Shown here: positions 1-64,000 of the stretch, piece by piece
Position numbering within the stretch: the stretch's first letter is position 1
Layout of the letters: each line of letters opens with the position of its first letter
Assembly (NCBI GenBank): GCA_965215235.1
Contig: OZ244053.1
Location: 3,431,192-3,495,191 of the forward strand
Reading direction: 5' to 3'
From: Terriglobia bacterium
Lineage (GTDB): Bacteria; Acidobacteriota; Terriglobia; Versatilivoradales; Versatilivoraceae
DNA: 64,000 nucleotides
The notes under the pieces: model-generated
Told to the model about the DNA's origin: nothing
Database searches by the model: none
What the model saw: the letters and a program-made list of their open reading frames with translations, nothing else
Translations under genes and position numbers: made by a program

Positions 1-28
1 GGCTTGGGCCCAACTGCCCTTCCTGCGG

Positions 29-2716
29 TTGATGACGGCATTTCCTCCGGGAGGGAAGCACGCCTCGGCCGTTGAAGTCACCGTGACCGGCAGCAACATG
101 GATAGGGTCGATCGTCTTTTCTTCTCCCATCCGGGCATCACAAGCTCACCAACCCTGGGCGAGACCTCGCCGCTTCAGCCACTGCCCCGACCTGTCCCGG
201 GCAAATTCACGGTTTCCATTGCCCCCGATGTGCCCCCGGGTGTTTATGAGCTTCGCATGGTGGGTCGCTATGGCGTCTCCAATGCTCGAGCCTTTATGGT
301 CGGAGACCAGGAAGAAATCGCCTCGGAGGCCGACAATCACGCCCTCTCAAAAGCCACAGAGATTCCCCTGGGAGTCACCGTAAACGGACACAGTGATGAG
401 GGCGCCGCTGACTTCTTCAAATTCGAGGCCAAGCAAGGACAGCGGGTCACCGTCCAAGTCGCGGCTCAACGGCTCGACTCCAAGATGGACGCGACCCTCG
501 TCCTCTACGACGCCTCGGGGCAAGAACTCCAGAGCGATCGAGATACCTACCGGCTCGATCCATTCCTGGACTTCGTCGCGCCGGCCAGTGGACACTACAT
601 TGTCAAGATCTATGACTTCCTCTATCGAGGCGGGCCGGAATATGCCTACCGCTTGTCTGTTGGAACCCAACCTCACATCCAGTACATCTTTCCTCCGGCC
701 GGTATTCCGGGAAGTCGCCAGACATACACGGTTTATGGACAAAACCTGCCGGGCGGCAAAGTCTCCTCCGTGCTCAATGCCCAAGGGGTTCCTCTGGAGG
801 AAAAACCCGTCGACATTACCCTTCCCCAGACCTCTCACCTCCTGCCCTCCAACTCCTTTCTGGAACCCAGGCAAATTGTGGTGGGGGGAATCGATTATCG
901 ACTGAGCGCGCCTGAGGGAGTTTCCAATTCCGTGAGTCTTGGTTTCGCGACGGCGCCCGTGATCCAGGAACTGGAACCCAACAACCAGCCCCACCTGGCC
1001 CAAAAGGTATCCCTTCCTTGTGAAGTCAACGGCCGGCTTTTCCCCCAGGCAGACCAGGACTGGATCACCTTCGAAGCCAGGAAAGGCAGCAGTTACTGGA
1101 TTGAAGTGTTCTCCCATCGGCTGGGCCTGCCCACCGATCCGGCGGTTCTCCTTCAACGATTATCCGCTGATGGGCAGGGCCAGGAGCAGACAGAACTGGT
1201 GGCGGCATCGGATGATGACGGCTCCTATCTGGGCGACCGGCGATATAACACCGGCAGTCGCGATCCTGTCTTCCGATTCGAGGTTGAGCAGGACGGCATC
1301 TACCGTCTCAAGATTCACGATTTGGCCGCTAACCTGCAAAGCCGACCGTCTCATCTCTACCGACTGTCGATTCGGCAGTCGCATCCGGACTTCCGCCTGT
1401 TGGTCGTTACCGATGATCCTGGCGGCTCCAACGACGACGGTATTATCTGGGAGCCCCTGCTGCGATTGGGCGGAAAAACACGTATGAATGTCCTGGCGAT
1501 ACGGCGCGATGGGTTCACCGGAGAAATCGCGCTCGAGGTCAAGGGACTGCCATCGGGGATCAGCTTTCCCGGGGCAACGATCCCTGCAAACAGCAACGGG
1601 ACCTACTTGTTCTTCGAAGCCTCTCGAGAGGCTGCCGGTTGGACCGGGGCCGTTCAGGTGATCGGCAGGGCAAGAGTCGACGGCAGGATGGTTGAGCGGG
1701 AGGCCCACTACGCCTCCCTGGTCTGGAATTCCGGCTCCCTGCGACGGGGGGACGGTCACTCCCGGGTCATCCGGAACCGGACTCTGGCCGTGAGCCGGAA
1801 CGAGGTGGCGCCGCAGCTTCCGGAGTTCCAGATCGAGAAACAAGAGTGGGACGTCCCTCTGGAAGGCAACTTGGAGATCCCCTTTAAACTCACCAATCGC
1901 TCCCTTCTGCCGGGAGAGTTGAGGCTGCGGCTTGGGACGCTTGCCGGGCTGAGGGAGGGCACGACCAAACTTGTTGTCGACGACAAGAGTAGCGAGGGAA
2001 CACTGATATACCAGGTGAAGAGTCGGGGAAACCAGTTCAAGCCCGGAAAGTATACCTTCTCCACTGTGGCATTGAGTCAGATCACCTATCGAAGTCAACC
2101 CGAAGAGGTGATGCAGACCTATCAAGACAAGGTACGACTGGAACAACTGGCCAAACAGCGAACGAACATGGCCAGAAGAGTGGCTGAGACGGCTTCACCT
2201 GAATCCCGGGCGGAATGGGCTGCTCAAGCCCGGGGAGCCGAGAGGGCGCGAAGGGGGGCCGAGAAACGTCTGCGAGAGGCGGTTTCCAAAGCAGCGCCGC
2301 GAAAGATCCGGATGGCCGCTCACTCCCGCGCCCTGGATCTCACCATCCATCCGGCGCCCATCACCTTCGTAAGTCAGAAGACGCCGCAGCTATCGCACCC
2401 GGGGGCCAATCTGGAATTCCCCGTGTCGATCGAGCGCTTGTTCGAATACACCGGTCCCGTCGAGATTGGTCTAAAAGTTCCCACTCATATCGCGGGGATT
2501 CAGGCCAAGCCGGTAACCATTCCGGAAAGTCAAACGACTACCGGGCTGCTCGTCCAACTTTCTCCCGATCTGGAACCCGGTGATTATCAGCTCAAACTTG
2601 AGGCCAAGCTTCAATTGAATGAGAGCGACATTCAGGTCGAAGAGCCTCTGATGATCCAAGTGCGCCCCGGCCAAAAGCCCCGCCAGCATCAGACCTCGCT
2701 CAAGCATCGCCCATGA
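29..2716 (+). CDS. Large secreted repeat protein with pre-peptidase C-terminal (PPC)-like domains; probably 5'-truncated by the window edge
   Basis: 895-aa ORF with repeated PPC-like blocks (DFFKFEAKQGQRVTVQV...DATLVLYDASGQEL; WITFEARKGSSYWIEV...). No signal peptide at the annotated N-terminus and no in-frame stop upstream of nt 29, so the gene likely continues 5' of the window. Its stop overlaps the next gene's start (ATGA). Confidence 0.7.
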   Translation: MMTAFPPGGKHASAVEVTVTGSNMDRVDRLFFSHPGITSSPTLGETSPLQPLPRPVPGKFTVSIAPDVPPGVYELRMVGRYGVSNARAFMVGDQEEIASEADNHALSKATEIPLGVTVNGHSDEGAADFFKFEAKQGQRVTVQVAAQRLDSKMDATLVLYDASGQELQSDRDTYRLDPFLDFVAPASGHYIVKIYDFLYRGGPEYAYRLSVGTQPHIQYIFPPAGIPGSRQTYTVYGQNLPGGKVSSVLNAQGVPLEEKPVDITLPQTSHLLPSNSFLEPRQIVVGGIDYRLSAPEGVSNSVSLGFATAPVIQELEPNNQPHLAQKVSLPCEVNGRLFPQADQDWITFEARKGSSYWIEVFSHRLGLPTDPAVLLQRLSADGQGQEQTELVAASDDDGSYLGDRRYNTGSRDPVFRFEVEQDGIYRLKIHDLAANLQSRPSHLYRLSIRQSHPDFRLLVVTDDPGGSNDDGIIWEPLLRLGGKTRMNVLAIRRDGFTGEIALEVKGLPSGISFPGATIPANSNGTYLFFEASREAAGWTGAVQVIGRARVDGRMVEREAHYASLVWNSGSLRRGDGHSRVIRNRTLAVSRNEVAPQLPEFQIEKQEWDVPLEGNLEIPFKLTNRSLLPGELRLRLGTLAGLREGTTKLVVDDKSSEGTLIYQVKSRGNQFKPGKYTFSTVALSQITYRSQPEEVMQTYQDKVRLEQLAKQRTNMARRVAETASPESRAEWAAQARGAERARRGAEKRLREAVSKAAPRKIRMAAHSRALDLTIHPAPITFVSQKTPQLSHPGANLEFPVSIERLFEYTGPVEIGLKVPTHIAGIQAKPVTIPESQTTTGLLVQLSPDLEPGDYQLKLEAKLQLNESDIQVEEPLMIQVRPGQKPRQHQTSLKHRP

Positions 2717-4272
2717 AGTGGTTACCCAAGACCCTCCACTTACCTCGACGTCACCGACACTGCTTGTCCATTCGGAAACAACAGGTGATCTTTTGGCTGG
2801 CTCTTTCTCTGATCATGGGTTATCCCTCCATCCAGGCTCAGCAAAACCAGGACGAGAGTCAAGCCGGACCGATTCCGATCACGGTGGTGGAACGGCAAGA
2901 ACCGGTTAACTTCGACAAGGATCTCCTTCCGATTTTTCAGTCCAAATGCCTGGCCTGCCACAGCAAGAGCCTGGCTCTGGGGAACGTCGTCCTGGAAAGC
3001 CGCCAACGGATTCTTGCTGGTAATCGACAGGAGCCCCTGGTCGTTCCAGGCAACAGCGCCGACAGTCTTCTGCTCCAGGTGGCAGCCCATCTTCGCCAAC
3101 CCTTCATGCCGCCCGATGGAAACGCTGCTGAGGCAGCGCCTTTGAGTTCCGAAGAGCTCGGCCTCCTGAAACTGTGGATCGACCAGGGTGCACGCGAAAG
3201 CCGGGAAACCAAAATCTTGCCTTCGCTGGAGTGGCAGGCCATCCCGGCTGCTTTGACCCCTGTCTACAGTGCGGCGGTCAGTCCCAATGGCCAATATGCT
3301 GCCTGCGGTCGCTCCAACCAGATCTTTGTCTATCGCCTGGCCTCCGGACAATTGGTGGCGCGCCTCGTGGACCCGGCCCTGAAGCGGACTGGCCTCTATG
3401 GAGAACCGGGCGTCAGCCATCGCGACATGGTTCACTCCCTGGCCTTCAGCCCGGAAGGTCAACTCCTGGTTTCGGGAGGCTACAGGACGATAAAATTTTG
3501 GCGCGTGCAGAAGTCAGACTCAACCGGAAGCCTGGCAAGTCCACGACATGAAAAGGAAGCATTTTCCTGGACTCTGGAGCGGGTGGTTGGGGAGGTTGAC
3601 GATTCTTCGAATTTCATCGGTCGGGTTACGGCATTGGCGTTCAGCCCCGACGGCAAACTCCTGGCAACCGGGAGCGGCGATCCATCCAGGAGTGGAGAAC
3701 TCAAGATTTGGCGTGCCGATAATGGCGAATTCGTGGGGGAGGTTCCTGACCCGCACAGCGACACGATTCTCGGTATCGAGTTTTCACCGGACGGTCAATA
3801 TCTTGCTACCGCGTCCACCGACCGCTTCGCCAAAGTCTTCGAAGTCAAAACCCGTCAATTGGTCAGGACTTTTGAGGGGCACACACACCATGTGCTGGAT
3901 GTGGCCTGGAAAGCGGACAGCAAGATTTTGGCCAGTTGCGGCGCCGACAACGTTATCAAGCTCTGGGACTTCGAGACGGGCGAGCAGAAGGAGACGATGG
4001 ATGGCTATGAGAAGGAGGTCACGTCCCTGAACTTCATCGGCGACAGCGACCGATTGTTGATCAGTTCGGGAGATCCCATGGTGCGCTTCGGTGAACGACG
4101 ACTCAGTGGTGTGTCCTCCTTCGTCCATATTTCGGCGGCCAGCGCTGATGGTCAGACCGTTGTGGCCGGAGATCAAGACGGTCGTTTGCTCGTTTGGCGT
4201 TCTCCCGATGCCCAGCCGCTTTATGTCCTTGGGCCAAACGCGGCGTCCCCCAGCAATCCTTCTCGGAAGTAG
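2713..4272 (+). CDS. PSCyt1 (planctomycete cytochrome c domain) + WD40 repeat protein
   Basis: N-terminal signal peptide, then the PSCyt1 signature FDKDLLPIFQSKCLACHS. Several WD40 repeats follow (SLAFSPEGQLLVSGG, ALAFSPDGKLLATGS, GIEFSPDGQYLATASTDRFAKVFEV, ASCGADNVIKLWDF). A 4-nt overlap with the upstream gene suggests translational coupling. Confidence 0.85.
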   Translation: MKWLPKTLHLPRRHRHCLSIRKQQVIFWLALSLIMGYPSIQAQQNQDESQAGPIPITVVERQEPVNFDKDLLPIFQSKCLACHSKSLALGNVVLESRQRILAGNRQEPLVVPGNSADSLLLQVAAHLRQPFMPPDGNAAEAAPLSSEELGLLKLWIDQGARESRETKILPSLEWQAIPAALTPVYSAAVSPNGQYAACGRSNQIFVYRLASGQLVARLVDPALKRTGLYGEPGVSHRDMVHSLAFSPEGQLLVSGGYRTIKFWRVQKSDSTGSLASPRHEKEAFSWTLERVVGEVDDSSNFIGRVTALAFSPDGKLLATGSGDPSRSGELKIWRADNGEFVGEVPDPHSDTILGIEFSPDGQYLATASTDRFAKVFEVKTRQLVRTFEGHTHHVLDVAWKADSKILASCGADNVIKLWDFETGEQKETMDGYEKEVTSLNFIGDSDRLLISSGDPMVRFGERRLSGVSSFVHISAASADGQTVVAGDQDGRLLVWRSPDAQPLYVLGPNAASPSNPSRK

Positions 4273-4532
4273 ACGTCCTCAGGTGGCAGTCTGACACCCC
4301 GCTTCCGTTCAAACTCGCTCCGGAAAGCCCACTTGGCAGCCTATCCAGACAGCCTCCTCCCACCGATCGAAAGAGAGCTGGCTCAGGAAACCCCGTAGGG
4401 GTTCTGTCTTCACGGGTTATTGGCGGCTCAGAGCCTGTTTGCTTCTTATCTTCAGCTTCACCGCTGAATGAAACGTGAACCATCGACTCCGCCGAATGGA
4501 CGGGGAAAACAAGGGATTCACGGGTTGATTTC

Positions 4533-5462
4533 ATGATCACCTCGTTTCTGCTTGCAGTGGCTCGATCCTTCCTGGATGCCCTGCTGCCCCCCATTTTCTT
4601 TGCCGGGCTGGGGGCTCTCACCGACCGGTTACTGCACTTCGAGCTCCGAAGCCTGAGTCGTTTGTGTCTCTACATCCTGTCGCCTGCGCTACTCTTCTCC
4701 TCTCTCATGAAGGTGGAAGTCACCCTTGCTCAGGCGGGCCGGGTGGTCGCCTTTGTTTTTCTGGTGATGGGAGGAATGGCGTTTCTGGGCTGGCTCTACG
4801 CGAGGAGCCGCCGAATGGACGGACCCGCTACCGGAGCCGCCGTGATGGCGGTAACTTTTTTCAACGCCGTGACCTTGGGTTTTCCCTTCGTTCTCTTTGC
4901 ATTCGGAGAGGAAGGGCTGCGCCTCGCCGCTGTCCTGGTGGCGACCAACTCCCTGCCTCACAATACCTGTGGAATGTTTCTGGCTGCGCGAGGCGTCCAC
5001 GGTACCGGTGAGACGCTTTGGAAGCTGGCCAGGATGCCGGTTCCCTACGCCATCGTGGCGGCTCTGCTCGCCCGGGCCTTTGAATTCTCCCTGCCCCCAT
5101 CCGTCTTTGAACCCATCGAGATTCTCGGCAGGGCGGGAATTCCGGTGTTGTTGATCACCATCGGAATGGAAGTGGGACGCATCCCGCTCCGAATGAACCA
5201 TTCCGACGTCTGGGGTGTGGTCGCACTCAGGCTGCTGGTCGGCCCGCTGTGGGCTTGGTGGATTGCCTCCCTGATAGGCTTAGAGGGCTTACTGGGACAA
5301 GTGGTCGTCCTGCAAGCGAGCATGCCGACTGCTATCATGCCCATCGTCTTTGCTCGAGAATTCGGCAGCAATGTCGCCTTCATTTCTCGGGCGGTTCTCT
5401 TCTCCACGCTTTCCAGCATTCTGACTCTTTCCGTGGTGCTGGTGCTGATCCGGCCCGTTTAG
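4533..5462 (+). CDS. AEC (auxin efflux carrier) family membrane transporter
   Basis: 309 aa, about 10 hydrophobic helices; the N-terminus MITSFLLAVARSFLDALLPPIFFAGLGAL is typical of the AEC/MdcF/YfdV family. Confidence 0.65.
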   Translation: MITSFLLAVARSFLDALLPPIFFAGLGALTDRLLHFELRSLSRLCLYILSPALLFSSLMKVEVTLAQAGRVVAFVFLVMGGMAFLGWLYARSRRMDGPATGAAVMAVTFFNAVTLGFPFVLFAFGEEGLRLAAVLVATNSLPHNTCGMFLAARGVHGTGETLWKLARMPVPYAIVAALLARAFEFSLPPSVFEPIEILGRAGIPVLLITIGMEVGRIPLRMNHSDVWGVVALRLLVGPLWAWWIASLIGLEGLLGQVVVLQASMPTAIMPIVFAREFGSNVAFISRAVLFSTLSSILTLSVVLVLIRPV

Positions 5463-5617
5463 AAAGCGGATACCTATCCTGGTCTTGCTTCCGATGAAGC
5501 CACTCAAAAATGGAGGTAAGGAAAAGGCAGTAAGGTTATGATAGGCGTTCATCGCGGGAAAACAATCCCACAACCGGTTTTCCCCTTCAAACACCTACAT
5601 CTATCAGGAGAAACATC

Positions 5618-6395
5618 ATGCATGTTCGCGAGCTGTTTGATCTGTCCGGGCGCACTGCCATCGTAACCGGCGGCACCGGACTCTATGGAACTCCCCTGTC
5701 GGAAGCTCTGGCCGAAGCCGGGGCCTTTGTGATTATCGCTTCTCGCAACAAGTCCCGCTGCGAGGCCTGGGCTGCCAAGCTGGTGGATCGGGGATTGAAG
5801 GCCACTGGCGAGAGTTATGATCAAGGAAGCACCGAATCAATTTTGGCCTTCAGTGAGCGGGTCCTGCAGCAACATGGTGCGGTGGATATTCTGGTCAATA
5901 ACTCGGTGGGACGGTCGATGCGGAGCTATGGGGCCCCTCTCGATGACTGGCGGCAATCGATGGAGGTCAACGCCACCGGACTCTTCGCCATCTCACGGGC
6001 TTTTTTAGATCCGATGATGAAAAGGAAAAAGGGGACCATCATCAACATTGGTTCTGTCCAGGGCGTCGTTGCTCCGGACTTCAGCAACTACGCGGGCACC
6101 AACATGACCACCCCACCCGATTATCAGTTTCACAAGCACGGATTGGTTGGCCTTACGAAGTACCTGGCGGCTTGGGGCCGGTCCCCATGGTGTTCGAGTC
6201 AACGCCATTTCACCCGGCGGCTACAACCCTGAAGTGGCTAAAGAGCCGTTTCTGTCTCAGTACAATCGTCGCGTCTTTCTGGGAAGAATGGCCGAATATG
6301 ACGATATCAAAGGAGTGGCGCTCTTCCTGGCTTCCGAGGCTTCCCGCTACATCACAGGACAAAACATAATGCTGGATGGGGGATATTGCGCTTAG
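5618..6395 (+). CDS. Short-chain dehydrogenase/reductase (SDR) split by an apparent +1 frameshift near 6171-6186; probably intact in reality
   Basis: N-terminal ORF (5618-6232) has TGGTGLYG (Rossmann TGxxxGxG) and NNSVG. The C-terminal part continues in the +1 frame (6147-6395: GAGPHGVRVNAISPGGY...ITGQNIMLDGGY). The frames meet at the homopolymer-rich cttggggccggtcccca. Confidence 0.7.
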
Positions 6396-6568
6396 TCCGG
6401 AGGAATGAGAACTGACAGCGAACCTTGGATCTCGGGAACGGAAGAGAAGGTGGCCCAAGAGAGAAACTCCTGCCCGAAGGAATGTCCTGCCCTCGTCGAG
6501 GGGCAGACCAACACCCGCCCTGGTGAGGGATTGAAGCTTGAACCCAAACCGAAACCTGAATGCGAAAA

Positions 6569-7219
6569 TCAGTTGTTTTCTTCCCTGGAGGCCAGAACCT
6601 GAAGCGGACGCTCCAACCGGATGACCATGAGGGTTCCCGCAGGAATCTCGATGGGCTTCCCCTTTCGTCGCATCGAATCCACCAAGCCAATCAGTCCCCC
6701 GATGCCGGCTCCGATAGCGGCTCCCTTGCCGCCCCCTGAAATCCCGCCGATTCCGGCGCCGACAGCAGCTCCAACACCGATCTCGGCCGCGTCCCGCTTG
6801 CGTGAGGATTCCCCCTTGATGGTCCCTTCCCGGTGATCGACCTTTTCCTTGTCATCCAGGTCGGCCTGAGATCCAACGATGGTCTCGGAAATGCCATTGG
6901 GAAAAACCAGGCGCTCGTAAGCCAGACTGATCTCCGCCCTGCCTTGAACCCGGCCGGCCTCCTCGACTCGGGCCACGCGGCCTTCGATGGTAGACCCGGC
7001 GGGAATGGCCTCAATACCTCTCACAAGAACGGGTTCGGTAACTTTGGCCGTGAACCGGTCACCCTGTCGGTTACTCTTGCTGCTCAGGGTGGTCTCCAGC
7101 CGGGCCAGGATTCTGGTCCCATGGGGAACGATCAGCGTTTCGGCAGCCTGGGCCAAGCCGTCCAGGCCCAGGATTGAGATCAGGAAGAGACCGGAAAGGA
7201 ATGCTCTAAGTGTCATGGG
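6569..7219 (-). CDS. Secreted hypothetical protein with a C-terminal glycine-zipper segment
   Basis: ORF on the minus strand. Start at the internal Met (MTLRAFLSGLFLISILGLDGLAQA) gives a signal peptide. C-terminal GVGAAVGAGIGGISGGGKGAAIGAGIGGLIGLV resembles glycine-zipper/SlyB-like outer-membrane proteins. Confidence 0.55.
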   Translation of the reverse strand, partial: PMTLRAFLSGLFLISILGLDGLAQAAETLIVPHGTRILARLETTLSSKSNRQGDRFTAKVTEPVLVRGIEAIPAGSTIEGRVARVEEAGRVQGRAEISLAYERLVFPNGISETIVGSQADLDDKEKVDHREGTIKGESSRKRDAAEIGVGAAVGAGIGGISGGGKGAAIGAGIGGLIGLVDSMRRKGKPIEIPAGTLMVIRLERPLQVLASREENN

Positions 7220-7507
7220 TATTCTCCTTGGAATCCAATACCACGAATGCCTGAGACCGGGCTGAGGATTGAATCCGAGCCGACAGCGACGATACCAAGC
7301 CACAGGTCGTCAGCGGATTGACATCTTGCGAGCTCCAGTTCGAACAGGCATCCTGAGAAGATTTCCAGCAGCTGCTAAAGGCCCGAGAAGTCAGGTCGAG
7401 TCAACTGCTAGGATGCTCTTGCTACCCACAAGGATGCAAGACTCGAACCGCGGTGACGAGATTTTGTGGTGGGAGAAGGGCGCCGGAGGCAGCCAGGGCA
7501 TGGCTGC

Positions 7508-8638
7508 CTAAGCCTTTGCGACAAAGTCGTTCAGCACCTCTTTACAGCGGCGGGCGACCTCCTCTTCCTCGCCGGGCTCAAGCATCCATGAACTTAACTC
7601 CAAGCGAGGACCCTGGATAGGGACGGGCGAGACCTCAATCCGTGGTTCCCCCTGACGGAGCGCTTCCACGAAACGCTCCCTACTGAACTTGAGATTCCGA
7701 GCATCCCACTCGATGGCCAGGTGGGGAACCTGACTGGATATGACCGGCACGAAGCGTTCGGTTCGGATACCTGGAATTCCATGCAGGGCCGCGGCAATCA
7801 CCTGAAGCTGCTCCTCCCATCGCTCCCAATCAGCCTCATGATCTCTCTTCAAATACAACTCCAGCGCCTTCCAAAAACCAATGATTCCCTCTTTGCCAAC
7901 CTTGGCCACTCGACCGAGACGGTCGGGGTTAGGTGATGCATTCAAAAAGGCCGCCTGAATCAAGTCCTGCCGTCCCAACAACAAACCGGAAGATTGTGGA
8001 CCCCTGAGGCCTTTACCCCCGCTGAAAGCCGCCAGATCGTAGCCCATTTCGATCAAGGCGCTGAGATTTTCTACCGGGGGAATATCAGCGGCGGCATCAA
8101 TGAGGCAGGGTAAACCTGAATCCCTGGCAATTCCAACAAACTCTTTTCGGTTGATTTCCCCGCGGGGATCAGCCATGTTCAGAAAAAAAAGCATGGCTGT
8201 CCTGGAGCTGATTGCAGCTTCCAGCTCCTGTCGACTGTCAACCTCGATCAGCTTGACTCCAACATTGCGAATGGCATGATCGTACTCGACTCGATGAGAT
8301 CTTTGCAGAATGACCTCGTTCTTCATTCCCCGGGTATCGGGTAAACGTCTCATCTTGTCTTCGTCACCTCGACAAACACAAGCTGCGGTCGCCAGGGTCA
8401 GGGCTGCAGCACAGCCACAAGTCACCAACGCCGCCTCGGCGCCGAGCCAAGCGGCTATCTGTTGTCCAACGACTTCTTGCAACTCCGGGATGGAGACATA
8501 TTGCTTAGAGGCTTCCTCCATGGCTTCGATGACCTGGGGAGGCATGAGAGAACCACTGAACCGAGTGTAGCTCCCTCCCGCATTGATGAATGGCCGGAGT
8601 CCCAGGACTTCATAAATGCTGGATTGAGACCTCTGCAT
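7508..8638 (-). CDS. PLP-dependent SelA-like enzyme (L-seryl-tRNA(Sec) selenium transferase-related fold)
   Basis: SelA-like motifs SSGGKGLRGPQSSGLLLGRQDLI (lysine as PLP site) and SIPELQEVVGQQIAAWLGAEAALVT. Start at MQRSQSS has GGAGGG 5 nt upstream. No SECIS or Sec machinery in the window, so true SelA function is doubtful. Confidence 0.7.
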   Translation of the reverse strand: MQRSQSSIYEVLGLRPFINAGGSYTRFSGSLMPPQVIEAMEEASKQYVSIPELQEVVGQQIAAWLGAEAALVTCGCAAALTLATAACVCRGDEDKMRRLPDTRGMKNEVILQRSHRVEYDHAIRNVGVKLIEVDSRQELEAAISSRTAMLFFLNMADPRGEINRKEFVGIARDSGLPCLIDAAADIPPVENLSALIEMGYDLAAFSGGKGLRGPQSSGLLLGRQDLIQAAFLNASPNPDRLGRVAKVGKEGIIGFWKALELYLKRDHEADWERWEEQLQVIAAALHGIPGIRTERFVPVISSQVPHLAIEWDARNLKFSRERFVEALRQGEPRIEVSPVPIQGPRLELSSWMLEPGEEEEVARRCKEVLNDFVAKA

Positions 8639-8701
8639 AACTGCCCTCCGGGGCAACTGGGGAACATCCCTTCGCCACCTGCAAACGCTGTTATGGCGTA
8701 G

Positions 8702-8719
8702 CCGAGCCAAGTGGCTCGG
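8702..8719. promoter_or_regulatory. Perfect 18-bp palindrome CCGAGCCAAGTGGCTCGG about 65 bp upstream of the SelA-like gene; candidate operator
   Basis: Read directly: ccgagccaagtggctcgg is its own reverse complement. Confidence 0.3.
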
Positions 8720-9130
8720 GATAAATGTGCCTGAAGGGCGAAAAATCGGCCCTGAACAGGACAAAAATTACCGGAACAACGGGGAAAAGCCCCAAAAGGG
8801 ACAGAAACCCCTGTCTATAACCCTTCTGATGACCAATCTATCCGAAACATAACGTTATGCAGAGGCCTCGGATTGACCAAGCTGCCGGTTGCGTTGAACC
8901 ATGATTCTCCAAAACCATTGCCTCGTGGCAAGGTCGGTCGGTGAACCCCGACACAAAAGTAGCACAGTTCTCGGCGGGTCTCAAAGAGTCCCTGTCGGAG
9001 CATCGAGCGACCGATGGAGTCATTCTATGCTGTCTATGGAAAACGGTGGATGAACCCGGAGTATCGGAAAATTTGGGGTGTCCGGATAATTTTGAGAAAT
9101 CAGCTGCCCATCCGGGACAGAGATACACAC

Positions 9131-9186
9131 CGAAGGTGGGACACCGAAGAGAGGATGCCCCACTTTCGGTGCGAGTCCGGTCGCCA
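9131..9186 (-). terminator. Strong hairpin (12/13-bp stem) immediately downstream of the BON gene; terminator-like, no U-tract
   Basis: caccgaaggtggg...(17 nt)...cccactttcggtg inverted repeat on the plus strand, placed just after the BON stop (9200) in the transcription direction. Confidence 0.35.
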
Positions 9187-9199
9187 AGAACCCCGGGGC

Positions 9200-9778
9200 T
9201 TAGCTTTTCTGCACGACGAGACTGTTGGTCACCGAGAAAACTCCGGGGACCTCCAGAGCTCTCAGGTAGGCAAAATTCTTGTCCGACTCGCTGTTGACCA
9301 TGCCGACGAGGGTCACATGTCCTCTTTTTACAATGATCCCGATCGCCTCGTAGTCACCCAGGCTGTAAGGGAATAGGCGACTCCCCCGGTTGTAAAGGGC
9401 ACGATAGACCGCCAGTCGAATCTGATCATCATTCGGTGAGTTCGGCAACACTTCGATATTGTTGACGACCTTGGAAACGCCCTCGATTCTTTCCACGACT
9501 CTTGCAGCAGAATTCTTCAAGCCCGGGCTGGTGACCTGGCCGATCAATTGAACAGCATCACCATCAATCTGAAAGCCGAGGTGGTCGAAGACACTGAAGT
9601 ACGGAAGCATGACCAGTTCGTGGCGGACCTTGTTCTCCAGCCATCTCTGGTCCTGAGCCGAGGGATTCTCAGCTACGGTTCCGCCGGTCTGCGGATTGCC
9701 CGCCCAAGAAACCGCCGATACGGCCAACAGCACTGCCACAAAAAAAGAAGTCATCGTTGCTTTCCTGAATGTTTTCAT
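9200..9778 (-). CDS. BON-domain (OsmY-like) periplasmic protein with two BON domains
   Basis: Signal peptide MKTFRKATMTSFFVAVLLAVSAVSWA. Two BON-like segments (VMLPYFSVFDHLGFQIDGDAVQLIGQV...; YEAIGIIVKRGHVTLVGMV...). Confidence 0.8.
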   Translation of the reverse strand: MKTFRKATMTSFFVAVLLAVSAVSWAGNPQTGGTVAENPSAQDQRWLENKVRHELVMLPYFSVFDHLGFQIDGDAVQLIGQVTSPGLKNSAARVVERIEGVSKVVNNIEVLPNSPNDDQIRLAVYRALYNRGSRLFPYSLGDYEAIGIIVKRGHVTLVGMVNSESDKNFAYLRALEVPGVFSVTNSLVVQKS

Positions 9779-9914
9779 CGTTTTTCATCCTCCTGGTCAG
9801 GCTCGATCCGGATTCTTGTGAATGGTTGAATCTCCGCCGGACCGGCAATGAGAGTGCTCAGGCAACCCGAAGGTTGCTTGGCTCCACTGATATTTCTATA
9901 GATGCCTGTTAGCC

Positions 9915-9960
9915 CAAAAGCGATGTAAAGAGTTGGTCAACGCCAAGTAAAGTTTTGTCA
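9915..9960 (-). promoter_or_regulatory. Conserved envelope-stress element copy 1, upstream of the BON gene
   Basis: caaaag-N4-GTAAAGAGTTGGTCAACGCCAAGTAAAGTTTTGTCA. The 36-bp core is about 75% identical to the copies at 11044-11087 and 12673-12718. In gene orientation it reads TGACAAAACTTTAC-N17-ACTCTTTAC. Confidence 0.6.
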
Positions 9961-9982
9961 TCACCCCAGCATGGCCAGCCGC

Positions 9983-10975
9983 TCACGAGCGCCGCTTCAA
10001 CACGGGTCGATTCTCATCATCCGGTTGCGGCTCTTCCTCTCCATCAACTTCCCCAGGGGTACGGCGCTTCAGGGTGGGTCGCTCTTGTTGCCCTCCTGGT
10101 GATGGCCGCTTGACATTTTCCATGGCGATGAGCTTGGCTTTGATCTTGTCGAAGTCGGTGGTGTTAATGATGTACTGGTCGCGCTCCGGCAGAATCTTTT
10201 CGATGTGCGCCTGGGTTTTCTCGTCCCGCTTGTGGGTGGGCGGATGGGTCGCGAAGGCCGTGGCCAACTTGCCCCGCTTTTTCTTTTTCTGGGCCTGTAG
10301 CTTCTCAAAGAACGAAACAAACCCATTGGGGTCGTAGCCTGTCTTGTATACGTACTGAAGCCCCAGGTAGTCTGCCTCGGTCTCGGCCTTTCGGCTGAAC
10401 CTCAAGAATTGCATGGGGATCAAGAAGCTCGACGCGTTGTAGATCGCCGAGGCAATCCCTCCGCTGAGAAAGATCAGAGGGATCATGGCATAGTTGGCAA
10501 TGGTGGCTTTGGTCTGTTGCTCGGTGGCGTGGCGGGCGGTGACGTGAGCAATCTCATGGGCCATCACGCCCGCGATTTCGGATTCGTCGTCGGCTGCGGC
10601 AATCAGGCCACTGTTGACGTAGAGGAACCCTCCCGGCAAGGCCATGGCATTGATCTCTTCCGAGTCGATGACCTTAATGGTAAAGGGCACTTTGGCATCG
10701 GAGTTGCGAACGATGTTCTGGCCAACGCGGTTCACATACTCGGTGATTTCAGGATCCTCAACCAGTTTGACTTGACGTTCGATCTGCTGGGACAGTTGTC
10801 GTCCGAGAGCGATCTCCTTCTCTATTGAAATGAGATTCCAGTTACCCTTGTTGACGTTACGGTTGCCGATCTCGTCCACATCGGAGTTCTTGGGGGCCTT
10901 GGCGCCCAAGGGCGCACCGCTGACGAGGCTCACTGTCAACAAAGGGGTCAGAAAAAATCTTCTGAGGCATTGCAT
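9983..10975 (-). CDS. M48 family zinc metalloprotease (HtpX/BepA-like) with signal peptide and a low-complexity Lys/Pro-rich C-terminal tail
   Basis: HEIAHVTARH (HExxH) plus the downstream ETEADYLGLQYV glutamate motif; N-terminal signal peptide. Confidence 0.85.
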   Translation of the reverse strand: MQCLRRFFLTPLLTVSLVSGAPLGAKAPKNSDVDEIGNRNVNKGNWNLISIEKEIALGRQLSQQIERQVKLVEDPEITEYVNRVGQNIVRNSDAKVPFTIKVIDSEEINAMALPGGFLYVNSGLIAAADDESEIAGVMAHEIAHVTARHATEQQTKATIANYAMIPLIFLSGGIASAIYNASSFLIPMQFLRFSRKAETEADYLGLQYVYKTGYDPNGFVSFFEKLQAQKKKKRGKLATAFATHPPTHKRDEKTQAHIEKILPERDQYIINTTDFDKIKAKLIAMENVKRPSPGGQQERPTLKRRTPGEVDGEEEPQPDDENRPVLKRRS

Positions 10976-11043
10976 GTCCTCCTCCTTGTCGGTTCCACAT
11001 CTTTCAGATTCCTACCTCACTTAAATGGATGCCAACTTGGCTG

Positions 11044-11087
11044 CAAAAGAGGTCAAGAGTGCGTCAACACTCCGTAAAGTTTTGTCA
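11044..11087 (-). promoter_or_regulatory. Conserved envelope-stress element copy 2, upstream of the M48 protease gene
   Basis: caaaag-N2-GTCAAGAGTGCGTCAACACTCCGTAAAGTTTTGTCA; the proximal end is about 70 bp from the M48 start codon. Confidence 0.6.
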
Positions 11088-11268
11088 AGCTGGGTGGCGT
11101 TGCTTCGGGTTTGGTCCCATCGGAACGACTGAGAGAGATCCCTCCAGAGGGTGGGGAACCTGATAAGAATCGAAAGCACGGTCAGCGAGGCGGGACTCTA
11201 CTCGATGGGTTGTCTGCAGCAGGGGCGCTCGTAAAGCCATACAAGAAAAACGATCCAACTGAAAACTC

Positions 11269-11853
11269 TCAGCGAGACGGTTGCTTAACGTACACCAACT
11301 TCTGAGTTCGCTCGCCTCGCCCTCTTTTGATCGTTCTCGTGACGGTCATCACTTTGCCGTCATCAGAGAGGCTGCGGACCTCCTTCAACTCCACGCTTCC
11401 CCTGGGGGTTTCCATGCTGGATTCAGTCACCAACTGACTCCCCTCCCAGTAGGTTTTTGACGGTGTGGGCATTCCACCCAATCCCTCATGGGTCGACTCT
11501 TTTCCGTCTGTGGTGTACCTCGACTCACGGACCTGTTCGGCGCCCCGGAAATTCATTGTCTGTCTGATGATAAGCTGCGGCTCCTGGTGATCGATGGTCA
11601 GGTTGCCCATTCCACCTCCTCTGCCCATACGTTCCCTGCCAGACCGCCCCTCTTCCCTCCCTTCTCGGCGCCCTCCTTCACCCAACCTCCCACCGCCCCG
11701 TCCTCCACCAAACCCGCCGGGGCCAGGTCCACGGCCACCCCTGCCCATTTCACTCCTCTCGGGATCCAGCTCCCAGGCGCCTGAGAAGTTGGGTTTCTCA
11801 CCTGCCATCAGCATCAGGCTCAGACCCAGAAACAATATCGCCGAGACGGTCAT
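11269..11853 (-). CDS. Secreted Gly/Arg-rich hypothetical protein
   Basis: Signal peptide MTVSAILFLGLSLMLMAG. A low-complexity block GRGGRGPGPGGFGGGRGGGRLGEGGRREGREEGRSGRERMGRGGG is followed by a ~100-aa structured C-terminal domain. Lies in tandem downstream of the Spy-like gene. Confidence 0.55.
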   Translation of the reverse strand: MTVSAILFLGLSLMLMAGEKPNFSGAWELDPERSEMGRGGRGPGPGGFGGGRGGGRLGEGGRREGREEGRSGRERMGRGGGMGNLTIDHQEPQLIIRQTMNFRGAEQVRESRYTTDGKESTHEGLGGMPTPSKTYWEGSQLVTESSMETPRGSVELKEVRSLSDDGKVMTVTRTIKRGRGERTQKLVYVKQPSR

Positions 11854-12032
11854 CGCTTTCTTGGTTCCCATTACCTTTTCCTCCTTGTCGGCTGTCGTCG
11901 TTGGTTGTCAGTAGATTGCTCGATGTCTGTCAACGCCCCTAAAAGCCAACCGGCGGCAATGAGGTCGACCTTTGCCTGAAAACCAGTCAACCTCATCGCC
12001 GCTGGCGAGACCCAACCAACCCGGTTCGGTCC

Positions 12033-12620
12033 TTACGGTTGGTCGGGGCCAGGGCTGCCGCCGAAACGCTCGTGCCTCCGCTGCTTGCGCTCCTCTCTGC
12101 GGGCTTTTTGCTTCTCTTGAAACGAGGTCCATTTCTGCTGTTGCTCCGGCGTCAAGACATTAAAAAACTCCACCCGCGTCTTGGCGCCAATGGCCACCAG
12201 CTGACCCTGGAGCTGGCCGTGCTCGGCTGCTAAAGTGTCGATCTGAACCGTATCCCCTGCCTGGACGGCTGCGCCCAGAGCTTGCCGGTTGGCCCGCAAC
12301 TGTTGGCGGATGGGTCGGGATTGATCCCGGGCAGCCTGTCGGATCGCTTTGGCGTCGGCCTTTTGAGCTTCGGTCAACCCCAAAAACTCGGCCATCAGGC
12401 CTCCCATCATGTGCTTGCCGCCAAAGCCTCGCCCGCGACCACCGCGCCCACCGAAGCCCGGGAACTGGGCAAAAGCGGATTCCACCAAGAGAATCGAGGC
12501 CAGAGCAAAGGCTGCGACCACCATGCCTTTTGCAAGAATCCGGCCCGTTTGGATTTTTGTTGAAATCTGAAACATCTGAGTTTCCTCCTTAGCAAAGATT
12601 TGGATTGGAAGAGCCTTCAC
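12033..12620 (-). CDS. Spy/CpxP-family periplasmic protein (LTXXQ motifs)
   Basis: Two LTXXQ motifs (LGLTEAQKADAKAI; LTPEQQQKW), a hydrophobic signal-like N-terminus, a GRGGRGRGFGG stretch and a Lys/Arg-rich C-terminus. The true start may be an internal Met (MFQIS or MVVAAF). Confidence 0.75.
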   Translation of the reverse strand: MKALPIQIFAKEETQMFQISTKIQTGRILAKGMVVAAFALASILLVESAFAQFPGFGGRGGRGRGFGGKHMMGGLMAEFLGLTEAQKADAKAIRQAARDQSRPIRQQLRANRQALGAAVQAGDTVQIDTLAAEHGQLQGQLVAIGAKTRVEFFNVLTPEQQQKWTSFQEKQKARREERKQRRHERFGGSPGPDQP

Positions 12621-12672
12621 AGTGACCTTGCTGCGTCCCCGGCTCTTACCCTATATATACGTCGCTCAAGGC

Positions 12673-12718
12673 AAAAGGGTCGTAAAGAGTGCGTCAGTGT
12701 TCAGTAGAGTTTTGTCAG
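12673..12718 (-). promoter_or_regulatory. Conserved envelope-stress element copy 3, upstream of the Spy/CpxP-like gene
   Basis: caaaag-N4-GTAAAGAGTGCGTCAGTGTTCAGTAGAGTTTTGTCA. Confidence 0.6.
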
Positions 12719-13103
12719 CGAACGACAGACCCCCTTACAATTCTTTACAAATGACCTGTCTTGGGGATAGGGGGCAGGTGTTGGAGGTGAAGCTCCTCTA
12801 TAACAGGAGAAGTGGTGAACAATATCGGACTCAGGAAGGATGCACTGACATCTAAAATCCTCTGGCGACAGTTCCTGGTACGTCAACAAGGCCGTCACTA
12901 AGCTTTGCCATCGGCTTCTGCACGGATGAGGATTTTGTTCGATAACCTGATCCCAGAGGGAACGCTGTTCGCCAAGTGAAACCTACCCTGGAAAACTGAA
13001 CGCTGACCGAGCCAAAATGGTACTCTAGGCGATGGGCAACTTAAGCTCCGTTTAACCATCCGAGTACAACCCGGACAGCACCTATTCCCACATTGAGGTC
13101 ACC

Positions 13104-13838
13104 ATGGATCGCTTGCTGGTCATCGATGACGACACCGAGCTGTGCTCGCTGGTCACCAAGTATCTGGAGGTAGAGGGTTTTCAAGTGGACAGTGTCAACG
13201 ATGGACAGGAGGGGATCGGACGGGCTCTTTCGGGAGAGTATGCCTTGGTGATTCTGGATGTGATGTTGCCCGGCGTCAACGGTTTTGACGCCTTGCGCCG
13301 CATCCGAGCTGAATCGCGAGTCCCCGTTTTGATGCTGTCGGCCAGAGCCGAGGATGTCGAGAGAATCGTGGGACTCGAAATCGGTGCTGACGATTACCTT
13401 GGCAAACCCTTCAATCCTCACGAACTGGTCGCGCGAATCCGGGCCATCATTCGTCGCACTCAGCCCAAAGAGCCGCTTGCGCCCGAAAAAGTCATTCATC
13501 CGATGCTGACTGTGGGTGACGTCGAACTGGACAAGAATGCCTGGAAGGTCAGGCGGGCGGGCGAACCGGTGGGACTCACAGCTTTGGAGTTCAATCTTCT
13601 GGAACTGTTACTGCGGTCGGCTGGCCAGGTGGTGCCCCGTGAAGAACTCGTCCAAACACTGCTGGGACGTGAGTTCGATCCCTTTGACCGCAGCATAGAC
13701 ATGCACGTGAGCAACTTGCGCAAGAAACTGGGCCGCCAGGCGAATGGAGTCGAGCGGATCAAGTCGGTTCGGGGAGTCGGCTATGTTTATCCCCATCCAG
13801 ACACTCTTGAGGAGGAAGGGCTATCTTCCGACTCTTAA
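13104..13838 (+). CDS. cpxR: OmpR-family response regulator, CpxR-like
   Basis: MDRLLVIDDDTELCSLVTKYLEVEGF...LMLSARAEDVERIVGLEIGADDYLGKPFNPHELVARIRAIIRR closely parallels E. coli CpxR (receiver + winged-helix). The symbol is assigned by similarity and context only. Confidence 0.8.
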   Translation: MDRLLVIDDDTELCSLVTKYLEVEGFQVDSVNDGQEGIGRALSGEYALVILDVMLPGVNGFDALRRIRAESRVPVLMLSARAEDVERIVGLEIGADDYLGKPFNPHELVARIRAIIRRTQPKEPLAPEKVIHPMLTVGDVELDKNAWKVRRAGEPVGLTALEFNLLELLLRSAGQVVPREELVQTLLGREFDPFDRSIDMHVSNLRKKLGRQANGVERIKSVRGVGYVYPHPDTLEEEGLSSDS

Positions 13839-13950
13839 ACTCGTGAAAAGCCTGCCCTATGAGGAGGTCGAGAGTTGTTCGTGAGGACTGATTCAGGGGC
13901 GAGCGAAACCGTCTCGTCCTTGGTCTTCAACCAACGGCTCCTCTGCTTCA

Positions 13951-13986
13951 TTGACAAAACTTTAGAAAACCGGGTCCATTATTTAC
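13951..13986 (+). promoter_or_regulatory. Half-conserved copy 4 of the envelope-stress element, upstream of the histidine kinase gene
   Basis: TTGACAAAACTTTAG-N16-TTTAC matches the distal TGACAAAACTTTAC half and the repeat spacing of copies 1-3. It lies about 85 bp before the MNSLV start. Confidence 0.4.
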
Positions 13987-14074
13987 CGGCCATCAAGGTC
14001 GAATCAGATATAGCGGGTTGTATTCCTTGGGTCAAGCCGGGAGCCTCTGCGGTCATTGGTTAAAAACTGAAAGC

Positions 14075-15538
14075 ATGAACAGTCTCGTATTAAAAATCTT
14101 CATCTGGTTCTGGGCGGCCATGGCTTTGGTTGGCCTGGCCCTCTATCTCTCGACCCGAGCCACCATGTCCGAACAGGCCGACCGCCAAGGGCGCCAGTGG
14201 ATTGAGATGGCCATATCCCTCGTTGCGCAAACGGCGGCTGATACTTTCGAGAAACAGGGACCTTCGGCTTTGGATCGATACATCAATCGAGTCAATCGGC
14301 GGCGGCGATTTCATATCTCTTTCCTCAATGAGCAGGGGGACATCCTGGCTGGACCTGCTCTGTCACCCCGGGCGAGAACCTTGGCGATGCGTGCGATTCA
14401 GAGCGGCGAGCGCCAGATGGAATTCTCTGAGGGGGAGCGTTTGGTGGCGCAGGGTATGGTTTCATCTGAAGGTCGACAGTTCGCCTTAGCAGGCAAAATC
14501 AGGACATCTCCGCCAAGATTTCCTCCTGGACGACGGCGGGGACAACGACCGGGGCCACCATTCGTTTGGGGGGCTCTAGGCATTCCGGACGCCGATCTCT
14601 GGACCCAGGGGCTTCGCTTGCTGGCGATGTTCCTCACGGCCGGAATCGTCTGCTATGGCTTGGCGCGCTACCTGACAGCTCCCCTGGTTAAACTTCGGGC
14701 CGCCACACAAAAGTTGGCGGATGGAGACTTGGCGGCTCGGGTCGGGCAACCTAAAAGGGGCCGCCGCGATGAACTCACCGACCTTGGCCATGATTTCGAT
14801 GGAATGGCCGAACGCATCCAAAGCATGATGGCCGCTCAGCGTCGTCTGCTGAGTGACATCTCTCACGAACTACGCTCTCCCCTGGCCCGCCTCCATGTTG
14901 CTCTGGCATTGATTCGTCAACAGGCGGGCGGCAAAACCAGTGATGAGCTGGACCGCATCGAGCTGGAGGCGGGGCGTCTCAACAAACTCATCAGCCATGT
15001 ACTCACTCTCACGCGCATGGAAAGCGGCGCCGTGGAGATTGCCCACGACGACATCGATCTGGCCCAAATGGTGGCGGAGGTAGCCGCCGATGCTGAGTTC
15101 GAGGCCCGCAGTTCGGAAAAGAGGGTTTCCATCATCTCCAGCGAAGCCTGCGTTACCGTGGGAAACCACGAACTGCTGCGAAGCGCGATTGAGAATGTTG
15201 TCCGCAACGCCGTTTACTATACGGCGGACCAAACCGAGGTCGAAATTGAGTTGAAGCTGGTAGGGAAAAACCGGGGCTCAGCCGTCATAAGAGTGCGCGA
15301 CCATGGGGAAGGGGTTCGTGAGTCGGAACTCACCGAGATCTTTCGGCCATTCTACCGGGTGGCAACAGCCCGAGACAGACAGAGCGGTGGAACCGGGCTG
15401 GGACTGGCCATTACACAACGGGCGGTGTACCTGCATGACGGCTCAGTGACGGCCTTCAACGCTCCGGGTGGCGGATTGATCATCGAGATCCGACTCCCTG
15501 CGCGGCCGGGTCGGGTAGATCCAACCGGAGCACCCTAG
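14075..15538 (+). CDS. cpxA: Sensor histidine kinase, CpxA-like (2 TM, HAMP, HisKA, HATPase)
   Basis: N-terminus MNSLVLKIFIWFWAAMALVGLAL resembles CpxA. H-box ISHELRSPLARL; G-box GTGLGLAI. The start is chosen at the internal Met that gives a CpxA-like N-terminus. Confidence 0.8.
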   Translation: MNSLVLKIFIWFWAAMALVGLALYLSTRATMSEQADRQGRQWIEMAISLVAQTAADTFEKQGPSALDRYINRVNRRRRFHISFLNEQGDILAGPALSPRARTLAMRAIQSGERQMEFSEGERLVAQGMVSSEGRQFALAGKIRTSPPRFPPGRRRGQRPGPPFVWGALGIPDADLWTQGLRLLAMFLTAGIVCYGLARYLTAPLVKLRAATQKLADGDLAARVGQPKRGRRDELTDLGHDFDGMAERIQSMMAAQRRLLSDISHELRSPLARLHVALALIRQQAGGKTSDELDRIELEAGRLNKLISHVLTLTRMESGAVEIAHDDIDLAQMVAEVAADAEFEARSSEKRVSIISSEACVTVGNHELLRSAIENVVRNAVYYTADQTEVEIELKLVGKNRGSAVIRVRDHGEGVRESELTEIFRPFYRVATARDRQSGGTGLGLAITQRAVYLHDGSVTAFNAPGGGLIIEIRLPARPGRVDPTGAP

Positions 15539-15713
15539 CCACCGAAGGTCCGCCCCTTCATCGCCGACAGGCATAACCTTGACAGAACCACCGGTGAAAC
15601 GATATCTGTGAATGGCTCGAGTGCCGCACTTGGCGGACGAGGGCGACAGCAGCTTGAGTGCCGGAGTGCTCGAGCAGGATATCTCTGACTCATCAAGGGT
15701 TGAATCGAATTCG

Positions 15714-16493
15714 ATGGAAGACATTCTTTTAACTCGGCGCGAACAAGATATTGCAACGGTCATCCTGAACCGACCGGACAAGCTGAATGCTCTCAGCCGG
15801 GCTCTCTGGGGACGAGTGGGACAGGTCATGCGGGATCTCTCACCCGATGAGACCTTACGCTGTATTGTGGTGCGGGGCGCCGGGCAGAAAGCGTTCTCGC
15901 CGGGGGCCGATATCTCCGAATTTGCGACACACCGTTCCAATCGCCAGCAGGCACGAGCCTACGGAGACCTGATTCAAAAGGCGATGCAAGCCATCAGGGA
16001 CTGTCAACACCCGGTCATCGCCATGATCCAGGGCGTTTGCGTGGGTGGAGGTTTAGAGTTGGCCTCCATGTGCGACCTCAGAATTTGTGGCGAGTCCAGC
16101 CGCTTCGGGGTCCCGATCAATCGCATCGCCATCACCATGGCCTATCCTGAGATCCGGGCGCTGATCGACCTCGTAGGTCGGGCGACTGCCCTGGAGATTC
16201 TTCTGGAGGGCCGCGTCTTCGGCTCCCAGGAAGCAAAAGCCAAGGGCCTGGTCACCCGCGTCGTTCCGGACAGTAAGGTCGAAAAGGAAACCTACGCCAC
16301 CGCCCGACGCATCGCGGATGGAGCTCCCCTGGCTAATCGCCTGCACAAGAGGTTTGCCTACCGCCTCCTGGACCCTATGCCGCTGACGTTAGCAGAAGTG
16401 GACCAAGGTTTTGAGATCGTTGGAACCGAGGACCACCGGGAAGGTTATCGAGCTTTCCTCAAAAAGACCAAGCCACGATTTAAGGGACGTTGA
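15714..16493 (+). CDS. Enoyl-CoA hydratase/isomerase (crotonase) family protein
   Basis: ILNRPDKLNALSRALWGRV...VVRGAGQKAFSPGADISEF is the crotonase signature. Confidence 0.8.
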   Translation: MEDILLTRREQDIATVILNRPDKLNALSRALWGRVGQVMRDLSPDETLRCIVVRGAGQKAFSPGADISEFATHRSNRQQARAYGDLIQKAMQAIRDCQHPVIAMIQGVCVGGGLELASMCDLRICGESSRFGVPINRIAITMAYPEIRALIDLVGRATALEILLEGRVFGSQEAKAKGLVTRVVPDSKVEKETYATARRIADGAPLANRLHKRFAYRLLDPMPLTLAEVDQGFEIVGTEDHREGYRAFLKKTKPRFKGR

Positions 16494-16495
16494 CC

Positions 16496-17761
16496 ATGGG
16501 CCCACAGCAAACCCCGGCTCCTGCCGGTCCGCTGACCGGTATGAAAGTGCTGGAAGCCAGCCACGTCATGGCGGGGCCGACTTGTGGACTGATGCTGGCT
16601 GATCTGGGAGCGGACGTCATCAAAGTGGAGCGTCTTCCCGGTGGAGACGATACCAGGCGAGCCGTTCCGCCGGAGATCCGGGGGGAGTCGGCCGCTTTTA
16701 TGATGATGAATCGCAACAAGCGCGGCATTGGAATCAACCTCAAGTCCAAGCGAGGTCGAGAGGTCTTTCGGCGATTGGCGAGAAACAGTGACGTTCTCAT
16801 TGAAAATTTCCGCAAGGGCGCCATGGATGCACTGGGGTTGGGCTACAAACAGTTGAAACCGGATAATCCCCATCTCATCTACTGCTCACTCTCGGGCTTC
16901 GGTCAAACCGGTCCTTACGCCGACCGGGGAGGATTTGACCTGATCGCTCAGGGAATGAGTGGATTGATGAGCATTACCGGTGAAGGACCCGGCCGGGCGC
17001 CGGTGAAGGTGGGAGCTCCCATGACAGACATCACGGCGGGAATCCTGGCGGCTCTGGGAATCGTTGCGGCCTACGTTCACCGACAAAGAACAGGAGAAGG
17101 ACAGGTGGTGGACACCTCCCTTCTGGAAGCCGGCATCGTTCACACCTACTGGCAGTCGGCCATCTATCTGGCAACGGGTGTCTCCCCGGTAGCTATGGGG
17201 TCGGCCCATCCATTGATGGCTCCCTATCAATCCTTTGAAACCCAAGATGGCTGGGTCAACGTCGGCGCCGCCAACCAGGCCAACTGGGAACGGTTGCTGG
17301 ATGTGCTCGGGGTTCCAGAGATCGGGCGAGATCAGCGTTTCGCCGACAATGCGGGGAGGATGCAGCATCTAGCTGTGTTAGTCGAGCTTCTGACTCCCTA
17401 CTTTCAAAGTCAGACCACTGCCGCCTGGCTTGAGGATCTCCAAGCCGCAGGAATTCCGGCTGGCCCGGTGCTCTCCATCGCCGCCATGCACGCCGACCCT
17501 CACGTGAAAGAACGCCAAATGGTGACGGAGGTCCAGCACAGCCGCCTGGGCAAGGTGAAGACGTTGGGAGTACCGGTAAAATTTTCCGAGACCCCAACCT
17601 CCTTACAGAGAGGGGCGCCTGCCCTGGGCGAGCACACACGGGAAGTGCTGCGCGAACACGGTTACAGCGATGCCGAAACCGAAAGTCTTGAAGCCGAAGG
17701 GGCAATCCTGACTGCCCAGGCAATACCAAGCGGAGCCCATGAGCCACTGGGTTGCGGATGA
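16496..17761 (+). CDS. Family III CoA-transferase (CaiB/BaiF family)
   Basis: GMKVLEASHVMAGPTCGLMLADLGADVIKVE is the canonical family III N-terminus; it overlaps the crotonase stop. Confidence 0.8.
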   Translation: MGPQQTPAPAGPLTGMKVLEASHVMAGPTCGLMLADLGADVIKVERLPGGDDTRRAVPPEIRGESAAFMMMNRNKRGIGINLKSKRGREVFRRLARNSDVLIENFRKGAMDALGLGYKQLKPDNPHLIYCSLSGFGQTGPYADRGGFDLIAQGMSGLMSITGEGPGRAPVKVGAPMTDITAGILAALGIVAAYVHRQRTGEGQVVDTSLLEAGIVHTYWQSAIYLATGVSPVAMGSAHPLMAPYQSFETQDGWVNVGAANQANWERLLDVLGVPEIGRDQRFADNAGRMQHLAVLVELLTPYFQSQTTAAWLEDLQAAGIPAGPVLSIAAMHADPHVKERQMVTEVQHSRLGKVKTLGVPVKFSETPTSLQRGAPALGEHTREVLREHGYSDAETESLEAEGAILTAQAIPSGAHEPLGCG

Positions 17762-17902
17762 AGCCTCAACCCGGGTGGTTGACACCGAGCGCAATCCGGA
17801 CCCTCGTAATGGAGAGTCGGGAAAACAGCTGCCCGGCCTGAGCTATGAACAAATTTCAACCCACCCGACAGGCTCAAGAACATCGGAAAGTGACTGCTCA
17901 TC

Positions 17903-18760
17903 ATGCCAATTGTCAAACGCAAATTCGGTTGGACCAACGTTAAGGTCCCGGTTGTGGGACAAGGGACCTGGATGATAGAAGGCAGCCGCGCCAAGGAGCA
18001 GCGAGCGGTGGCGGCTCTGCAATTGGGGCTCGACCTGGGGCTGACGCACATCGACACTGCCGAGATGTATGGCAATGGCCGCGCCGAGGAGTTAACGGCA
18101 GAAGCTCTGGGCAACAGACGGAGCCAGGTCTTCCTGGTGAGCAAGGTGCTTCCCTCCAACGCGTCCTACGACGGAACCCTGCGGGCTTGCGAGCGAAGCC
18201 TGAAGCGACTTCGAACCGACCGACTGGATCTGTATCTGCTGCATTGGAGTGGCTACCACCCGATCCACGAGACCATGAAGGCCATGGAAACTCTGGTCAA
18301 CCAGGGTTGCATTCGATTTATCGGGGTCAGCAATCTGGATTTGGATGAATTGAAAGAGGCCCAGCGGGCGCTCCGCCATGAGCGACTGGCCTGCAACCAG
18401 GTTCTCTACCACCTCGGGGACCGGGGCATTGAGCGTCGGCTCATCCCTTATTGCGCCGAGCAACAGATCGCTGTGGTCGCCTACAGTCCCTTCGGTCACT
18501 CAAGCTTCCCCTCATCAACCAGCAGAGGGGGGCGTATTTTGGCAAACATTGCTGAAAAGCATGGGCGAACGGCCCGGCAGGTCGTGATTAATTTTCTGAC
18601 GCGGCACTCGGGAGTCTTCACCATTCCCAAGGCAAGCCAGAATGAGCACGTGCAGGAGAACAGCGAATCTATGGGGTGGAAACTCTCCAGCAACGATCTC
18701 GACGCCATCGAAGAAGCTTTTCCTGCACCTGACCGTGACGCGCCGCTCGGGATACTCTGA
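17903..18760 (+). CDS. Aldo/keto reductase
   Basis: LGLTHIDTAEMYGNGRAEE motif; the length (285 aa) fits. Confidence 0.8.
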   Translation: MPIVKRKFGWTNVKVPVVGQGTWMIEGSRAKEQRAVAALQLGLDLGLTHIDTAEMYGNGRAEELTAEALGNRRSQVFLVSKVLPSNASYDGTLRACERSLKRLRTDRLDLYLLHWSGYHPIHETMKAMETLVNQGCIRFIGVSNLDLDELKEAQRALRHERLACNQVLYHLGDRGIERRLIPYCAEQQIAVVAYSPFGHSSFPSSTSRGGRILANIAEKHGRTARQVVINFLTRHSGVFTIPKASQNEHVQENSESMGWKLSSNDLDAIEEAFPAPDRDAPLGIL

Positions 18761-18788
18761 CCCGACCGGGTGACGGGACCGCCGGATC

Positions 18789-19562
18789 TCAGCCAAGAAT
18801 TTCTTTGAAGCCGGACAGCGATTCGGACAGCATCTTGCGCTTGAGGTTGACGTCGACACCCACAAAGAAGAGTCGGACACCCAGCTTCCGGTAAAGAGCA
18901 GCCTGTTGGGGGCGCCCTCCTCCCATCGCCAGGATTTTGCCACTCCGGTGAGCCGCCGTCAGCACCCGCTCAATTTTCGGAGCCAGGACCTGCTTGGCCT
19001 CCGGGCCGAAGAGGCCCAGGCTGACCGACCAATCCATTTCGCCCACAGTCACCAAGTCAATCCCCTCAACCTTGAGAATGTCATCCAAGGCCTCGTAGCC
19101 TTCATCACTTTCGATCATGACCATGAGGGAGGTTCTCTCATTGGCCTCTCTCAGTGCGCGCTGTGGGTCCGTCCCAAGAGCGAAACGGGTCCCGGCAGAG
19201 GATGTCGATACCCCCCGTTCGCCAAGAGGGGGGAACTTGCCCAACTGCACCAGCCGTGAGGCCTGGGCAGCATTCTTGACGTCGGGCAGAGTTAAAATTT
19301 CAATGCCTCCATCGAGAAGACACTGCACATGTGTCCGTGACAACTCAGGAATGCGCACTAAGGGAACCATCCCCAGATGAGAAATGGTTCGACCGAGCCT
19401 CAGCACTTCCGCAGTCGATTGCGGACTGTGCTCCAGATCGAGAAAGATCACCGAATAGCCGATCTGGGCCATCAACTCCAGCTCGGTCATGGTGGTATCA
19501 CGGCAGATCACGCCGTAGAGAACATCATGTGTTTTCAGCAACTCGCGAAAACGACCGCTCAT
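18789..19562 (-). CDS. HpcH/HpaI-family aldolase (2-keto-3-deoxy-acid aldolase-like)
   Basis: GYSVIFLDLEHSPQS and the overall length match the HpcH/HpaI/citrate-lyase beta fold. Confidence 0.7.
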   Translation of the reverse strand: MSGRFRELLKTHDVLYGVICRDTTMTELELMAQIGYSVIFLDLEHSPQSTAEVLRLGRTISHLGMVPLVRIPELSRTHVQCLLDGGIEILTLPDVKNAAQASRLVQLGKFPPLGERGVSTSSAGTRFALGTDPQRALREANERTSLMVMIESDEGYEALDDILKVEGIDLVTVGEMDWSVSLGLFGPEAKQVLAPKIERVLTAAHRSGKILAMGGGRPQQAALYRKLGVRLFFVGVDVNLKRKMLSESLSGFKEILG

Positions 19563-19877
19563 AGAATCCCTCCTCCCAGGAGACTGTTCGAGTAACGGAT
19601 TGCGTCTCCGGATGTGGACCGGATGCCAAGGACTCCCCCATCAAAAAACCTCCTCGACCCACCCAGGTCCGAGATGACTCAGACAGGCTCCTGGATTACC
19701 CAAGTCTCATCAGCCTGAAGTGAACCTTGCAATCCCACCGGGGGATAGCGTAGAGTCCAACCAGCCGCGGTGTTTCGAGCCGAAAACAGATTGCGGTGAT
19801 CGACGCGACCGGAAAACAGGAATGATCGGAGACGAGGGGTCGATCGACCACCCTCGTCAGCATCGAAAGGACCCAGC

Positions 19878-20663
19878 ATGTTTCAACTTTCCGTCTGTGA
19901 AGGTACTGTCTTTCCGGACCTTCCCTTCGAACAAAGGGTCCGTGAAATCGCTGGCGCCGGATTCTCCGTGGAACTCTGGGGCTGGGAAGACCAGGCCCTC
20001 GATGCGATTGCCGCTGACCCTACCATCCAAATCGCTTCCATGCCCGGCTGGGGCGCCGGCAGCATGGTTCACCCCGATGGGGTCAACACTTTTCTTGATG
20101 GCGCCAAGAGCAATCTATCCGTGGCCCAAAGACTCGGATGCAAGAACCTGGCCATCGCAACCGGCGAGCTCAACCGAAAAGGCCAAGTGGTCCATGCCAT
20201 TGCCGAGCATCCCGCGGACATCTGGATCACCGCCTATCGATGCTTGGGTGAGTTGGCGGAAATGGCTGAAAAGCAGGACATTTTCTACAACTTCGAAGTA
20301 CTCAACACCAAGGTGGATCACGCCCGTTATCCCTTTCCCAAACTGGAAGACGGGGCCCGACTGATCCGTCAAGTGGGCAGTCCACGAGTGCGACTTCTCG
20401 TCGATGTGTACCACGCCCAGGTGGAAGAAGGCAACATCATTCAAGGAATTCGAGATTATCAGGACCTCATCGGACACGTGCACGTGGCAGACGTCCCAGG
20501 ACGCCACGAGCCGGGCACGGGAGAAATTCACTACCCCCGCGTGGCCGCCGCCCTTCGGGAGATCGGCTATAGCGGTACGGTGGGATTGGAAGCGTTTCCG
20601 GAGAGCGACGACCGTCTTGCCCTGGAGCGCTTCCGCCAAGTGTTTTCAGAAGCTGCGTCTTGA
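19878..20663 (+). CDS. Hydroxypyruvate isomerase-like TIM-barrel sugar phosphate isomerase/epimerase
   Basis: MFQLSVCEGTVFPDLPFEQRVREIAGAGFSVELWGW parallels the Hyi N-terminus. Confidence 0.7.
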   Translation: MFQLSVCEGTVFPDLPFEQRVREIAGAGFSVELWGWEDQALDAIAADPTIQIASMPGWGAGSMVHPDGVNTFLDGAKSNLSVAQRLGCKNLAIATGELNRKGQVVHAIAEHPADIWITAYRCLGELAEMAEKQDIFYNFEVLNTKVDHARYPFPKLEDGARLIRQVGSPRVRLLVDVYHAQVEEGNIIQGIRDYQDLIGHVHVADVPGRHEPGTGEIHYPRVAAALREIGYSGTVGLEAFPESDDRLALERFRQVFSEAAS

Positions 20664-20957
20664 CCACCGGACCTGTCACTCATCTGGAACAGGTCCCTCC
20701 TCCCAGGGACTCCCAAAAGATCCCGGAAGTGTTCCACTCCCGATGCCCGTCGTTATTGACTCGGTTCTTAGACCTGTCCTCATCGCAGGTTTCGGGTCTT
20801 GCCCGTCTCAAAGTCGCCCCCCTGGTTCTCAGCATCGAGGACACTGCTCCTCGACTCGCTGCATCGAGTGGATCGGTGTGCTCTCCTTTAACCGAGCCCG
20901 GTCCCCTTTTACAGGTTTACCCGAACCCACCAGCGTCCAGAAGACGCACCCGACACC

Positions 20958-21662
20958 TCAACTCGCCCGATAGCCTGAAGGCTCCAGCACGACCAGGGTT
21001 GGTCTGTCCGCCGAGAAACGGGGAGGAGGCAGTGGCACGGTATGATGACGCACGTGGAACAAGGGGTCTCTTGGGCGCCGTTTCAAGAAGACTTCAACGG
21101 GAGTCATCCCACCGTCAATGGGAGGGAGATAGTAGTGCATGGGCAGGACCCACTTGGGCTTGAGAATGCCGATGATCGGGTCCAGTTCGTCGAGGGTAAG
21201 CGTGAGTTTCTGGCCCACGATGGCCAATAAGACATCACAGCGACCGACAAACGGGGTCAGATCATCGGCACTCAGTCCATAGCCCAGGTCTCCCATGTGA
21301 AGGATCCAAAGGTCTTCGGCCTTAAAGGCATACAAGGCGTTGTCGTCGGCTCCTTCGGGATGATCCGGGGCCTCCGCCGCCTTGACCGTCACGACGAGCG
21401 CCCCATTGATTGTTGCCTGACTGCGTCCTTCCGCCACATCCAGGGCGTTGATCACCGGGGGATTACCCTCAACCAACCGGATACAGGAGTGCCCCTTGTC
21501 GGTGAGAGAACTGACGATGACCTGGTCGGCTTGGAGGAACGGGACATCCGGCCCTCCCAGACCCACAGCGGAAGGAGTATAAGGGTCCATCACCAGTGCA
21601 GGCCGGTCGTCCCGCCACAGTCTGAAGCATGCCAGTCCAACCCACTCGATTGCGAGAGACAC
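20958..21662 (-). CDS. MBL-fold metallo-hydrolase; probable GTG start, translationally coupled to the upstream isomerase
   Basis: The GTG at 21660-21662 is preceded by GGAGGA at a 6-nt spacing and lies 2 nt after the upstream gene's TGA. Internal HMGDLGYGL-type metal motif. Confidence 0.55.
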   Translation of the reverse strand: MSLAIEWVGLACFRLWRDDRPALVMDPYTPSAVGLGGPDVPFLQADQVIVSSLTDKGHSCIRLVEGNPPVINALDVAEGRSQATINGALVVTVKAAEAPDHPEGADDNALYAFKAEDLWILHMGDLGYGLSADDLTPFVGRCDVLLAIVGQKLTLTLDELDPIIGILKPKWVLPMHYYLPPIDGGMTPVEVFLKRRPRDPLFHVRHHTVPLPPPRFSADRPTLVVLEPSGYRAS

Positions 21663-21664
21663 CC

Positions 21665-22672
21665 TCAGTCCTCCTTCCACAAACTGCCGGCATCGCTCAT
21701 CCCAGCCAGCTCCCACCACTTCGGTCCAGGATCCTTTTCCAGCACGATTGGCTTGAGGAAATCAACCGACTTCTTCAAACCTTCCTCGACATTGAGATAT
21801 TCACACTCCATCTCGATCGAAAGAACGTGGTTGTAACCCACAAATTGCAAAGCCGTCACGAATTCTTTCCAGGCAGACTCACCGTGGCCCCAACCCGGAA
21901 TGGTGAAATTCCAGGGCCGTTGATCGGGGTGTTCCACCGAAGCAGAGTCGTTGAAGCCCCGCAGTCGGACATTGTGGGTCTGGATATGGGTATCTTTGGC
22001 ATGGACGTGCTGGACCAAGCCCCCGAGATACCGCACTGCCTCGCAGGGATCGATGCTCTGAAACCACATGTGTGAAATATCAAAGTTGCAGGCCACCACC
22101 GGTCCGACTTCCTGGTTGAGCCTCTTGAGGGTCACCGGGTTATGGATCAGGTCTCCACCATGCATCTCAAAGCACAGGGTAACCCCGTGATCGCCGGCGA
22201 TTTTCCCATGCTCCCGCCAATAGGGGATCAAACGTTTCTCCCACTGCCACTCCACCGTATCACGCAAAAAAGGGAGGTCGGCAAAAGTGACCCAGACCGG
22301 GGTTCGATCGCCTTCCGCACCCTCGGGCAGTCCGGCCAGCAGGGTCATCCGGCGGATGCCCGCCCACTCCATGAGCTGGCAGGTTTGTCGGAACTGTCGG
22401 GAATATTCGCGGGAGATCTCCTTGTCGGGCATCAGCGGCGCCCCGTGTCCGATGAGAGCGCTGATCTCAAGATCGTTGCGGGCAAAGGCCTCGAGCCAGC
22501 GGGGAATCTCATCCCGATGGGCCACCAACCGTTCACGGTCGCAGTACTTCTTGTTACTGGCCAGGCCACAGGCGCCTACCTCGACGGCTCTGAGCCCCAG
22601 GTCGTGGGCATAGCGCAAGCCAGCCTCGAACTCAAACTGCATCAGATTCGATGAAATGACCCCAAGCTTCAT
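21665..22672 (-). CDS. Xylose-isomerase-like TIM-barrel sugar phosphate isomerase/epimerase
   Basis: MKLGVISSNLMQFEFEAGLRYAHDLGLRAVEV N-terminus. Confidence 0.75.
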   Translation of the reverse strand: MKLGVISSNLMQFEFEAGLRYAHDLGLRAVEVGACGLASNKKYCDRERLVAHRDEIPRWLEAFARNDLEISALIGHGAPLMPDKEISREYSRQFRQTCQLMEWAGIRRMTLLAGLPEGAEGDRTPVWVTFADLPFLRDTVEWQWEKRLIPYWREHGKIAGDHGVTLCFEMHGGDLIHNPVTLKRLNQEVGPVVACNFDISHMWFQSIDPCEAVRYLGGLVQHVHAKDTHIQTHNVRLRGFNDSASVEHPDQRPWNFTIPGWGHGESAWKEFVTALQFVGYNHVLSIEMECEYLNVEEGLKKSVDFLKPIVLEKDPGPKWWELAGMSDAGSLWKED

Positions 22673-22709
22673 AGCGTCCTCCGAATCCTACGGCAATAGT
22701 CCACTACCC

Positions 22710-24224
22710 TCACCGGCCTTCCTGCGTCTCAAGGGAAGGAGTTGTGCGATTCACAAAACGCAGTAGTCTGGCCAGTACAAAGCAAAGGGCCAAGAACAAG
22801 GCCAGCACCACGTAGCCTCGAAATTGATCATAGTCCCATAGCGCCTTGAGACCAAAGTAGGAGAGGGCAATACCAGAGGCAATGTTGAGGAAGACCAGCC
22901 AGCCTCCCATGCGCAATCGAATTGGCAGGAAACGCCGATCCACCCACAGATTGGCCAGCGCATAAAACCCACAGGATAAGACTCCCGTGTAGATGCCGGC
23001 CGGCGTCACGATATCCAACAATCGAACATCCGGATAGAATCGGCTCCACCAGAGAATCAGCGTACCGCCGCCCAAGGCCCAGACAATCCAGGCGGTCCTC
23101 ACCCCCCGCAAAGGCAGTCTGTTTTGGAAGCGTGGCAGTGATTTGAAGTATTCGAAAAAGACTCGATAGGTAAGTTCCGGGCCCCCATACAAGATTCCAA
23201 AGAAAGCCAGAAAGACAGCCAGATGGTAGAGGGGTAGCAGCCAAGGGTGAAGGGTGGTTAAGAAAGCCGCCTGGTAGGTCAACATGTGGAGCCCTTCCGG
23301 CACCTGCTGATCCGGTCGTAAAATGATCGCCCCGAGAACGGCAAAGCAGGCTCCAATGAAAACGACCATGAAAAAGCTGGCGCTGGTATCGACCAGGGCC
23401 GCCCTGACCCAGAGGCGCGCCGGGTGATCCTTTCGTGCAGCAATCCCCTCGAGTTGCTCCGGTGTCGCCGTCCCGAGGTGGCTCCAACCCCACTTCTTCT
23501 CCCGCAAGAAAGAAAGATATCCCAGATAGTCGTAACTCTGCCCTCCGATGGCTGAGGAATAGACCACCACCTCTACCCACACCGACCGGTCCCTCATCTG
23601 AGGCATCATTGAATATAACCAATCGGGGTAGCTGAGAGTTTGTGGAAAGAAACCTTTGAGCACCTGCCACCAGGAAGGCGCCACATAGAACACGGCAATG
23701 ATGATGGAGAACACCATCAGCCCCAGAATGATGGTTTGGGCTTTTTCCAGAAAGTCATACCCTCCGAACGACAAGAGGGCCATAGCCCCAAAAACCGAAA
23801 CGGTGGCCCAGATATATTGGTCCCCGACACCAGTTATGGCGGTGCAGATCTGACCTGTCAGCCCACTCAGAAATGAAAACCACAGCGGTGTCGCCAAGCC
23901 AACAATCAAGATCAGAAAGAGAGGAAACCAGCCACTGGGTCCGGGAATCTTACGCCATCTCTCGAGGGGGTGCCCCCCGCTGAGAATCATGTGGCGAATG
24001 CTGGTGTACACAAAGATCCATTTCAAAAAAGCTATGAACAGAATGACCCACAGAATCTTGAACCCAAAAATGGCGCCCCCGCGAGAAGGAAACAGAATTT
24101 CTCCACTGCCAACCGTTACCGATGCCAGGATGGCTCCGGGGCCAAAGAATCGAATCCATTGCAGGGGATTGGTTGAAATCAGGGCTCGCGGCGGTGTCTG
24201 AAGTTGTGGCTCAGCGTTATTCAT
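22710..24224 (-). CDS. Nramp-family divalent metal transporter (MntH-like)
   Basis: FFGPGAILASVTVGSGEILFPSRGG resembles the Nramp N-terminal motif; about 11 TM helices. Confidence 0.7.
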   Translation of the reverse strand: MNNAEPQLQTPPRALISTNPLQWIRFFGPGAILASVTVGSGEILFPSRGGAIFGFKILWVILFIAFLKWIFVYTSIRHMILSGGHPLERWRKIPGPSGWFPLFLILIVGLATPLWFSFLSGLTGQICTAITGVGDQYIWATVSVFGAMALLSFGGYDFLEKAQTIILGLMVFSIIIAVFYVAPSWWQVLKGFFPQTLSYPDWLYSMMPQMRDRSVWVEVVVYSSAIGGQSYDYLGYLSFLREKKWGWSHLGTATPEQLEGIAARKDHPARLWVRAALVDTSASFFMVVFIGACFAVLGAIILRPDQQVPEGLHMLTYQAAFLTTLHPWLLPLYHLAVFLAFFGILYGGPELTYRVFFEYFKSLPRFQNRLPLRGVRTAWIVWALGGGTLILWWSRFYPDVRLLDIVTPAGIYTGVLSCGFYALANLWVDRRFLPIRLRMGGWLVFLNIASGIALSYFGLKALWDYDQFRGYVVLALFLALCFVLARLLRFVNRTTPSLETQEGR

Positions 24225-24413
24225 TCCAAGTGTTTTCTTTTGGATCGAAGCCACCTGTCTCAAGGTCGTCGATCTGAATCATCAGCCCGCTGCCGGTCCG
24301 GGTTGACTGACCTTGCGGGCGACCATGGTGTCACACTGCCCCGGGATTGGCAATTATTATCCCCTTTCTCCTGGCAGGCTCAGGGCGCTCTGGCCGTTCT
24401 GCCTGCACTCCGG

Positions 24414-25235
24414 TCATCTGGCCATGGCCGGATCGACAATCCAACCTTCATCGGGGTTGCAACAGAGAGGAATCCCAAAGGAAAACCTCCGCCGAGAGTA
24501 AGCCCAGGCAGCTTGCAGGGCGCAAAGCACGGCATCCAGTTTGTCGCCCCGATCGTCCTGAATACACTCGTCCGCAATACCCGGGTTCAGTCCAAAGCCT
24601 AAACCATAGGGAGACCGGGCCTCCTGTGAACCGAGTTGCTGCAGCAGCCGGCGTCTCAGCATTGGGCCCTCCGAAGCCGGCCTGTGGTGGTCTTTGTAGC
24701 GCCCTCGCCCAAGATACTTTCTGGCAACCAGCGCCGGGTAACCTTCGATCGCAATCTGCGAGCGGCTGTTGGGGCGACACGGGACGACACTCAGATTGGA
24801 GCGCAGAAGGCGAGGGGATCCTTCGAAGAACATCCGAGCCAGGGGAACTCCGTACCACATCATTGGGCTCAGCGCATTGGCCCGGCGATCGGTGGCTCTC
24901 AGGAGTTGCTTACTTCCCCAGGGATGCTCTCTACGATACTTTTCAAGAATGACCCTGAAATCTTCACGTTTCATGGACCCAACCAGCCCGACATAATCCT
25001 TCCAGGCAAGAGGCCACGACAGTTCCTTGACCATGAGTTCGGGCTGTCCAAAAGGGAAATCCAGAGCAGCAATCCATTGGCCTCCCGAGGTGAGGAAGCT
25101 TTCGAATTCTTGGAATGAAGGCAGTTGGTCGAGGCGAGTGATGCACAGGGAGTGGCGGACGACTTCACCCTCCGCCAAGGTGATCGGTTTCTCAGGGCCG
25201 GGGGAACTCGTAAAGTCGAGACCAAAAATTTTCAT
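24414..25235 (-). CDS. DUF429-like protein (predicted RNase H-like fold)
   Basis: MKIFGLDFTSSPG... is the typical DUF429 N-terminus. Confidence 0.5.
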   Translation of the reverse strand: MKIFGLDFTSSPGPEKPITLAEGEVVRHSLCITRLDQLPSFQEFESFLTSGGQWIAALDFPFGQPELMVKELSWPLAWKDYVGLVGSMKREDFRVILEKYRREHPWGSKQLLRATDRRANALSPMMWYGVPLARMFFEGSPRLLRSNLSVVPCRPNSRSQIAIEGYPALVARKYLGRGRYKDHHRPASEGPMLRRRLLQQLGSQEARSPYGLGFGLNPGIADECIQDDRGDKLDAVLCALQAAWAYSRRRFSFGIPLCCNPDEGWIVDPAMAR

Positions 25236-25448
25236 GGGGATAAGGCAGGAGATCCGAGGGCAATAGGGCCAGAGAAACGGCCTGCTCAATTCGGAAGACT
25301 GATCCTATGATCGGTTCCGGCGGCGCCGACACGGGTTACCGACTTCTGCTCGGGTCCGAGCACAACAGGATCAACCGGCTACAGATAGCGATCGCCCCCA
25401 TACCGGCAAGTGACAGCCAGTGCCCAATATCGGATGAGGGTCAAGGCT

Positions 25449-26459
25449 TCAGGGCCTGATTCGAACTTTCGCCAGGTAGATGCTGGTCTTGCCTTGGTGG
25501 GAGGAGTAGTAACTGATCCACAGCAGATCATCGTGCCAGACCATGCCGGGATAGCTGGTGTCGCCGCCACTGGGTAATGTCAGCACTGGCTCGAAGCTAT
25601 CCGTAGTCATCTTGGCCAGGGTTGTCTTGCCATTCAGTCTGCTGCTAGCCCACAAACTTCCATCGGGAATTCGAATAAAGTTGGGTCCACCGATATTGTG
25701 TTCTATCTTGAGGAATTGCCATTTCTTATAGGGTGGTCGGCTCCTGCCGACATAGTGCGGCCGAATCAAGGCTACCATTTCACCGTCTGGCATGACTCGC
25801 AAGGTGGTTTCACTGACTCCTTTGATCTTGAACTCGGTCAACCAATGCCAATTCAGGCCATCGCGGGTCCAGTACAAAAACCCGCGGCGGGGATTTGGAG
25901 TTTCACCCATCTTGGAAAGACTGTAGGCTTTGCCTTGATGCCAGGTGGCTCTCCACAACCAATGGTCTTCAGCCAGCAGCCGTTGAGTGGGAGTCCAAGT
26001 GTGGCCATCCCGGGAGAAGGCGACCCGCGGTGCCCGAGTGACATAACCCCATTGCTCCTCTTTGCGGGGATCATCGATAATCCCGCCGGCCAACAGCATC
26101 AGGCGGCCATCCTCCATAACCGAAAGCTTGGGATCGCGCAGGTCCACACCTTTTTCGCTCAACAAGGCTGCCGACTTCCAACTCTCACCATCCCTGGAAA
26201 CGATGATTCGAATCTGACCGCTTCTGCCGGCTTTCCCCTCGGGCATCACCTCTCTGGTCGGCCGGCTCCCATGAAAGTCTGCCTCACGAAACGTGCAGTA
26301 CCATTGATTCCGGAAACGAATCAGGTCGGTGAAGGCATTGTGAGGCGCTCGATCCCAGATTTTTGTCACTGAGATGACCCCGGGCGTTGCGCCCCATAGA
26401 GACAGGCATGACCCGGCCACGAGTCCAGCAATGAACAACACCTTTGTTGCAGGTCGCAT
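25449..26459 (-). CDS. Secreted BNR/Asp-box repeat protein (exo-alpha-sialidase-like glycosidase fold)
   Basis: Signal peptide; Asp-box-like SRDGESW, SRDGHTW, TRDGLNW repeats. Confidence 0.65.
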   Translation of the reverse strand: MRPATKVLFIAGLVAGSCLSLWGATPGVISVTKIWDRAPHNAFTDLIRFRNQWYCTFREADFHGSRPTREVMPEGKAGRSGQIRIIVSRDGESWKSAALLSEKGVDLRDPKLSVMEDGRLMLLAGGIIDDPRKEEQWGYVTRAPRVAFSRDGHTWTPTQRLLAEDHWLWRATWHQGKAYSLSKMGETPNPRRGFLYWTRDGLNWHWLTEFKIKGVSETTLRVMPDGEMVALIRPHYVGRSRPPYKKWQFLKIEHNIGGPNFIRIPDGSLWASSRLNGKTTLAKMTTDSFEPVLTLPSGGDTSYPGMVWHDDLLWISYYSSHQGKTSIYLAKVRIRP

Positions 26460-26532
26460 AATTCCCCCCCCTTGATTCAAGACCCATCGGGCGCCCACGT
26501 TCTCCGCTTCAATGAACAACCCGGACACAAGG

Positions 26533-27099
26533 CTAATCCAGGACTTCCTGCCAGAGACGATAATGTCTTCGTTGCAGGTATTCAAGGTCTCTTTTGACCA
26601 GGTTTAATCCATAGACGCACTGTTCAAAGCCGTCGGCCAATCTTCGGAACAGTGACGCCTCCTTACGATACTCGAAGACGTTAAAGGCCGACACAATCCC
26701 GTAGGATTCCTTGCCGGCCTTGACGTAGTCGACAAAAACATCCAGAGACAGCCGGCGGAGTCGAGGCAGGTTCTGTAACCTTTCCGGAAAGATTCCTGCA
26801 AAGAAGAGCGTATAGTCGCCAATGTGCCGCCGGACCTCTCGCTCGCGATCAAAAGAACGACCTTCCAGTAGCGGATTGGATTCCAAAAGCATCTCTCCCA
26901 CATCTTCCAGCATCCGTCCGCGAGCATTGCGAATCTTGTAGAGATTCTCGATGTGAGTGAACCGGATCAAAACCTCCGAGACATACAGGCACGCCTCAGC
27001 ATCGCAAACACCCGCATCCCGGCAAAAACGTGTCCGGACCAGATGCCGAAAAAGTTGACTAAGAGGATGACTCGACGGGATTGCAATGCCGGTTCTCAT
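26533..27099 (-). CDS. Hypothetical protein
   Basis: 188-aa ORF with no recognisable motif; coding-like composition. Confidence 0.4.
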   Translation of the reverse strand: MRTGIAIPSSHPLSQLFRHLVRTRFCRDAGVCDAEACLYVSEVLIRFTHIENLYKIRNARGRMLEDVGEMLLESNPLLEGRSFDREREVRRHIGDYTLFFAGIFPERLQNLPRLRRLSLDVFVDYVKAGKESYGIVSAFNVFEYRKEASLFRRLADGFEQCVYGLNLVKRDLEYLQRRHYRLWQEVLD

Positions 27100-27580
27100 T
27101 TCCGTCCGGGACCAGATGCTGCAACCTCAGCCACCGGGATCTCTTGATGCCGCCGAAGATGAAGGCTGGAGAACCGTTCCATACCCGCTGGAGCGTTCCG
27201 CACCTTCGCCCCGAGCATTCTACGTCTGCGGACGCGGTTTTTTCAACAGCGGCCTGAGAGTTGGAGTTGGCCAGTCCGTCGAAACGCCCACAAAGGAATC
27301 CATCGAGGACGTCACGTCCCAAAATTGCAGGTCTCAGGCGCGACGCGTCTGTCTGGTGTCATGCGACTTGTGACCCGATTAGAATGCAGCCAGTCTCTTG
27401 GTTGGAAGCCAAAGAAAGTTGGCAAATCCGTGTCAAGATGATTAGGATATCGTTGAAGAACTTTCCTGATAACGGCGGAATGCCAGCCGCCGGGCATCGA
27501 CTGGAGTTGAAGTCCTTTCCGCTCGATTGCTTCAGCGTGATGAAAAGCAGAGAAGTCGGTTTCGTCTCCCAAACTGATCC

Positions 27581-28309
27581 ATGACTAAACTCAGTGTCAA
27601 CCTGAATAAATTCGCTCTGCTGAGGAACTCGCGAGACAAAGACTCGCCTAATCTGGTCACCATGGCACGGCGCTGTATAAAAACAGGGGTCCACGGCATC
27701 ACCGTACATCCCCGCCCGGATCAGCGTCACACCAGACGCCAGGATGTGCATGATCTGGCAGCCGTTACGGGTGAGGGCTCGGTAGAGTTCAATGTTGAGG
27801 GGAATCCAATTCCCTCTTTCTTGGAGTTGGTCAAGAAAACCCGGCCGACCCAGTGCACATTGGTCCCTGATTCTCCCCAACAGTTAACCTCCGATCACGG
27901 GTGGAACCTGAGTCGGGATGGAGATCGCCTTAAACCCATTATCCTGGACCTCCAACAGGCAGGAATTCGCGTGAGCATCTTCCTGGACCCGGATCCAGCC
28001 CAGGTGGGTCGGGCTCCGTCGACCGGCGCAGAGCGCATCGAGCTTTACACCGAGGCTTACGCCGACGCTTTCGGGGGAGACTCCCAAGAGGAAGTATTCC
28101 AAAGATACCGAACGGCTGCGCTCCATGCCCACCAGCTCGGCTTGGGTGTCAATGCAGGCCACGACTTGAATCTTGAGAACCTTCGCCTCTTCCTCACCAT
28201 TCCGGGAATCCTTGAGGTGTCCATTGGCCATGCTATCGCCGTGGATTCCCTCGACTACGGTCTGGAAGGTTGCCTCAACAGATATCTCGAGATCGTTCAG
28301 ACGACCTGA
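27581..28309 (+). CDS. pdxJ: Pyridoxine 5'-phosphate synthase
   Basis: MTKLSVNLNKFALLRNSRD...GVHGITVHPRPDQRH is the PdxJ N-terminus; 242 aa. Confidence 0.9.
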   Translation: MTKLSVNLNKFALLRNSRDKDSPNLVTMARRCIKTGVHGITVHPRPDQRHTRRQDVHDLAAVTGEGSVEFNVEGNPIPSFLELVKKTRPTQCTLVPDSPQQLTSDHGWNLSRDGDRLKPIILDLQQAGIRVSIFLDPDPAQVGRAPSTGAERIELYTEAYADAFGGDSQEEVFQRYRTAALHAHQLGLGVNAGHDLNLENLRLFLTIPGILEVSIGHAIAVDSLDYGLEGCLNRYLEIVQTT

Positions 28310-28659
28310 TCAAGACATGCGGTATTTCCCTGTATCCTCACCCTGCTGCATCAATCCAATGCCGATGCCGGCACAAATCCTATAGACAATCGGTAACACG
28401 GAGGACATCTTTTGTTCACACGCCTCAACCGGAAAGCCAGACTATACTTGGATTTACACGACCGTGTCTCTCCCAACCCGCTCCCAGTGCGCCATTTGCC
28501 TGCTCCGATTGTGGAAAACTCAGTTTTTGTAGGGCTTCCAACGGAATTCTCTCCAAAATGACCCCTCATTGGGAACTTTTTAATTAAAGTATTCAATTTC
28601 TATAACTTAGAAGAATGGATACGTTTGTGTGCCATTTGGTCTTTGTCATTGTTTTATAA

Positions 28660-28688
28660 GGAGTTCCGGTCCCCGGAGCTCCTTTTTT
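28660..28688 (+). terminator. Rho-independent terminator (GGAGTTCCGG-tcc-CCGGAGCTCC + TTTTTT) with no obvious upstream gene
   Basis: A 10-bp GC stem with one mismatch and a 6-T run, lying 350 bp past the pdxJ stop in an AT-rich, ORF-poor 0.9-kb region. Confidence 0.6.
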
Positions 28689-29232
28689 CCACAGGATTTT
28701 CCACAAAAACTGTGAATGGCCTGCACGGCTGAGTCTTCACCAGCCGAAAGTTGCGCCATAACCGGCAACGGGCCCGGTAATTTCCACTCACAAGCGCACC
28801 GTCATGCAGGATGCAGCCCAGATCCGTCAGGTTCCGTCACACTCCACGGGAAACGGTGGTTCGCCGGCACTGACGCGGATCTGGCCACAAGGAAGACACC
28901 CCTAATTGGCGAGGCTGCGTTGACCACATTGAGTCAGATTGGGAGGGTTGATGTTGCCAGGACCTGAACTCGACTGGATGGAGACTAGAACCCTATCTCA
29001 AAATTGGAATCCCGGATTGTGTGCCTATGGGGCTACAGACCTGGCTATTTGATTTTTCAGCGTTTCCGACAACCTCTTCATGAACTGAATGCCATGGAAT
29101 ATGATTTTGAGATAGGTTCTACTAATCTTACTCGTTTCAACAGCCCACTCGGGTCTAAAATACCGAAAGGGCCTGCCGGAGGCGAGGTAAGCCCGAACCG
29201 CTAACAGGGTTATTAATCCTGAACCATCCGTT

Positions 29233-30018
29233 ATGAAGACCCTCTTGGACAGAATAACCTCTCTGGGTTGCAGCCACCGGCGCTGGCGCCGGTTTTCGGC
29301 CGCCTTGGGAATGACGCTGGCCACGGCCCTATTAACCCACCCACCGAGTCCGGCCAGACCTGGTTTCACGATCTGGACACAGAAGGACGAGCGCCTTGTG
29401 CCACCGAGGCTTGTGTCTTCTCGCCTCCCCGGAGAGACTCCAGGGGCCGGCAAATTCCTGGTGGCCAGTGAACACATCAGAGATCCCAACTTTGCCAAAA
29501 CGGTCGTCCTGCTGCTTTCGGACGACTGGCATGGCTCAATGGGGGTGGTCATCAATCGCCCGAGCCCGGTGAAACTCTCTGCAGTGTTGCCCAATCTGGA
29601 TCCATCCAGGAAGCGAAAGGGCCTTCTTTTTATCGGTGGTCCTGTATCCCGGACGGAGCTGCTGCTACTGATTCGATCCTCAAAATTACGAGAGAAAACT
29701 ATACACGTGGTGGAAGACATCTACATGAGTAGAAGCCCGGAAGCCTTGGAACGGCTGATGGACGACAGCAAGAACCCCTTTCGCGCCTATGCTGGATATG
29801 CTGGATGGAGACCGGGTCAGCTAGACGCTGAGGTGGAACAGGGAGACTGGAAGATCCTCCGCGCCGATAGCAAGACCGTTTTCGACGCTGCCTCAGAAAA
29901 AATCTGGCCTGACCTCATCCGCGGTGAACCCACGAACTTGGTCCGGAAATCAGGCGGGACCGGGTGGACAACGAGGGGTGGACCGACGCTGCCGGAAAAA
30001 CGGCCTGCAGAAGGTTGA
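29233..30018 (+). CDS. YqgE/AlgH family protein (UPF0301)
   Basis: GKFLVASEHIRDPNFAKTVVLLLSDDWHGSMGVVINRPS is the family signature. Confidence 0.8.
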   Translation: MKTLLDRITSLGCSHRRWRRFSAALGMTLATALLTHPPSPARPGFTIWTQKDERLVPPRLVSSRLPGETPGAGKFLVASEHIRDPNFAKTVVLLLSDDWHGSMGVVINRPSPVKLSAVLPNLDPSRKRKGLLFIGGPVSRTELLLLIRSSKLREKTIHVVEDIYMSRSPEALERLMDDSKNPFRAYAGYAGWRPGQLDAEVEQGDWKILRADSKTVFDAASEKIWPDLIRGEPTNLVRKSGGTGWTTRGGPTLPEKRPAEG

Positions 30019-30095
30019 GTGGACTGGCGACAGGAGCCATCCCCGGTCCAACCAAACGGCGACCCGTCCATTGCCCTTCAACGGGTGGCGTAGGG

Positions 30096-30935
30096 ATGGA
30101 AGTAAGACGGAGGGCCCAAGTGGGAATCGGAGGAGCATATCTCCCTGTATTGACGGCATCCCTGAGCTGTTTGCTGACCGCGGCGCCCTGCTGGGGTCAG
30201 GTCCTACCAACCGTCAAGCTGAAAGCTGAAGCCGTCCGGGCTTTCCAAAAGTACGTGGAATTCCAAGAAGCCATTCACGATCAAAGGATGAACGACAACA
30301 GACCCTTTCTATGGATCGATGATTCTCCGAGCCATCGCTCGCTCGTTGAAAAAGGAGAGATCGTGATCCAGGACAACAGTGGTCAAGGTGTGGGGGTTCC
30401 AGGCGGCATAGTCCAAGATTGGATCGGAGCTATGTTGATCCCTGGAGGGTCGCTAAGAAAAACGCTGCAGCTACTTCGGGACTATGACCGTCATCAAGAC
30501 ATCTATCCGGAAGTTGTCGACTCCAGGCTTCTGTCCAGCAAAGATGACACTCTGAGAGCTTACTTGCGCCTAGCGAAAACGAGAGTGTTAACCGTGGTGT
30601 TGAACACGGAACACGAGGTCCAGTTCCGAGAGATCAGCCATAAGCGTGGGTTCATTCGCTCACGCAGCACTCGCATTACTGAAGTCAAGAACGCTGGCAA
30701 GCCCGATGAAACCCAGATGCCGGTCGGGGAAGATAGCGGATTTCTCTGGAGACTCAACGCCTACTGGAGGCTGGAGGAAACCGACCAGGGTCTTTACGTT
30801 GAACTGTCAACGGTTTCGCTGTCTCGGGATATGCCCACTGGATTGGCTTGGCTGATTAAACCGTTCATCCGAGAGTTTCCGAAAGAGTCCCTGCAATCAA
30901 CGCTGGCAGCGACTCGTCAGGCAATTCAGCCCTAG
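30096..30935 (+). CDS. Secreted hypothetical protein, possibly SRPBCC-like ligand-binding fold
   Basis: Signal peptide after the internal Met; LLRDYDRHQDIYPEVVDSRLL resembles the SRPBCC/cyclase-dehydrase motif. Tentative. Confidence 0.5.
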   Translation: MEVRRRAQVGIGGAYLPVLTASLSCLLTAAPCWGQVLPTVKLKAEAVRAFQKYVEFQEAIHDQRMNDNRPFLWIDDSPSHRSLVEKGEIVIQDNSGQGVGVPGGIVQDWIGAMLIPGGSLRKTLQLLRDYDRHQDIYPEVVDSRLLSSKDDTLRAYLRLAKTRVLTVVLNTEHEVQFREISHKRGFIRSRSTRITEVKNAGKPDETQMPVGEDSGFLWRLNAYWRLEETDQGLYVELSTVSLSRDMPTGLAWLIKPFIREFPKESLQSTLAATRQAIQP

Positions 30936-31082
30936 GTCTCCGGTGGCTCGAATCGGAATTTCAACGTTTCAACGGGCAACCAAGCAGGACCTCGCTGACT
31001 TTCGCCCAGAGCTGTAGAAGACGCAGGTGACCGGGGCGCAAAAAAAATTGAAGACATTGTTCTGACGGGAGGCTATCTCTGT

Positions 31083-32045
31083 ATGGAGCAAGGTGGATTC
31101 AAAACAGTGTTGCGCTGGGCTCTGCCCGTCTTACTGGCCGTCGTTCTACTTCCCTCGTGGACACTGTTCTTCTCCGGTGGCATGCCAGCTGTCTACGGCT
31201 GGTTAGCCCTCATGAGCACCGGTCTACTGCTCGCTCCGCTGGCGATGCTGACGCTAATCATCCACGTCATCCGTAAGCGTCGCTTCAGCACACCGATGTG
31301 GATCACTCTGGCACTGGCGCTGCTCGCCCTTTGGCCCGGATTGTGGAATTTTGGCATACTGCAGATGGCCTTTCCTTACGATCTCGAACGCTCAAAGCCG
31401 TCGGTCACTGTTCGCCTGCCATCGAACGAAGCGATTCGCGTTGCCTGGGGAGGCGATCGCCTGGCAACAAACTATCACCACGCATCAACACCCGACCAAC
31501 GCTGGGCCTACGACCTGGTCGTCGAACCGGCGATGCACGGTTCAGAGAACCTGGAGGACTACGGTTGTTACGGGACACCAGTCGTTGCGCCCGTCTCTGC
31601 ACGAGTGCACTATTCCACCGATGGGGCGCCGGATCACACGCCGGGAGCAGTCAGCATGGACACGGCAAACCCGACCGGCAACGTCGTTGTGCTCGCACTC
31701 GAGACTGGCACCTATCTGATGATTGCGCACCTGAAGCCCGGTAGTGTCCTGGTGGAGGCCGGCGACCAAGTACGCGAGGGGGAACCCATCGGCGCCTGTG
31801 GCAATTCAGGCAACACCAGCGAACCACACATACACATCCATCATCAACGCCAGGATCCGCGGCATCGCCCTCTCCAACTCTCCGAAGGATTGCCCCTTTA
31901 TTTTCGAGACCACGACGGACCGGCGATGCCGGAGGGTGGGCTAAAGGTCAGCAATGGGCGCATCACTTTGGCCGGGGCAACCGTGAGGCATTCCAGTACG
32001 ATGCCGGCGCCGGCTAGGCCGACACCCAGTTCTACACATCAGTAG
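31083..32045 (+). CDS. Membrane-anchored M23 family metallopeptidase
   Basis: N-terminal TM helices; C-terminal GDQVREGEPIGACGNSGNTSEPHIHIHHQ M23 catalytic motif. Confidence 0.75.
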   Translation: MEQGGFKTVLRWALPVLLAVVLLPSWTLFFSGGMPAVYGWLALMSTGLLLAPLAMLTLIIHVIRKRRFSTPMWITLALALLALWPGLWNFGILQMAFPYDLERSKPSVTVRLPSNEAIRVAWGGDRLATNYHHASTPDQRWAYDLVVEPAMHGSENLEDYGCYGTPVVAPVSARVHYSTDGAPDHTPGAVSMDTANPTGNVVVLALETGTYLMIAHLKPGSVLVEAGDQVREGEPIGACGNSGNTSEPHIHIHHQRQDPRHRPLQLSEGLPLYFRDHDGPAMPEGGLKVSNGRITLAGATVRHSSTMPAPARPTPSSTHQ

Positions 32046-32095
32046 AATAACAGGCCCTGGCCCCAAGCCTTCCAAGCTACAAGGAGGTCGCGTTT

Positions 32096-34481
32096 ATGAG
32101 TATTTTCCTTCGATTGCGGCAGGTTTTATGCGTTGCTTTTCTGATCATGTTGACAGCCGTCCCCGGGCTGGCTCAGGAGCAAACCGTCCGAGTGGGTACT
32201 GTACTGGATGGCCCTGGCGGCCTGGATGTGGCGTTTCGAGCCTCTCTGGAAAGCGAGGTGAGCCGCCTGCTGAGCAGACGGTACGAGGTGCTGTTTCCAC
32301 CGGAAAAACAGTTGGTTGGGGACTGGTCCGCTGCGGCTGCCCGTCGGAACATAGATTCGCTGTTGGCGGACTCGGAAGTCGACGCCGTTCTTGTCCTCGG
32401 GATTGTCGGCCCGGTCCACGTGACACGCCGCGCTGAAATCCCCAAACCGGTAGTTGCCGCGGCTGTGTTCGATCCCGAAGCCAATGGGATTCCAGTAGAG
32501 ATACGGGAACGGCCAGTGCCTGGACGAGACGGCATTGAGAGTGTCCGCGTTAGCGGCGTGACGAACCTGAGTTACGTTTCCTACAACCAGGATCTGGTAA
32601 GGGAACTTGAGACCTTCCGCAGGATTACACCATTTTCGCAACACCTCACCATTCTGATGATCGAGGGCTGGCTGGACGAACTCGCCAGCGTTCTGGAAAG
32701 GTTGAAACAAACGCTCAGGGGATTGGGCGTGGAAGCGGCCCTTCCTGCCCGTGGGGTCCTCGATCGACGAAGTGCTTGCGAGTCTACCGGCGGACACAGA
32801 GGCGGTCATGCTGAGCGCCATGCCCCACTTGCCTTCCGAGGAGTTTGAGCGGCTCATCGCCGGTCTCAATCAGAGGAAGCTGCCGACGTATTCGCTGCGG
32901 GGACAGCGCGACGTGCGGCGTGGAGTCATGGCCAGCCTGCAAGCGGACCGAAACGAGCTGTTCCTCGTCCGCCGAGTCGCCCTGAATCTCTTCAACATCG
33001 TGCAGGGCGAAGACGCGGACGACCTCCCGATAGACTTCGGCGCGGACGAACAACTCACGATCAACATGACCACAGCGCGGGCGGTCCAAGTTGATCCGAC
33101 ATTCGTATTACTCACCGAGGCAGAGGTTATTGGAGAAATGGAAGAACCTCCCGTCCGGCGGATATCGCTTTCCTCAGTAGTCCACGAGGCTGCCAACGTC
33201 AATCTTGATCTGATAGCTGCCGAGCGCCAAGTGGAGGCAGGATTTCAGCTTGTCAGAGAAGCACGATCGGTATTGTTGCCCCAGGCAAGCCTCTCGAGCC
33301 AAGGATCCACCTTCCGAGGCGGCGGAAGACGGATTGCGGGAACTGCAGGACTCAGTCAGTTCATCTACTCGGAACAAGCCAAGTCTCTCTATGACATTGA
33401 GCGCCATCGCCAGATGTCGCGAGAAGAGCAACGGTTTCAGTTACGCCTGGATACTATTCTGCAGGCCGCGCAAAGCTACCTCCAGATCCTGAGGGCAAAG
33501 ACAGTCGAGAATATCGAGAAGAACAACTTGGCGCTAACTCGCTCAAACCTGGGCCTCGCCCGAGCTCGCGTCGATGTCGGCACGGCAGGACGCGATGAAG
33601 TTCTGCGCTGGCTCAGCCAGATCGCCCAGAACCGCCACCGCGTGATCGAGGCCTCAGCGGCGCGCAATCGAGCTGAGATTATCCTCAACAGAATTCTTAA
33701 CCGCACACTTGAGGAGCCGTTCGAAACCGCCGAAGCGGGCTTGGATGACCCCGATCTGACGGTGAACTTCAAGGTCCTACGACCTTATATCGAGAGTCCT
33801 CAATCGTTCAAGTTGTTTCGGGAATTCATGGCCCAGGAAGCTTTTGACAGCTCGCCGGAACTGAGACAACTCGATGCGGGCATTCGCGCCCAGCAGCGCA
33901 GGTTGTTGGCCTCCAAGCGGGCTTTCTACATCCCGAAGGTCAGCGTCGATGCGCAAACGCGAACATTCAAGAACACTACAAGCCCGCCTGAAGGTGCTCT
34001 TAACACGGACTGGACGGTCGGATTCAACGCCTCTCTGCCTGTCTTTCAGGGCGGGCTCTTGCGCGCCCAAAAGACCCGAGCTGAAATCGAGTTAAAGCAA
34101 CTAACAACCGAGCGAGAAGCAACATCCCTGGTAATCGAGCAGAACATCCGCTCGGCTCTCCACATGGCGGGGGCTTCCTTTGCCGGCATCGAGTTGGCAA
34201 GAGAGGCTGCCATGGCTGCTCAAGAGAACCTTGAACTGGTCCGCGATTCCTACTCCGAAGGGTCTGTCAACATTGTTCGCGTCTTGGACGCGCAATCCCA
34301 GGCTCTGTCGGCGCAATTGGACGCGGCAAACGCGGTGTTCAATCACTTGATCGACCTGATGGCGACGCAGCGAGCTGCCGGCCGCTTCGACTATTTTCGG
34401 TCCCTGGAGGAACGAGATGTGTTTATCCGCCGCCTCAAGGCCTTTTTCCAAGAGAAAGGCTATGCCGTTCGCAACAATTAG
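32096..34481 (+). CDS. Outer-membrane efflux protein (TolC-like) with an unusual ~390-aa N-terminal extension; split by an apparent +1 frameshift near 32744-32756
   Basis: C-terminal ~430 aa show TolC/OEP-like repeated coiled-coil and barrel segments. The 250-aa ORF (32096-32848) continues into the 576-aa ORF (32751-34481) across cttcctgcccgtggggtcc. Confidence 0.65.
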
Positions 34482-35646
34482 CAAGGTCCGACCAATGATC
34501 GACTATCCATGGAAGACGCAATCCTACAGGCAAATGGTTCTTTGCGGCGCGGTGCTGATCAATGCAGTTGGAGTGGCATGCACAGAGGAGCCGCAGCCAC
34601 CGGAGGAACCACAGCCTCGCACAGTCAAGTACGTCGAAGTCGTCGCACAGAGCGGTACTCGGATGCGCACGTTTACGGGCTTCGCAAAGGCTGACGTACG
34701 CGCTGAGTACGCCTTTCGCGTCTCCGGGATGGTGCAAAGGGTTTATATCGGCCAAGGTGACATCGTCGCAGAAGGAGACGTGATCGCGGAGATCGATCCC
34801 GTGGATTTGGAGATTCAGCTTCGTGAGACGGAGGCCTCTCTCGCAGAAGCCAAAGCACAAGCAGTCTTGGCGGATTCCGATTTTCAGCGCACTCAGCGCT
34901 TGTATGAGAAAGATAATATTTCTCGGGGAGAATTTGAGTCGGCGCTGGCCAAGCGCGAGTCGGCGCATGCGCGTGTCGAGTCGGTCGAGCAGAAACTGCA
35001 ACAAGCCAAACGGCAGCTGGATCACACGCGACTCCGCGCCCCAACCGGATGCGCCATCATCGAAGTGAAAGTCGAGGAAGGAGAAAGCGTACAGGCAGGC
35101 ACCCCTGTGGTGGAAGTGGTGACCGGCGGAAAACCCCACGTTGAGATTGCTGTTCCTGAGAGGTTCATCGCTAAGATCTCCGAGGGCGCTTCAGCCAGCG
35201 TCCGTTTCCCGGCAGTCCCAGGGCACGCCTTCCTCGGCCGCGTGACCACTGTGGGAGTTGTTCCCGCACAAGGCGTAACCACCTATCCTGCGACCATTGA
35301 ATTAAACAGCTCTTGGACCGAGCTCATGGGTCGCTATGGCGGCGTGCCCATTCGGCCTGGGATGGCAGTTGAGGCGCAGATGGAGTTTGGGGGTGGAGGG
35401 GGGCGGGCACGCCATGTCGTCGCTCCGAATGCCGTCGTTGTGGATGGTGATGACAAGTTCGTCTATGTCGTTGAGACGGGTGGCGACGTCTTCGGTGTCG
35501 CCCGACGCCGAAGTATCGAAACCGGCCAACTCGTTGCGGCAGGAATCGAAGTGCTTGCGGGTCTGACCGACGGCGACAAGGTCATCACGGCCGGACTGAA
35601 TCAGATACGAGACGGGCAACAAGTGCGCCTGCTAGGCCGAGACTAG
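34462..35646 (+). CDS. RND efflux periplasmic adaptor (membrane fusion protein, HlyD family)
   Basis: Biotin-lipoyl-like and beta-barrel segments (RAPTGCAIIEVKVEEGESVQAGTPVV); lies between the OMP and RND genes. Confidence 0.8.
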   Translation: MPFATISKVRPMIDYPWKTQSYRQMVLCGAVLINAVGVACTEEPQPPEEPQPRTVKYVEVVAQSGTRMRTFTGFAKADVRAEYAFRVSGMVQRVYIGQGDIVAEGDVIAEIDPVDLEIQLRETEASLAEAKAQAVLADSDFQRTQRLYEKDNISRGEFESALAKRESAHARVESVEQKLQQAKRQLDHTRLRAPTGCAIIEVKVEEGESVQAGTPVVEVVTGGKPHVEIAVPERFIAKISEGASASVRFPAVPGHAFLGRVTTVGVVPAQGVTTYPATIELNSSWTELMGRYGGVPIRPGMAVEAQMEFGGGGGRARHVVAPNAVVVDGDDKFVYVVETGGDVFGVARRRSIETGQLVAAGIEVLAGLTDGDKVITAGLNQIRDGQQVRLLGRD

Positions 35647-35654
35647 GGGCAACT

Positions 35655-38600
35655 ATGGATTTGACGCGTTTCGCCATTACCAACAACCGCGTTACGGCTA
35701 TCTTCCTGCTGGCGGTGCTGCTTGGCGGATACAGCGCCTATCAGACCATGGAACAGTCCATGGACCCTGGCTTCACGATACGCACTGCCCAGATCGTCAC
35801 TCGCTTTCCGGGCGCGAACCCGGAGCGAGTCGAAGCGCTGGTGACCGACCAGCTCGAAAAAGCCATTCAAGAGCTTCCCGAACTCGACTTCGTGACCAGC
35901 ACATCGAAGACGGGCGTTTCGATCATCTCTGCGAACGTTCGGGACGAGTTTACAACCATGCGGCCGATCTGGGACAAGCTGCGACGCAAAATCAATGATG
36001 CTGCTCGTAGTCTGCCCAAAGGCGCGCTCACCCCCGAAGTCAACGATGAGTTCGGTGACGTTTACGGAACGATCATCGCTGTCACTGGAGACGGGTTCGA
36101 CTATCGTGAGCTCAAGGACTTCGCACTTCAGTTGCGAGATGGCTTGCTACGGCTTGAGAACATTGGAAAAGTAGACCTCCTGGGAAGTCAGGCCGAGCGC
36201 ATTTTCGTTGAGTACAACGATGCCCGGCTGGCTAAACTGAATCTGTCAGTCAGCCAAGTGAGCCAAATTCTCCAGTCACGAAACATCCTTATTTCCGGCG
36301 GAAGCCTGCTTGCAGGAGAGGAACGACTCGAGTTGGAACCTTCCGGAAATTTCAACACTGTCGAGGAACTGGCGCGCACCGTCATCAGCGTGCCGAGCCG
36401 TCCGGGCCTGCTCTACCTGGAAGACATCGCGGAAATCAGTCGAGGTTACATAGATCCTCCAGCCAGCAAGGTGCGCGCAAACGGTCAACCGGCCCTGATG
36501 TTAGCCCTTTCCGTAAGAGAGGGCGGTAACATCGTGACGTTGGGCGAAGAAGTGCAAGATCTGCTGGAACGCTCGAGAAATCAGTATCCTCTCGGAGTCA
36601 ATCTCGACATCGTGGCCTTCGAGCCGGAGCGTGTCGCAAAGAAGGTCGAGGAGTTCACCAGCAGCGTAGTGCAGGCCGTCCTCATCGTGCTGGCCTCTAT
36701 GCTGCTGATGCTCGGCATACGCACTGGCCTTGTGACTGCGACGCTGGTGCCTTCGGCTTTGCTGATGAGCCTGCTGGTGATGCAGTGGATGGGGTTGGGG
36801 CTAAACCAGATGACGCTGGCATCGTTAATCATCGCCTTGGGCATGCTGGTGGACAACGCCATCGTGATGAACGAGTCGATCATGGTGTCGATGTCAGAGG
36901 GCGTACCGCCCGTTGAAGCAGCTGTCAGCTCGGCCAAAGAGCTTCGGATTCCGTTGCTCACTTCGTCCCTGACCACTTCCGCCGCCTTCCTTCCAATCTA
37001 TCTCGCCGAAGGGTCAATGGGCGAGTACACCGGCGTTTTGTTCACTGTCGTCACGATTACTCTGTTTTGCTCCTGGCTGCTCGCGCTGACCGTCATTCCA
37101 CTTCTTTGCGCCCGGTTCCTCAAAGTTAAAGGGAGAAAGGGCAAGGATGCCTATAACACCCCTTTTTATCGGATGTATCGGGGCGTCCTGTTCAGGCTGG
37201 TGCGAGTCCCGCTGTTGTCCCTGGGTCTCATTCTCGGCATCTTTTTTCTCTCGTTACAGGGTTTCGCCTTGATTCCTAATGTCTTCTTCCCGCCGGACAA
37301 TACGCCGATAATGACCGCCGAATTCGAGGCGCCGATTGGGACGTCGATCGAAAAGACTGAAGAGTTCGTCCAGGACCTGGACGATTTCATCCAGACAGAG
37401 CTTGTCCAGACAAAAGAGCGTTCGGACGGAGTGCTCAATTGGTCCGCCTATGTCGGCCAGGGAGCGCCCCGGTTCACGTTGACCTACAGTTCGCACCCCG
37501 CGGGTCCCGAGTATGCTTACCTGCTCTTCAATTTGACAACTGCTGAACTTATTCCGGAGTTCGCTCACAAGATCGAGCAGTTCTGTAGGGAGCGTTATCC
37601 CTCCGTGATTCCCACCATAGGGCCACTGCCTTTGGGCGCCGTCATTAACAATCCAGTAGAAGTCAGGATTTCCGGATCCGACCAAACCCAGGTTTTCGCC
37701 ATTGCCGACACGGTCAAGGCTCAAATGCAGTCTATCGCGGGGACCAGGAATGTTGGAGACGACTGGGGAGAGCGAACGAAGAAGTTAACGGTGCAGATTG
37801 ATGAGCCGAGGGCAAGACGAAGTGGTGTCACTCACCAGGACATCGCAATGTCGCTGCAGTCGGTGCTGAGTGGCTACGCGGCGACGGAGTATCGCGAGGG
37901 CACCGAGATCATTCCCGTTACCATCAGATCCGTGGCGGCGGACCGACAGGATGTCTCGAAGCTGGAGAGCCTGAACGTTTACTCTCAAAGCCAAGGCACT
38001 TCAGTCCCGCTCATGCAGGTGGCGGCTTTGGCCATCGAATGGCAACCCGCCAAGCGGCTGCGACGTAACCGGCTGACAACGGTAACTGTCTCGAGCAACC
38101 TCACCGAAGGAGTGACAACTGCTGAAGTCACGACCCAACTTGCCGGGTGGCTGGAAAAGGAGCAATCTTCCTGGCCACCGGGGCATTTCTACGAGTTCGG
38201 GGGCGAACTGGAACAGTCTGCCCGAGGCGAAGGAGCCATCATCGACAAACTTCCTTACGCCGGGATCATGATCTTGATCTTGCTCATCATGCAGTTCAAT
38301 TCGTTCCGGAGACCTCTGATCATTCTGTTGACCATACCACTCGCGCTGGTTGGGGTTGTTGTAGGTCTCCTGGTTACCAGTTCCTTCTTCGGTTTTATGA
38401 CTCTGCTCGGATTAATCTCCCTGGCCGGCATAGTCATCAACAATGCAATCGTCCTGCTTGACCGCATCGCGATCGAGATCAATGAGAACGGGCATGCACC
38501 GCCGCGAGCCGTGATCGAGGCTGCCCAGCGCCGGTTGCGTCCCATCCTGTTAACGACGGTAACCACAGTTGGCGGCTTGATCCCCCTATGGTTGGGCGGA

Positions 38601-38747
38601 GGCCCGATGTGGGAAAGCATGGCGATTGCAATTATTTTTGGATTGATCTTCGCAACCCTCCTCACGCTCGGCGTCGTTCCGGTGCTCTACACTCTCTTTT
38701 TTCGAGTTAAGTTCAAGGGCTTTCGATACAAGCCCGCGGGAGCATAA
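35655..38747 (+). CDS. RND efflux transporter permease (HAE1/AcrB family)
   Basis: 1030 aa with 12 TM helices and two large periplasmic loops, as in the AcrB family. Confidence 0.85.
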   Translation: MDLTRFAITNNRVTAIFLLAVLLGGYSAYQTMEQSMDPGFTIRTAQIVTRFPGANPERVEALVTDQLEKAIQELPELDFVTSTSKTGVSIISANVRDEFTTMRPIWDKLRRKINDAARSLPKGALTPEVNDEFGDVYGTIIAVTGDGFDYRELKDFALQLRDGLLRLENIGKVDLLGSQAERIFVEYNDARLAKLNLSVSQVSQILQSRNILISGGSLLAGEERLELEPSGNFNTVEELARTVISVPSRPGLLYLEDIAEISRGYIDPPASKVRANGQPALMLALSVREGGNIVTLGEEVQDLLERSRNQYPLGVNLDIVAFEPERVAKKVEEFTSSVVQAVLIVLASMLLMLGIRTGLVTATLVPSALLMSLLVMQWMGLGLNQMTLASLIIALGMLVDNAIVMNESIMVSMSEGVPPVEAAVSSAKELRIPLLTSSLTTSAAFLPIYLAEGSMGEYTGVLFTVVTITLFCSWLLALTVIPLLCARFLKVKGRKGKDAYNTPFYRMYRGVLFRLVRVPLLSLGLILGIFFLSLQGFALIPNVFFPPDNTPIMTAEFEAPIGTSIEKTEEFVQDLDDFIQTELVQTKERSDGVLNWSAYVGQGAPRFTLTYSSHPAGPEYAYLLFNLTTAELIPEFAHKIEQFCRERYPSVIPTIGPLPLGAVINNPVEVRISGSDQTQVFAIADTVKAQMQSIAGTRNVGDDWGERTKKLTVQIDEPRARRSGVTHQDIAMSLQSVLSGYAATEYREGTEIIPVTIRSVAADRQDVSKLESLNVYSQSQGTSVPLMQVAALAIEWQPAKRLRRNRLTTVTVSSNLTEGVTTAEVTTQLAGWLEKEQSSWPPGHFYEFGGELEQSARGEGAIIDKLPYAGIMILILLIMQFNSFRRPLIILLTIPLALVGVVVGLLVTSSFFGFMTLLGLISLAGIVINNAIVLLDRIAIEINENGHAPPRAVIEAAQRRLRPILLTTVTTVGGLIPLWLGGGPMWESMAIAIIFGLIFATLLTLGVVPVLYTLFFRVKFKGFRYKPAGA

Positions 38748-39023
38748 GGCCAAGCACCAGCCGCCTGAATTCTATGGTCTGCCTAAGGGATTCCGGATGT
38801 TCTGGCATCGAACGGTTGTGCGCCGGCCAATCCTGCTCTGGAGACGGCGTGCGCCTTATCGAACCGGTGTAGAACACCTAACGGCGCTTTTGGCGGCAGG
38901 ATGCGCGAGAAGAACGACGGCTGCTCAATTTCGTGGTCTCGAACTGCTTCTGGCGGGATGGCAAACTGACTACTATGATCGACCCAGGATTACTGAAAGG
39001 CCGTCAATGGCTTTTCTAAGACT

Positions 39024-39097
39024 TGGCTGGGAGGCAGGGATTCGAACCCCGATAAGCAGATCCAGAGTCTGCTGTCCTACCGTTAGACGACCTCCCA
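39024..39097 (-). tRNA. tRNA-Gln (anticodon CUG)
   Basis: Hand-folded cloverleaf: acceptor UGGGAGG/CCUCCCA (U1-A72, as in bacterial tRNA-Gln), D-stem GUCU/GGAC, anticodon stem GCAGA/UCUGC, loop CUCUGGA, T-arm CGGGG-UUCGAAU-CCCUG, encoded CCA. Confidence 0.85.
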
Positions 39098-39129
39098 AAC
39101 AGTCGGGAAGGACCTACGATTTTCTCAAC

Positions 39130-40336
39130 CTTGCGGTTGTAGCATCTCTGTAAATAGTTGTCAACGCTCTGTGCGGGTTCAGTACCTGTGAGACTCGGTC
39201 GGGCGGCCTTGCAGGTATCAAGGGACTCCATGGACGTCCTCATGTCCAGGGATCGGTGAGGTCGGATGTCATTGTAGAAGTGCTGGTAGTCGGCGAGGGC
39301 GGCGGCGACGGTGAGTTGGCGCTGTAGAGGTTTCAGAACTCCACGCGGGCGCTGTGGTTGGCGCGTTCGACAGTCCAATCACTCCCCCCTTGAGGGGGAG
39401 TCGCAGCCGCCAAACGCCGGCGGCTGCGGTGGGGGGACGGGGCGGCAGGACAAGCTGAGGGATATCCAGAGTTTGGCAGGCTGGCTCGAACTCAGCCCTG
39501 AACTCGCTGCCGCCGTCGACCTGGACGGAATGGAGAGCCTGCACTCCTGAGATCTGGCCTCCTGACAGGAGGCCAGCCTTCTTGAGAAGAAATCAGGCCA
39601 GGGGCAGGTCCTGGACCGCGGCCGGCAGGAAGCCTCTGGTGTGATTCCCCTCCTGGGAGGGGCTGCACTCCTCGGAGGAGTGCAGGGGTGGGTCCAGCGG
39701 TGGTGCGGGAATAGACGCGGGTCACCCTCTACTTGCCGACCGGGGAGACAGCCCGGAACTCTTGGAGCTGTACACCGTCGAGGGACACCGAGAGGTGATC
39801 GATCTGCACCCGTTCACCGGGTGGGGTGGCCTTGGCGCCCTAGCGCCAGCGCTGGGCGTGGCCTTGGTCGAAGCGGCGGCGCTTCTTCAGCTTGACGCGG
39901 CCCCGACAGAAGGCGCAGGACCTGATACGACCGAGCCGCACGCCTTGGGCCAGGATGCAGCCAGGGTGGATTCACCCGGATGGACGCCCTGGCGGGCCAG
40001 CAGGACAGGCAGGCGTCACTTGCCCATGAAGGGATAGCGCCGCCGCAAGGCCCGGACCTGGCGCTGCTGGGCCGGGGTCCATGGCCGCCTTCGGAAGCGT
40101 TGCGGTCGTCGGCTGAGGGCTGCCAAGCCCGGGGGGCCGTGCTCCCGGTAGCGCGCGGCCCAGCCGAAGTCGGTGGCTCTGAACCCACCGATGGCCCGCA
40201 GGGCGGTCTTTGGGGAGCAGCCCCCGGCCCGTAAGTCCCGGTAGATTTCCAGTGGGCGCTGTCTGATGATAGCCTCGGCGGGCAGGGTGTCGTCGACTTT
40301 GAAACGGTGATCAGAGGGGATGGGCAGCGATGGAAT
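39130..40336 (-). pseudogene. Degraded IS481-like DDE transposase (HTH + rve) with an in-frame TGA and several frameshifts
   Basis: Minus-strand pieces: N-terminus ...GCSPKTALRAIGGFRATDFGWAARYREHGPPGLAALSRRPQRFRRRPWTPAQQRQVRALRRRYPFMGK-TGA-RLPVLLARQGVHPGESTLAA, then PGERVQIDH (first D), then VQVDGGSEFRAEFEPACQTLDIPQ (NGSEF-like), then the C-terminus LADYQHFYNDIRPHRSLDMRTSME. These lie in different frames, so the gene is non-functional as read. Confidence 0.75.
39136..39164 (-). promoter_or_regulatory. Possible sigma-70 promoter for tRNA-Gln (TTGACA-N17-TACAAC)
   Basis: Reverse complement of 39159-39164 is TTGACA; a weak -10 TACAAC lies 17 bp downstream, about 30 nt before the tRNA 5' end. 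Confidence 0.3.
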
Positions 40337-40902
40337 CTGCCGGGTTCAGGCTCCTTTCGGCTGGGCTCAAGGCAGGCCTTGGGTTCCTGGGTGGAAACTC
40401 AAGGTTATCTGAACGGGCGCGGCGTTGGGTCCTGAATTGGGGCCAAGCGCCGTTGCTTTGGGGGGGGGGGGTGAGTGACGAGGATTGGGGACCCTCAGGG
40501 CGCGGTTGTGGCGGGTTTAGGGCTAGGCTCGCTCCGCTCCCTTCACCCCAAACCCACCATGGTTGGCATCCCGATCCATCTTCCCTCCAGCATTACCCTC
40601 ACCGTCTCACTTGTATCGGAACCCGGACAGCAACCGGGGGGTTATCTCCGATCCGATGGATCCGGGTTGCCTTTCAAAGCAGTAGTCCAATTCGAAGCTG
40701 CCGTCGAAATCGTCGGACGGGTTTGGGCGAGAAGTGGCTTCCGGCATCTCGGGCAGACATCGGACTCCAATGGCCCGCGTTGCGGACAGGACGGGCATTG
40801 GCTGAGAGATGACATCCAGTCTGACTCATATACCCCCAGGACGGTGTGGCCAATAAGGATTGGAAAGCCTCTACCATTGAGCCATAATAGACTCAATCGT
40901 CG

Positions 40903-41550
40903 TTGCCAACCTTTGGAGTGTTTCCCGTGGGAACCAGATCACACCGAGATGAGCGGGGCCAATCCATCGAAACTGAAATCAAAATCGAGTTGGCCGATCT
41001 CCCAAAAGTTCGCGATCGGCTCATTCAGCTCGGTTTTCAGATCCGAACCCCTCGAGCTTTCGAGGACAACTGGATTTTCGACTTCCCGGATCGCTCCCTA
41101 GCTCAACGTCGCCAGCTTCTTCGGGTCCGAGCCTTCGACGGTCGGGCCTGGATCACCCTGAAGACCCCATCCCGTCGTTCCACCCACTTCAAGGTACGAC
41201 AGGAACTGGAAACAGAACTCGGCGACGCCCAAGTGGGCCAGCGGCTATTGAGGAGCCTTGGTTTCCAGCCCAGCTTCCGTTACCAAAAGTTCCGGACTGT
41301 CTTTGAGCGCAAGAACTCATCCAGAAGAAAACTGACTGTGACGTTCGACGAAACGCCCATTGGAAACTTTCTGGAAATCGAGAGCTCTGGCCAAGAGATT
41401 CGTAGCCTGGCCGCCCAGCTTGGTTACAAGCCAAGCGACTTTATACAAGACAGTTACTGGCAGCTCTACCAAAAACGTCGACCAAGATCGTCCAGGGCCT
41501 TCCATGATTTTCCGGCGGCGATCCTAAACAAATTCCACTCCCGGTCGTAA
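40903..41550 (+). CDS. CYTH-domain protein (CyaB/thiamine-triphosphatase-like)
   Basis: N-terminal IETEIKIEL (ExExK) CYTH signature; 215 aa. Confidence 0.65.
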   Translation: MPTFGVFPVGTRSHRDERGQSIETEIKIELADLPKVRDRLIQLGFQIRTPRAFEDNWIFDFPDRSLAQRRQLLRVRAFDGRAWITLKTPSRRSTHFKVRQELETELGDAQVGQRLLRSLGFQPSFRYQKFRTVFERKNSSRRKLTVTFDETPIGNFLEIESSGQEIRSLAAQLGYKPSDFIQDSYWQLYQKRRPRSSRAFHDFPAAILNKFHSRS

Positions 41551-41617
41551 ATCTTATCCAAAGATCCTGCACGGCGAGGCAGGCTCGAATTTGCATTTGA
41601 GCTGGTTGCTGCAAGGG

Positions 41618-42286
41618 TTAGTGTCCCTTCCCCCGATAAAATTGAAGAACTTGACGAATGTACTCGTGTGTTTCGGCAAAGGGTGGAATCCCGTGATAAT
41701 TCCTTACGGCTGAAGGGCCTGCGTTGTAAGCGGCCAAAACCAGGGTAAGGTTCCGATTAAACTCAGCCATCAGGTGCTTCAAGTACTTGACCCCTGCTTC
41801 CATGTTTTCCTTGGCATCAAAAACATCCTTGACTCGGTAAGCCGAAGCGGTTTCGGGCATGAGCTGCATCAATCCACTGGCGCCCTTGTCGGACACCGCC
41901 CACGAATCGAAATTGGATTCTGCCCGGATGATCGATCGCACCAGCTTCTCGTCCAGTCCGTGTTTTCGAGTGACCTCGCGGATAACCCGATCGACTTCCT
42001 CCCGGGTGGGCCTCGTCCTGGCCACCGGCTCGGCAGGCACTGCCGGCGCTGCAAACGACGGTGGCTCTTGGGGAAGCGGGACGAAGCGATCGACCCAATC
42101 GGCAGGAATCTCTAGCCGCCCTCGACCCAAAAGAGTCAGAACCACCCTGTCCGTCCCCATCCGGTGGTCTTCGATCCTCATGCTTCGACCATTCTTGAAG
42201 TAAACCAGCTCAGCAGCCGACGGGCTGGCGGCAGCCCCAAACATTATGAGCGCTAAGCCAATCTTGGGTATCCAGAACAATCCCAC
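41618..42286 (-). CDS. Lytic transglycosylase (SLT domain) with signal peptide
   Basis: ESNFDSWAVSDKGASGLMQLMPETA is the SLT catalytic motif. Confidence 0.8.
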   Translation of the reverse strand: MGLFWIPKIGLALIMFGAAASPSAAELVYFKNGRSMRIEDHRMGTDRVVLTLLGRGRLEIPADWVDRFVPLPQEPPSFAAPAVPAEPVARTRPTREEVDRVIREVTRKHGLDEKLVRSIIRAESNFDSWAVSDKGASGLMQLMPETASAYRVKDVFDAKENMEAGVKYLKHLMAEFNRNLTLVLAAYNAGPSAVRNYHGIPPFAETHEYIRQVLQFYRGKGH

Positions 42287-42396
42287 TGACGCCTCCGGTG
42301 ATGAGGATGGAGAAAGTGAACTCTCTCCGCTTCACGGGAGAGTTAACCGGCTAAAGTGCGATCAAGACCGTCTCGTCTCCAAAATTCCATTTTCCT

Positions 42397-43230
42397 TCAG
42401 AGAATAAACCGGTGAAGGGCTCGGGCCACTCCCAAATCGTCATTGGATGCCGTTTCATAAAATCCTCGGCCCTTGAGCGCCTCCACCCCGTTGGCCATCA
42501 CCACACTCACCCCAGCGTAATCCAGCATTTCGAGGTCGCTGTGATTGTCGCCGATGGCCAGGATTTCCGTAGCCTGGATGCTATGAGATCGCGCCCAAAA
42601 GTCCAGCGCAGAGCGCTTGGAGCAATCCTTGTTCAACACATCGATGATTCCCAGGTTCTTTTCCCAATAGTAAGTCTTGGCTATTCGCACATGCTCCTGG
42701 AGGCCGGACTCCTTGAGGCAACCTTCGACGGCTTCCATCAAGTCGAGCGGCCCGCTGAACATGATCTCGATCAAGTCGCTGTCAATCTCGCTCTGGAGCG
42801 ACTGCACTTGAACCGTCGCCTGAGGCGCCTTGTTCAGATAATGTTGTAACTGTCCATTGGTTCGGGGCCGAGCACAAACCACCAGTTGCCCGGTCGCAGG
42901 CCGATCTTTGTGCAAGACCGTGCAGTCGACGAAGCTCGCGGTGGCGGACAAAATCGCGCGCGCCACCTCGGGCGCCAGAAACCACCGGGCCAGCCTATGG
43001 GATTGGATTGGGCACTTGATCATTGCTCCATTGTTCACAATAAGCGGAGACGACAACTCCAAGGCCTCAGCCACCCAGACGGCAGCGCCAAAACGTCGTC
43101 CCGTCACCAGAAGAACTTCGACCCCTCGGTCGAGTGCCTGGCGAATCGCTGCAACATTCCCAGAGGGAAGTTGGCCTGAGCTGTCGAGCATGGTCCCATC
43201 GATATCCACAGCAATCCACTTCAGCGCCAT
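42397..43230 (-). CDS. Cof-type HAD-IIB family hydrolase
   Basis: AVDIDGTML (DxDGT) and the C-terminal GDNHSDLEMLDYAG motifs. Confidence 0.8.
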   Translation of the reverse strand: MALKWIAVDIDGTMLDSSGQLPSGNVAAIRQALDRGVEVLLVTGRRFGAAVWVAEALELSSPLIVNNGAMIKCPIQSHRLARWFLAPEVARAILSATASFVDCTVLHKDRPATGQLVVCARPRTNGQLQHYLNKAPQATVQVQSLQSEIDSDLIEIMFSGPLDLMEAVEGCLKESGLQEHVRIAKTYYWEKNLGIIDVLNKDCSKRSALDFWARSHSIQATEILAIGDNHSDLEMLDYAGVSVVMANGVEALKGRGFYETASNDDLGVARALHRFIL

Positions 43231-43376
43231 CAGATCTCCACGCGGTCGGGTAACCCGGAATCATACCATGACCTGTCGACCGCGGAATCCGCTCCAACAG
43301 TAGACCATTGAGCGCAGGCGCGAAAGACCCGTGAGTTCAAAGATCCGAGGTAAGGTGAATCACCCATTCCAGAGGA

Positions 43377-44072
43377 CTACCCCGAAACATCGATCCTATC
43401 GTTGGTGGTGGGATAGAAACTCAAGGTCATCACAAGAGTGCCGACGGTGGGACGGCCAAGGAAGGTGGCAGGGGCCATGTAAACCCCAAAGTGGAGGAAT
43501 TGATCCAAGAGTTCGAGACTTTGCTTATCTTGGGGCCCGCTCAAGACCTTATAGTCAATCACGCGACCATCGTTGCCCACCAGAGTCTCCACGGTGACCG
43601 GTTGGTTCATGAACGCCAGATTTTCGCCAGACACAACCGGCAACATCGCCAGGGATCTGGCGCGGGGCTCGGTGAACAATCCCAAGGCCGCGTCCTGGTC
43701 GCCGGCGCCAAGGCTTGCGCCCGTAAACAGGGTGCTTAACAGCGCCACAAAGGCCAGTCCGGTCAAGACAACTCCGCTGAAGGCTGGAACGGCCAAGGGA
43801 CTCACAAGATCACCGAACTTCCCGACGATCTGCTTCAGGGGAATCCACTCTCCCTGCTCGGAGGTGGCGCTTCTGATTCGGAAGCCCAGATCCGGGGGCG
43901 GCTTCTGGCGGTCAAGTCGTTGCATCACTCGCTGCAGCGCCCTCAACTCATCCAACTCTCGTTGGCACGCGGCGCAATCCTCCAAATGATGCGCGATCTC
44001 GGCTGCCTCGCGCCAGACCAAGCTGTCATCCAGATAAGCTGGTATCAATCTGAGGACCTTTTTGCACTTCAT
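43377..44072 (-). CDS. Anti-sigma factor (zf-HC2 N-terminus, one TM)
   Basis: HHLEDCAACQRELDEL (HxxxCxxC) N-terminal zinc-finger, a central TM helix, immediately downstream of the ECF sigma gene. The start could also be 44117. Confidence 0.7.
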   Translation of the reverse strand: MKCKKVLRLIPAYLDDSLVWREAAEIAHHLEDCAACQRELDELRALQRVMQRLDRQKPPPDLGFRIRSATSEQGEWIPLKQIVGKFGDLVSPLAVPAFSGVVLTGLAFVALLSTLFTGASLGAGDQDAALGLFTEPRARSLAMLPVVSGENLAFMNQPVTVETLVGNDGRVIDYKVLSGPQDKQSLELLDQFLHFGVYMAPATFLGRPTVGTLVMTLSFYPTTNDRIDVSG

Positions 44073-44128
44073 TTCCCTTCTCCCTTTGAGGATGGGCGCC
44101 TTACCAAAAATTGGCATCCAATGAACCC

Positions 44129-44749
44129 TTAGGGCCTCTCCTCAATTAAGTGACTCAGACGCTTCCTGAGCTGGGACCGAGCGCGCCACAAACGCGATTT
44201 GACTGTCCCCAGAGAGATGCCGAGGGTTTCGGCAATCTCCTCATAGGTAAACTCCTCGATGTCTCGCAAGACAATGACCGTGCGGAATTCAACGGCCATG
44301 GCGTCCAACGCTTGTTGGACAGCCCGCTCTGTCTCCCGTCTGGCACAGGCAGCCTCCGGGCCCAAGCCCCGATCAGGGACCTCCAACGGTTTGGGGCTTT
44401 CCCAGGAAGAGGGTATCGGACTGTCCAGCGAGAAAGGCACATGGTTTCTCCAGCGCTTCCACCAGCGACGGTGGTTGAGGCTGGTTGAAAGAGCGATTTT
44501 GTAGATCCAAGTCTGGAGCCCACAATCTCCGCGGAATCGACCAATACCCTTGTAGATTCTGACAAAAACCTCTTGGGTCACATCCGATGCCTCAACCGGA
44601 TTCCCCAACAGGCGATAAGCAAGGTTATAGATGGGCGCTTGGTAGAGGTGAACCAGCGTCTCAAAAGCTTCCTCGGAACCCAACTGCAACCCATCCACCA
44701 AGGCCAGTTCGTCGTCGAGGAAATTCAGTCCTATTTCACAATTGCTCAA
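44129..44749 (-). CDS. ECF-family RNA polymerase sigma factor
   Basis: Sigma-70 region 2 (YQAPIYNLAYRLLGNPVEASDVTQEVFVRIY) and region 4 (FTYEEIAETLGISLGTVKSRLWRAR). Confidence 0.85.
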   Translation of the reverse strand: MSNCEIGLNFLDDELALVDGLQLGSEEAFETLVHLYQAPIYNLAYRLLGNPVEASDVTQEVFVRIYKGIGRFRGDCGLQTWIYKIALSTSLNHRRWWKRWRNHVPFSLDSPIPSSWESPKPLEVPDRGLGPEAACARRETERAVQQALDAMAVEFRTVIVLRDIEEFTYEEIAETLGISLGTVKSRLWRARSQLRKRLSHLIEERP

Positions 44750-44836
44750 GAGTCTCTCCCGAGAAGTGCCAGCCGTATCCTCGACCTATGAATCCAAGAT
44801 AGCAAGCCATTGGCCTGTGAGACAAGACTCAGCCCT

Positions 44837-44865
44837 TTAGACCCCGCTGGGAGAAGAAATGTTCC
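44837..44865 (-). promoter_or_regulatory. ECF/sigma-E-type promoter GGAACAT-N16-GTCTAA upstream of the ECF sigma gene (candidate autoregulatory promoter)
   Basis: Reverse complement of 44837-44865 reads GGAACATTTCTTCTCCCAGCGGGGTCTAA, matching the sigma-E-like consensus GGAAC-N16-GTCTAA, about 85 bp before the sigma start codon. Confidence 0.55.
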
Positions 44866-45265
44866 CCCGGATGAACGTTTAATTCCCAAATCTATTTTTT
44901 TAACAGTCTTATGAATAGGGATTCGCTTCCCGAAAGGGAAAGCGGCCAGGATTGAGAAGGATGGCCACGGCCAGCAGTTGCCAGTGTCAATGGAAGTTGG
45001 AAACCGCGTGATCACGAAGACCAGCGGCCACAGGCTGAAAAGTTCTTGCCCAACAAAAAGGAAAACACTAAGATTACCAACCGTCTGAATCTTGCGCTGA
45101 TTGCACCTACAGCTAAAGTGCCCGCAGTGTTCGCATCATCAGTAACTCACTAGAGGGAGTGTGGAAACGCTTCCCTCGTCTTTGCTTTGCTGTCTTGCCC
45201 CACAAAGTTGTCCCAATTCATCTAAAGATTCGCAACTGAATCGGTTGCGAGGAGGAAGCAATACC

Positions 45266-45667
45266 TTGAAATTTACACTAAAAATTGTTGACGACGTTTG
45301 CGTTCTAAAACTGGATGGTCGGTTCATGACAGGAGGCGACGGCTTCTTTCTGAAGCAGAAAGTCCAGCACATCCTGGGGATGGGAATTCGAAAGCTGGTG
45401 GTGGACATGGACCAGGTTCCTCACATCGACAGCACCGGTGTCGGGTTTCTGGTCAGTAGCCACACTTCGATTACTCAGGACGGCGGTCGCTTGGAACTTC
45501 TCAAGGTTAAGCCTAAAATTCTGGAAGTACTTAAAGTCATGAACCTTCTTCCCTCTTTTGAGATTTTTGATGATGAAGAGGCTGCCATGAGGAGCTTCAC
45601 CAACAACAAAAAGGCAGGCGCCCGTAAGAAAAAGAAGCCCGTCAAGGCTAAAAAAGAGAAAGTCTAA
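45266..45667 (+). CDS. STAS-domain anti-sigma-factor antagonist-like protein with a Lys-rich C-terminal tail
   Basis: TTG start 8 nt after GGAGGAAG. STAS core (LKLDGRFMTGGDGFFLKQKV...IDSTGVGFLVS) plus the tail NNKKAGARKKKKPVKAKKEKV. Confidence 0.6.
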   Translation: MKFTLKIVDDVCVLKLDGRFMTGGDGFFLKQKVQHILGMGIRKLVVDMDQVPHIDSTGVGFLVSSHTSITQDGGRLELLKVKPKILEVLKVMNLLPSFEIFDDEEAAMRSFTNNKKAGARKKKKPVKAKKEKV

Positions 45668-45709
45668 GCAGTGTTCACCCCTACTTAGGGAAACACCGCT
45701 CCCCCAGGA

Positions 45710-46945
45710 ATGCCTGCCCAACGCTTGATTCACCCACTGCTTACCCTCACGATAGCCGCCGTCTTCACGGCTTCATCACTCTCTACTCCTTTGATTGCCG
45801 GCCCAGAGGGCGTTTCGGCCAAATTGGCCAAGATCGACCCAGTCGTACAGCGGGCCATCGATAAGGGCCAAATCCCGGGCGCAGTGGTGCTCGTGGGGCA
45901 GGCCAACCGCACTGTCTTTGAAAAGGCCTACGGTCATCGTAGCCTGGCGCCCAAGGTTGAGCCGATGACTTTGGAGACACGATTCGACCTGGCTTCCCTG
46001 ACGAAAGTGGTGGCGACCACCCCCGCGGTCATGCTGCTGGTTCAAGCAGGAAAACTGAAGTTGGATGATCCGGTGGTCAAACATCTGCCCCATTTTGGGC
46101 AACGGGGGAAAGAGAGCATTACTATCCGACAGTTGTTAACCCACTACTCGGGGCTGGCTCCCTTTTTCCGTTTGCCCCAAAGAGGACCTGGGGCCACTGA
46201 AAGAATAGTGGACAAGATCTACCAATCCGGCGCCTCGGCCAACCCGGGAACCCAATTCATCTACAGCGATCTCGGATTCATCTTGTTAGGCAGGTTGATA
46301 GAAGTCGTGAGCGGTGAGCGCCTGGATCAATGGGCTCAATCCCGAGTCTTCTCTCCGCTCAAAATGTCAGAGACTCATTTTGGTTCTCGTCTCAGGGATT
46401 ATCAGAAGACGGCTCCCACCGAAAAACGTGCTGATGGAACCTTTCTTCGAGGTCAAGTCCATGACCCCCTCTCGTCGATGATGGGCGGGGTTGCCGGTCA
46501 CGCCGGCCTCTTCTCCACTGCTCGCGACCTCGCTCGTTTCTGCCGAATGCTTCTGAACGAAGGGTCCCTCGATGGCGCCCCAGTGCTCAATCCGCAGACT
46601 GTCCGCCAAATGGTCTCTCCCCAATCCCCCCCGGGCAAGCCCGACATTCGGGGATTGGGGTGGGACATTCAGTCCGTTTACTCTTCCGTGAAGGGCGAAC
46701 ACTTTTCGCCTCTCTCCTATGGTCACACCGGGTTTACGGGAACTTCTCTGTGGATCGACCCCGAGATCCAGACCTACCTTATTGTGTTGACCAGCCGTCT
46801 CCACCCTGATGGAAAGGGCGACGTCAGACCGCTGCGAAAAGAAATTGCGAATATCGTTGGTGATGCTCTAACCCCTGGGTCCGGCAACGCGTCGGACAGT
46901 CAGGAAACCACCAGCTCTCCTCGAAACGACAAGTCCTCATGCTAG
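45710..46945 (+). CDS. Serine hydrolase of the beta-lactamase/transpeptidase superfamily (class C-like esterase)
   Basis: SxxK (SLTK), YSD and HTG motifs in the canonical order; signal peptide. Confidence 0.8.
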   Translation: MPAQRLIHPLLTLTIAAVFTASSLSTPLIAGPEGVSAKLAKIDPVVQRAIDKGQIPGAVVLVGQANRTVFEKAYGHRSLAPKVEPMTLETRFDLASLTKVVATTPAVMLLVQAGKLKLDDPVVKHLPHFGQRGKESITIRQLLTHYSGLAPFFRLPQRGPGATERIVDKIYQSGASANPGTQFIYSDLGFILLGRLIEVVSGERLDQWAQSRVFSPLKMSETHFGSRLRDYQKTAPTEKRADGTFLRGQVHDPLSSMMGGVAGHAGLFSTARDLARFCRMLLNEGSLDGAPVLNPQTVRQMVSPQSPPGKPDIRGLGWDIQSVYSSVKGEHFSPLSYGHTGFTGTSLWIDPEIQTYLIVLTSRLHPDGKGDVRPLRKEIANIVGDALTPGSGNASDSQETTSSPRNDKSSC

Positions 46946-46959
46946 ACTGAACGAAGAAC

Positions 46960-48433
46960 ATGGCAGCCTATTGTCAGCCATCTGAGTCGGCGATGACGTT
47001 TTCTACGATTGGCGCCCGCCCGATCGCTAAGACCCTCAAGATTCCAAGAGGTTGGCTGTGTCGGCAGATTGCCCTGGGTCTGATTCTGTTCACCTGGGCG
47101 CCGACCGCGTTGGGGCAAAGCAAGCCCATCCTGATTCAACCCCAAATCCAATTTCAGCGGGTGGATGGGTTTGGCGTCAGCGGCGCTAATGGCTGCGCCC
47201 GGGAAATCGACAGCCTGCCTTCGGCGGAACGCCTGAAACTCTTCGACCTGCTCTTCAGCGCCAAAGGAGCGGGTTTGAATATTCTTCGAAACGAAATCTG
47301 GTGGACGGGACAACGGGTAGGAATTACCGACCGCCTGCGACTTACAGGCTTGACCTTTTCTTTCGGAGACGACGAAAGGGAGACCTCCCAATTCTCATTG
47401 CTCCGTCAGGCCAAGAAACGGCAGGAAATACTTTTGAACAGTTGCATCTGGAGTCCCCCACTTTCCTGGAAGAGCAATCAGGCGGTGGATGGCTCGGGGT
47501 CACTCCGGCCCTGAACGCTACGGGGACTTGGCGGAATACCTGGTTGGCTATGTAGAGTACTACGCCCGGCTGCGTGGCCAACCCGTCCATGTGCTGAGTT
47601 TGCAGAACCAGCCTGGCAGGAAAGAGGCCCCCGTTGGCTGTCATTACGGAGCAGAACAACTGAAGGAATTGGTGAAGACCGTTGGACAGAGTTTCAAGCG
47701 GAAAAGAATCCGGACTCAGCTCATGGCGCCGGAGGTCGATTGGAACGAGGACGCGCCCTTCCTGCAAGCTGTGTTGGCCGATCGCAAGATCCGGCCTTTC
47801 CTCTCGCACGTGGGAGTTCAGTCTTCAGCGGATCACAGCCATCCAACCGACGCCGTCAGCCGCCTGAGCCGACAGAACAACCTCAAGCTGTGGCAGACTC
47901 AATTCACCACTCGATCCGGCGGCAAGGATGAAATGGATGAAGCCCTGGAACTGGCTCGAACGATCATTGATGACCTGGGCCGAGGGTGTCGAGCCTGGCT
48001 CTACGGCCCGGTATTCGCCACCCAGGTTCAGCCCGACCAACTGGGGCTGCTCGAACGCAAGGATGCCGGATTCCGTGCACCCAAGCGTTTCTGGACCCTC
48101 ACCCAATTCAGCCGATTCATCCCAAGAGATGCCGTCCGGGTGTTCGCCGCGGGAGGCAGCACACCGGTTGTGGCCTTCCGCAGCCCTGAGTACAACCAAC
48201 TGGTTGTGGTCCTGGTCAATTCGGGAAAAGTACCGCTCAATGAAGAAATCGAGCTTCGAGGATTTACGCTGGAACGTATCGGGGTTTTTCGAACTTCAGC
48301 CGAAGAAAACAATCAGGCTGCCCGCCACACTCTGGTTGCCGGCCCAAACCAGATACTCACCCTGGCCCCCAGGAGTATCACGACCCTGAGGGCTCTTCTT
48401 CGAAGACGTCCCTCCAACGAGTCCCGTGATTGA
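46960..48433 (+). CDS. Glycoside hydrolase family 30-like protein, split by an apparent +1 frameshift near 47489-47515
   Basis: IQFQRVDGFGVSGANG and WSPPLSWKSN in the first ORF continue as ...ERYGDLAEYLVGYVEYY...VHVLSLQNQPG in the +1 frame. The junction lies at a gggg/ccc run. Confidence 0.6.
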
Positions 48434-48713
48434 TCGTTGACTGCAGGCAGGCAATCCCTGAACGACTGCTGCACCCGCAGGACTCCGGAGTTCAAGCCAG
48501 TCGATCTTCCAAAGAAAAGGCCCAATCCAATCCCGACTTCCTCAATCTCCCATACGGCGCCTCCCAGCAAAAGGCGGGGCGCAATGGTCATCGGTGAAGG
48601 CTTCGGTATCAGTGCGGCCCGTGGAGGTATTGCAGGTAGGGAAAAGGAGCGGCAGGAGGATACTGACGGGCCGCCGGACAGGAACCAACCAGGGCTTGGC
48701 GCCCGCAGCAAGG

Positions 48714-50420
48714 CTAAGAAGCAGCCTCCTGTGTCAGCCTCTTTCGAGCATGGGGGATGAGATCAATCAAGTCAACCTCCTCGATTTTCCTGGTGGCGCG
48801 CTCCACCCATTCCACCTTTCCCAATGCCAGCTTCCTGCTGCCGAAATTGATCCGGTGCGGGATCCCGATCAGATCGGCATCCTTGAACTTTACGCCCGGA
48901 CGCTCGCCTCGGTCATCGAGCAAGACGTCGACGCCCAGACTCCGTAACTCGTGGTAGGCTTTTTCGGCTTCTTCAACCAGAGAGTTATCCTTGGCGTTCA
49001 CCACGCAAAGCAGGCAGTCAAAAGGAGCAATGGAGAGTGGCCAGACGATTCCGTCGGCATCGTGAGCCCTTTCAATGGCCGCAGCCAGGATCCTTTCAAC
49101 CCCAATCCCATAACTCCCCATGACAACAGGAACCTCCCGACCCTGGGGGTTGAGAACCGTGGCTCCCAAACTCTCTGAGTACCGGGTTCCCAGCTTGAAG
49201 ATGTGCCCCACCTCCAGGGCTTTTTGTATGTTCAGCGGAGATTGGCATTGGGGGCAAGCCTCTCCAGCCTGAACCACACGCAAATCGAAGTACTCGGCCT
49301 GGTAATCCCGTCCGGGGGTTACGCCGGAGAGGTGAAAATCGTTCTGGTTGGCTCCGCAGGTCAGATTCTTTCTCCCATTCAGGGTATGGTCGGAAAGAAT
49401 GCGCAACCCCGAGGCCTTCACCGGACCTAACGAACCGGCATCGGCGCCCATGACCGCCTGGATTTCCTCCGGCTGAGCTGGACGAGCTTCACCCCCCAGT
49501 GTCGATTGGAGCTTGGCTTCATTGAGCTGGTGGTCCCCTCGCACCAGGACCAACAAGGATTCGTCGCCAAACCGATAAACCAGGGACTTGATCTGGTGGG
49601 AAGCCGGGACCCGGAGAAAACGGACAATATCTTCAATGGTTTTTTGGCCGGGGGTGGCTATCCGCCGGGGTGTGTCGGGACCCGCTTCATCCACCAAAGG
49701 CGCCAACTCCGAGGTTGCTTTCTCCAAATTGGCGGCGTATCCACAGGCGCAATGGGCAATCATGTCCTCGCCCGCCTCGGTCAGCACCATAAATTCATGA
49801 GACTGGCTCCCACCCATCATGCCACTGCTGGCCTCTACCACTTGATATCGAAGCCCACAGCGGTCATAGATACGACAGTAGAGGGCGTAGTGCTTCTGAT
49901 AGCTGACGTCCAACCCCTCCCAGTTGATATCGAAGGAATAAGAATCTTTCATGGTGAACTGGCGAACCCGCAGCAAGCCCGATTTGGGCCGAGGCTCGTC
50001 ACGAAACTTGGTCTGGATCTGGTACCAGATCTGGGGCAGTTGGCGATAAGAGCGGAGTTCATTACGGGCGATGGAGGCGAAGACTTCCTCATGAGTCATG
50101 CCCAGGCACAGGTCACGGTCGGAGCGGTCCCTGAGACGAAACATGTTCGGTCCCATGCCCTCCCATCGACCGCTCTCTTGCCAGATTTCAGCCGGGTGAA
50201 GGGCGGGTAGAGCAAATTCCTGGGCACCCATGCGATCGAGTTCGTCGCGAATGATCCGGGTGATTTTGAGCATGACCCGCTGGGCCAGAGGCAGGTAGGA
50301 ATAAATGCCCGAGGCCAGTTGTCGAATGTATCCCCCGCGCAGGAGCAGGATATGGCTCGGCGCCTCGGCTTCGGCCGGGGCTTCCCGGAGGGTGGGGATG
50401 AACATTTGACTCCAGCGCAT
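48714..50420 (-). CDS. proS: Proline--tRNA ligase (bacterial type with INS editing domain)
   Basis: 568 aa; N-terminus MRWSQMFIPTLREAP...LLLRGGYIRQLASGIYSYLPL and class II motifs; the length indicates the editing insertion. Confidence 0.9.
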   Translation of the reverse strand: MRWSQMFIPTLREAPAEAEAPSHILLLRGGYIRQLASGIYSYLPLAQRVMLKITRIIRDELDRMGAQEFALPALHPAEIWQESGRWEGMGPNMFRLRDRSDRDLCLGMTHEEVFASIARNELRSYRQLPQIWYQIQTKFRDEPRPKSGLLRVRQFTMKDSYSFDINWEGLDVSYQKHYALYCRIYDRCGLRYQVVEASSGMMGGSQSHEFMVLTEAGEDMIAHCACGYAANLEKATSELAPLVDEAGPDTPRRIATPGQKTIEDIVRFLRVPASHQIKSLVYRFGDESLLVLVRGDHQLNEAKLQSTLGGEARPAQPEEIQAVMGADAGSLGPVKASGLRILSDHTLNGRKNLTCGANQNDFHLSGVTPGRDYQAEYFDLRVVQAGEACPQCQSPLNIQKALEVGHIFKLGTRYSESLGATVLNPQGREVPVVMGSYGIGVERILAAAIERAHDADGIVWPLSIAPFDCLLCVVNAKDNSLVEEAEKAYHELRSLGVDVLLDDRGERPGVKFKDADLIGIPHRINFGSRKLALGKVEWVERATRKIEEVDLIDLIPHARKRLTQEAAS

Positions 50421-50719
50421 GCCGATTCCTCGAGAGGGACTTCAAGCTATTCAGACCGCACCTGGCAACCAGGAACAGAAACGCTAAAGTAGAAAATAAC
50501 GCCCATGGCGTCAAGCGAATTGTGGTGGGAATGGGGGTGGGGCCCAGTCCTTGAAAACCTGGATCAGAAGCGGGAGAAGAGCCGCTTCCAGCAGATTATT
50601 CGTTTGTCAGCACTTGGTTTGTTCGTTAACATTTGACCCGAAAACGCCGGGCCCGAGCGGTAGTGTCAGCCAATGGCCGCGGTTCGGATAAACACCACTT
50701 TCCAGGGGGGATCTCCAAT

Positions 50720-52006
50720 ATGTCCACAGCCGCTAACCCTGATCTTCAAAGAAGGCTTGCCTCAGTCGATCCACAGGTTTCTGAAGCCATCGACCAGGAA
50801 ACACGGCGTCAGGCCTCTCAGCTCGAACTCATTGCTTCCGAGAATTTCGTGAGCGAGGCCATTTTGGAAGCTACCGGAAGTGTGTTCACCAATAAGTATG
50901 CCGAGGGTTATCCCGGTCGACGCTATTATGGGGGCTGTGAGTTCACCGACGTCGTGGAGCGCCTGGCCATCGAGAGGGCCAAACAATTGTTCGGGGCTGA
51001 ACACGCCAACGTACAACCCCACTCCGGAACTCAGGCCAACGTGGCGGTCTACATGACGGTACTGAAGCCGGGAGATACCATTCTCGGCATGAACCTGTCC
51101 CATGGAGGTCACCTCACTCACGGCCACCCGCTCAACTTCTCCGGGAAAATGTATCGGGTCGTTCCCTACGGGGTCAGGAAGGATACGGAAACGATTGATT
51201 ACGACGCTCTGGCTGCACTGGCGGCACAGAATAAACCCAAGCTCATTGTGGTGGGGGCCAGTGCTTATCCCCGTGAAATCGACTTCCAGCGGATCGGAGA
51301 GATCGGTCGGGAGAGCGGCTCCCTGGTGATGGCGGACATGGCCCACGTCGCCGGTTTGGTGGCCGTCGGTGAGCACCCCAGCCCAATCCCCTACTGCGAC
51401 TTCGTCACCACGACGACCCACAAGACCCTGCGCGGACCGCGTGGCGGAATGATCTTGTGCAAGCGAGCCTTCGCAAAGAACTTGAACAGGCTCGTCTTCC
51501 CGGGAACTCAAGGCGGACCGTTGGTGCACGTCATCGCCGCCAAGGCTGTCTGTCTTCAGGAAGCCCTGCGGCCCGACTTCAAAAGCTACATCCGGCAGGT
51601 CAAGCGAAACGCCTCGGAGCTGGCCGACAGCATTCAAGAGAGTGGCTATCGTCTCGTGTCGGGTGGAACCGACAATCACCTGATTCTGGTGGATGTCTTC
51701 TCGAAAGGGATCACCGGTAAACAAGCGGAACTGGCCCTCGACCAAGCCGGAATCACGGTCAATAAGAACACGATTCCCTTTGACACCCATCCCCCCATGG
51801 TGACCAGCGGGATTCGGTTGGGGACGCCCGCGCTCACTTCCCGCGGAATGGCCGAGCCTGAAATGCGACGCATCGGCCAGTGGATCGGCGAGGTTCTGAA
51901 CCAGGTTGAGAATGAGGGGGTTCAGGAAGAAGTTCGCTCCTGCACCAGGGAACTTTCAGACCGTTTCCCTCTCTACCAATCACGGTTAGCCCAATCCGTA
52001 TTCTGA
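50720..52006 (+). CDS. glyA: Serine hydroxymethyltransferase
   Basis: [10 protein letters not shown], the PLP-lysine region [14 protein letters not shown] and the overall length. Confidence 0.9.
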
Positions 52007-52135
52007 ATGGGAGTCTCTCGACCCCTTGCCGGACAGGGCTGATATAAGCGCTCCTCATGGGCATAGCGGGGGTTGATCCGGGCAACGGACCGGAACCCGT
52101 CTCCACACCATTCAGCTACCGCCGGGCGGTCAACC

Positions 52136-52849
52136 ATGACCTTGAAAGCTTCTCATCGATCGAAGACCTTGGTGATTGGACACCGGGGAGCAGCCAGCCA
52201 TGCCCTGGAAAATACTGCGCTGTCGTTCTCGAAGGCCATCGAGATGGGTGTGGACGGGATTGAACTCGACATCCGCGAGACCCTCGATCACGAGTTTCTG
52301 GTGATTCACCATGACCACCTCGGCCGCATTTCCCAACAACCACACCGGGTAGACAAGACCGCTGCCGCCGTTCTCAAAAGCGTCGACTTGCACGGGGGCC
52401 TGCAACTTCTGAGCTTGGAGGAAGCCTTCAAAATCATCCCTGCCCGCATTGGGGTCCTGGTAGAGGTAAAGGCGCTTCGCAGTTACTCCAAACTGGTGAA
52501 TCGGGTTGCCCTGGAAAGACGGCGCCGTAACCTCATGCTCACCTCTTTTGATCTCACCTTACTGCTCAAAATCTATCGAATGGACCCACGGCTGTCACTG
52601 GGAGTCGTTTCCAGGAGTCTTCGGAATATCCGTAAAGCTCAGGAAATGGGTGTCGGCTTTTCGAGCGTTTGTCTCGACTACCAGTGTTTGAACCAGCCGC
52701 TGGTCGACGGGTTGAAGACCCTGGACCTGAAAATCTTCGCCTGGACCGTGGATCGACCGCAAGACATGGCAAGGATGCTGGATCTTGAGATCGATGGCAT
52801 CATTTCAAACAAACCCGATCTGCTCAAGAGCTTGGCGGATCAGCAATGA
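52136..52849 (+). CDS. Glycerophosphodiester phosphodiesterase family protein
   Basis: VIGHRGAASHALENT...GIELDI GDPD motif. Confidence 0.75.
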   Translation: MTLKASHRSKTLVIGHRGAASHALENTALSFSKAIEMGVDGIELDIRETLDHEFLVIHHDHLGRISQQPHRVDKTAAAVLKSVDLHGGLQLLSLEEAFKIIPARIGVLVEVKALRSYSKLVNRVALERRRRNLMLTSFDLTLLLKIYRMDPRLSLGVVSRSLRNIRKAQEMGVGFSSVCLDYQCLNQPLVDGLKTLDLKIFAWTVDRPQDMARMLDLEIDGIISNKPDLLKSLADQQ

Positions 52850-53075
52850 AAACCGGAGCCGTTTCAGCGGTTCTGGAGTACAGTCCTATCGAATGAACGC
52901 CAATGCCGGCGCCTTTCTCCAGGATGGATTCGCCACCGACAGTCTCGATAGTCCGACATCGGAAGCCGATAGACGTGGCTGTCTCTGTGGTGGCGCCTGC
53001 CCACCCCCGGAGATTCCGAGTTGATGTGTCTGCATCTCGACCCAAACGAGGCGGTAGCCAGGGAGAAGACAAGAA

Positions 53076-53705
53076 GTGATTTTCGAACACGTGGCCGTAG
53101 GCCCCTTGCAGTGTAACTGCTACATTCTGGGATGTGAGGAAACTCGAGAGGCTCTGGTGATCGACCCAGGGGATGAAGCGGAGTTGATTCTTCCCCTGCT
53201 TGCAAAGCACCAGTTGTCGGTCCAGTATCTTCTGAGCACCCATGCTCACATCGATCATGTGGGCGATCTGGAGAAGCTGAAGGAACAGACAGGCGCGCAG
53301 GTCCTCTTACACGAGAGGGACTTGAAGTTGTACCAAAACCTCCCAATGCAAGCCGCCCGGTTTGGCCTGTCGACGCCACCGATTACCGAGATCGACCATT
53401 TTGTTCACGAGGGAGACCGGATCTCATTCGGGAGACACTCCGGGGAGGTGTTATTCACTCCTGGCCACACTCCCGGGAGCCTCTGCCTGCACTTGCCGGA
53501 GCAAGCGGGGCAGTTGTTTGCAGGAGACACCCTGTTTCAAATGAGTATCGGAAGAACCGACCTCTGGGACGGGTCCTATAAAGACATCATCGCGTCCATA
53601 CGGAACCGACTGCTGGTGCTGGACGAAAATACGGTGGTTTATCCCGGCCATGGTCTCCCCACGACCATTGGGGAGGAAAAACAACACAACCCATTCTTGA
53701 AGTAG
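53076..53705 (+). CDS. MBL-fold hydrolase (hydroxyacylglutathione hydrolase-like)
   Basis: THAHIDHVG (HxHxDH) motif. Confidence 0.8.
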   Translation: MIFEHVAVGPLQCNCYILGCEETREALVIDPGDEAELILPLLAKHQLSVQYLLSTHAHIDHVGDLEKLKEQTGAQVLLHERDLKLYQNLPMQAARFGLSTPPITEIDHFVHEGDRISFGRHSGEVLFTPGHTPGSLCLHLPEQAGQLFAGDTLFQMSIGRTDLWDGSYKDIIASIRNRLLVLDENTVVYPGHGLPTTIGEEKQHNPFLK

Positions 53706-53814
53706 ACCCGATTCGCTTCGACGGCGTCTCGCCAACTGCATGGCCAGGAGACAACCCAGATTGGCTCCTGGCTACAGAGGGGCTCCACTGCCTCCGCAGG
53801 CATCCAGCTTTCCC

Positions 53815-54729
53815 TCAAAGGACGGATTTGACGGCCTCTTCCAGGGTTGCCCGATCCTGGTAGTTGACGAAATGGTGGCGAATGACGCCATCCTTGTCCA
53901 CCAGAAACAGGCTGGGGAATAACTGGATACCCCCATAGGCCTCCTGGACCTCGGCGGTGAGATGGCCCACCGGAAAGTTGATCTTGTGCTTGTCCAGGTA
54001 GGCTGCGCGCTCCGAGTCCGGATAACCCAGATCCAATACCCGATCGGCATTCAGGCCGATCACTGAAAATTGCTGCTCCTCGAATTGTTTCTGCAGGGAG
54101 ACCAGATGGGGGGTAATTTTCACGCAGGGGGGACAGTGGGTAAACCAGAAGTAGACCAAACGAGTTCCCTGGGCCGGCTCGAGGCTGAGGGCGGCTCCAT
54201 CCAGCAACCGGACCGTGAATCGCAGCGCCTTCTTTCCTTCCCAACCGGCAATCGAGCGCTCGATGACCTTGTTAAAGCGCGGGTCCGCCTTGATTTTATC
54301 CAGATCCACCGAAGTAATCTCACCGCTCTCCAGATCGCGATCGAAGAACTGCGGCACCCGTCGGTCGTACTCGACGATCCTGAGAATCACGTCGACCTCT
54401 CCCTCAACAGGCAGATTGAATTGCTCAGCGATTTCTCGAAGCTCAGGCGGCTTTTGGTGAGTGGCATAGTACTGGGCAACGAAATGAGGCACCTTGAAGA
54501 AGATGTTGTATAGTCGACTGAGAACCGTTCGTTCCTCCGGTTTGGTGAAACGCTGGTGCAGTTCCGTCACCAGGACGGGTTTTTCCGGTTTGAGGTGAGT
54601 TTTCAGGTAGCCGATGATTCTCTCTTCCGCCGCTCGTTCCTGCTGTTGAAGGCTGTCGGCCGCAAGGGTTCCAACCCCAATGAATAAGCACACGGCCACC
54701 TTCACCGAGTTCTTCAAAATCCCAATCAT
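53815..54729 (-). CDS. Secreted thioredoxin-fold TlpA-like thiol-disulfide oxidoreductase with an N-terminal extra domain
   Basis: FTHCPPCVKITP (CPPC) redoxin active site in the C-terminal domain. Confidence 0.7.
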   Translation of the reverse strand: MIGILKNSVKVAVCLFIGVGTLAADSLQQQERAAEERIIGYLKTHLKPEKPVLVTELHQRFTKPEERTVLSRLYNIFFKVPHFVAQYYATHQKPPELREIAEQFNLPVEGEVDVILRIVEYDRRVPQFFDRDLESGEITSVDLDKIKADPRFNKVIERSIAGWEGKKALRFTVRLLDGAALSLEPAQGTRLVYFWFTHCPPCVKITPHLVSLQKQFEEQQFSVIGLNADRVLDLGYPDSERAAYLDKHKINFPVGHLTAEVQEAYGGIQLFPSLFLVDKDGVIRHHFVNYQDRATLEEAVKSVL

Positions 54730-55004
54730 GTTGAGATCCTCTCCCTGATGGCTCTTAGGTTCCAATCCGGATCTGCATGAGTCTCCACACCCTCCCGATG
54801 CACGTTGCCAATGGGACTTGCCGAGTCGGAGAGGTGCATTTTTTGTGATCGTTGCAGAGTTACCGAAAGCTGTCAAAAGCCACGATTTACCCGCGTCCAG
54901 GCTTTCAGCCCGACTTCGAAATGACTTCCGCAGCCATCCTCATTAGACTACGGTTGATTATGCAACAAAGCCGCGGACACCGCTAGCACGGAAGGAGGCC
55001 ATGG

Positions 55005-55388
55005 GTGGACTCAACCAGGAATCCTCATCCAGCCGATTTCTATCGAGGCCTGGACTGCTTCAACCGCCAGTTCTACTACGAATGCCACGACCTTTGGGAG
55101 GAAGTTTGGGGAGACGCCAAAGGTAAAGAGAAGCTCTTTTATCAAGCCCTCATCATGTCGGCCGTGTCACTCTACCATTTTGGAAACGAAAATCTGGAAG
55201 GGGCCTTGAGCTGCCACCGGAAGGCCCTGGAGCGATTCCGCCAACTCCCTGGCTGCTTTTTGCGCTTCAACGTTTCGCGATTCGTGCAGCAGATGGAGGA
55301 ATTCTACCGAGGGATTTCTGTCGAACAAACTCGCTGGACCCAGGATTTGCGGGAGAAGCCCCGCCCCACCATTCAACTGGAAAGCTAG
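55005..55388 (+). CDS. DUF309-domain protein
   Basis: FYRGLDCFNRQFYYECHDLWEEVW matches the DUF309 signature. Confidence 0.6.
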   Translation: MDSTRNPHPADFYRGLDCFNRQFYYECHDLWEEVWGDAKGKEKLFYQALIMSAVSLYHFGNENLEGALSCHRKALERFRQLPGCFLRFNVSRFVQQMEEFYRGISVEQTRWTQDLREKPRPTIQLES

Positions 55389-55620
55389 CCAACTCGGACG
55401 CTTCAGGCCAGGACACTCAGTCCGAGTCCCTTCGGATTCGCGTGAGCCGCCTTGACCCGACAAGGGGGAGTGCTACAGGTCGGGCGTCTTAAGGTTTCGG
55501 ACCTTGGTCCTACTCTTCCGGCACCTCGTTGTACTGAGCCGTCGGCGTGAACGGAGCCCGGGAAAATTCGCCGTTCCTTTTCGATTGGATCGGGAGCAGC
55601 CCGCCCTTGGAAAAGATCCG

Positions 55621-56877
55621 TCAAGCGGCGGCCACGCGGGCGACCGGGCGGTAGAGGGTATCCCTTTCAACCGGTTCGCGCCCGGCTTCGCGGATGAGGT
55701 GCTCGATCTCTGCGCGTGTCATTCCGACAGGGGTTCGGGCGCCGGCCATGTGGACAATTTTTTCCTCCACAACCGTCCCGTCCAGATCATCCGCTCCAAA
55801 GTGGAGCCCGATTTGGGCTGTCTGGGCGCCGATCATGATCCAATAGGCTTTGACGTGGGGGAAATTGTCCAGAAGCAGACGGCTTACCGCAATGGTCCGA
55901 AGGTCCAGCATAGCGGTTGGCGCTGGCAGGTGGTTCAACTGAGTGTTGGCCGGATGAAAGGCCAGAGGAATGAAACACTGAAAACCGTGGGTCTCATCCT
56001 GTAGCTCCCTCAACTTGATCAGGTGATCGACTCGTTCTTCCACGGTTTCGACGTGCCCGTAAAGCATGGTGGCGTTGGACTTCAGTCCACAACGGTGGAC
56101 CCTCTTGGCTATTTCGAGCCAGCGCTCGCCGGACACCTTGTGGTCACAAATGATGCCGCGGGCGCGTTCGGCAAAAATCTCCGCTCCTCCTCCGGGGCAA
56201 CTATCCATCCCTGCCTCTCGCAGCGCCTGGATGGTCTCATCAATAGACAGCTTGGCCCGGCGGGCCAGGAAATCAAGCTCAACCATAGTAAAGGCCTTGA
56301 GATGGACTTTGGGAAAGCGTTGCTTCAAACCCCGGAGCAAATCGGTGAAGTAGGAGAAGGAAAGGTAGGGGTGCAAGCCGCCCACGATATGAAACTCGGT
56401 GACGGACTCGGTATAGCCCATCGAGGCATGGTGAAAAGCTTCCTCCAGCGGCATCGTATATCCGCCTTTGCCCGGCTTGCGCGCAAACCCGCAGAACTTA
56501 CAGTCCACCACGCAGACGTTGGTGGGATTCAAGTGCCGGTTGACGTTGAAATACCCGATGTTCCCATTCCATTTTTTCCGAACCCAGTTTGCCAAAGCCC
56601 CCACGGTGTGCAGGTCTGAGGTCCGATAGAGTGTGATTCCCTCCTGAAAAGACAACCTTTCCCCGGCGAGAACCTTGTCACTGATTTGGGCTAGCTCCGG
56701 ACCCATTCGACGGGTATTCAACGGGGAACCTTCCATATCCGGGTTTAACCTCTCTGTCCAAGCCTTCTTAACCGCGCCATCATAGCCGAGGCGCTCAAGC
56801 AGTGTCAAACGGGTGTGCGGGTTCAGTACATGCCCGTGCACCTTGCCTGCTTTTGTGATAGTGAAGATAGCATCCAC
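55621..56877 (-). CDS. Radical SAM enzyme of the futalosine menaquinone pathway (MqnE/MqnC family)
   Basis: CVVDCKFCGF (CxxxCxxC) and the family-typical length; MqnE cannot be distinguished from MqnC by eye. Confidence 0.7.
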   Translation of the reverse strand: MDAIFTITKAGKVHGHVLNPHTRLTLLERLGYDGAVKKAWTERLNPDMEGSPLNTRRMGPELAQISDKVLAGERLSFQEGITLYRTSDLHTVGALANWVRKKWNGNIGYFNVNRHLNPTNVCVVDCKFCGFARKPGKGGYTMPLEEAFHHASMGYTESVTEFHIVGGLHPYLSFSYFTDLLRGLKQRFPKVHLKAFTMVELDFLARRAKLSIDETIQALREAGMDSCPGGGAEIFAERARGIICDHKVSGERWLEIAKRVHRCGLKSNATMLYGHVETVEERVDHLIKLRELQDETHGFQCFIPLAFHPANTQLNHLPAPTAMLDLRTIAVSRLLLDNFPHVKAYWIMIGAQTAQIGLHFGADDLDGTVVEEKIVHMAGARTPVGMTRAEIEHLIREAGREPVERDTLYRPVARVAAA

Positions 56878-57464
56878 TCACGGCTTCGACCTGAGACTTC
56901 GCCGTAAACTCGGACATCCACGAATTCAGTCGAGTCGTCGAACACTCAGCCGAAAGGTGGTCAGATCTTCTGGATCGTAACGCCCCAGCCGCCTGTCTGC
57001 GCCTGTAACATGGCAGACAGGCGCTACCTGCTTGCGCACAGCGCTCAGGCAAGCGCACGGGCGGGCCGATACAGGGTGTCGGGGGCAATGCTGAAGCGCC
57101 GGCGCCTCCCACGAGACTTCTTGCCATCAGCCTGGCGCCAATCGACTCACTCCGGACGCCGCTTGGCCTCCCGGGATAGTTCCACGCCGACCCGCGAGCG
57201 CTTCCCCGGCTTCAATGGGACGGCTCCTCTGGTTCAACGGAAGCACATGAAGCTTCGAAACACGTGCAGCGCTAGTGGCCTCCGAACCTGACTCTAGCGC
57301 CTCTGTGAGGATTTCCCGTGCATCCTTGACGGCGCCTCGTACTACTCAGCCCTCAGACTCAGACGACTCTCTTCCGAGTTATTTTAGCGATTCTGGAAAA
57401 ATCAACCCTCTGAAGCTCCGGTCTGGAGCGCTCCAGTAACCGGGTCGGCTCCTTGCCCTGAAAA

Positions 57465-58448
57465 TCAATCCCCCGCACCCTCTAAAGCGGCTAAAGCACG
57501 CGCCTGGAGAACTCCGTTCCAGGGAGGAACCAGGATCGAAACGTCCCCATAGCACTTCGACTGGCAGGCCAACCGGACCAAAGGGTGCTTCTCGGATTTC
57601 TCCTTCGAGGGTGCGTAGCCAAAATATTCCAAACGGCTCTTCTCGAAATCGGTAACTTCCGACAGGTGTTCCCGGCCGGACAGAATGCCGATCCAGCAGT
57701 AACCGCAAGCAGCACTTCGGCACTGCACCGGCACGGGTCCGGCGATGCGCCGATGATCCAACTCACGAAAATCTCGTTGGTCGTTGCCACTGGCCATCGA
57801 CAGGTCCTGGCCCTCCAAGGCCTCGTAGAAAGAGGCGGAGTTTTTCTCATCAAAGGTCACCCGGTGCCTCTTGGCCTTCCCAAACAGGGACTTCCAGAAA
57901 CCTGCTCCAGCCCTCCGGGACTTCAGGAGCTCGGCAGCCGACTTCTGACTACCGTCCAAGGCAGGCTCGCCGGCGCACTTGGTCAGAGACGACACCCCAA
58001 CTTGCCGCAACACCATCACGCCCACGGCTGTGATGCCTGCTAACAAAGCCTGCTCCACGTTCAGCTTGGCTGCCAGTCTCCTGGACAATCCCAGAATATG
58101 GACATCCAGGCCGACTGTTTCGGGCTCCGAGGCATCCTCGGCGTAGGCCACAACCGCCTGCTTGACCTCCGGCCAATATTTCGACCCAAACAGGAATACC
58201 ACAGAGGTATCGACCTGTTGCTCCAAGCGAGGCTTTCCATCGAGCTGTAAGTCCTTGGCCACTTGACGCGGGTCCTTGGAGCGACCCAGAGCCAGTGAGA
58301 GCTTCAGGGGCCAGAAAGCAAACCAGATTTGCGTGGCCTCTCTGTCGACCGGGTGAATCCGGGGAAGAATTCGAGCCAGGGACTCAGCCCAGACGCGCTC
58401 GTCCAACTGACTCAAATAACTCTCAAAACCAGTCTTGTCGGTAGCCAT
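57465..58448 (-). CDS. Hypothetical protein with a C-terminal plant-type [2Fe-2S] ferredoxin-like Cys motif
   Basis: C-terminus ...VQCRSAACGYCWIG...LACQSKCYGD (Cx4Cx2C...C); the ~240-aa N-terminal domain is unrecognised. It lies 50 bp downstream of the large radical SAM gene on the same strand. Confidence 0.55.
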   Translation of the reverse strand: MATDKTGFESYLSQLDERVWAESLARILPRIHPVDREATQIWFAFWPLKLSLALGRSKDPRQVAKDLQLDGKPRLEQQVDTSVVFLFGSKYWPEVKQAVVAYAEDASEPETVGLDVHILGLSRRLAAKLNVEQALLAGITAVGVMVLRQVGVSSLTKCAGEPALDGSQKSAAELLKSRRAGAGFWKSLFGKAKRHRVTFDEKNSASFYEALEGQDLSMASGNDQRDFRELDHRRIAGPVPVQCRSAACGYCWIGILSGREHLSEVTDFEKSRLEYFGYAPSKEKSEKHPLVRLACQSKCYGDVSILVPPWNGVLQARALAALEGAGD

Positions 58449-58548
58449 AAACTTGATTCCCCACTTTTCGCGCCCAACCAAAAATGGGCTATCCTTCAAG
58501 GATAGCCCATTGATTGCCCCTTGTGATCACCAACGTCCTGCCAAAGCT

Positions 58549-60594
58549 TTACTTGGAGGGTATTCCGATCTGCACCAGATCGTCCGGCTTCTTGTTGAGG
58601 ACCATTTCCTCATAGACCTTGCGCACTGTTGCGGCCTCTCGGGCCGCTTTCCTGCGCAGCCGCTCCTCGTCGGCCGCTGTCTGTGGCCCCTCTCCTTGAA
58701 CTCTCACTCTGGCGGCATCCTCGGCGTCAACCTTGAGAAAGTGTTCGTAACTGCCCAGATTGACCTTCTTTCCCTTGGCGAACACCTCGTGCTTACCGTG
58801 CTTTCGATACCACTCGGCCACGGTCGCGTTCTTGTGCATGTTCTCGATAATCTTCCGCCAGCCCACCCCGGTGTTGTAAGCGCAAAATGAGATCTCTCCT
58901 TCCTGGGTGGCATAGGGGATGATGCACATTTCAGTCCGCCGGAAGTCGTAGTTGAAAAGATCCTGGAACCACATCCCTGCAATGAAGAGGAAGTTCCACG
59001 GATCCGAGCGCCGCTTCTGGATATCCTCCAAGGTTCGGCTCGGGTCAGACTTTCCATACTTGAGGTGGGCCCTACCGGAGGCATTCCAGGTCTTATCGAA
59101 CTTCTTGAAGATATCGGCCAGAGTCAAGCTGGGGGGGGCCTGGAAGGGAGAGTAGTTCTTCAACAGCGCCATGCCCATCATGAAGTTGGAGAAGTTCTTT
59201 CCTCGAGCCGCGTCGGTAATCTTCCGCATGTCCCTCATTAATCCAGGAACGTTGATGAACTGGGGAACCGCTGCCACTTCCTTGCTCTCTTTGTTGATCA
59301 TCACAGCAGTTCCCACCCCGCAGTTCGGGTGACAGCCACAACTAAAAGTCCCCCACTCCCGCTCGGGGCCGTGCACCAGATCCGCATAATCTGCAAAGCC
59401 GGACATGATAGAGATCGGGAACCAATCCCGCGTCGGTTCCGCTATCCCCGTCTGCGTCTTCACGTCACTGGCCATATGGGACAGCGTATAGCGCTGACGA
59501 TGGCGCCGCTCGGGCGTGATTTCCTCGTCCCGCCCGGTGAAGGAAACCGGCTGGAAGGCAATGAAAGCAATCTTTTTGGGGTTGTCGATAGCGAATTTGA
59601 TGATGGGACCGACCTGATCGTTGTTGATTTCATTGACCAGGGTGGTCACCAGAACGATCTCAATGCCGGCTTCATGCATGTTGTTGATCGCTCTCAGCTT
59701 TACATCGAAGAGGTTGCCGATCTGGCGATGGCTGTTGGCATCATTGCCGATACCGTCGAACTGGAGGTACGCATAGCGGAGTCCCGCCTCGGCAGCCCTG
59801 CGGGAAAACTCCTTGCTCTTGGCGAACTCGATGCCGTTGGTCGCTGCCTGAACGCTGTTGTATCCCAGATCGCGCGCAAACTTCACAGCCTTCAAAAAGT
59901 GCGGCGACATGGTCGGCTCCCCGCCGGAGAACTGAATGGACATCTGTCTCTTGGGCTTGATTTCCATGGCATTGGTCATGATCTCCTGGATCTCTTCCCA
60001 GCTCAGCTCATGAACATAGCCAACCTGATTGGCATCCATGAAACAGGGGTCGCACATCATGTTGCAGCGGTTGGTGAGATCGACGGTCAAGACCGACCCC
60101 CTCCCATATTTGATGGTGCTGGTGCCGTGCTTGTGCAATCGTTCGTCGTTGTGAGCACGGATGTCCCTGCCCGGGAAATTGCTCTCAATCCACTCCAGGA
60201 AGCTGACATCTTTGGCCATCATGTCTTCGAACTTGCCGTGCTGCGGACACTCTTTGACCATCCAGACCTCGCCATCCCGCTCAACGATCTGGGCTTTGAT
60301 TTCGCCCACATGGTCGGTAACCAGCGAGCGCCAATCCTGTTCTCCGTTGATGATCTTTTCTCTGGCCTCCATCACACAGACAGGACACAGGGAGTCCGTG
60401 GTCCTCGGAAACCCGAGAGTCGGTTTTGACTTCTCCCATGACTTCAGTAGAGGCTTGTCTGACCACTTAGGCGTAAAGGAAGGATTGGGGACGTACTTAT
60501 TGAAGAACTGGACGGTGTTGAATACCACTCCGGCCGCCGAGCATGCGGCGGTGTCCAAGTACTTCATCAGATGCTTACTGGTAGCTTTAGACAT
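58549..60594 (-). CDS. Large (681 aa) radical SAM protein with an N-terminal rubredoxin-like Cys4 knuckle and an extra C-terminal Cys cluster
   Basis: CPVC...(40 aa)...CPQHG N-terminal knuckle; radical SAM CNMMCDPC with the downstream SIQFSGGEPT SAM-binding motif; further FSCGCHPNCG cluster; ~300-aa C-terminal domain. Confidence 0.8.
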   Translation of the reverse strand: MSKATSKHLMKYLDTAACSAAGVVFNTVQFFNKYVPNPSFTPKWSDKPLLKSWEKSKPTLGFPRTTDSLCPVCVMEAREKIINGEQDWRSLVTDHVGEIKAQIVERDGEVWMVKECPQHGKFEDMMAKDVSFLEWIESNFPGRDIRAHNDERLHKHGTSTIKYGRGSVLTVDLTNRCNMMCDPCFMDANQVGYVHELSWEEIQEIMTNAMEIKPKRQMSIQFSGGEPTMSPHFLKAVKFARDLGYNSVQAATNGIEFAKSKEFSRRAAEAGLRYAYLQFDGIGNDANSHRQIGNLFDVKLRAINNMHEAGIEIVLVTTLVNEINNDQVGPIIKFAIDNPKKIAFIAFQPVSFTGRDEEITPERRHRQRYTLSHMASDVKTQTGIAEPTRDWFPISIMSGFADYADLVHGPEREWGTFSCGCHPNCGVGTAVMINKESKEVAAVPQFINVPGLMRDMRKITDAARGKNFSNFMMGMALLKNYSPFQAPPSLTLADIFKKFDKTWNASGRAHLKYGKSDPSRTLEDIQKRRSDPWNFLFIAGMWFQDLFNYDFRRTEMCIIPYATQEGEISFCAYNTGVGWRKIIENMHKNATVAEWYRKHGKHEVFAKGKKVNLGSYEHFLKVDAEDAARVRVQGEGPQTAADEERLRRKAAREAATVRKVYEEMVLNKKPDDLVQIGIPSK

Positions 60595-61197
60595 GTTCTC
60601 TTTCTCCTAAAAGGTTCTTTCACCCCTTTACGGCAAGAGGTGAAAACTTAAAAACCCATCGAATCGCGTCGCTTCGATGAAGACGCGAGACCGGAAACAG
60701 CAGACCTTGAACTTCACAATCAATGATGAATGCCTTAAATCAAGATTATCCTTAGATGATGTCTTGGTGAAACCAACGGTAGACGTCTGGCAAATACTAC
60801 CTTAATCGGTCATTGTCCGTTTATACTTTTCTCCAATGATAGAAAAGGGTAAAAATTTATTATCGACGCCTTACACCTGAAAAGCACATTTCAGGGAATG
60901 GTTCCATTTCCGGGATGAGTGGTCCAAAAACAGGTCCTAATGCTAATAGTTTGATCGTTGTATATCAGATCAACCCGGCTGGCCACCCCGACCAACCGTC
61001 AACGATTGGGTCTGCAAATTTGCCTTGTAAGCCAGACGGAGCTCGCTTCTTGTATTTCTATACCATCTCTCTCAATAATTAGGCTCCTATAAAAAATGGT
61101 GAAAGCATCCGCCCTATCTCTCCCAGTCCCCCCCCCATTCTTGACTCTTAGTTGAACAGACCTTGACCCCAGACGAAACCTGGGGCTACCATGCCTC

Positions 61198-61821
61198 ATG
61201 ACTCCATACCTGCCTTTGTTTCCCCTGGACATTGTCTTGTTTCCCAAAATGGTCCTTCCGCTCCACATTTTCGAGGAGAGGTACAAGGAGATGATTGGGG
61301 AATGCCTTCGCGCCAAGACGCCGTTCGGGGTGTTGTACGCCCACGACCACACCACAGAGAGGATTGGGTGTCTGGCCAGGATTCTCAAGGTCTTTAAGAA
61401 GTACGAAGATGGCAGAATGGATCTGTTGGCCCAAGGAGGGGAGCGTTTCGAGATCGTGCATTTTGATACCGCGGCCTCATATCTGAGGGGATGGTCGGAA
61501 CCTTATGCTGACACGGACTCGGTGGCATCACCCGGGCAGGATGAAGTCGATCGGCTTCTGGAGCTTTATCGTGAAACCTTCTACATCCTGAACAAGAAGG
61601 AAGCTGACGAGATCTCGATTTCACCTGGCTACGAGGGGTTGAGTTTCCAAATCGCCTCGGTCCCCGCATTGCCGAAGAAGGTGAAACAACAAGTCCTTGA
61701 AGGCCGCAGCGAGAAGGAGCGTGTGGCCATCCTCACTGGCTACTTCGCCAGGAACCTTCCCCGCCTGCGCCGAACGGAAGTTGCGACCAAGAGGGCCGGT
61801 TCCAACGGTCACGTTCGCTGA
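61198..61821 (+). CDS. Lon N-terminal (LON substrate-binding) domain-only protein
   Basis: LPLFPLDIVLFPKMVLPLHIFEERYKEMI matches the Lon N-domain; no AAA+ or protease module follows. Confidence 0.7.
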   Translation: MTPYLPLFPLDIVLFPKMVLPLHIFEERYKEMIGECLRAKTPFGVLYAHDHTTERIGCLARILKVFKKYEDGRMDLLAQGGERFEIVHFDTAASYLRGWSEPYADTDSVASPGQDEVDRLLELYRETFYILNKKEADEISISPGYEGLSFQIASVPALPKKVKQQVLEGRSEKERVAILTGYFARNLPRLRRTEVATKRAGSNGHVR

Positions 61822-62102
61822 AACTTCCTCACCCAACTGATCGTCCCATATCAGCATCGATCGTCGCCAGAGCTTTCCTGGATGACCTTACTTAAAACTC
61901 ATGATTGTGCTATCTTGTCACTCGGTTTGCAGGCTCAGGATCAAACGGGTTGCAACCCCCTGTCCTTACAGGTGGCTCGTTTCAAGTTGACGGAGTCTCG
62001 GAGCCGACCCTGCGGTCGACAGCGGTTCAGCCCGTCGATCTATCGGGTACCTGTCAATGACTCTCGATTTCATCGAGACGTCCAGACAGAGGAACAGCGT
62101 TA

Positions 62103-63455
62103 ATGAAGCGAACCCATTGGGGATCCCGCATTGGTTTTGTGCTGGCGGCGGCCGGTTCAGCCGTCGGCTTGGGCAACATCTGGAAATTCCCATACGTGAC
62201 CGGAGAAAACGGTGGAGGCATTTTCGTCCTCATCTATTTGGCTTGCGTGGCCCTGGTGGGTTTGCCGGTCATGGTAGCCGAAGTCCTGATCGGGCGCGCC
62301 GCCCAAAGTTCTCCGGTGGGAGCCTTCAAGTCCCTGGCCGGCGCTGGAAGCCGTTGGGCATGGGTGGGCTGGCTGGGAGTCTTCTCCTCTTTTATCATCC
62401 TTTCCTATTACAGCATCGTGGCCGGTTGGTCTCTCCACTACACCTGGCTTTCCATCAGTGGGCAACTGGCTGGCCTGGGGCCGGAAGGAATGGCCCCTGT
62501 TTTTGATGAGCTCTACCAGTCGGTCGGGGCGAACCTCGTTTGGCACTTGATCTTTATGGGTTTGACGATCGCCGTGGTCTTCGGGGGAATCTCGAAGGGA
62601 GTCGAGCGTTGGTCGCGGATCCTGATGCCGACCTTGTTGACCATCATGCTGATCTTGCTGGGAAAAGCCTTTACGCTGGATGGATTCGGCCAGGCGGTCC
62701 ACTTCGTGTTCGGACTTCACTATGACAAGTTCACTGCCGCCGGCGCGCTGGAGGCGCTGGGACATGCCTTCTTCACCCTCAGTCTGGGCATGGGCGCGAT
62801 GCTCACCTACGGCAGCTACCTGCACCGCAAAGACGACATCGTTGGCGCTTCCATCACGATTTCCGCGTTGGATACTGCGATTGCTCTGATCGCATCCCTG
62901 GTCCTCTTCCCCATTATCTTCAGCTACGGCATGGAACCGGCGGCCGGTCCGGGCCTCGTGTTCAAAAGCGTCCCCATCGCCCTGAGCCAAATGCCCGGCG
63001 CTACCTTCCTGGCGACCATCTTCTTTGCTCTGTTGGTTTTCGCCGCCTTGACGAGCGCCATTTCCATGCTGGAAGTCGCCACTTCGTATTTCATCGACGA
63101 GCGGGGCTGGCGGCGGAGACGGGCAGCGGTGCTGGCGGGACTGACCATTGCCCTGCTGGGGGTGCCCTCGGCTCTCAGCGGCGGAACCCGGTGGTTCGGT
63201 TCCGGCATGGCGGCTGTGGCGAGCAAAAACTGGTTCGATACCCTGGACTATCTGGCTACCAATTGGATGCTGCCACTTGGGGGACTGGCCATTGCCTTGT
63301 TTACCGGCTGGCGCATGAACGAGGCGCTGCGTCACGAGCATTTCCTGGAGGGCAGCCGATTGCGTATTTTCTACAAGACCTGGCTGTTCTTGCTGAAGTT
63401 TCTGGTGCCCATCGCCATTCTGTTGGTTTTCCTGCACGCTGTGGGCCTCATTTGA
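62103..63455 (+). CDS. Sodium-dependent transporter of the NSS (SNF) family
   Basis: GLGNIWKFPY signature and about 11-12 TM helices. Confidence 0.85.
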   Translation: MKRTHWGSRIGFVLAAAGSAVGLGNIWKFPYVTGENGGGIFVLIYLACVALVGLPVMVAEVLIGRAAQSSPVGAFKSLAGAGSRWAWVGWLGVFSSFIILSYYSIVAGWSLHYTWLSISGQLAGLGPEGMAPVFDELYQSVGANLVWHLIFMGLTIAVVFGGISKGVERWSRILMPTLLTIMLILLGKAFTLDGFGQAVHFVFGLHYDKFTAAGALEALGHAFFTLSLGMGAMLTYGSYLHRKDDIVGASITISALDTAIALIASLVLFPIIFSYGMEPAAGPGLVFKSVPIALSQMPGATFLATIFFALLVFAALTSAISMLEVATSYFIDERGWRRRRAAVLAGLTIALLGVPSALSGGTRWFGSGMAAVASKNWFDTLDYLATNWMLPLGGLAIALFTGWRMNEALRHEHFLEGSRLRIFYKTWLFLLKFLVPIAILLVFLHAVGLI

Positions 63456-63638
63456 GCCAGTGAGGTCAAGGAGTATCCGCCGACTTTAGGCTGTCATCAC
63501 CCCGCACCAGAGCCCGGGTAGTGGGAACAGCTTGGCTCGAGCAGCGATCAGATTTTTGATCCTGCCCATCATGATTCTGACCGTAAGGATTTCCAGACAG
63601 ACAGGGTAGCCTTCCCCGATCTCTCAAGAGAGTACTCC

Positions 63639-64000
63639 TTGGTCCCCGTCATCCTGATCATTTTGGCAGCGGTCGGTTTCTTGATTTCAAGCTACTTTAC
63701 CGCTGTTTCGTTTGGCTGGATGGACCCGAAAAACGACTGGATCCCCTCGTTTTGCCGGTTGGGCGAGCAAACCTGCAGCCGGGTCATTTTTTCGCCGAGA
63801 GCCCAGGTCTTCGGGGTTCCCAATTCTCTCTTGGGTCAACTCTTTTATATCGCGATCATCCTGGGCGCCTCTGCCAACTGGCTCTTCCTTGAACCGTTCT
63901 TTTTCCTGTTTCTGTCGGCCAGCTTCCTTACCGTGTTGTTAGCTGTCTATCTCAGCTACTCTCTGCTTTTCCTGACCCGAATACGATGTTTCCTGTGCTT
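63639..64000 (+). CDS. Vitamin K epoxide reductase (VKOR) family membrane protein, 3'-truncated by the window end
   Basis: TM helices; loop Cys pair (SFCRLGEQTC); CxxC (RIRCFLC) at a TM start. Putative TTG start; the ORF runs off the contig end. Confidence 0.5.
   Translation, partial: MVPVILIILAAVGFLISSYFTAVSFGWMDPKNDWIPSFCRLGEQTCSRVIFSPRAQVFGVPNSLLGQLFYIAIILGASANWLFLEPFFFLFLSASFLTVLLAVYLSYSLLFLTRIRCFLC

Follow-up and report, generated by a model that had tools for sequence, protein, structure and literature searches.

A four-repeat element before three envelope genes of an acidobacterium, a probable operator of the adjacent CpxR-like regulator

Three full copies of a 36-bp core element lie on the minus strand of the window, the whole 64-kb stretch of DNA that we analysed, at 9925-9960, 11052-11087 and 12682-12717. 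We propose that the element serves as operator for the CpxR-like response regulator whose gene lies next to it and that the phosphorylated regulator, binding as two dimers, would activate envelope promoters. We estimate the probability of this reading as a whole at roughly 0.78. An earlier note on this DNA had placed the element before three minus-strand genes, exactly where we find the three full copies, and had taken it for the operator of an adjacent CpxRA-like pair with a small envelope regulon. All the comparative tests run favour that proposal because the element leaves a footprint in 12 related loci, is linked to the regulator in distant genomes and metagenomes, and is paired with a DNA-binding domain of the CpxR type. 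If true, this would be a Cpx-type envelope-stress circuit outside Proteobacteria.

Architecture of the element and its promoters

In gene orientation the copies read TGACAAAACTTTACTTGGCGTTGACCAACTCTTTAC (copy 1), TGACAAAACTTTACGGAGTGTTGACGCACTCTTGAC (copy 2) and TGACAAAACTCTACTGAACACTGACGCACTCTTTAC (copy 3). The core is an array of four direct TTKAC repeats in phase, with pentamers TGAC, TTTAC, TTGAC and TTTAC (GTAAA/GTCAA on the opposite strand). The pentamers start at core positions 0/1, 10, 21 and 32, a spacing of 10, 11 and 11 bp that puts all four on one face of the helix, and the array amounts in effect to two tandem Cpx boxes. The direct TTTAC repeats reported earlier are thus present, but what had been described as one repeat 22 bp apart is really four repeats with a period of 10-11 bp; likewise a recount gives 25 invariant positions among the 36 of the core, not 27. 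Similarity among the three copies is 80 % within the core, 21 % upstream and 36-44 % downstream, and the variation inside the element follows the 10-11 bp pentamer pattern.

A degenerate 36-nt pattern matches three sites in 64 kb compared to 0.00 expected from 100 dinucleotide shuffles, and the 14-mer TGACAAAACTTTAC with up to two mismatches has 5 matches compared to 0.22 expected. We scanned the 64-kb window of the genome with a 40-nt position weight matrix (PWM) derived from the sites of relatives. The three copies score 45-57 bits, while 30 shuffles reach at most 12.2, and the scan of the window found no other full site.

Copy 1 (9925..9960, minus strand; PWM 56.9; pentamers at 9957-9960 (TGAC), 9947-9951, 9936-9940 and 9925-9929) lies 146 nt upstream of the ATG at 9778 of a gene (9200..9778, minus strand) for a secreted protein of 192 aa with two BON domains (Pfam BON 2e-21, two stretches). 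The BON part of the former BON/OsmY-like label stands; the OsmY part does not, since matches to the OsmY and DolP models are weak and far under their cut-offs, and the BON fold is all that the two have in common. To our knowledge OsmY is not a classic Cpx target. Copy 2 (11052..11087, minus strand; PWM 54.0), whose fourth repeat is TTGAC instead of TTTAC, lies 76 nt upstream of the ATG at 10975 of a gene (9983..10975, minus strand) for a secreted M48 zinc metalloprotease of 330 aa (HEIAH; Pfam Peptidase_M48 3e-31). The protease had been called HtpX-like; its NCBIfam scores (BepA 168 bits with a cut-off of 570, LoiP 69.6, HtpX at most 26) instead indicate a BepA/LoiP-like catalytic domain without the TPR domain. 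Copy 3 (12682..12717, minus strand; PWM 45.1) lies 106 nt upstream of the ATG at 12575 of a gene (12033..12575, minus strand) for a periplasmic LTXXQ-family protein of 180 aa, in the intergenic region that separates this gene from the divergent regulator-kinase operon. This protein is Spy/CpxP-like, as the note had it (Pfam LTXXQ 1e-11, Metal_resist 1e-12; NCBIfam CpxP family 46.6 bits, Spy 38.5 bits), and is 28 % identical to E. coli CpxP. All three start codons have an AGGAGG-type ribosome-binding site.

The BON and LTXXQ promoters carry a -10-like TATAnn box 22-25 nt past the fourth repeat and, on inspection, no good -35. The putative -10 of the BON promoter, read from the sequence, is TATAGA at 9895..9900 (minus strand), 24 nt past the fourth repeat, and relatives keep TCTATAGAAATGTCA at an equal offset. 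For the LTXXQ promoter, the putative -10 region TATATATA (12652..12659, minus strand) lies 22-24 nt past the fourth repeat, and GAGCGACGTATATA is kept in 12 of 12 relatives. No convincing -10 was seen in the M48 promoter. The geometry of the BON and LTXXQ promoters fits activation, and transcription is predicted to start some 30-35 nt past the fourth repeat.

Between the LTXXQ and M48 genes lies a gene (11269..11871, minus strand) for a Gly/Arg-rich secreted protein of 200 aa, whose family was not recognised by Pfam or NCBIfam. It has no PWM match upstream, that is, no operator of its own; it is missing from two related loci (L006 and L011), and only a remnant of it is left in L020. It may be reached by read-through only and is a candidate rather than a demonstrated member of the regulon. 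A hairpin with an 18-bp stem follows the LTXXQ stop codon (11953..12002, minus strand; the 169-nt region folds at -64.5 kcal/mol, z = -3.3), and relatives have a different GC-rich hairpin and then a T-run at this position. The hairpin is a probable terminator, and the LTXXQ gene would therefore be mainly monocistronic.

A half-conserved copy had also been described before the kinase gene (13951..13986, plus strand). Its first half, TTGACAAAACTTTAG, is indeed there with one mismatch in the 14-mer, followed by N16 and TTTAC, but the site as a whole scores 10.0 bits, inside the range of the shuffles (maxima 0-12.2). In the first box an otherwise invariant C has changed to G, no third repeat is present and the fourth is off phase by 1 nt. 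This copy is not conserved even among the closest relatives, most of which lack its intergenic spacer: the regulator and kinase genes are merely 24-59 bp apart in L004, L005, L007, L008 and L009, and the homologous spacer reads TTGACAAATCTGCAG...TTTGC in L001 and TTGAGAACACTAAAG in L020. It is probably not a functional four-repeat operator, and we do not count it as marking a regulon member.

Conservation of the sites and their linkage to the regulator

The window comes from a soil acidobacterium of an uncultured MAG lineage. In the 12 loci of close relatives (Versatilivoraceae, regulator 81-89 % identical), all full sites precede a BON, M48 or LTXXQ orthologue, and all such promoters present have a site. 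Operator identity is 0.87-0.95 compared to 0.46-0.47 for the upstream flank. The site orthologous to copy 1 is found in 10 of the 12 loci, which are all those reaching the BON promoter (L001, L002, L004-L008, L011 and L020 among them), and that of copy 2 in 10 of the 10 holding the M48 promoter as well as in metagenome locus L103. Copy 3 is present in all 12, with a mean pairwise identity of 0.95 compared to 0.47 for the 30 nt upstream. The BON and M48 genes are set apart by 0.7-4 kb of unrelated DNA in relatives, and the sites are nonetheless kept.

The linkage extends to 13 more distant genome loci (regulator 59-72 % identical), mostly from Acidobacteriota classes, including Blastocatellia and Pyrinomonadaceae, and from Nitrospirota, where the regulator gene is preceded, at 70-320 bp, by a four-repeat site on the opposite strand. 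Thirteen of the 19 PWM matches of at least 9 in 1.13 Mb fall upstream of the regulator gene, and the divergent gene is usually LTXXQ. The position of copy 3 is also occupied in distant loci L012-L025 and L043, and visual inspection shows looser repeat arrays ahead of the regulator in L022 (Terriglobales), L037 (Nitrospiraceae) and L029/L033-L035 (Acidobacteriaceae).

Metagenomes scanned by DNA pattern alone gave at least 120 matching stretches. About 40 of the 80 loci listed have the array directly abutting a divergently oriented orthologue of the regulator (51-67 % identical), after which a CpxA-like kinase usually comes next. The genes downstream of the arrays mostly encode envelope proteins: the 76 sites with a callable downstream ORF comprise 28 large outer-membrane barrel proteins, about 20 LTXXQ proteins, 11 single-domain receivers, 4 HlyD membrane-fusion proteins, 2 VWA, 2 transglutaminase-like, 2 unrecognised secreted proteins and 1 M48, plus 4 doubtful ORFs of 95-97 aa and 2 unassigned. 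LTXXQ-class sites have TATAAA or TATAAT about 25 nt past the fourth repeat. In the outer-membrane-protein class a TACAAT -10 follows the fourth repeat after just 12 nt, and therefore the array overlaps the -35 region there, a geometry also compatible with repression.

The regulator-kinase pair and competing explanations

A CpxRA-like pair is encoded among the targets, as the note had noticed, with CpxR and CpxA as the best NCBIfam models. The protein proposed to bind the operator is an OmpR-family response regulator with a CpxR-type DNA-binding domain (13104..13838, plus strand; Pfam Response_reg and Trans_reg_C), 44 % identical to E. coli CpxR. At full length its best score, 215.8 bits for CpxR, is a near-tie with OmpR (214.9) and is under the curated CpxR cut-off of 341. 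The DNA-binding domain separates the two, with 76.4 bits for CpxR (best) compared to 62.1 for OmpR and 44 % identity to CpxR compared to 30 % to OmpR, and the recognition helix PFDRSIDMHVSNLRKKL is identical to that of E. coli CpxR (PFDRAIDMHISNLRRKL) at 14 of 17 positions. The CpxA-like sensor histidine kinase (14075..15538, plus strand) has two transmembrane segments, a periplasmic domain, HAMP, HisKA and HATPase (Pfam). CpxA models score 327 and 280 bits (curated cut-off 800), with MtrB next at 165 and EnvZ at 127; the N-terminal 214 aa match only a CpxA (Legionella-type) model (E 3e-13), and the cytoplasmic part is 40 % identical to E. coli CpxA.

We hypothesize that the kinase (14075-15538) detects stress in the envelope or in periplasmic protein folding and phosphorylates the regulator (13104-13838), which would then bind head-to-tail as two adjacent dimers at roughly -72 to -37 and recruit RNA polymerase to promoters with a recognisable -10 and a poor -35. 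This would turn on the LTXXQ chaperone or adaptor (CpxP/Spy-like), the secreted M48 protease (BepA/LoiP-like) and the BON-domain protein. Through copy 3, in the shared intergenic region, the regulator may also feed back on its own operon.

It is very probably the CpxR-like regulator that docks on the array. It is conceivable that another factor encoded elsewhere (for example of the OmpR/RpaB type) binds it and that the adjacency is incidental, given that a TTTAC half-site is common to the CpxR/OmpR/RpaB clade, so that the motif alone cannot name the regulator, and that the full-length regulator scores equally on the CpxR and OmpR models. We regard this as quite improbable: the array abuts a regulator orthologue in the 13 distant genome loci and in about 40 of the 80 listed metagenome loci, the linkage persists whether the direct partner is LTXXQ or an outer-membrane protein, with the regulator about 700 bp away in HlyD loci, the DNA-binding domain and recognition helix are of the CpxR type, and no other transcription factor gene lies between 6.5 and 18 kb of the window. 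Repression by the same regulator, or action in both directions depending on the promoter, is unlikely. E. coli CpxR is a dual regulator, also annotated as such, and the array covers the -35 in the outer-membrane-protein class, where its fourth repeat lies just 12 nt before TACAAT. The BON and LTXXQ arrays, on the other hand, end about 22-25 nt before the -10-like box and stop short of, or touch, a poor -35, which is how activators of the OmpR/PhoB family are usually placed. Moreover, the homologous cpxP, spy and htpX genes of E. coli are activated by CpxR (PMC12802237).

Explanations that dispense with a bound regulator fare worse. Three copies inside 3 kb and a degenerate fourth nearby could suggest a dispersed or mobile repeat of the REP or MITE kind, or the remains of a local duplication, without regulatory role, and the earlier note had raised the objection of a common repeat before unrelated genes. 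Yet the PWM scan of 64 kb returned only the three full sites, each before an envelope gene, Rfam has no match for the element, no inverted-repeat arms or target duplications are seen and similarity ends at the core edges. The sites are kept before the same orthologues while flanks have diverged to background level, and the pentamer-phased variation also speaks against a repeat, which we find scarcely credible. Nearly as implausible is that the block itself is a promoter for an alternative sigma factor (ECF or sigma-54 type). Envelope proteins are under ECF sigma control in many bacteria and GGCATC occurs 19-24 nt past the fourth repeat in two window promoters, but four phased repeats over 36 bp do not make a two-box promoter, neither a GGAAC...CGT (ECF) nor a TGGCAC-N5-TTGC (sigma-54) pattern is present, the linked genes include no sigma or anti-sigma factor and a separate -10-like box lies downstream.

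Comparison with known Cpx and OmpR/PhoB systems

The proposed circuit is well supported by comparison, though its mechanism would be of a familiar kind. OmpR sites at ompF/ompC and the pho boxes of PhoB are direct repeats with a 10-11 bp period, upstream of or replacing a weak -35, bound head-to-tail by winged-helix domains, and the OmpR half-site is TTTAC-like. The array here shares the tandem repeats, the period and the position near a weak -35. It differs from the OmpR system in that the DNA-binding domain is only 30 % identical, the kinase scores 280-327 bits for CpxA compared to 127 for EnvZ and the partner is an LTXXQ gene instead of a porin gene.

The likeness to E. coli cpxP-cpxRA is closer. 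There too the LTXXQ gene is divergent from the regulator-kinase operon with a site between, and the cpxP promoter carries CTTTAC-N5-TTTAC towards cpxP, the same half-site in the same orientation. The recognition helix is shared at 14 of 17 positions, the sensor and catalytic parts of the kinase match CpxA models, and the targets are periplasmic protein-quality-control factors. Unlike E. coli, which has one box, four repeats (two boxes) are found here with fixed 10/11/11 spacing and alternate pentamers of TTGAC; the proteins are 40-44 % identical and under NCBIfam equivalog cut-offs, the host is an acidobacterium, and the targets include a BepA/LoiP-like protease instead of HtpX or DegP and also a BON protein. 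Cpx has been assigned in published surveys to alpha-, beta- and gamma-Proteobacteria (PMC12802237). In the literature CpxR recognises GTAAA-N5-GTAAA with N4-8 tolerated, and HT-SELEX with the P. aeruginosa protein gave GTCAA variants (PMC5063474; PMC12802237). In that species GTCAA-N-GTAAA variants occur, box pairs are offset by 11 bp at muxA, yceJ and PA3965, and cpxP is among the targets, as are efflux membrane-fusion or RND operons (PMC12802237). The RND operon of our window (32751-38747) has no site by PWM scan, unlike those RND targets; HlyD-family fusion-protein genes do bear the array in metagenome relatives. P. aeruginosa has three repeats at variable positions, while the four-repeat unit described here is nearly invariant across promoters and genomes.

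The repeated element and the genes downstream of it

The element that the earlier note described at three places on the minus strand is present at each of them, with 36-bp cores at 9925-9960, 11052-11087 and 12682-12717. A degenerate 36-nt pattern matches exactly three sites in 64 kb and none in 100 dinucleotide shuffles. The 14-mer TGACAAAACTTTAC has two exact occurrences and recurs with one mismatch at the third copy and again with one mismatch ahead of the sensor kinase gene; a match with two mismatches at 58539-58552 was discarded since it has no support from the weight matrix described below. Among the three full copies we count 25 of 36 core positions as invariant, rather than the 27 reported earlier.

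In the direction of the genes the core reads TGAC-N5-TTTAC-N6-TTGAC-N6-TTTAC and comprises four direct pentamers (GTAAA or GTCAA on the opposite strand) starting at core positions 0/1, 10, 21 and 32. Successive starts are separated by 10, 11 and 11 bp, which puts all four pentamers on one helix face. Repeats that are direct, not inverted, and recur about once per helical turn are a trait of OmpR/PhoB-family operators. A position weight matrix (PWM) generated from 23 unique sites in related genomes has its highest information content at the pentamers and at the C ahead of pentamers 2 and 4, and leaves the 6-7 bases separating pentamers 2 and 3 nearly free. The operator unit thus consists of two tandem boxes TTGAC-N4/5-CTTTAC. 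The PWM was run over 64 kb of this genome and up to 20 kb per relative; in the 64-kb window no score rises above the shuffle range beyond the three full copies.

The cores lie 146, 76 and 106 nt ahead of the start codons of three minus-strand genes, which encode a protein with two BON domains (9200-9778), a secreted M48 metalloprotease (9983-10975) and an LTXXQ protein of the CpxP/Spy family (12033-12575). All three are candidate operator targets. The protease had been called HtpX-like; its nearest NCBIfam model is instead BepA (168 bits), followed by LoiP (69.6 bits), with HtpX reaching at most 26 bits. Divergent from the LTXXQ gene are the genes for an OmpR-family response regulator (13104-13838, plus strand) and a HAMP/HisKA/HATPase sensor kinase (14075-15538, plus strand). 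Between the LTXXQ and M48 genes lies a gene for a 200-aa secreted protein, Gly/Arg-rich in its N-terminal half (11269-11871, minus strand), for which no Pfam or NCBIfam family was matched. Most relatives keep it at this position, two lack it (L006 and L011) and one (L020) retains a 24-codon remnant. Since it has no operator of its own, we do not count it as an established regulon member. A strong hairpin with an 18-bp stem (11953-12002, minus strand) lies 3' of the LTXXQ stop codon and is retained in relatives with a different stem sequence and an added T-run. In E. coli the 3' UTR of cpxP gives rise to the small RNA CpxQ.

We looked at the promoter geometry of the three genes. A TATAGA/TATATA box is conserved 22-25 nt after the fourth pentamer at the BON (9895-9900) and LTXXQ (12652-12659) genes, and in both promoters the -35 hexamer fits the consensus poorly. 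At other sites of the LTXXQ class, TATAAA or TATAAT follows the array at about 25 nt. A -10-like box at this distance would place the array at roughly -72 to -37 relative to the predicted start, which is the usual place of OmpR/PhoB-family activators. No convincing -10 was found for the M48 promoter, and a scan with the sigma-70 consensus found no canonical promoter for any of the three genes. The only nearby match in that scan, TTGTCA-18-TACAAT (12712-12741, plus strand), overlaps repeat 1 of the third copy and faces the regulator gene, with no conservation among relatives. A second candidate in the same direction, ACGACA-18-TACAAA (12722-12751, plus strand), corresponds to GTGACA-18-TACAAA in the close relative L001. 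The position of these putative promoters hints at autoregulation of the regulator-kinase operon by the same operator.

Between the third copy and a conserved block close to the regulator gene the window also has about 290 bp of unique non-coding DNA (12720-13010). Two relatives (L001 and L002) carry a different insert there, some 240 bp long, and eight further relatives have none. We considered this stretch, taken as 12720-13060, as a repeat or mobile insert and rejected that reading, a second copy being absent from the window and from 160 loci.

Conservation of the site and its linkage to the regulator gene

A search seeded with the regulator protein yielded 12 close-relative loci in MAGs of 'Candidatus Versatilivoraceae/Versatilivorator' and related Terriglobia, their regulators being 81-89 % identical; the window thus derives from an acidobacterium. 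Gene order is BON ... M48 - 200-aa - LTXXQ followed by the divergent regulator - kinase pair, with 0.7-4 kb of unrelated DNA between the BON and M48 genes and loss of the 200-aa gene in some. Wherever the flank is long enough, a locus has three full PWM sites and no more (scores of 47-58), always ahead of the BON, M48 and LTXXQ orthologues. In pairwise comparison the 36-bp core averages 0.87-0.95 identity and the 30 nt upstream of it 0.46-0.47; comparing the window with the other loci gives 0.78-0.93 and 0.22-0.38 respectively. With core identity so far above that of the flank, the core is a clear phylogenetic footprint.

The linkage reaches well beyond the family. Where the regulator is 59-72 % identical to ours, 13 loci have a four-repeat site upstream of its gene, at a distance of 70-320 bp and on the other strand; Blastocatellia, Pyrinomonadaceae, further Acidobacteriota and Nitrospirota/Thermodesulfovibrionia are among them. 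Across 1.13 Mb, 13 of the 19 PWM matches scoring at least 9 fall at exactly this place. Looser arrays ahead of the regulator gene were recognized by eye in a member of the Terriglobales (L022), one of the Nitrospiraceae (L037) and several Acidobacteriaceae loci. The gene served by the distant sites is mostly one for an LTXXQ-type protein. In these lineages the first pentamer is TTTAC, so that the site holds the exact E. coli consensus TTTAC-N5-TTTAC. No clear array was found upstream of the regulators of Rokubacteria/Methylomirabilota, Geobacteraceae and Burkholderiaceae (50-62 % identical).

Metagenome contigs were scanned by DNA pattern only (ACNAANCTYTAC-N7-TKAC-NN-AYTCTTKAC), which matches at least 120 stretches where a rough estimate of chance gives only a few. 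We sampled 80 loci among the matches listed, a sample biased to sites that fit the search pattern. At about 40 of these 80 the site directly adjoins the divergent gene of a regulator orthologue (51-67 % identity), in most cases with a CpxA-like kinase after it, and at five more the regulator is within 3.5 kb; many of the remaining contigs are too short to judge. Among the 76 downstream ORFs tallied at the listed loci, 28 encode an outer-membrane barrel protein of about 1000 aa with a CarboxypepD_reg domain, about 20 an LTXXQ protein, 11 a single-domain receiver and four an HlyD membrane-fusion protein. The rest are four doubtful ORFs of 95-97 aa, two each for a VWA protein, a transglutaminase-like protein, a secreted protein with no family named and a product with no family given, and one for an M48 protease. 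At L083, L085, L086 and about 25 further listed soil loci, it is the CarboxypepD_reg/OMP_b-brl_4 protein of about 1000 aa, not LTXXQ, that is divergent from the CpxR-like regulator. In this outer-membrane-protein class TACAAT follows the array at only 12 nt, closer by one helical turn; such a geometry is PhoB-like and might also reflect repression at these promoters. The window itself has an RND efflux operon (32751-38747, plus strand) composed of an outer-membrane factor, an HlyD-type fusion protein and an AcrB-type pump. It has no operator; the HlyD genes of four metagenome relatives (L128, L130, L155 and L156) carry the array.

One explanation for a recurrent element of this kind, raised in the earlier note, is a common interspersed repeat lying ahead of unrelated genes. 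The linkage to the regulator gene and the families of the downstream genes say otherwise, and a REP or MITE is rejected: the 64 kb have only three full copies, each of them in the promoter of a secreted-protein gene, and similarity stops at the core. Nor is the element a known RNA motif, as an Rfam scan of 9000-14300 at E <= 1 returned no RNA family. Inspection for sigma-54 or ECF promoters found no matching boxes. A search of the whole window for a single box (TTKAC-N5-6-TTTAC) gave one extra match, at 39150-39164 on the minus strand, which is the promoter of tRNA-Gln (TTGACA-17-TACAAC) and not a Cpx box. This near-consensus sigma-70-type promoter is just upstream of tRNA-Gln(CTG) (39024-39097, minus strand), which is overlapped by an ORF (39016-39378) carrying an rve_3 integrase-core fragment. 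The region from 38.75 to 40.5 kb has no long ORF and may be a decayed mobile-element integration site.

The partial copy ahead of the kinase gene

The half-conserved copy previously noted ahead of the kinase gene (13951-13986, plus strand) holds up in its first half, where the 14-mer has one mismatch, and not as a whole site. Its first box TTGACAAAACTTTAG matches well, but it alters the C that all full sites share, the third pentamer is absent, and the fourth is shifted out of phase by one base. The PWM score for the site as a whole, 10.0, is inside the shuffle range. The 236-bp regulator-kinase spacer that contains it has recognizable homologues only in L001 and L020, with degraded repeats TTGACAAATCTGCAG ... 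TTTGC and TTGAGAACACTAAAG. In five relatives the spacer is just 24-59 bp, and the partial copy was not found in the other longer spacers. With TATAGC 22 nt beyond its TTTAC, the partial copy has a geometry like that of the full promoters, yet this box is not conserved either. We regard a functional Cpx-dependent internal promoter at this position as unlikely. Spacer length ranges between 24 and 494 bp inside a single family, an unusual spread for a two-component operon, and in L003 (2043-2231), L006 (10697-10883) and L011 (10697-10882) the spacer contains short tandem or inverted TTCATTCGTG-like repeats, none of which are in the window.

Relation to the Cpx and OmpR systems

The NCBIfam scores of the protease, the regulator and the kinase are all under the curated equivalog cut-offs. 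For the whole regulator, CpxR is the best model in what amounts to a tie with OmpR (215.8 bits, cut-off 341, and 214.9 bits), and identity is 44 % to E. coli CpxR and 41 % to OmpR. The DNA-binding domain alone scores 76.4 bits for CpxR, 70.9 for RpaB and 62.1 for OmpR. The recognition helix PFDRSIDMHVSNLRKKL matches that of CpxR (PFDRAIDMHISNLRRKL) at 14 of 17 positions, with three conservative differences; that of OmpR is AMERSIDVQISRLRRMV. The kinase matches two CpxA models with 327 and 280 bits (cut-offs of 800 and 486), the next family having 165. Its N-terminal 214 aa, which include the periplasmic domain, have the Legionella-type CpxA as sole NCBIfam match (E 3e-13), and BLASTP against E. 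coli CpxA aligns the cytoplasmic part only, at 40 % identity. An EnvZ/OmpR system was rejected because the DNA-binding domain is 30 % identical to OmpR versus 44 % to CpxR and EnvZ gives the kinase 126.7 bits versus the 327 and 280 of CpxA.

Two further traits agree with Cpx. The LTXXQ gene is divergent from the regulator gene in the window, at the 12 close and many of the distant loci, and in E. coli; and on the plus strand the window copies are GTAAA-N5-GTCA and GTAAA-N6-GTCA, the GTAAA/GTCAA variants described for P. aeruginosa CpxR. The CpxR site is GTAAA-N5-GTAAA, tolerates spacers of N4-8 and works in either orientation; GTCAA variants were found by HT-SELEX for P. aeruginosa CpxR, and several Pseudomonas promoters have boxes offset by 11 bp (PMC5063474; PMC12802237). 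The E. coli cpxP promoter reads CTTTAC-gttgt-TTTAC towards cpxP, the same orientation as in the window.

A published survey places Cpx homologues all through the alpha, beta and gamma classes of the Proteobacteria (PMC12802237). Full-text literature searches turned up nothing relevant on Cpx in Acidobacteria/Acidobacteriota or under the MAG genus name. To our knowledge, hardly anything has been established on how Acidobacteriota, a phylum dominant in soil and mostly uncultured, control transcription. The shared Cpx features, together with the outcome of these searches, point to a system of known type in a new lineage.

We hypothesize that Cpx, with its CpxA-like sensor, CpxR, GTAAA box and divergently transcribed CpxP-like gene, may be an ancient module common to Proteobacteria, Acidobacteriota and Nitrospirota and not one that arose within the Proteobacteria. 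The acidobacterial operator may have become an obligate double box, read cooperatively by a dimer of dimers so that the switch is sharper, and in many soil Acidobacteriota the main divergent target may be the large CarboxypepD_reg/TonB-like outer-membrane protein rather than CpxP. Taken jointly these proposals are tentative, and we give the combination a probability of roughly 0.3. If true, envelope-stress sensing would be tied to the outer-membrane uptake machinery that dominates soil acidobacterial genomes. Binding, activation, start sites and inducing signal of the proposed circuit are what we infer from sequence. The locus offers a proposed regulator-operator pair, a defined 36-bp site and three predicted direct targets, and with a recognition helix nearly that of CpxR the operator prediction is testable in vitro or in E. 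coli. The PWM can be used to annotate envelope-stress regulons in MAGs and metatranscriptomes of Acidobacteriota and Nitrospirota, and the case itself is solid and of use for regulon annotation in uncultured soil bacteria. The findings would extend Cpx-type systems and the conservation of the Cpx box beyond the Proteobacteria. An OmpR-family activator acting on tandem direct repeats is a textbook mechanism, and the locus is mechanistically conventional.

The closest known arrangement is cpxP-cpxRA of E. coli. The window locus has the divergent LTXXQ gene and a Cpx box of like orientation in common with it, and its sensor and DNA-binding domain are probably of the CpxA and CpxR type. Differences are that it belongs to another phylum and has proteins that score under the curated equivalog thresholds. 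In place of the E. coli arrangement, its operator is a fixed four-repeat double box whose pentamers alternate between TTGAC and TTTAC, and its predicted targets include a BepA/LoiP-like M48 protease and a BON protein.

Follow-up and report, generated by a model that had tools for sequence, protein, structure and literature searches.

Genes around the element

Within the window (the entire stretch of DNA analysed, 64 kb in length), the following genes lie around the element considered here:

9200-9778, minus strand: gene for a BON-domain (OsmY/DolP-like) protein, predicted target
9983-10975, minus strand: gene for an M48 metalloprotease, BepA/LoiP-like without the TPR part, predicted target
11269-11871, minus strand: gene for a protein of 200 aa, rich in Gly and Arg and hydrophobic at its N-terminus
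12033-12575, minus strand: gene for a CpxP/Spy-like periplasmic LTXXQ protein (Pfam LTXXQ, Metal_resist), predicted target
13104-13838, plus strand: gene for a CpxR-like response regulator of the OmpR/PhoB family (Pfam Response_reg, Trans_reg_C), proposed to bind the element
14018-15538, plus strand: gene for a CpxA-like sensor histidine kinase (HAMP, HisKA, HATPase_c)

The regulator-kinase pair (13104-15538) is divergent from the CpxP-like gene. The best NCBIfam match of the regulator is CpxR, with 215.8 bits against a cutoff of 341, and the protein shares 45% identity with CpxR of E. coli. The recognition helices are nearly identical, PFDRSIDMHVSNLRKKL in the window regulator and PFDRAIDMHISNLRRKL in E. 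coli CpxR. A database protein, P0001, is 100% identical to the regulator. The kinase, whose true start may lie downstream of 14018, has CpxA as its best NCBIfam match; its NCBIfam scores are 327 against a cutoff of 800 and 281.7 against a cutoff of 486. Since both proteins score below the equivalog cutoffs, their orthology to CpxRA is not established. The best NCBIfam matches of the CpxP/Spy-like protein, the CpxP family and Spy, are also below cutoff. The 200-aa protein had no family match in the Pfam and NCBIfam searches. It is likely secreted, and its gene, which is kept in two related loci (L001 and L002) and absent in a third (L003), is probably co-transcribed with the CpxP-like gene. No known RNA family was found in 9000-13200 at E <= 1.

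Anatomy of the 36-bp element

A pattern search of the 64-kb window allowing up to 3 mismatches found exactly three copies of a 36-bp motif, all on the minus strand and at the places given for them in the earlier note. The chance expectation from shuffles was 0 copies, and a PWM scan of the whole 64-kb window found no fourth copy. The copies are:

9925-9960, minus strand: element copy 1, TGACAAAACTTTACTTGGCGTTGACCAACTCTTTAC, putative operator upstream of the BON-domain gene
11052-11087, minus strand: element copy 2, TGACAAAACTTTACGGAGTGTTGACGCACTCTTGAC, putative operator upstream of the M48 peptidase gene, with ATC for AAC in orthologous copies
12682-12717, minus strand: element copy 3, TGACAAAACTCTACTGAACACTGACGCACTCTTTAC, putative operator upstream of the CpxP/Spy-like gene and divergent from the response-regulator gene, with orthologous copies in L001-L004

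The element has the structure TGAC-N6-TTAC-N7-TGAC-N7-TTAC, that is, four direct half-sites T(G/T)AC spaced 10, 11 and 11 bp apart and beginning at motif positions 1, 11, 22 and 33 in all three copies. In each copy, they pair head-to-tail as (T)TGAC-N5-TTTAC and (T)TGAC-N6-TTTAC. The element is two tandem CpxR-type boxes with N5 and N6 spacers, which are canonical for CpxR. The centres of the two dimer sites are about 21.5 bp apart, so both face the same side of the helix. The earlier note had proposed a CpxR-type direct repeat of two TTTAC units two turns apart. It was right about the kind of site and not about its anatomy: the half-sites are four and are spaced by one turn, and the two that read TGAC (motif positions 1-4 and 22-25), which are also conserved, had been overlooked. 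The TTTAC-N17-TTTAC repeat itself is exact in copy 1 and carries one mismatch each in copy 2 (TTGAC) and copy 3 (TCTAC). The CTTTTG reported after each copy is present at 9915-9920, 11044-11049 and 12671-12676, lying 2 nt nearer to the element in copy 2. A mobile or REP-like repeat was considered and rejected, as the copies are found in different families at orthologous positions in promoters and are not built as inverted repeats.

Occurrence across genomes

A motif-only scan of 185,579 GTDB species genomes yielded at least 120 loci. The scan pattern required the half-sites and a fixed AAAAC; hence, the conservation of the half-sites in the scanned set is partly circular, and the unbiased evidence consists of the positions left free by the pattern, the flanks and those loci that were reached via the regulator protein. 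Among the matches listed, 116 of 120 loci belong to Acidobacteriota, and the closest identifiable relatives of the window are Candidatus Versatilivorator MAGs. The genes following the element in these matches encode OMP beta-barrel (57), CpxP/LTXXQ (about 40), M48 (10), BON (9), LolA-like (5) and VWA (3) proteins. The CpxP/Spy-like, M48, BON, OMP and LolA-like genes fit a regulon devoted to the folding and degradation of envelope proteins.

The element is associated with the regulator gene. Among the matches listed, a divergent regulator gene starts 93-317 bp upstream of 51 of the 57 OMP sites and 68-337 bp upstream of 31 of the 39 CpxP-like sites; for most of the remaining sites, the upstream sequence is too short to judge the presence of the regulator. 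All the orthologous loci, with a regulator identity of 89-68%, keep the motif adjoining or near the regulator-kinase pair. In the OMP class, a fifth half-site is located upstream, and the element stops 12 bp before TACAAT.

The bases between the half-sites are also conserved. AAAAC shows little variation in 16 sites from the window and L001-L006, and about 90% of the sites listed retain the CTC of ACTCT (motif positions 29-31), which was free in the scan pattern. This is more than a plain GTAAA-N5-6-GTAAA box needs and counts against reading the element as a simple operator. The same applies, for one family, to the gene content downstream: among the matches listed, Pyrinomonadaceae feature cpxP-like-(lolA-like)-ECF operons behind the element; the regulator-kinase pair is adjacent, and an anti-sigma gene is not apparent. 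An involvement of ECF in this family thus retains some small probability. The ECF factor of these operons is a different paralogue, about 30% identical to the window ECF factor, and among these matches its gene lies downstream of the element only in a subset of Pyrinomonadaceae.

Downstream hexamers and predicted transcription starts

Candidate -10 sequences were found downstream of the three copies:

12654-12659, minus strand: -10-like hexamer TATATA, 22 nt past element copy 3, predicted start at about 12647
9895-9900, minus strand: -10-like hexamer TATAGA, 24 nt past element copy 1, predicted start at about 9888
11024-11029, minus strand: weak -10 candidate TCCATT at offset 22 from copy 2 (TCTGAT in relatives), predicted start at roughly 11017, low confidence

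The -10 regions of copy 3, GAGCGACGTATATA, and of copy 1, TCTATAGRAATRTCA, are both kept in the window, L001 and L002; the flanks of the former diverge, and the latter also occurs in seven of the nine BON sites. The -10 candidate of the M48 copy is poor, which speaks against the operator reading. Transcription had been expected to start just past the element, near CTTTTG. This is probably wrong, as the conserved -10-like hexamer 22-24 nt past the element, overlooked at that time, puts the predicted start about 28-30 nt farther downstream. With such a hexamer distance, the element in the window would span roughly -72 to -35.

The distance is phased. At OMP sites, the TA of TACAAT or TAGAAT is at offset 12 in 30 of 32 non-redundant cases; the remaining two have it at offset 11. 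In non-redundant class-B sites, the TA of TAnAnn is at offset 22 in 22 of 43 and at offset 24 in 13 of 43, and offsets 13-21 are nearly devoid of TA among the non-redundant matches listed. Such a 10-bp jump is a signature of a helix-face-dependent activator at a promoter lacking a -35 sequence. A promoter scan predicted no full sigma-70 promoter on the gene strand. The position of the element thus fits the activation of a housekeeping-sigma promoter, with -10-like hexamers at distances one turn apart (12 or 22-24 nt) and no -35; the final T missing in many class-B hexamers counts against it.

Three other promoter assignments were rejected. A sigma-70 promoter inside the element would place TTGACA (motif positions 21-26) at least 22 nt from any -10-like hexamer. 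CTTTTG is unsuitable as a -35 or start-site motif, since the CpxP copies of L001 and L002 read CTTTCG and GCTTGG and it is not at a constant distance from the element; all that persists around it is a loose T-rich tract, mainly in the OMP class. For an ECF-type -35 upstream of the GCGT(A/C) block (offsets 19-23), AAC is not conserved at the required distance.

Alternative explanations

The second reading offered by the earlier note was an ECF (sigma-E-type) promoter, with AAAACTT as -35 and TCTTTA as -10, read by the ECF factor of the window or by another one and starting transcription a few nucleotides past the element. The relevant features are:

44129-44749, minus strand: ECF sigma gene, together with a zf-HC2 anti-sigma gene at 43377-44117 on the same strand, not linked to the element
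44837-44865, minus strand: autopromoter of the ECF sigma gene, GGAACATTTCTTCTCCCAGCGGGGTCTAA, with a motif different from the element

As had been reported, AAC and TCT are fixed 20 nt apart in all three window copies. Among the matches listed, AAC is present in 67 and TCT in 65 of 75 non-redundant sites, and the Pyrinomonadaceae ECF gene is co-oriented downstream at about 18 sites, once directly behind the element; moreover, E. coli sigma-E targets include such envelope functions. However, the two readings can be discriminated from sequence, contrary to the previous opinion, because the cores are lost at orthologous sites where the half-sites persist. Among the matches listed, 9 of 10 M48 copies and 8 of the 75 non-redundant sites have ATC in place of AAC, and TCT is replaced (GTT, TAT, ACT) in 10 of the 75. 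L005 loses both cores (TGACAAATCTTTAC...GCAGGTTTTAC) and keeps all four half-sites, whereas the orthologue of the window ECF gene in the same MAG (L129) retains a perfect GGGAACTTTTT...GTGTCTAA autopromoter. The window autopromoter is, as described earlier, GGAACAT-N16-GTCTAA with 19 nt from AAC to TCT. It is conserved (GGGAAC...GTCTAA) in the orthologues L128, L129 and L130 with a freely varying spacer, whereas the supposed spacer of the element contains a conserved T(G/T)AC half-site. The 20-nt distance in the element also differs from the 19 or 18 nt of four orthologous ECF autopromoters, and in the element, AAC is preceded by ACAA (ACAAAAC) rather than by a G-rich run. GGAAC-N16-20-GTCT has three hits in the window against 3.3 expected, the autopromoter hit alone being meaningful. 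The sigma/anti-sigma pairing of the window ECF locus is conserved in relatives, but this locus is 31 kb away from the element, and among the matches listed, an ECF gene is present at 0 of the 57 OMP loci, as opposed to the adjacent regulator noted above. Finally, the ECF reading gives no role to the conserved, near-consensus TACAAT at 12 nt or the TA-hexamer at 22-24 nt past the element. We consider it highly unlikely and, from these sequence comparisons, reject it.

A composite site would be a CpxR-type operator whose AAAAC and ACTCT bases also serve a second factor, such as an ECF sigma, providing dual input. The unusual conservation between the half-sites, including CTC at 29-31, favours such a site, and feedback is conceivable in the Pyrinomonadaceae operons with their ECF gene and no obvious anti-sigma gene. 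If true, two envelope-stress pathways would meet on one 36-bp sequence across a phylum. Nevertheless, all objections to the ECF promoter hold here too, the ECF-containing operons are a lineage-specific subset, and an anti-sigma-less ECF gene under the control of a kinase-regulator pair, for which CseBC-SigE of Streptomyces is a precedent, suffices to explain them without dual use. This makes a composite site very improbable. It is very improbable, too, that the same regulator binds the element and represses. E. coli CpxR represses some porin genes, and the OMP-class element lies at about -60 to -25 with respect to TACAAT, where it overlaps the -35 position. Against this, the -10 hexamers are not preceded by a -35-like hexamer at a distance of 16-18 bp, which should make for weak promoters unless an activator is present; the window copies, at about -72 to -35, are in a typical activator position; and the E. 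coli cpxP promoter, which is activated by CpxR, has the same layout as the element.

Proposed function and significance

The best explanation, with a probability of roughly 85% as judged from sequence, is that the element is the operator of the adjacent CpxR-like regulator and serves to activate -35-less promoters of envelope genes. The partner of the regulator would be the CpxA-like kinase encoded downstream of it, which, under envelope stress, would phosphorylate the regulator. Two regulator dimers would then bind the element and recruit RNA polymerase with the housekeeping sigma factor to a promoter that has a -10-like hexamer and no -35. The genes switched on in this way may be those for the M48 protease, the BON-domain protein and the CpxP/Spy-like protein (a chaperone or feedback factor), the last together with the 200-aa gene that follows it.

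Acidobacteriota are an abundant, poorly cultured phylum of soil and sludge. A literature search found no study of a CpxR binding site or regulon in this phylum. With the analysis, a Cpx-like envelope stress system of Acidobacteriota has a candidate operator at the sequence level and a predicted core regulon. The proposed regulon includes the CpxP/Spy-like chaperone, the M48 protease and the BON protein, to which other lineages add a large OMP, a LolA-like protein and an ECF sigma factor. The logic of cpxP-cpxRA and the CpxR half-site code would, hence, reach beyond Proteobacteria, and the motif can be used for annotating envelope-stress genes in MAGs. The proposed switch is of an ordinary kind and not a new mechanism; what is new is its description in Acidobacteriota.

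Comparison with known systems

RpoE/ECF promoters (GGAAC-N16/17-GTCTAA) resemble the element in having AAC and TCT about 19-20 nt apart upstream of envelope genes. They differ from it in that the cores of the element are unconserved across orthologous sites, its spacer is conserved, its spacing is off by 1-2 nt and, among the matches listed, it does not co-occur with the window ECF gene. The CseBC-SigE system of Streptomyces coelicolor is similar, judging from gene order, to the Pyrinomonadaceae operons, which contain an ECF gene with no apparent anti-sigma gene and lie next to a regulator-kinase pair; such an arrangement is absent from the window. The pho box of PhoB and the F/C sites of OmpR share with the element the head-to-tail half-sites with a 10-11-bp period in arrays of 4-6, which abut or replace the -35 of a -10-only promoter; about 10 bp separate the end of the pho box from the -10. 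The half-site sequence, the regulator subfamily and the signal are different.

The closest similarity is to the Cpx system. The published CpxR motif is GTAAA-N5-6-GTAAA, and the sequence protected by CpxR~P in the Yersinia cpxR-cpxP region contains GTCA-N6-GTAAA, the same TGAC/TTAC mixture as in the element. In the E. coli CpxR box, too, a GTAAA-like pentamer is directly repeated, with N5 and N6 spacers in between, whereas the half-sites of the element alternate TGAC/TTAC in a fixed order with strongly conserved spacer bases. In the E. coli cpxP promoter, the sequence cTTTAC-gttgt-TTTAC-accccc-TGAC-gcatgt-TTGC is separated by 11 nt from a downstream TAAACT; like the element, this promoter has four half-sites with a period of about 10 bp toward cpxP and then a -10-like hexamer, from which the window element is one helical turn farther (22-24 versus 11 nt). 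The window differs from E. coli in its host phylum, in the 45% identity of its regulator and in the regulator, kinase and CpxP-like protein scoring below the equivalog cutoffs. In both systems, the cpxP or CpxP-like gene is divergent from the regulator-kinase pair, and the targets, predicted ones in the case of the window, are periplasmic protein-quality-control factors.

The element in the window

The 36-bp element was found on the minus strand in three copies, each with a gene of its own downstream.

Element copies and surrounding genes in the window
9925-9960, minus: copy 1 (BON), TGACAAAACTTTACTTGGCGTTGACCAACTCTTTAC
11052-11087, minus: copy 2 (M48), TGACAAAACTTTACGGAGTGTTGACGCACTCTTGAC
12682-12717, minus: copy 3 (CpxP/Spy-like), TGACAAAACTCTACTGAACACTGACGCACTCTTTAC
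9200-9778, minus: BON-domain protein gene, downstream of copy 1
9983-10975, minus: M48 metalloprotease gene, downstream of copy 2
12033-12575, minus: CpxP/Spy-like LTXXQ protein gene, downstream of copy 3
11269-11871, minus: Gly/Arg-rich 200-aa protein gene, without Pfam or NCBIfam match, behind the CpxP-like gene
13104-13838: OmpR-family response regulator gene, divergent from the CpxP-like gene
14018-15538: HAMP/HisKA kinase gene, divergent from the CpxP-like gene

With a degenerate pattern and 3 mismatches allowed, these copies were the only three matches, against 0 expected in shuffles, and scanning all of the window with a PWM gave no further copy. Four half-sites are conserved (TGAC-N6-TTAC-N7-TGAC-N7-TTAC, periods of 10, 11 and 11 bp), which can be written as two dimer sites, (T)TGAC-N5-TTTAC and (T)TGAC-N6-TTTAC; the bases between them are also strongly conserved. 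The earlier note described TTTAC-N17-TTTAC, a pattern that holds and is exact in copy 1 only, and offered a CpxR-type box as one reading. The direct repeats are of the CpxR type, but four half-sites are present where two TTTAC repeats had been seen. The best NCBIfam matches of the regulator and kinase are CpxR and CpxA, each below the equivalog cutoff. Judging from sequence, the element is, with a probability of about 0.85, a tandem CpxR-type operator, which would most likely activate housekeeping promoters that lack a -35 and drive envelope quality-control genes. Its value lies in the definition of this regulon for Acidobacteriota.

Orthologous loci

The element was looked for on the contigs of six regulator homologues: L001, L003, L002, L004, L005 and L006 (regulator identity 89, 84, 82, 75, 72 and 68%, respectively). 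The element lies beside or near the regulator-kinase pair in all six. In L001, L002 and L003, AAAAC is replaced by AAATC or GAATC in the M48 copy. The element of L005, TGACAAATCTTTACAGCGGTCTGACGCAGGTTTTAC, has lost both AAC and TCT and kept all four half-sites; that of L006 is ACTATTTAC.

Gene content around the copies varies. The 200-aa protein, Gly/Arg-rich in one stretch, has a hydrophobic N-terminus that is probably a signal peptide; its gene, probably co-transcribed with the CpxP-like gene, is kept in L001 and L002 and missing from L003. A PQQ beta-propeller/EF-hand gene stands between the BON and M48 genes in L001 (1249-2982), L002 (1498-3243) and L003 (1443-3179); the window lacks it, and the BON element therefore directly follows the M48 stop codon. 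In L003, the regulator and kinase genes are separated by an inserted reverse transcriptase of the group II intron type (RVT_1 and GIIM domains; 8359-9699, minus).

The ECF-sigma reading

The other reading offered was an ECF-sigma promoter. The AAC-to-TCT distance in the element is indeed 20 nt, and GGAACAT-N16-GTCTAA was located before the ECF gene (44837-44865, minus). This autopromoter is real, being kept in orthologues at 77, 62 and 57% identity as GGGAAC(A/T)TTT, a non-conserved spacer and G(G/T)GTCTA(A/T). The ECF sigma gene and its zf-HC2 anti-sigma are 31 kb distant from the element region. The autopromoter differs from the element in its G-rich -35, where the element has no G-rich run, in its -10 (GTCTAA), in its shorter AAC-to-TCT spacing (19 nt, 18 nt in one case) and in its freely varying spacer, whereas the "spacer" of the element contains a conserved T(G/T)AC half-site. 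In one MAG (L129 and L005), the autopromoter is intact, while AAC and TCT are both missing from the element. The ECF model also gives no role to the phased -10 hexamers described below or to the outer TGAC. On these grounds, the ECF promoter was rejected in favor of the CpxR-type operator.

A different ECF sigma (about 30% identity to that of the window) is encoded co-oriented downstream of the element at about 18 Pyrinomonadaceae loci among the matches listed, within a cpxP-like-(lolA-like)-ECF operon adjoining the regulator-kinase pair (e.g., L070 3752-4916, L020 1688-4175 and L023 842-2632). No obvious anti-sigma gene was found in these operons. In L023, the ECF gene is directly behind an element copy of its own. 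The simplest reading is that these operons may form a cascade, the two-component system driving the ECF gene; less probably, the element may be in dual use at these loci.

Distribution and downstream genes

When one genome per GTDB species was searched by the motif alone, with no protein criterion, at least 120 loci matched. Among the 120 matches listed, 116 belong to Acidobacteriota (Pyrinomonadaceae, Terriglobia/Terriglobales and Candidatus Versatilivorator); the remaining four resemble the small number of hits to be expected by chance. With the window and L001-L006 added, 136 unique sites were analysed.

Genes downstream of the element (sites among the 136 listed)
Large OMP beta-barrel with CarboxypepD_reg domain: 57
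CpxP/LTXXQ: about 40
M48 peptidase: 10
BON domain: 9
LolA-like: 5
VWA: 3
ECF sigma: 1
Transglutaminase-like: 1

Among the matches listed, a divergent regulator homologue starts 93-317 bp upstream at 51 of the 57 OMP sites and 68-337 bp upstream at 31 of 39 CpxP-like sites, the upstream sequence of the remainder being mostly too short to tell. Pyrinomonadaceae (e.g., L008 versus L070) have two regulator classes with near-identical recognition helices, each divergent from the same motif: the OMP-adjacent class has 62-68% identity to the regulator of the window, and the class adjoining the cpxP-like-ECF operon 54-60%.

Promoter geometry

The -10 hexamers that follow the element are of the housekeeping type and keep to discrete distances from it. 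In the OMP class, TACAAT, TAGAAT or TAAAAT begins 12 nt after the element end in 54 of 57 listed sites and 11 nt after it in 3 (TA at 12 in 30/32 non-redundant sites). Among the 43 non-redundant sites listed for the other promoters, 22 have TAnAnn at offset 22 and 13 have it at offset 24, and TA is nearly absent at offsets 13-21. These -10 elements have no -35-like hexamer before them. Two fixed -10 positions one helical turn apart are the expected product of a helix-face-dependent activator. In OMP-class sites, the four half-sites of the element are preceded, one turn upstream, by a fifth.

-10-like hexamers in the window
12654-12659: TATATA, CpxP-like gene
9895-9900: TATAGA, BON gene
11024-11029: TCCATT, weak, M48 gene

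The hexamer blocks are kept in L001 and L002 despite diverged flanks; CTTTTG, which does follow every copy as claimed, has no such conservation. The start proposed there is replaced by starts predicted from the hexamers, near 12647 and 9888.

Leaders also show conservation. At OMP-class loci (L008, L011, L029 and others), a conserved leader sequence containing caagctggggcgtaacgcactctat lies 20-50 nt after TACAAT; it recurs in many Pyrinomonadaceae behind the -10 of the OMP gene next to the regulator. The BON leader is long (about 110-145 nt; window 9779-9894, minus) and has a GC hairpin, gcaaccttcgggttgc; L001 shares its blocks ctgag..ctctcatt.ccgg, gattcaaccatt and caagaatccgg. The leader has no Rfam match.

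Two sigma-70-like promoters face the regulator gene. One, at 12712-12741 (plus), is TTGTCA-N18-TACAAT (10/12 matches, 1.4 such matches per region being expected by chance). The first half-site of the element, reverse-complemented, forms its -35, and the stretch is also readable as a single plus-strand CTTAC-N5-TTTAC box, partly kept in L001 (CTGAC-N5-TTTAC) and missing from L002. The proximal one, conserved between the window (13000-13050, plus) and L001 and L002, is CTGAAC-N19-TACTCT in the former and TTGA(A/G)C-N18-TACCCT in the latter two, and includes the block ACCGAGCCAAAA.

Comparison with known systems

In the OMP class, the element takes the place of the -35, an arrangement like that of the pho box; the window promoters differ in that the element stands one turn further upstream. 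The CpxP-like gene and divergent regulator-kinase pair have the layout of E. coli cpxP-cpxRA. With E. coli CpxR, the regulator shares 45% identity and an almost identical recognition helix (PFDRSIDMHVSNLRKKL in the regulator versus PFDRAIDMHISNLRRKL). In the Yersinia cpxR-cpxP region, the CpxR~P-protected sequence holds GTCA-N6-GTAAA, the same mixture of half-sites as in the element. The E. coli cpxP promoter, cTTTAC-gttgt-TTTAC-accccc-TGAC-gcatgt-TTGC followed after 11 nt by TAAACT, likewise has four half-sites toward cpxP and then a -10-like hexamer.
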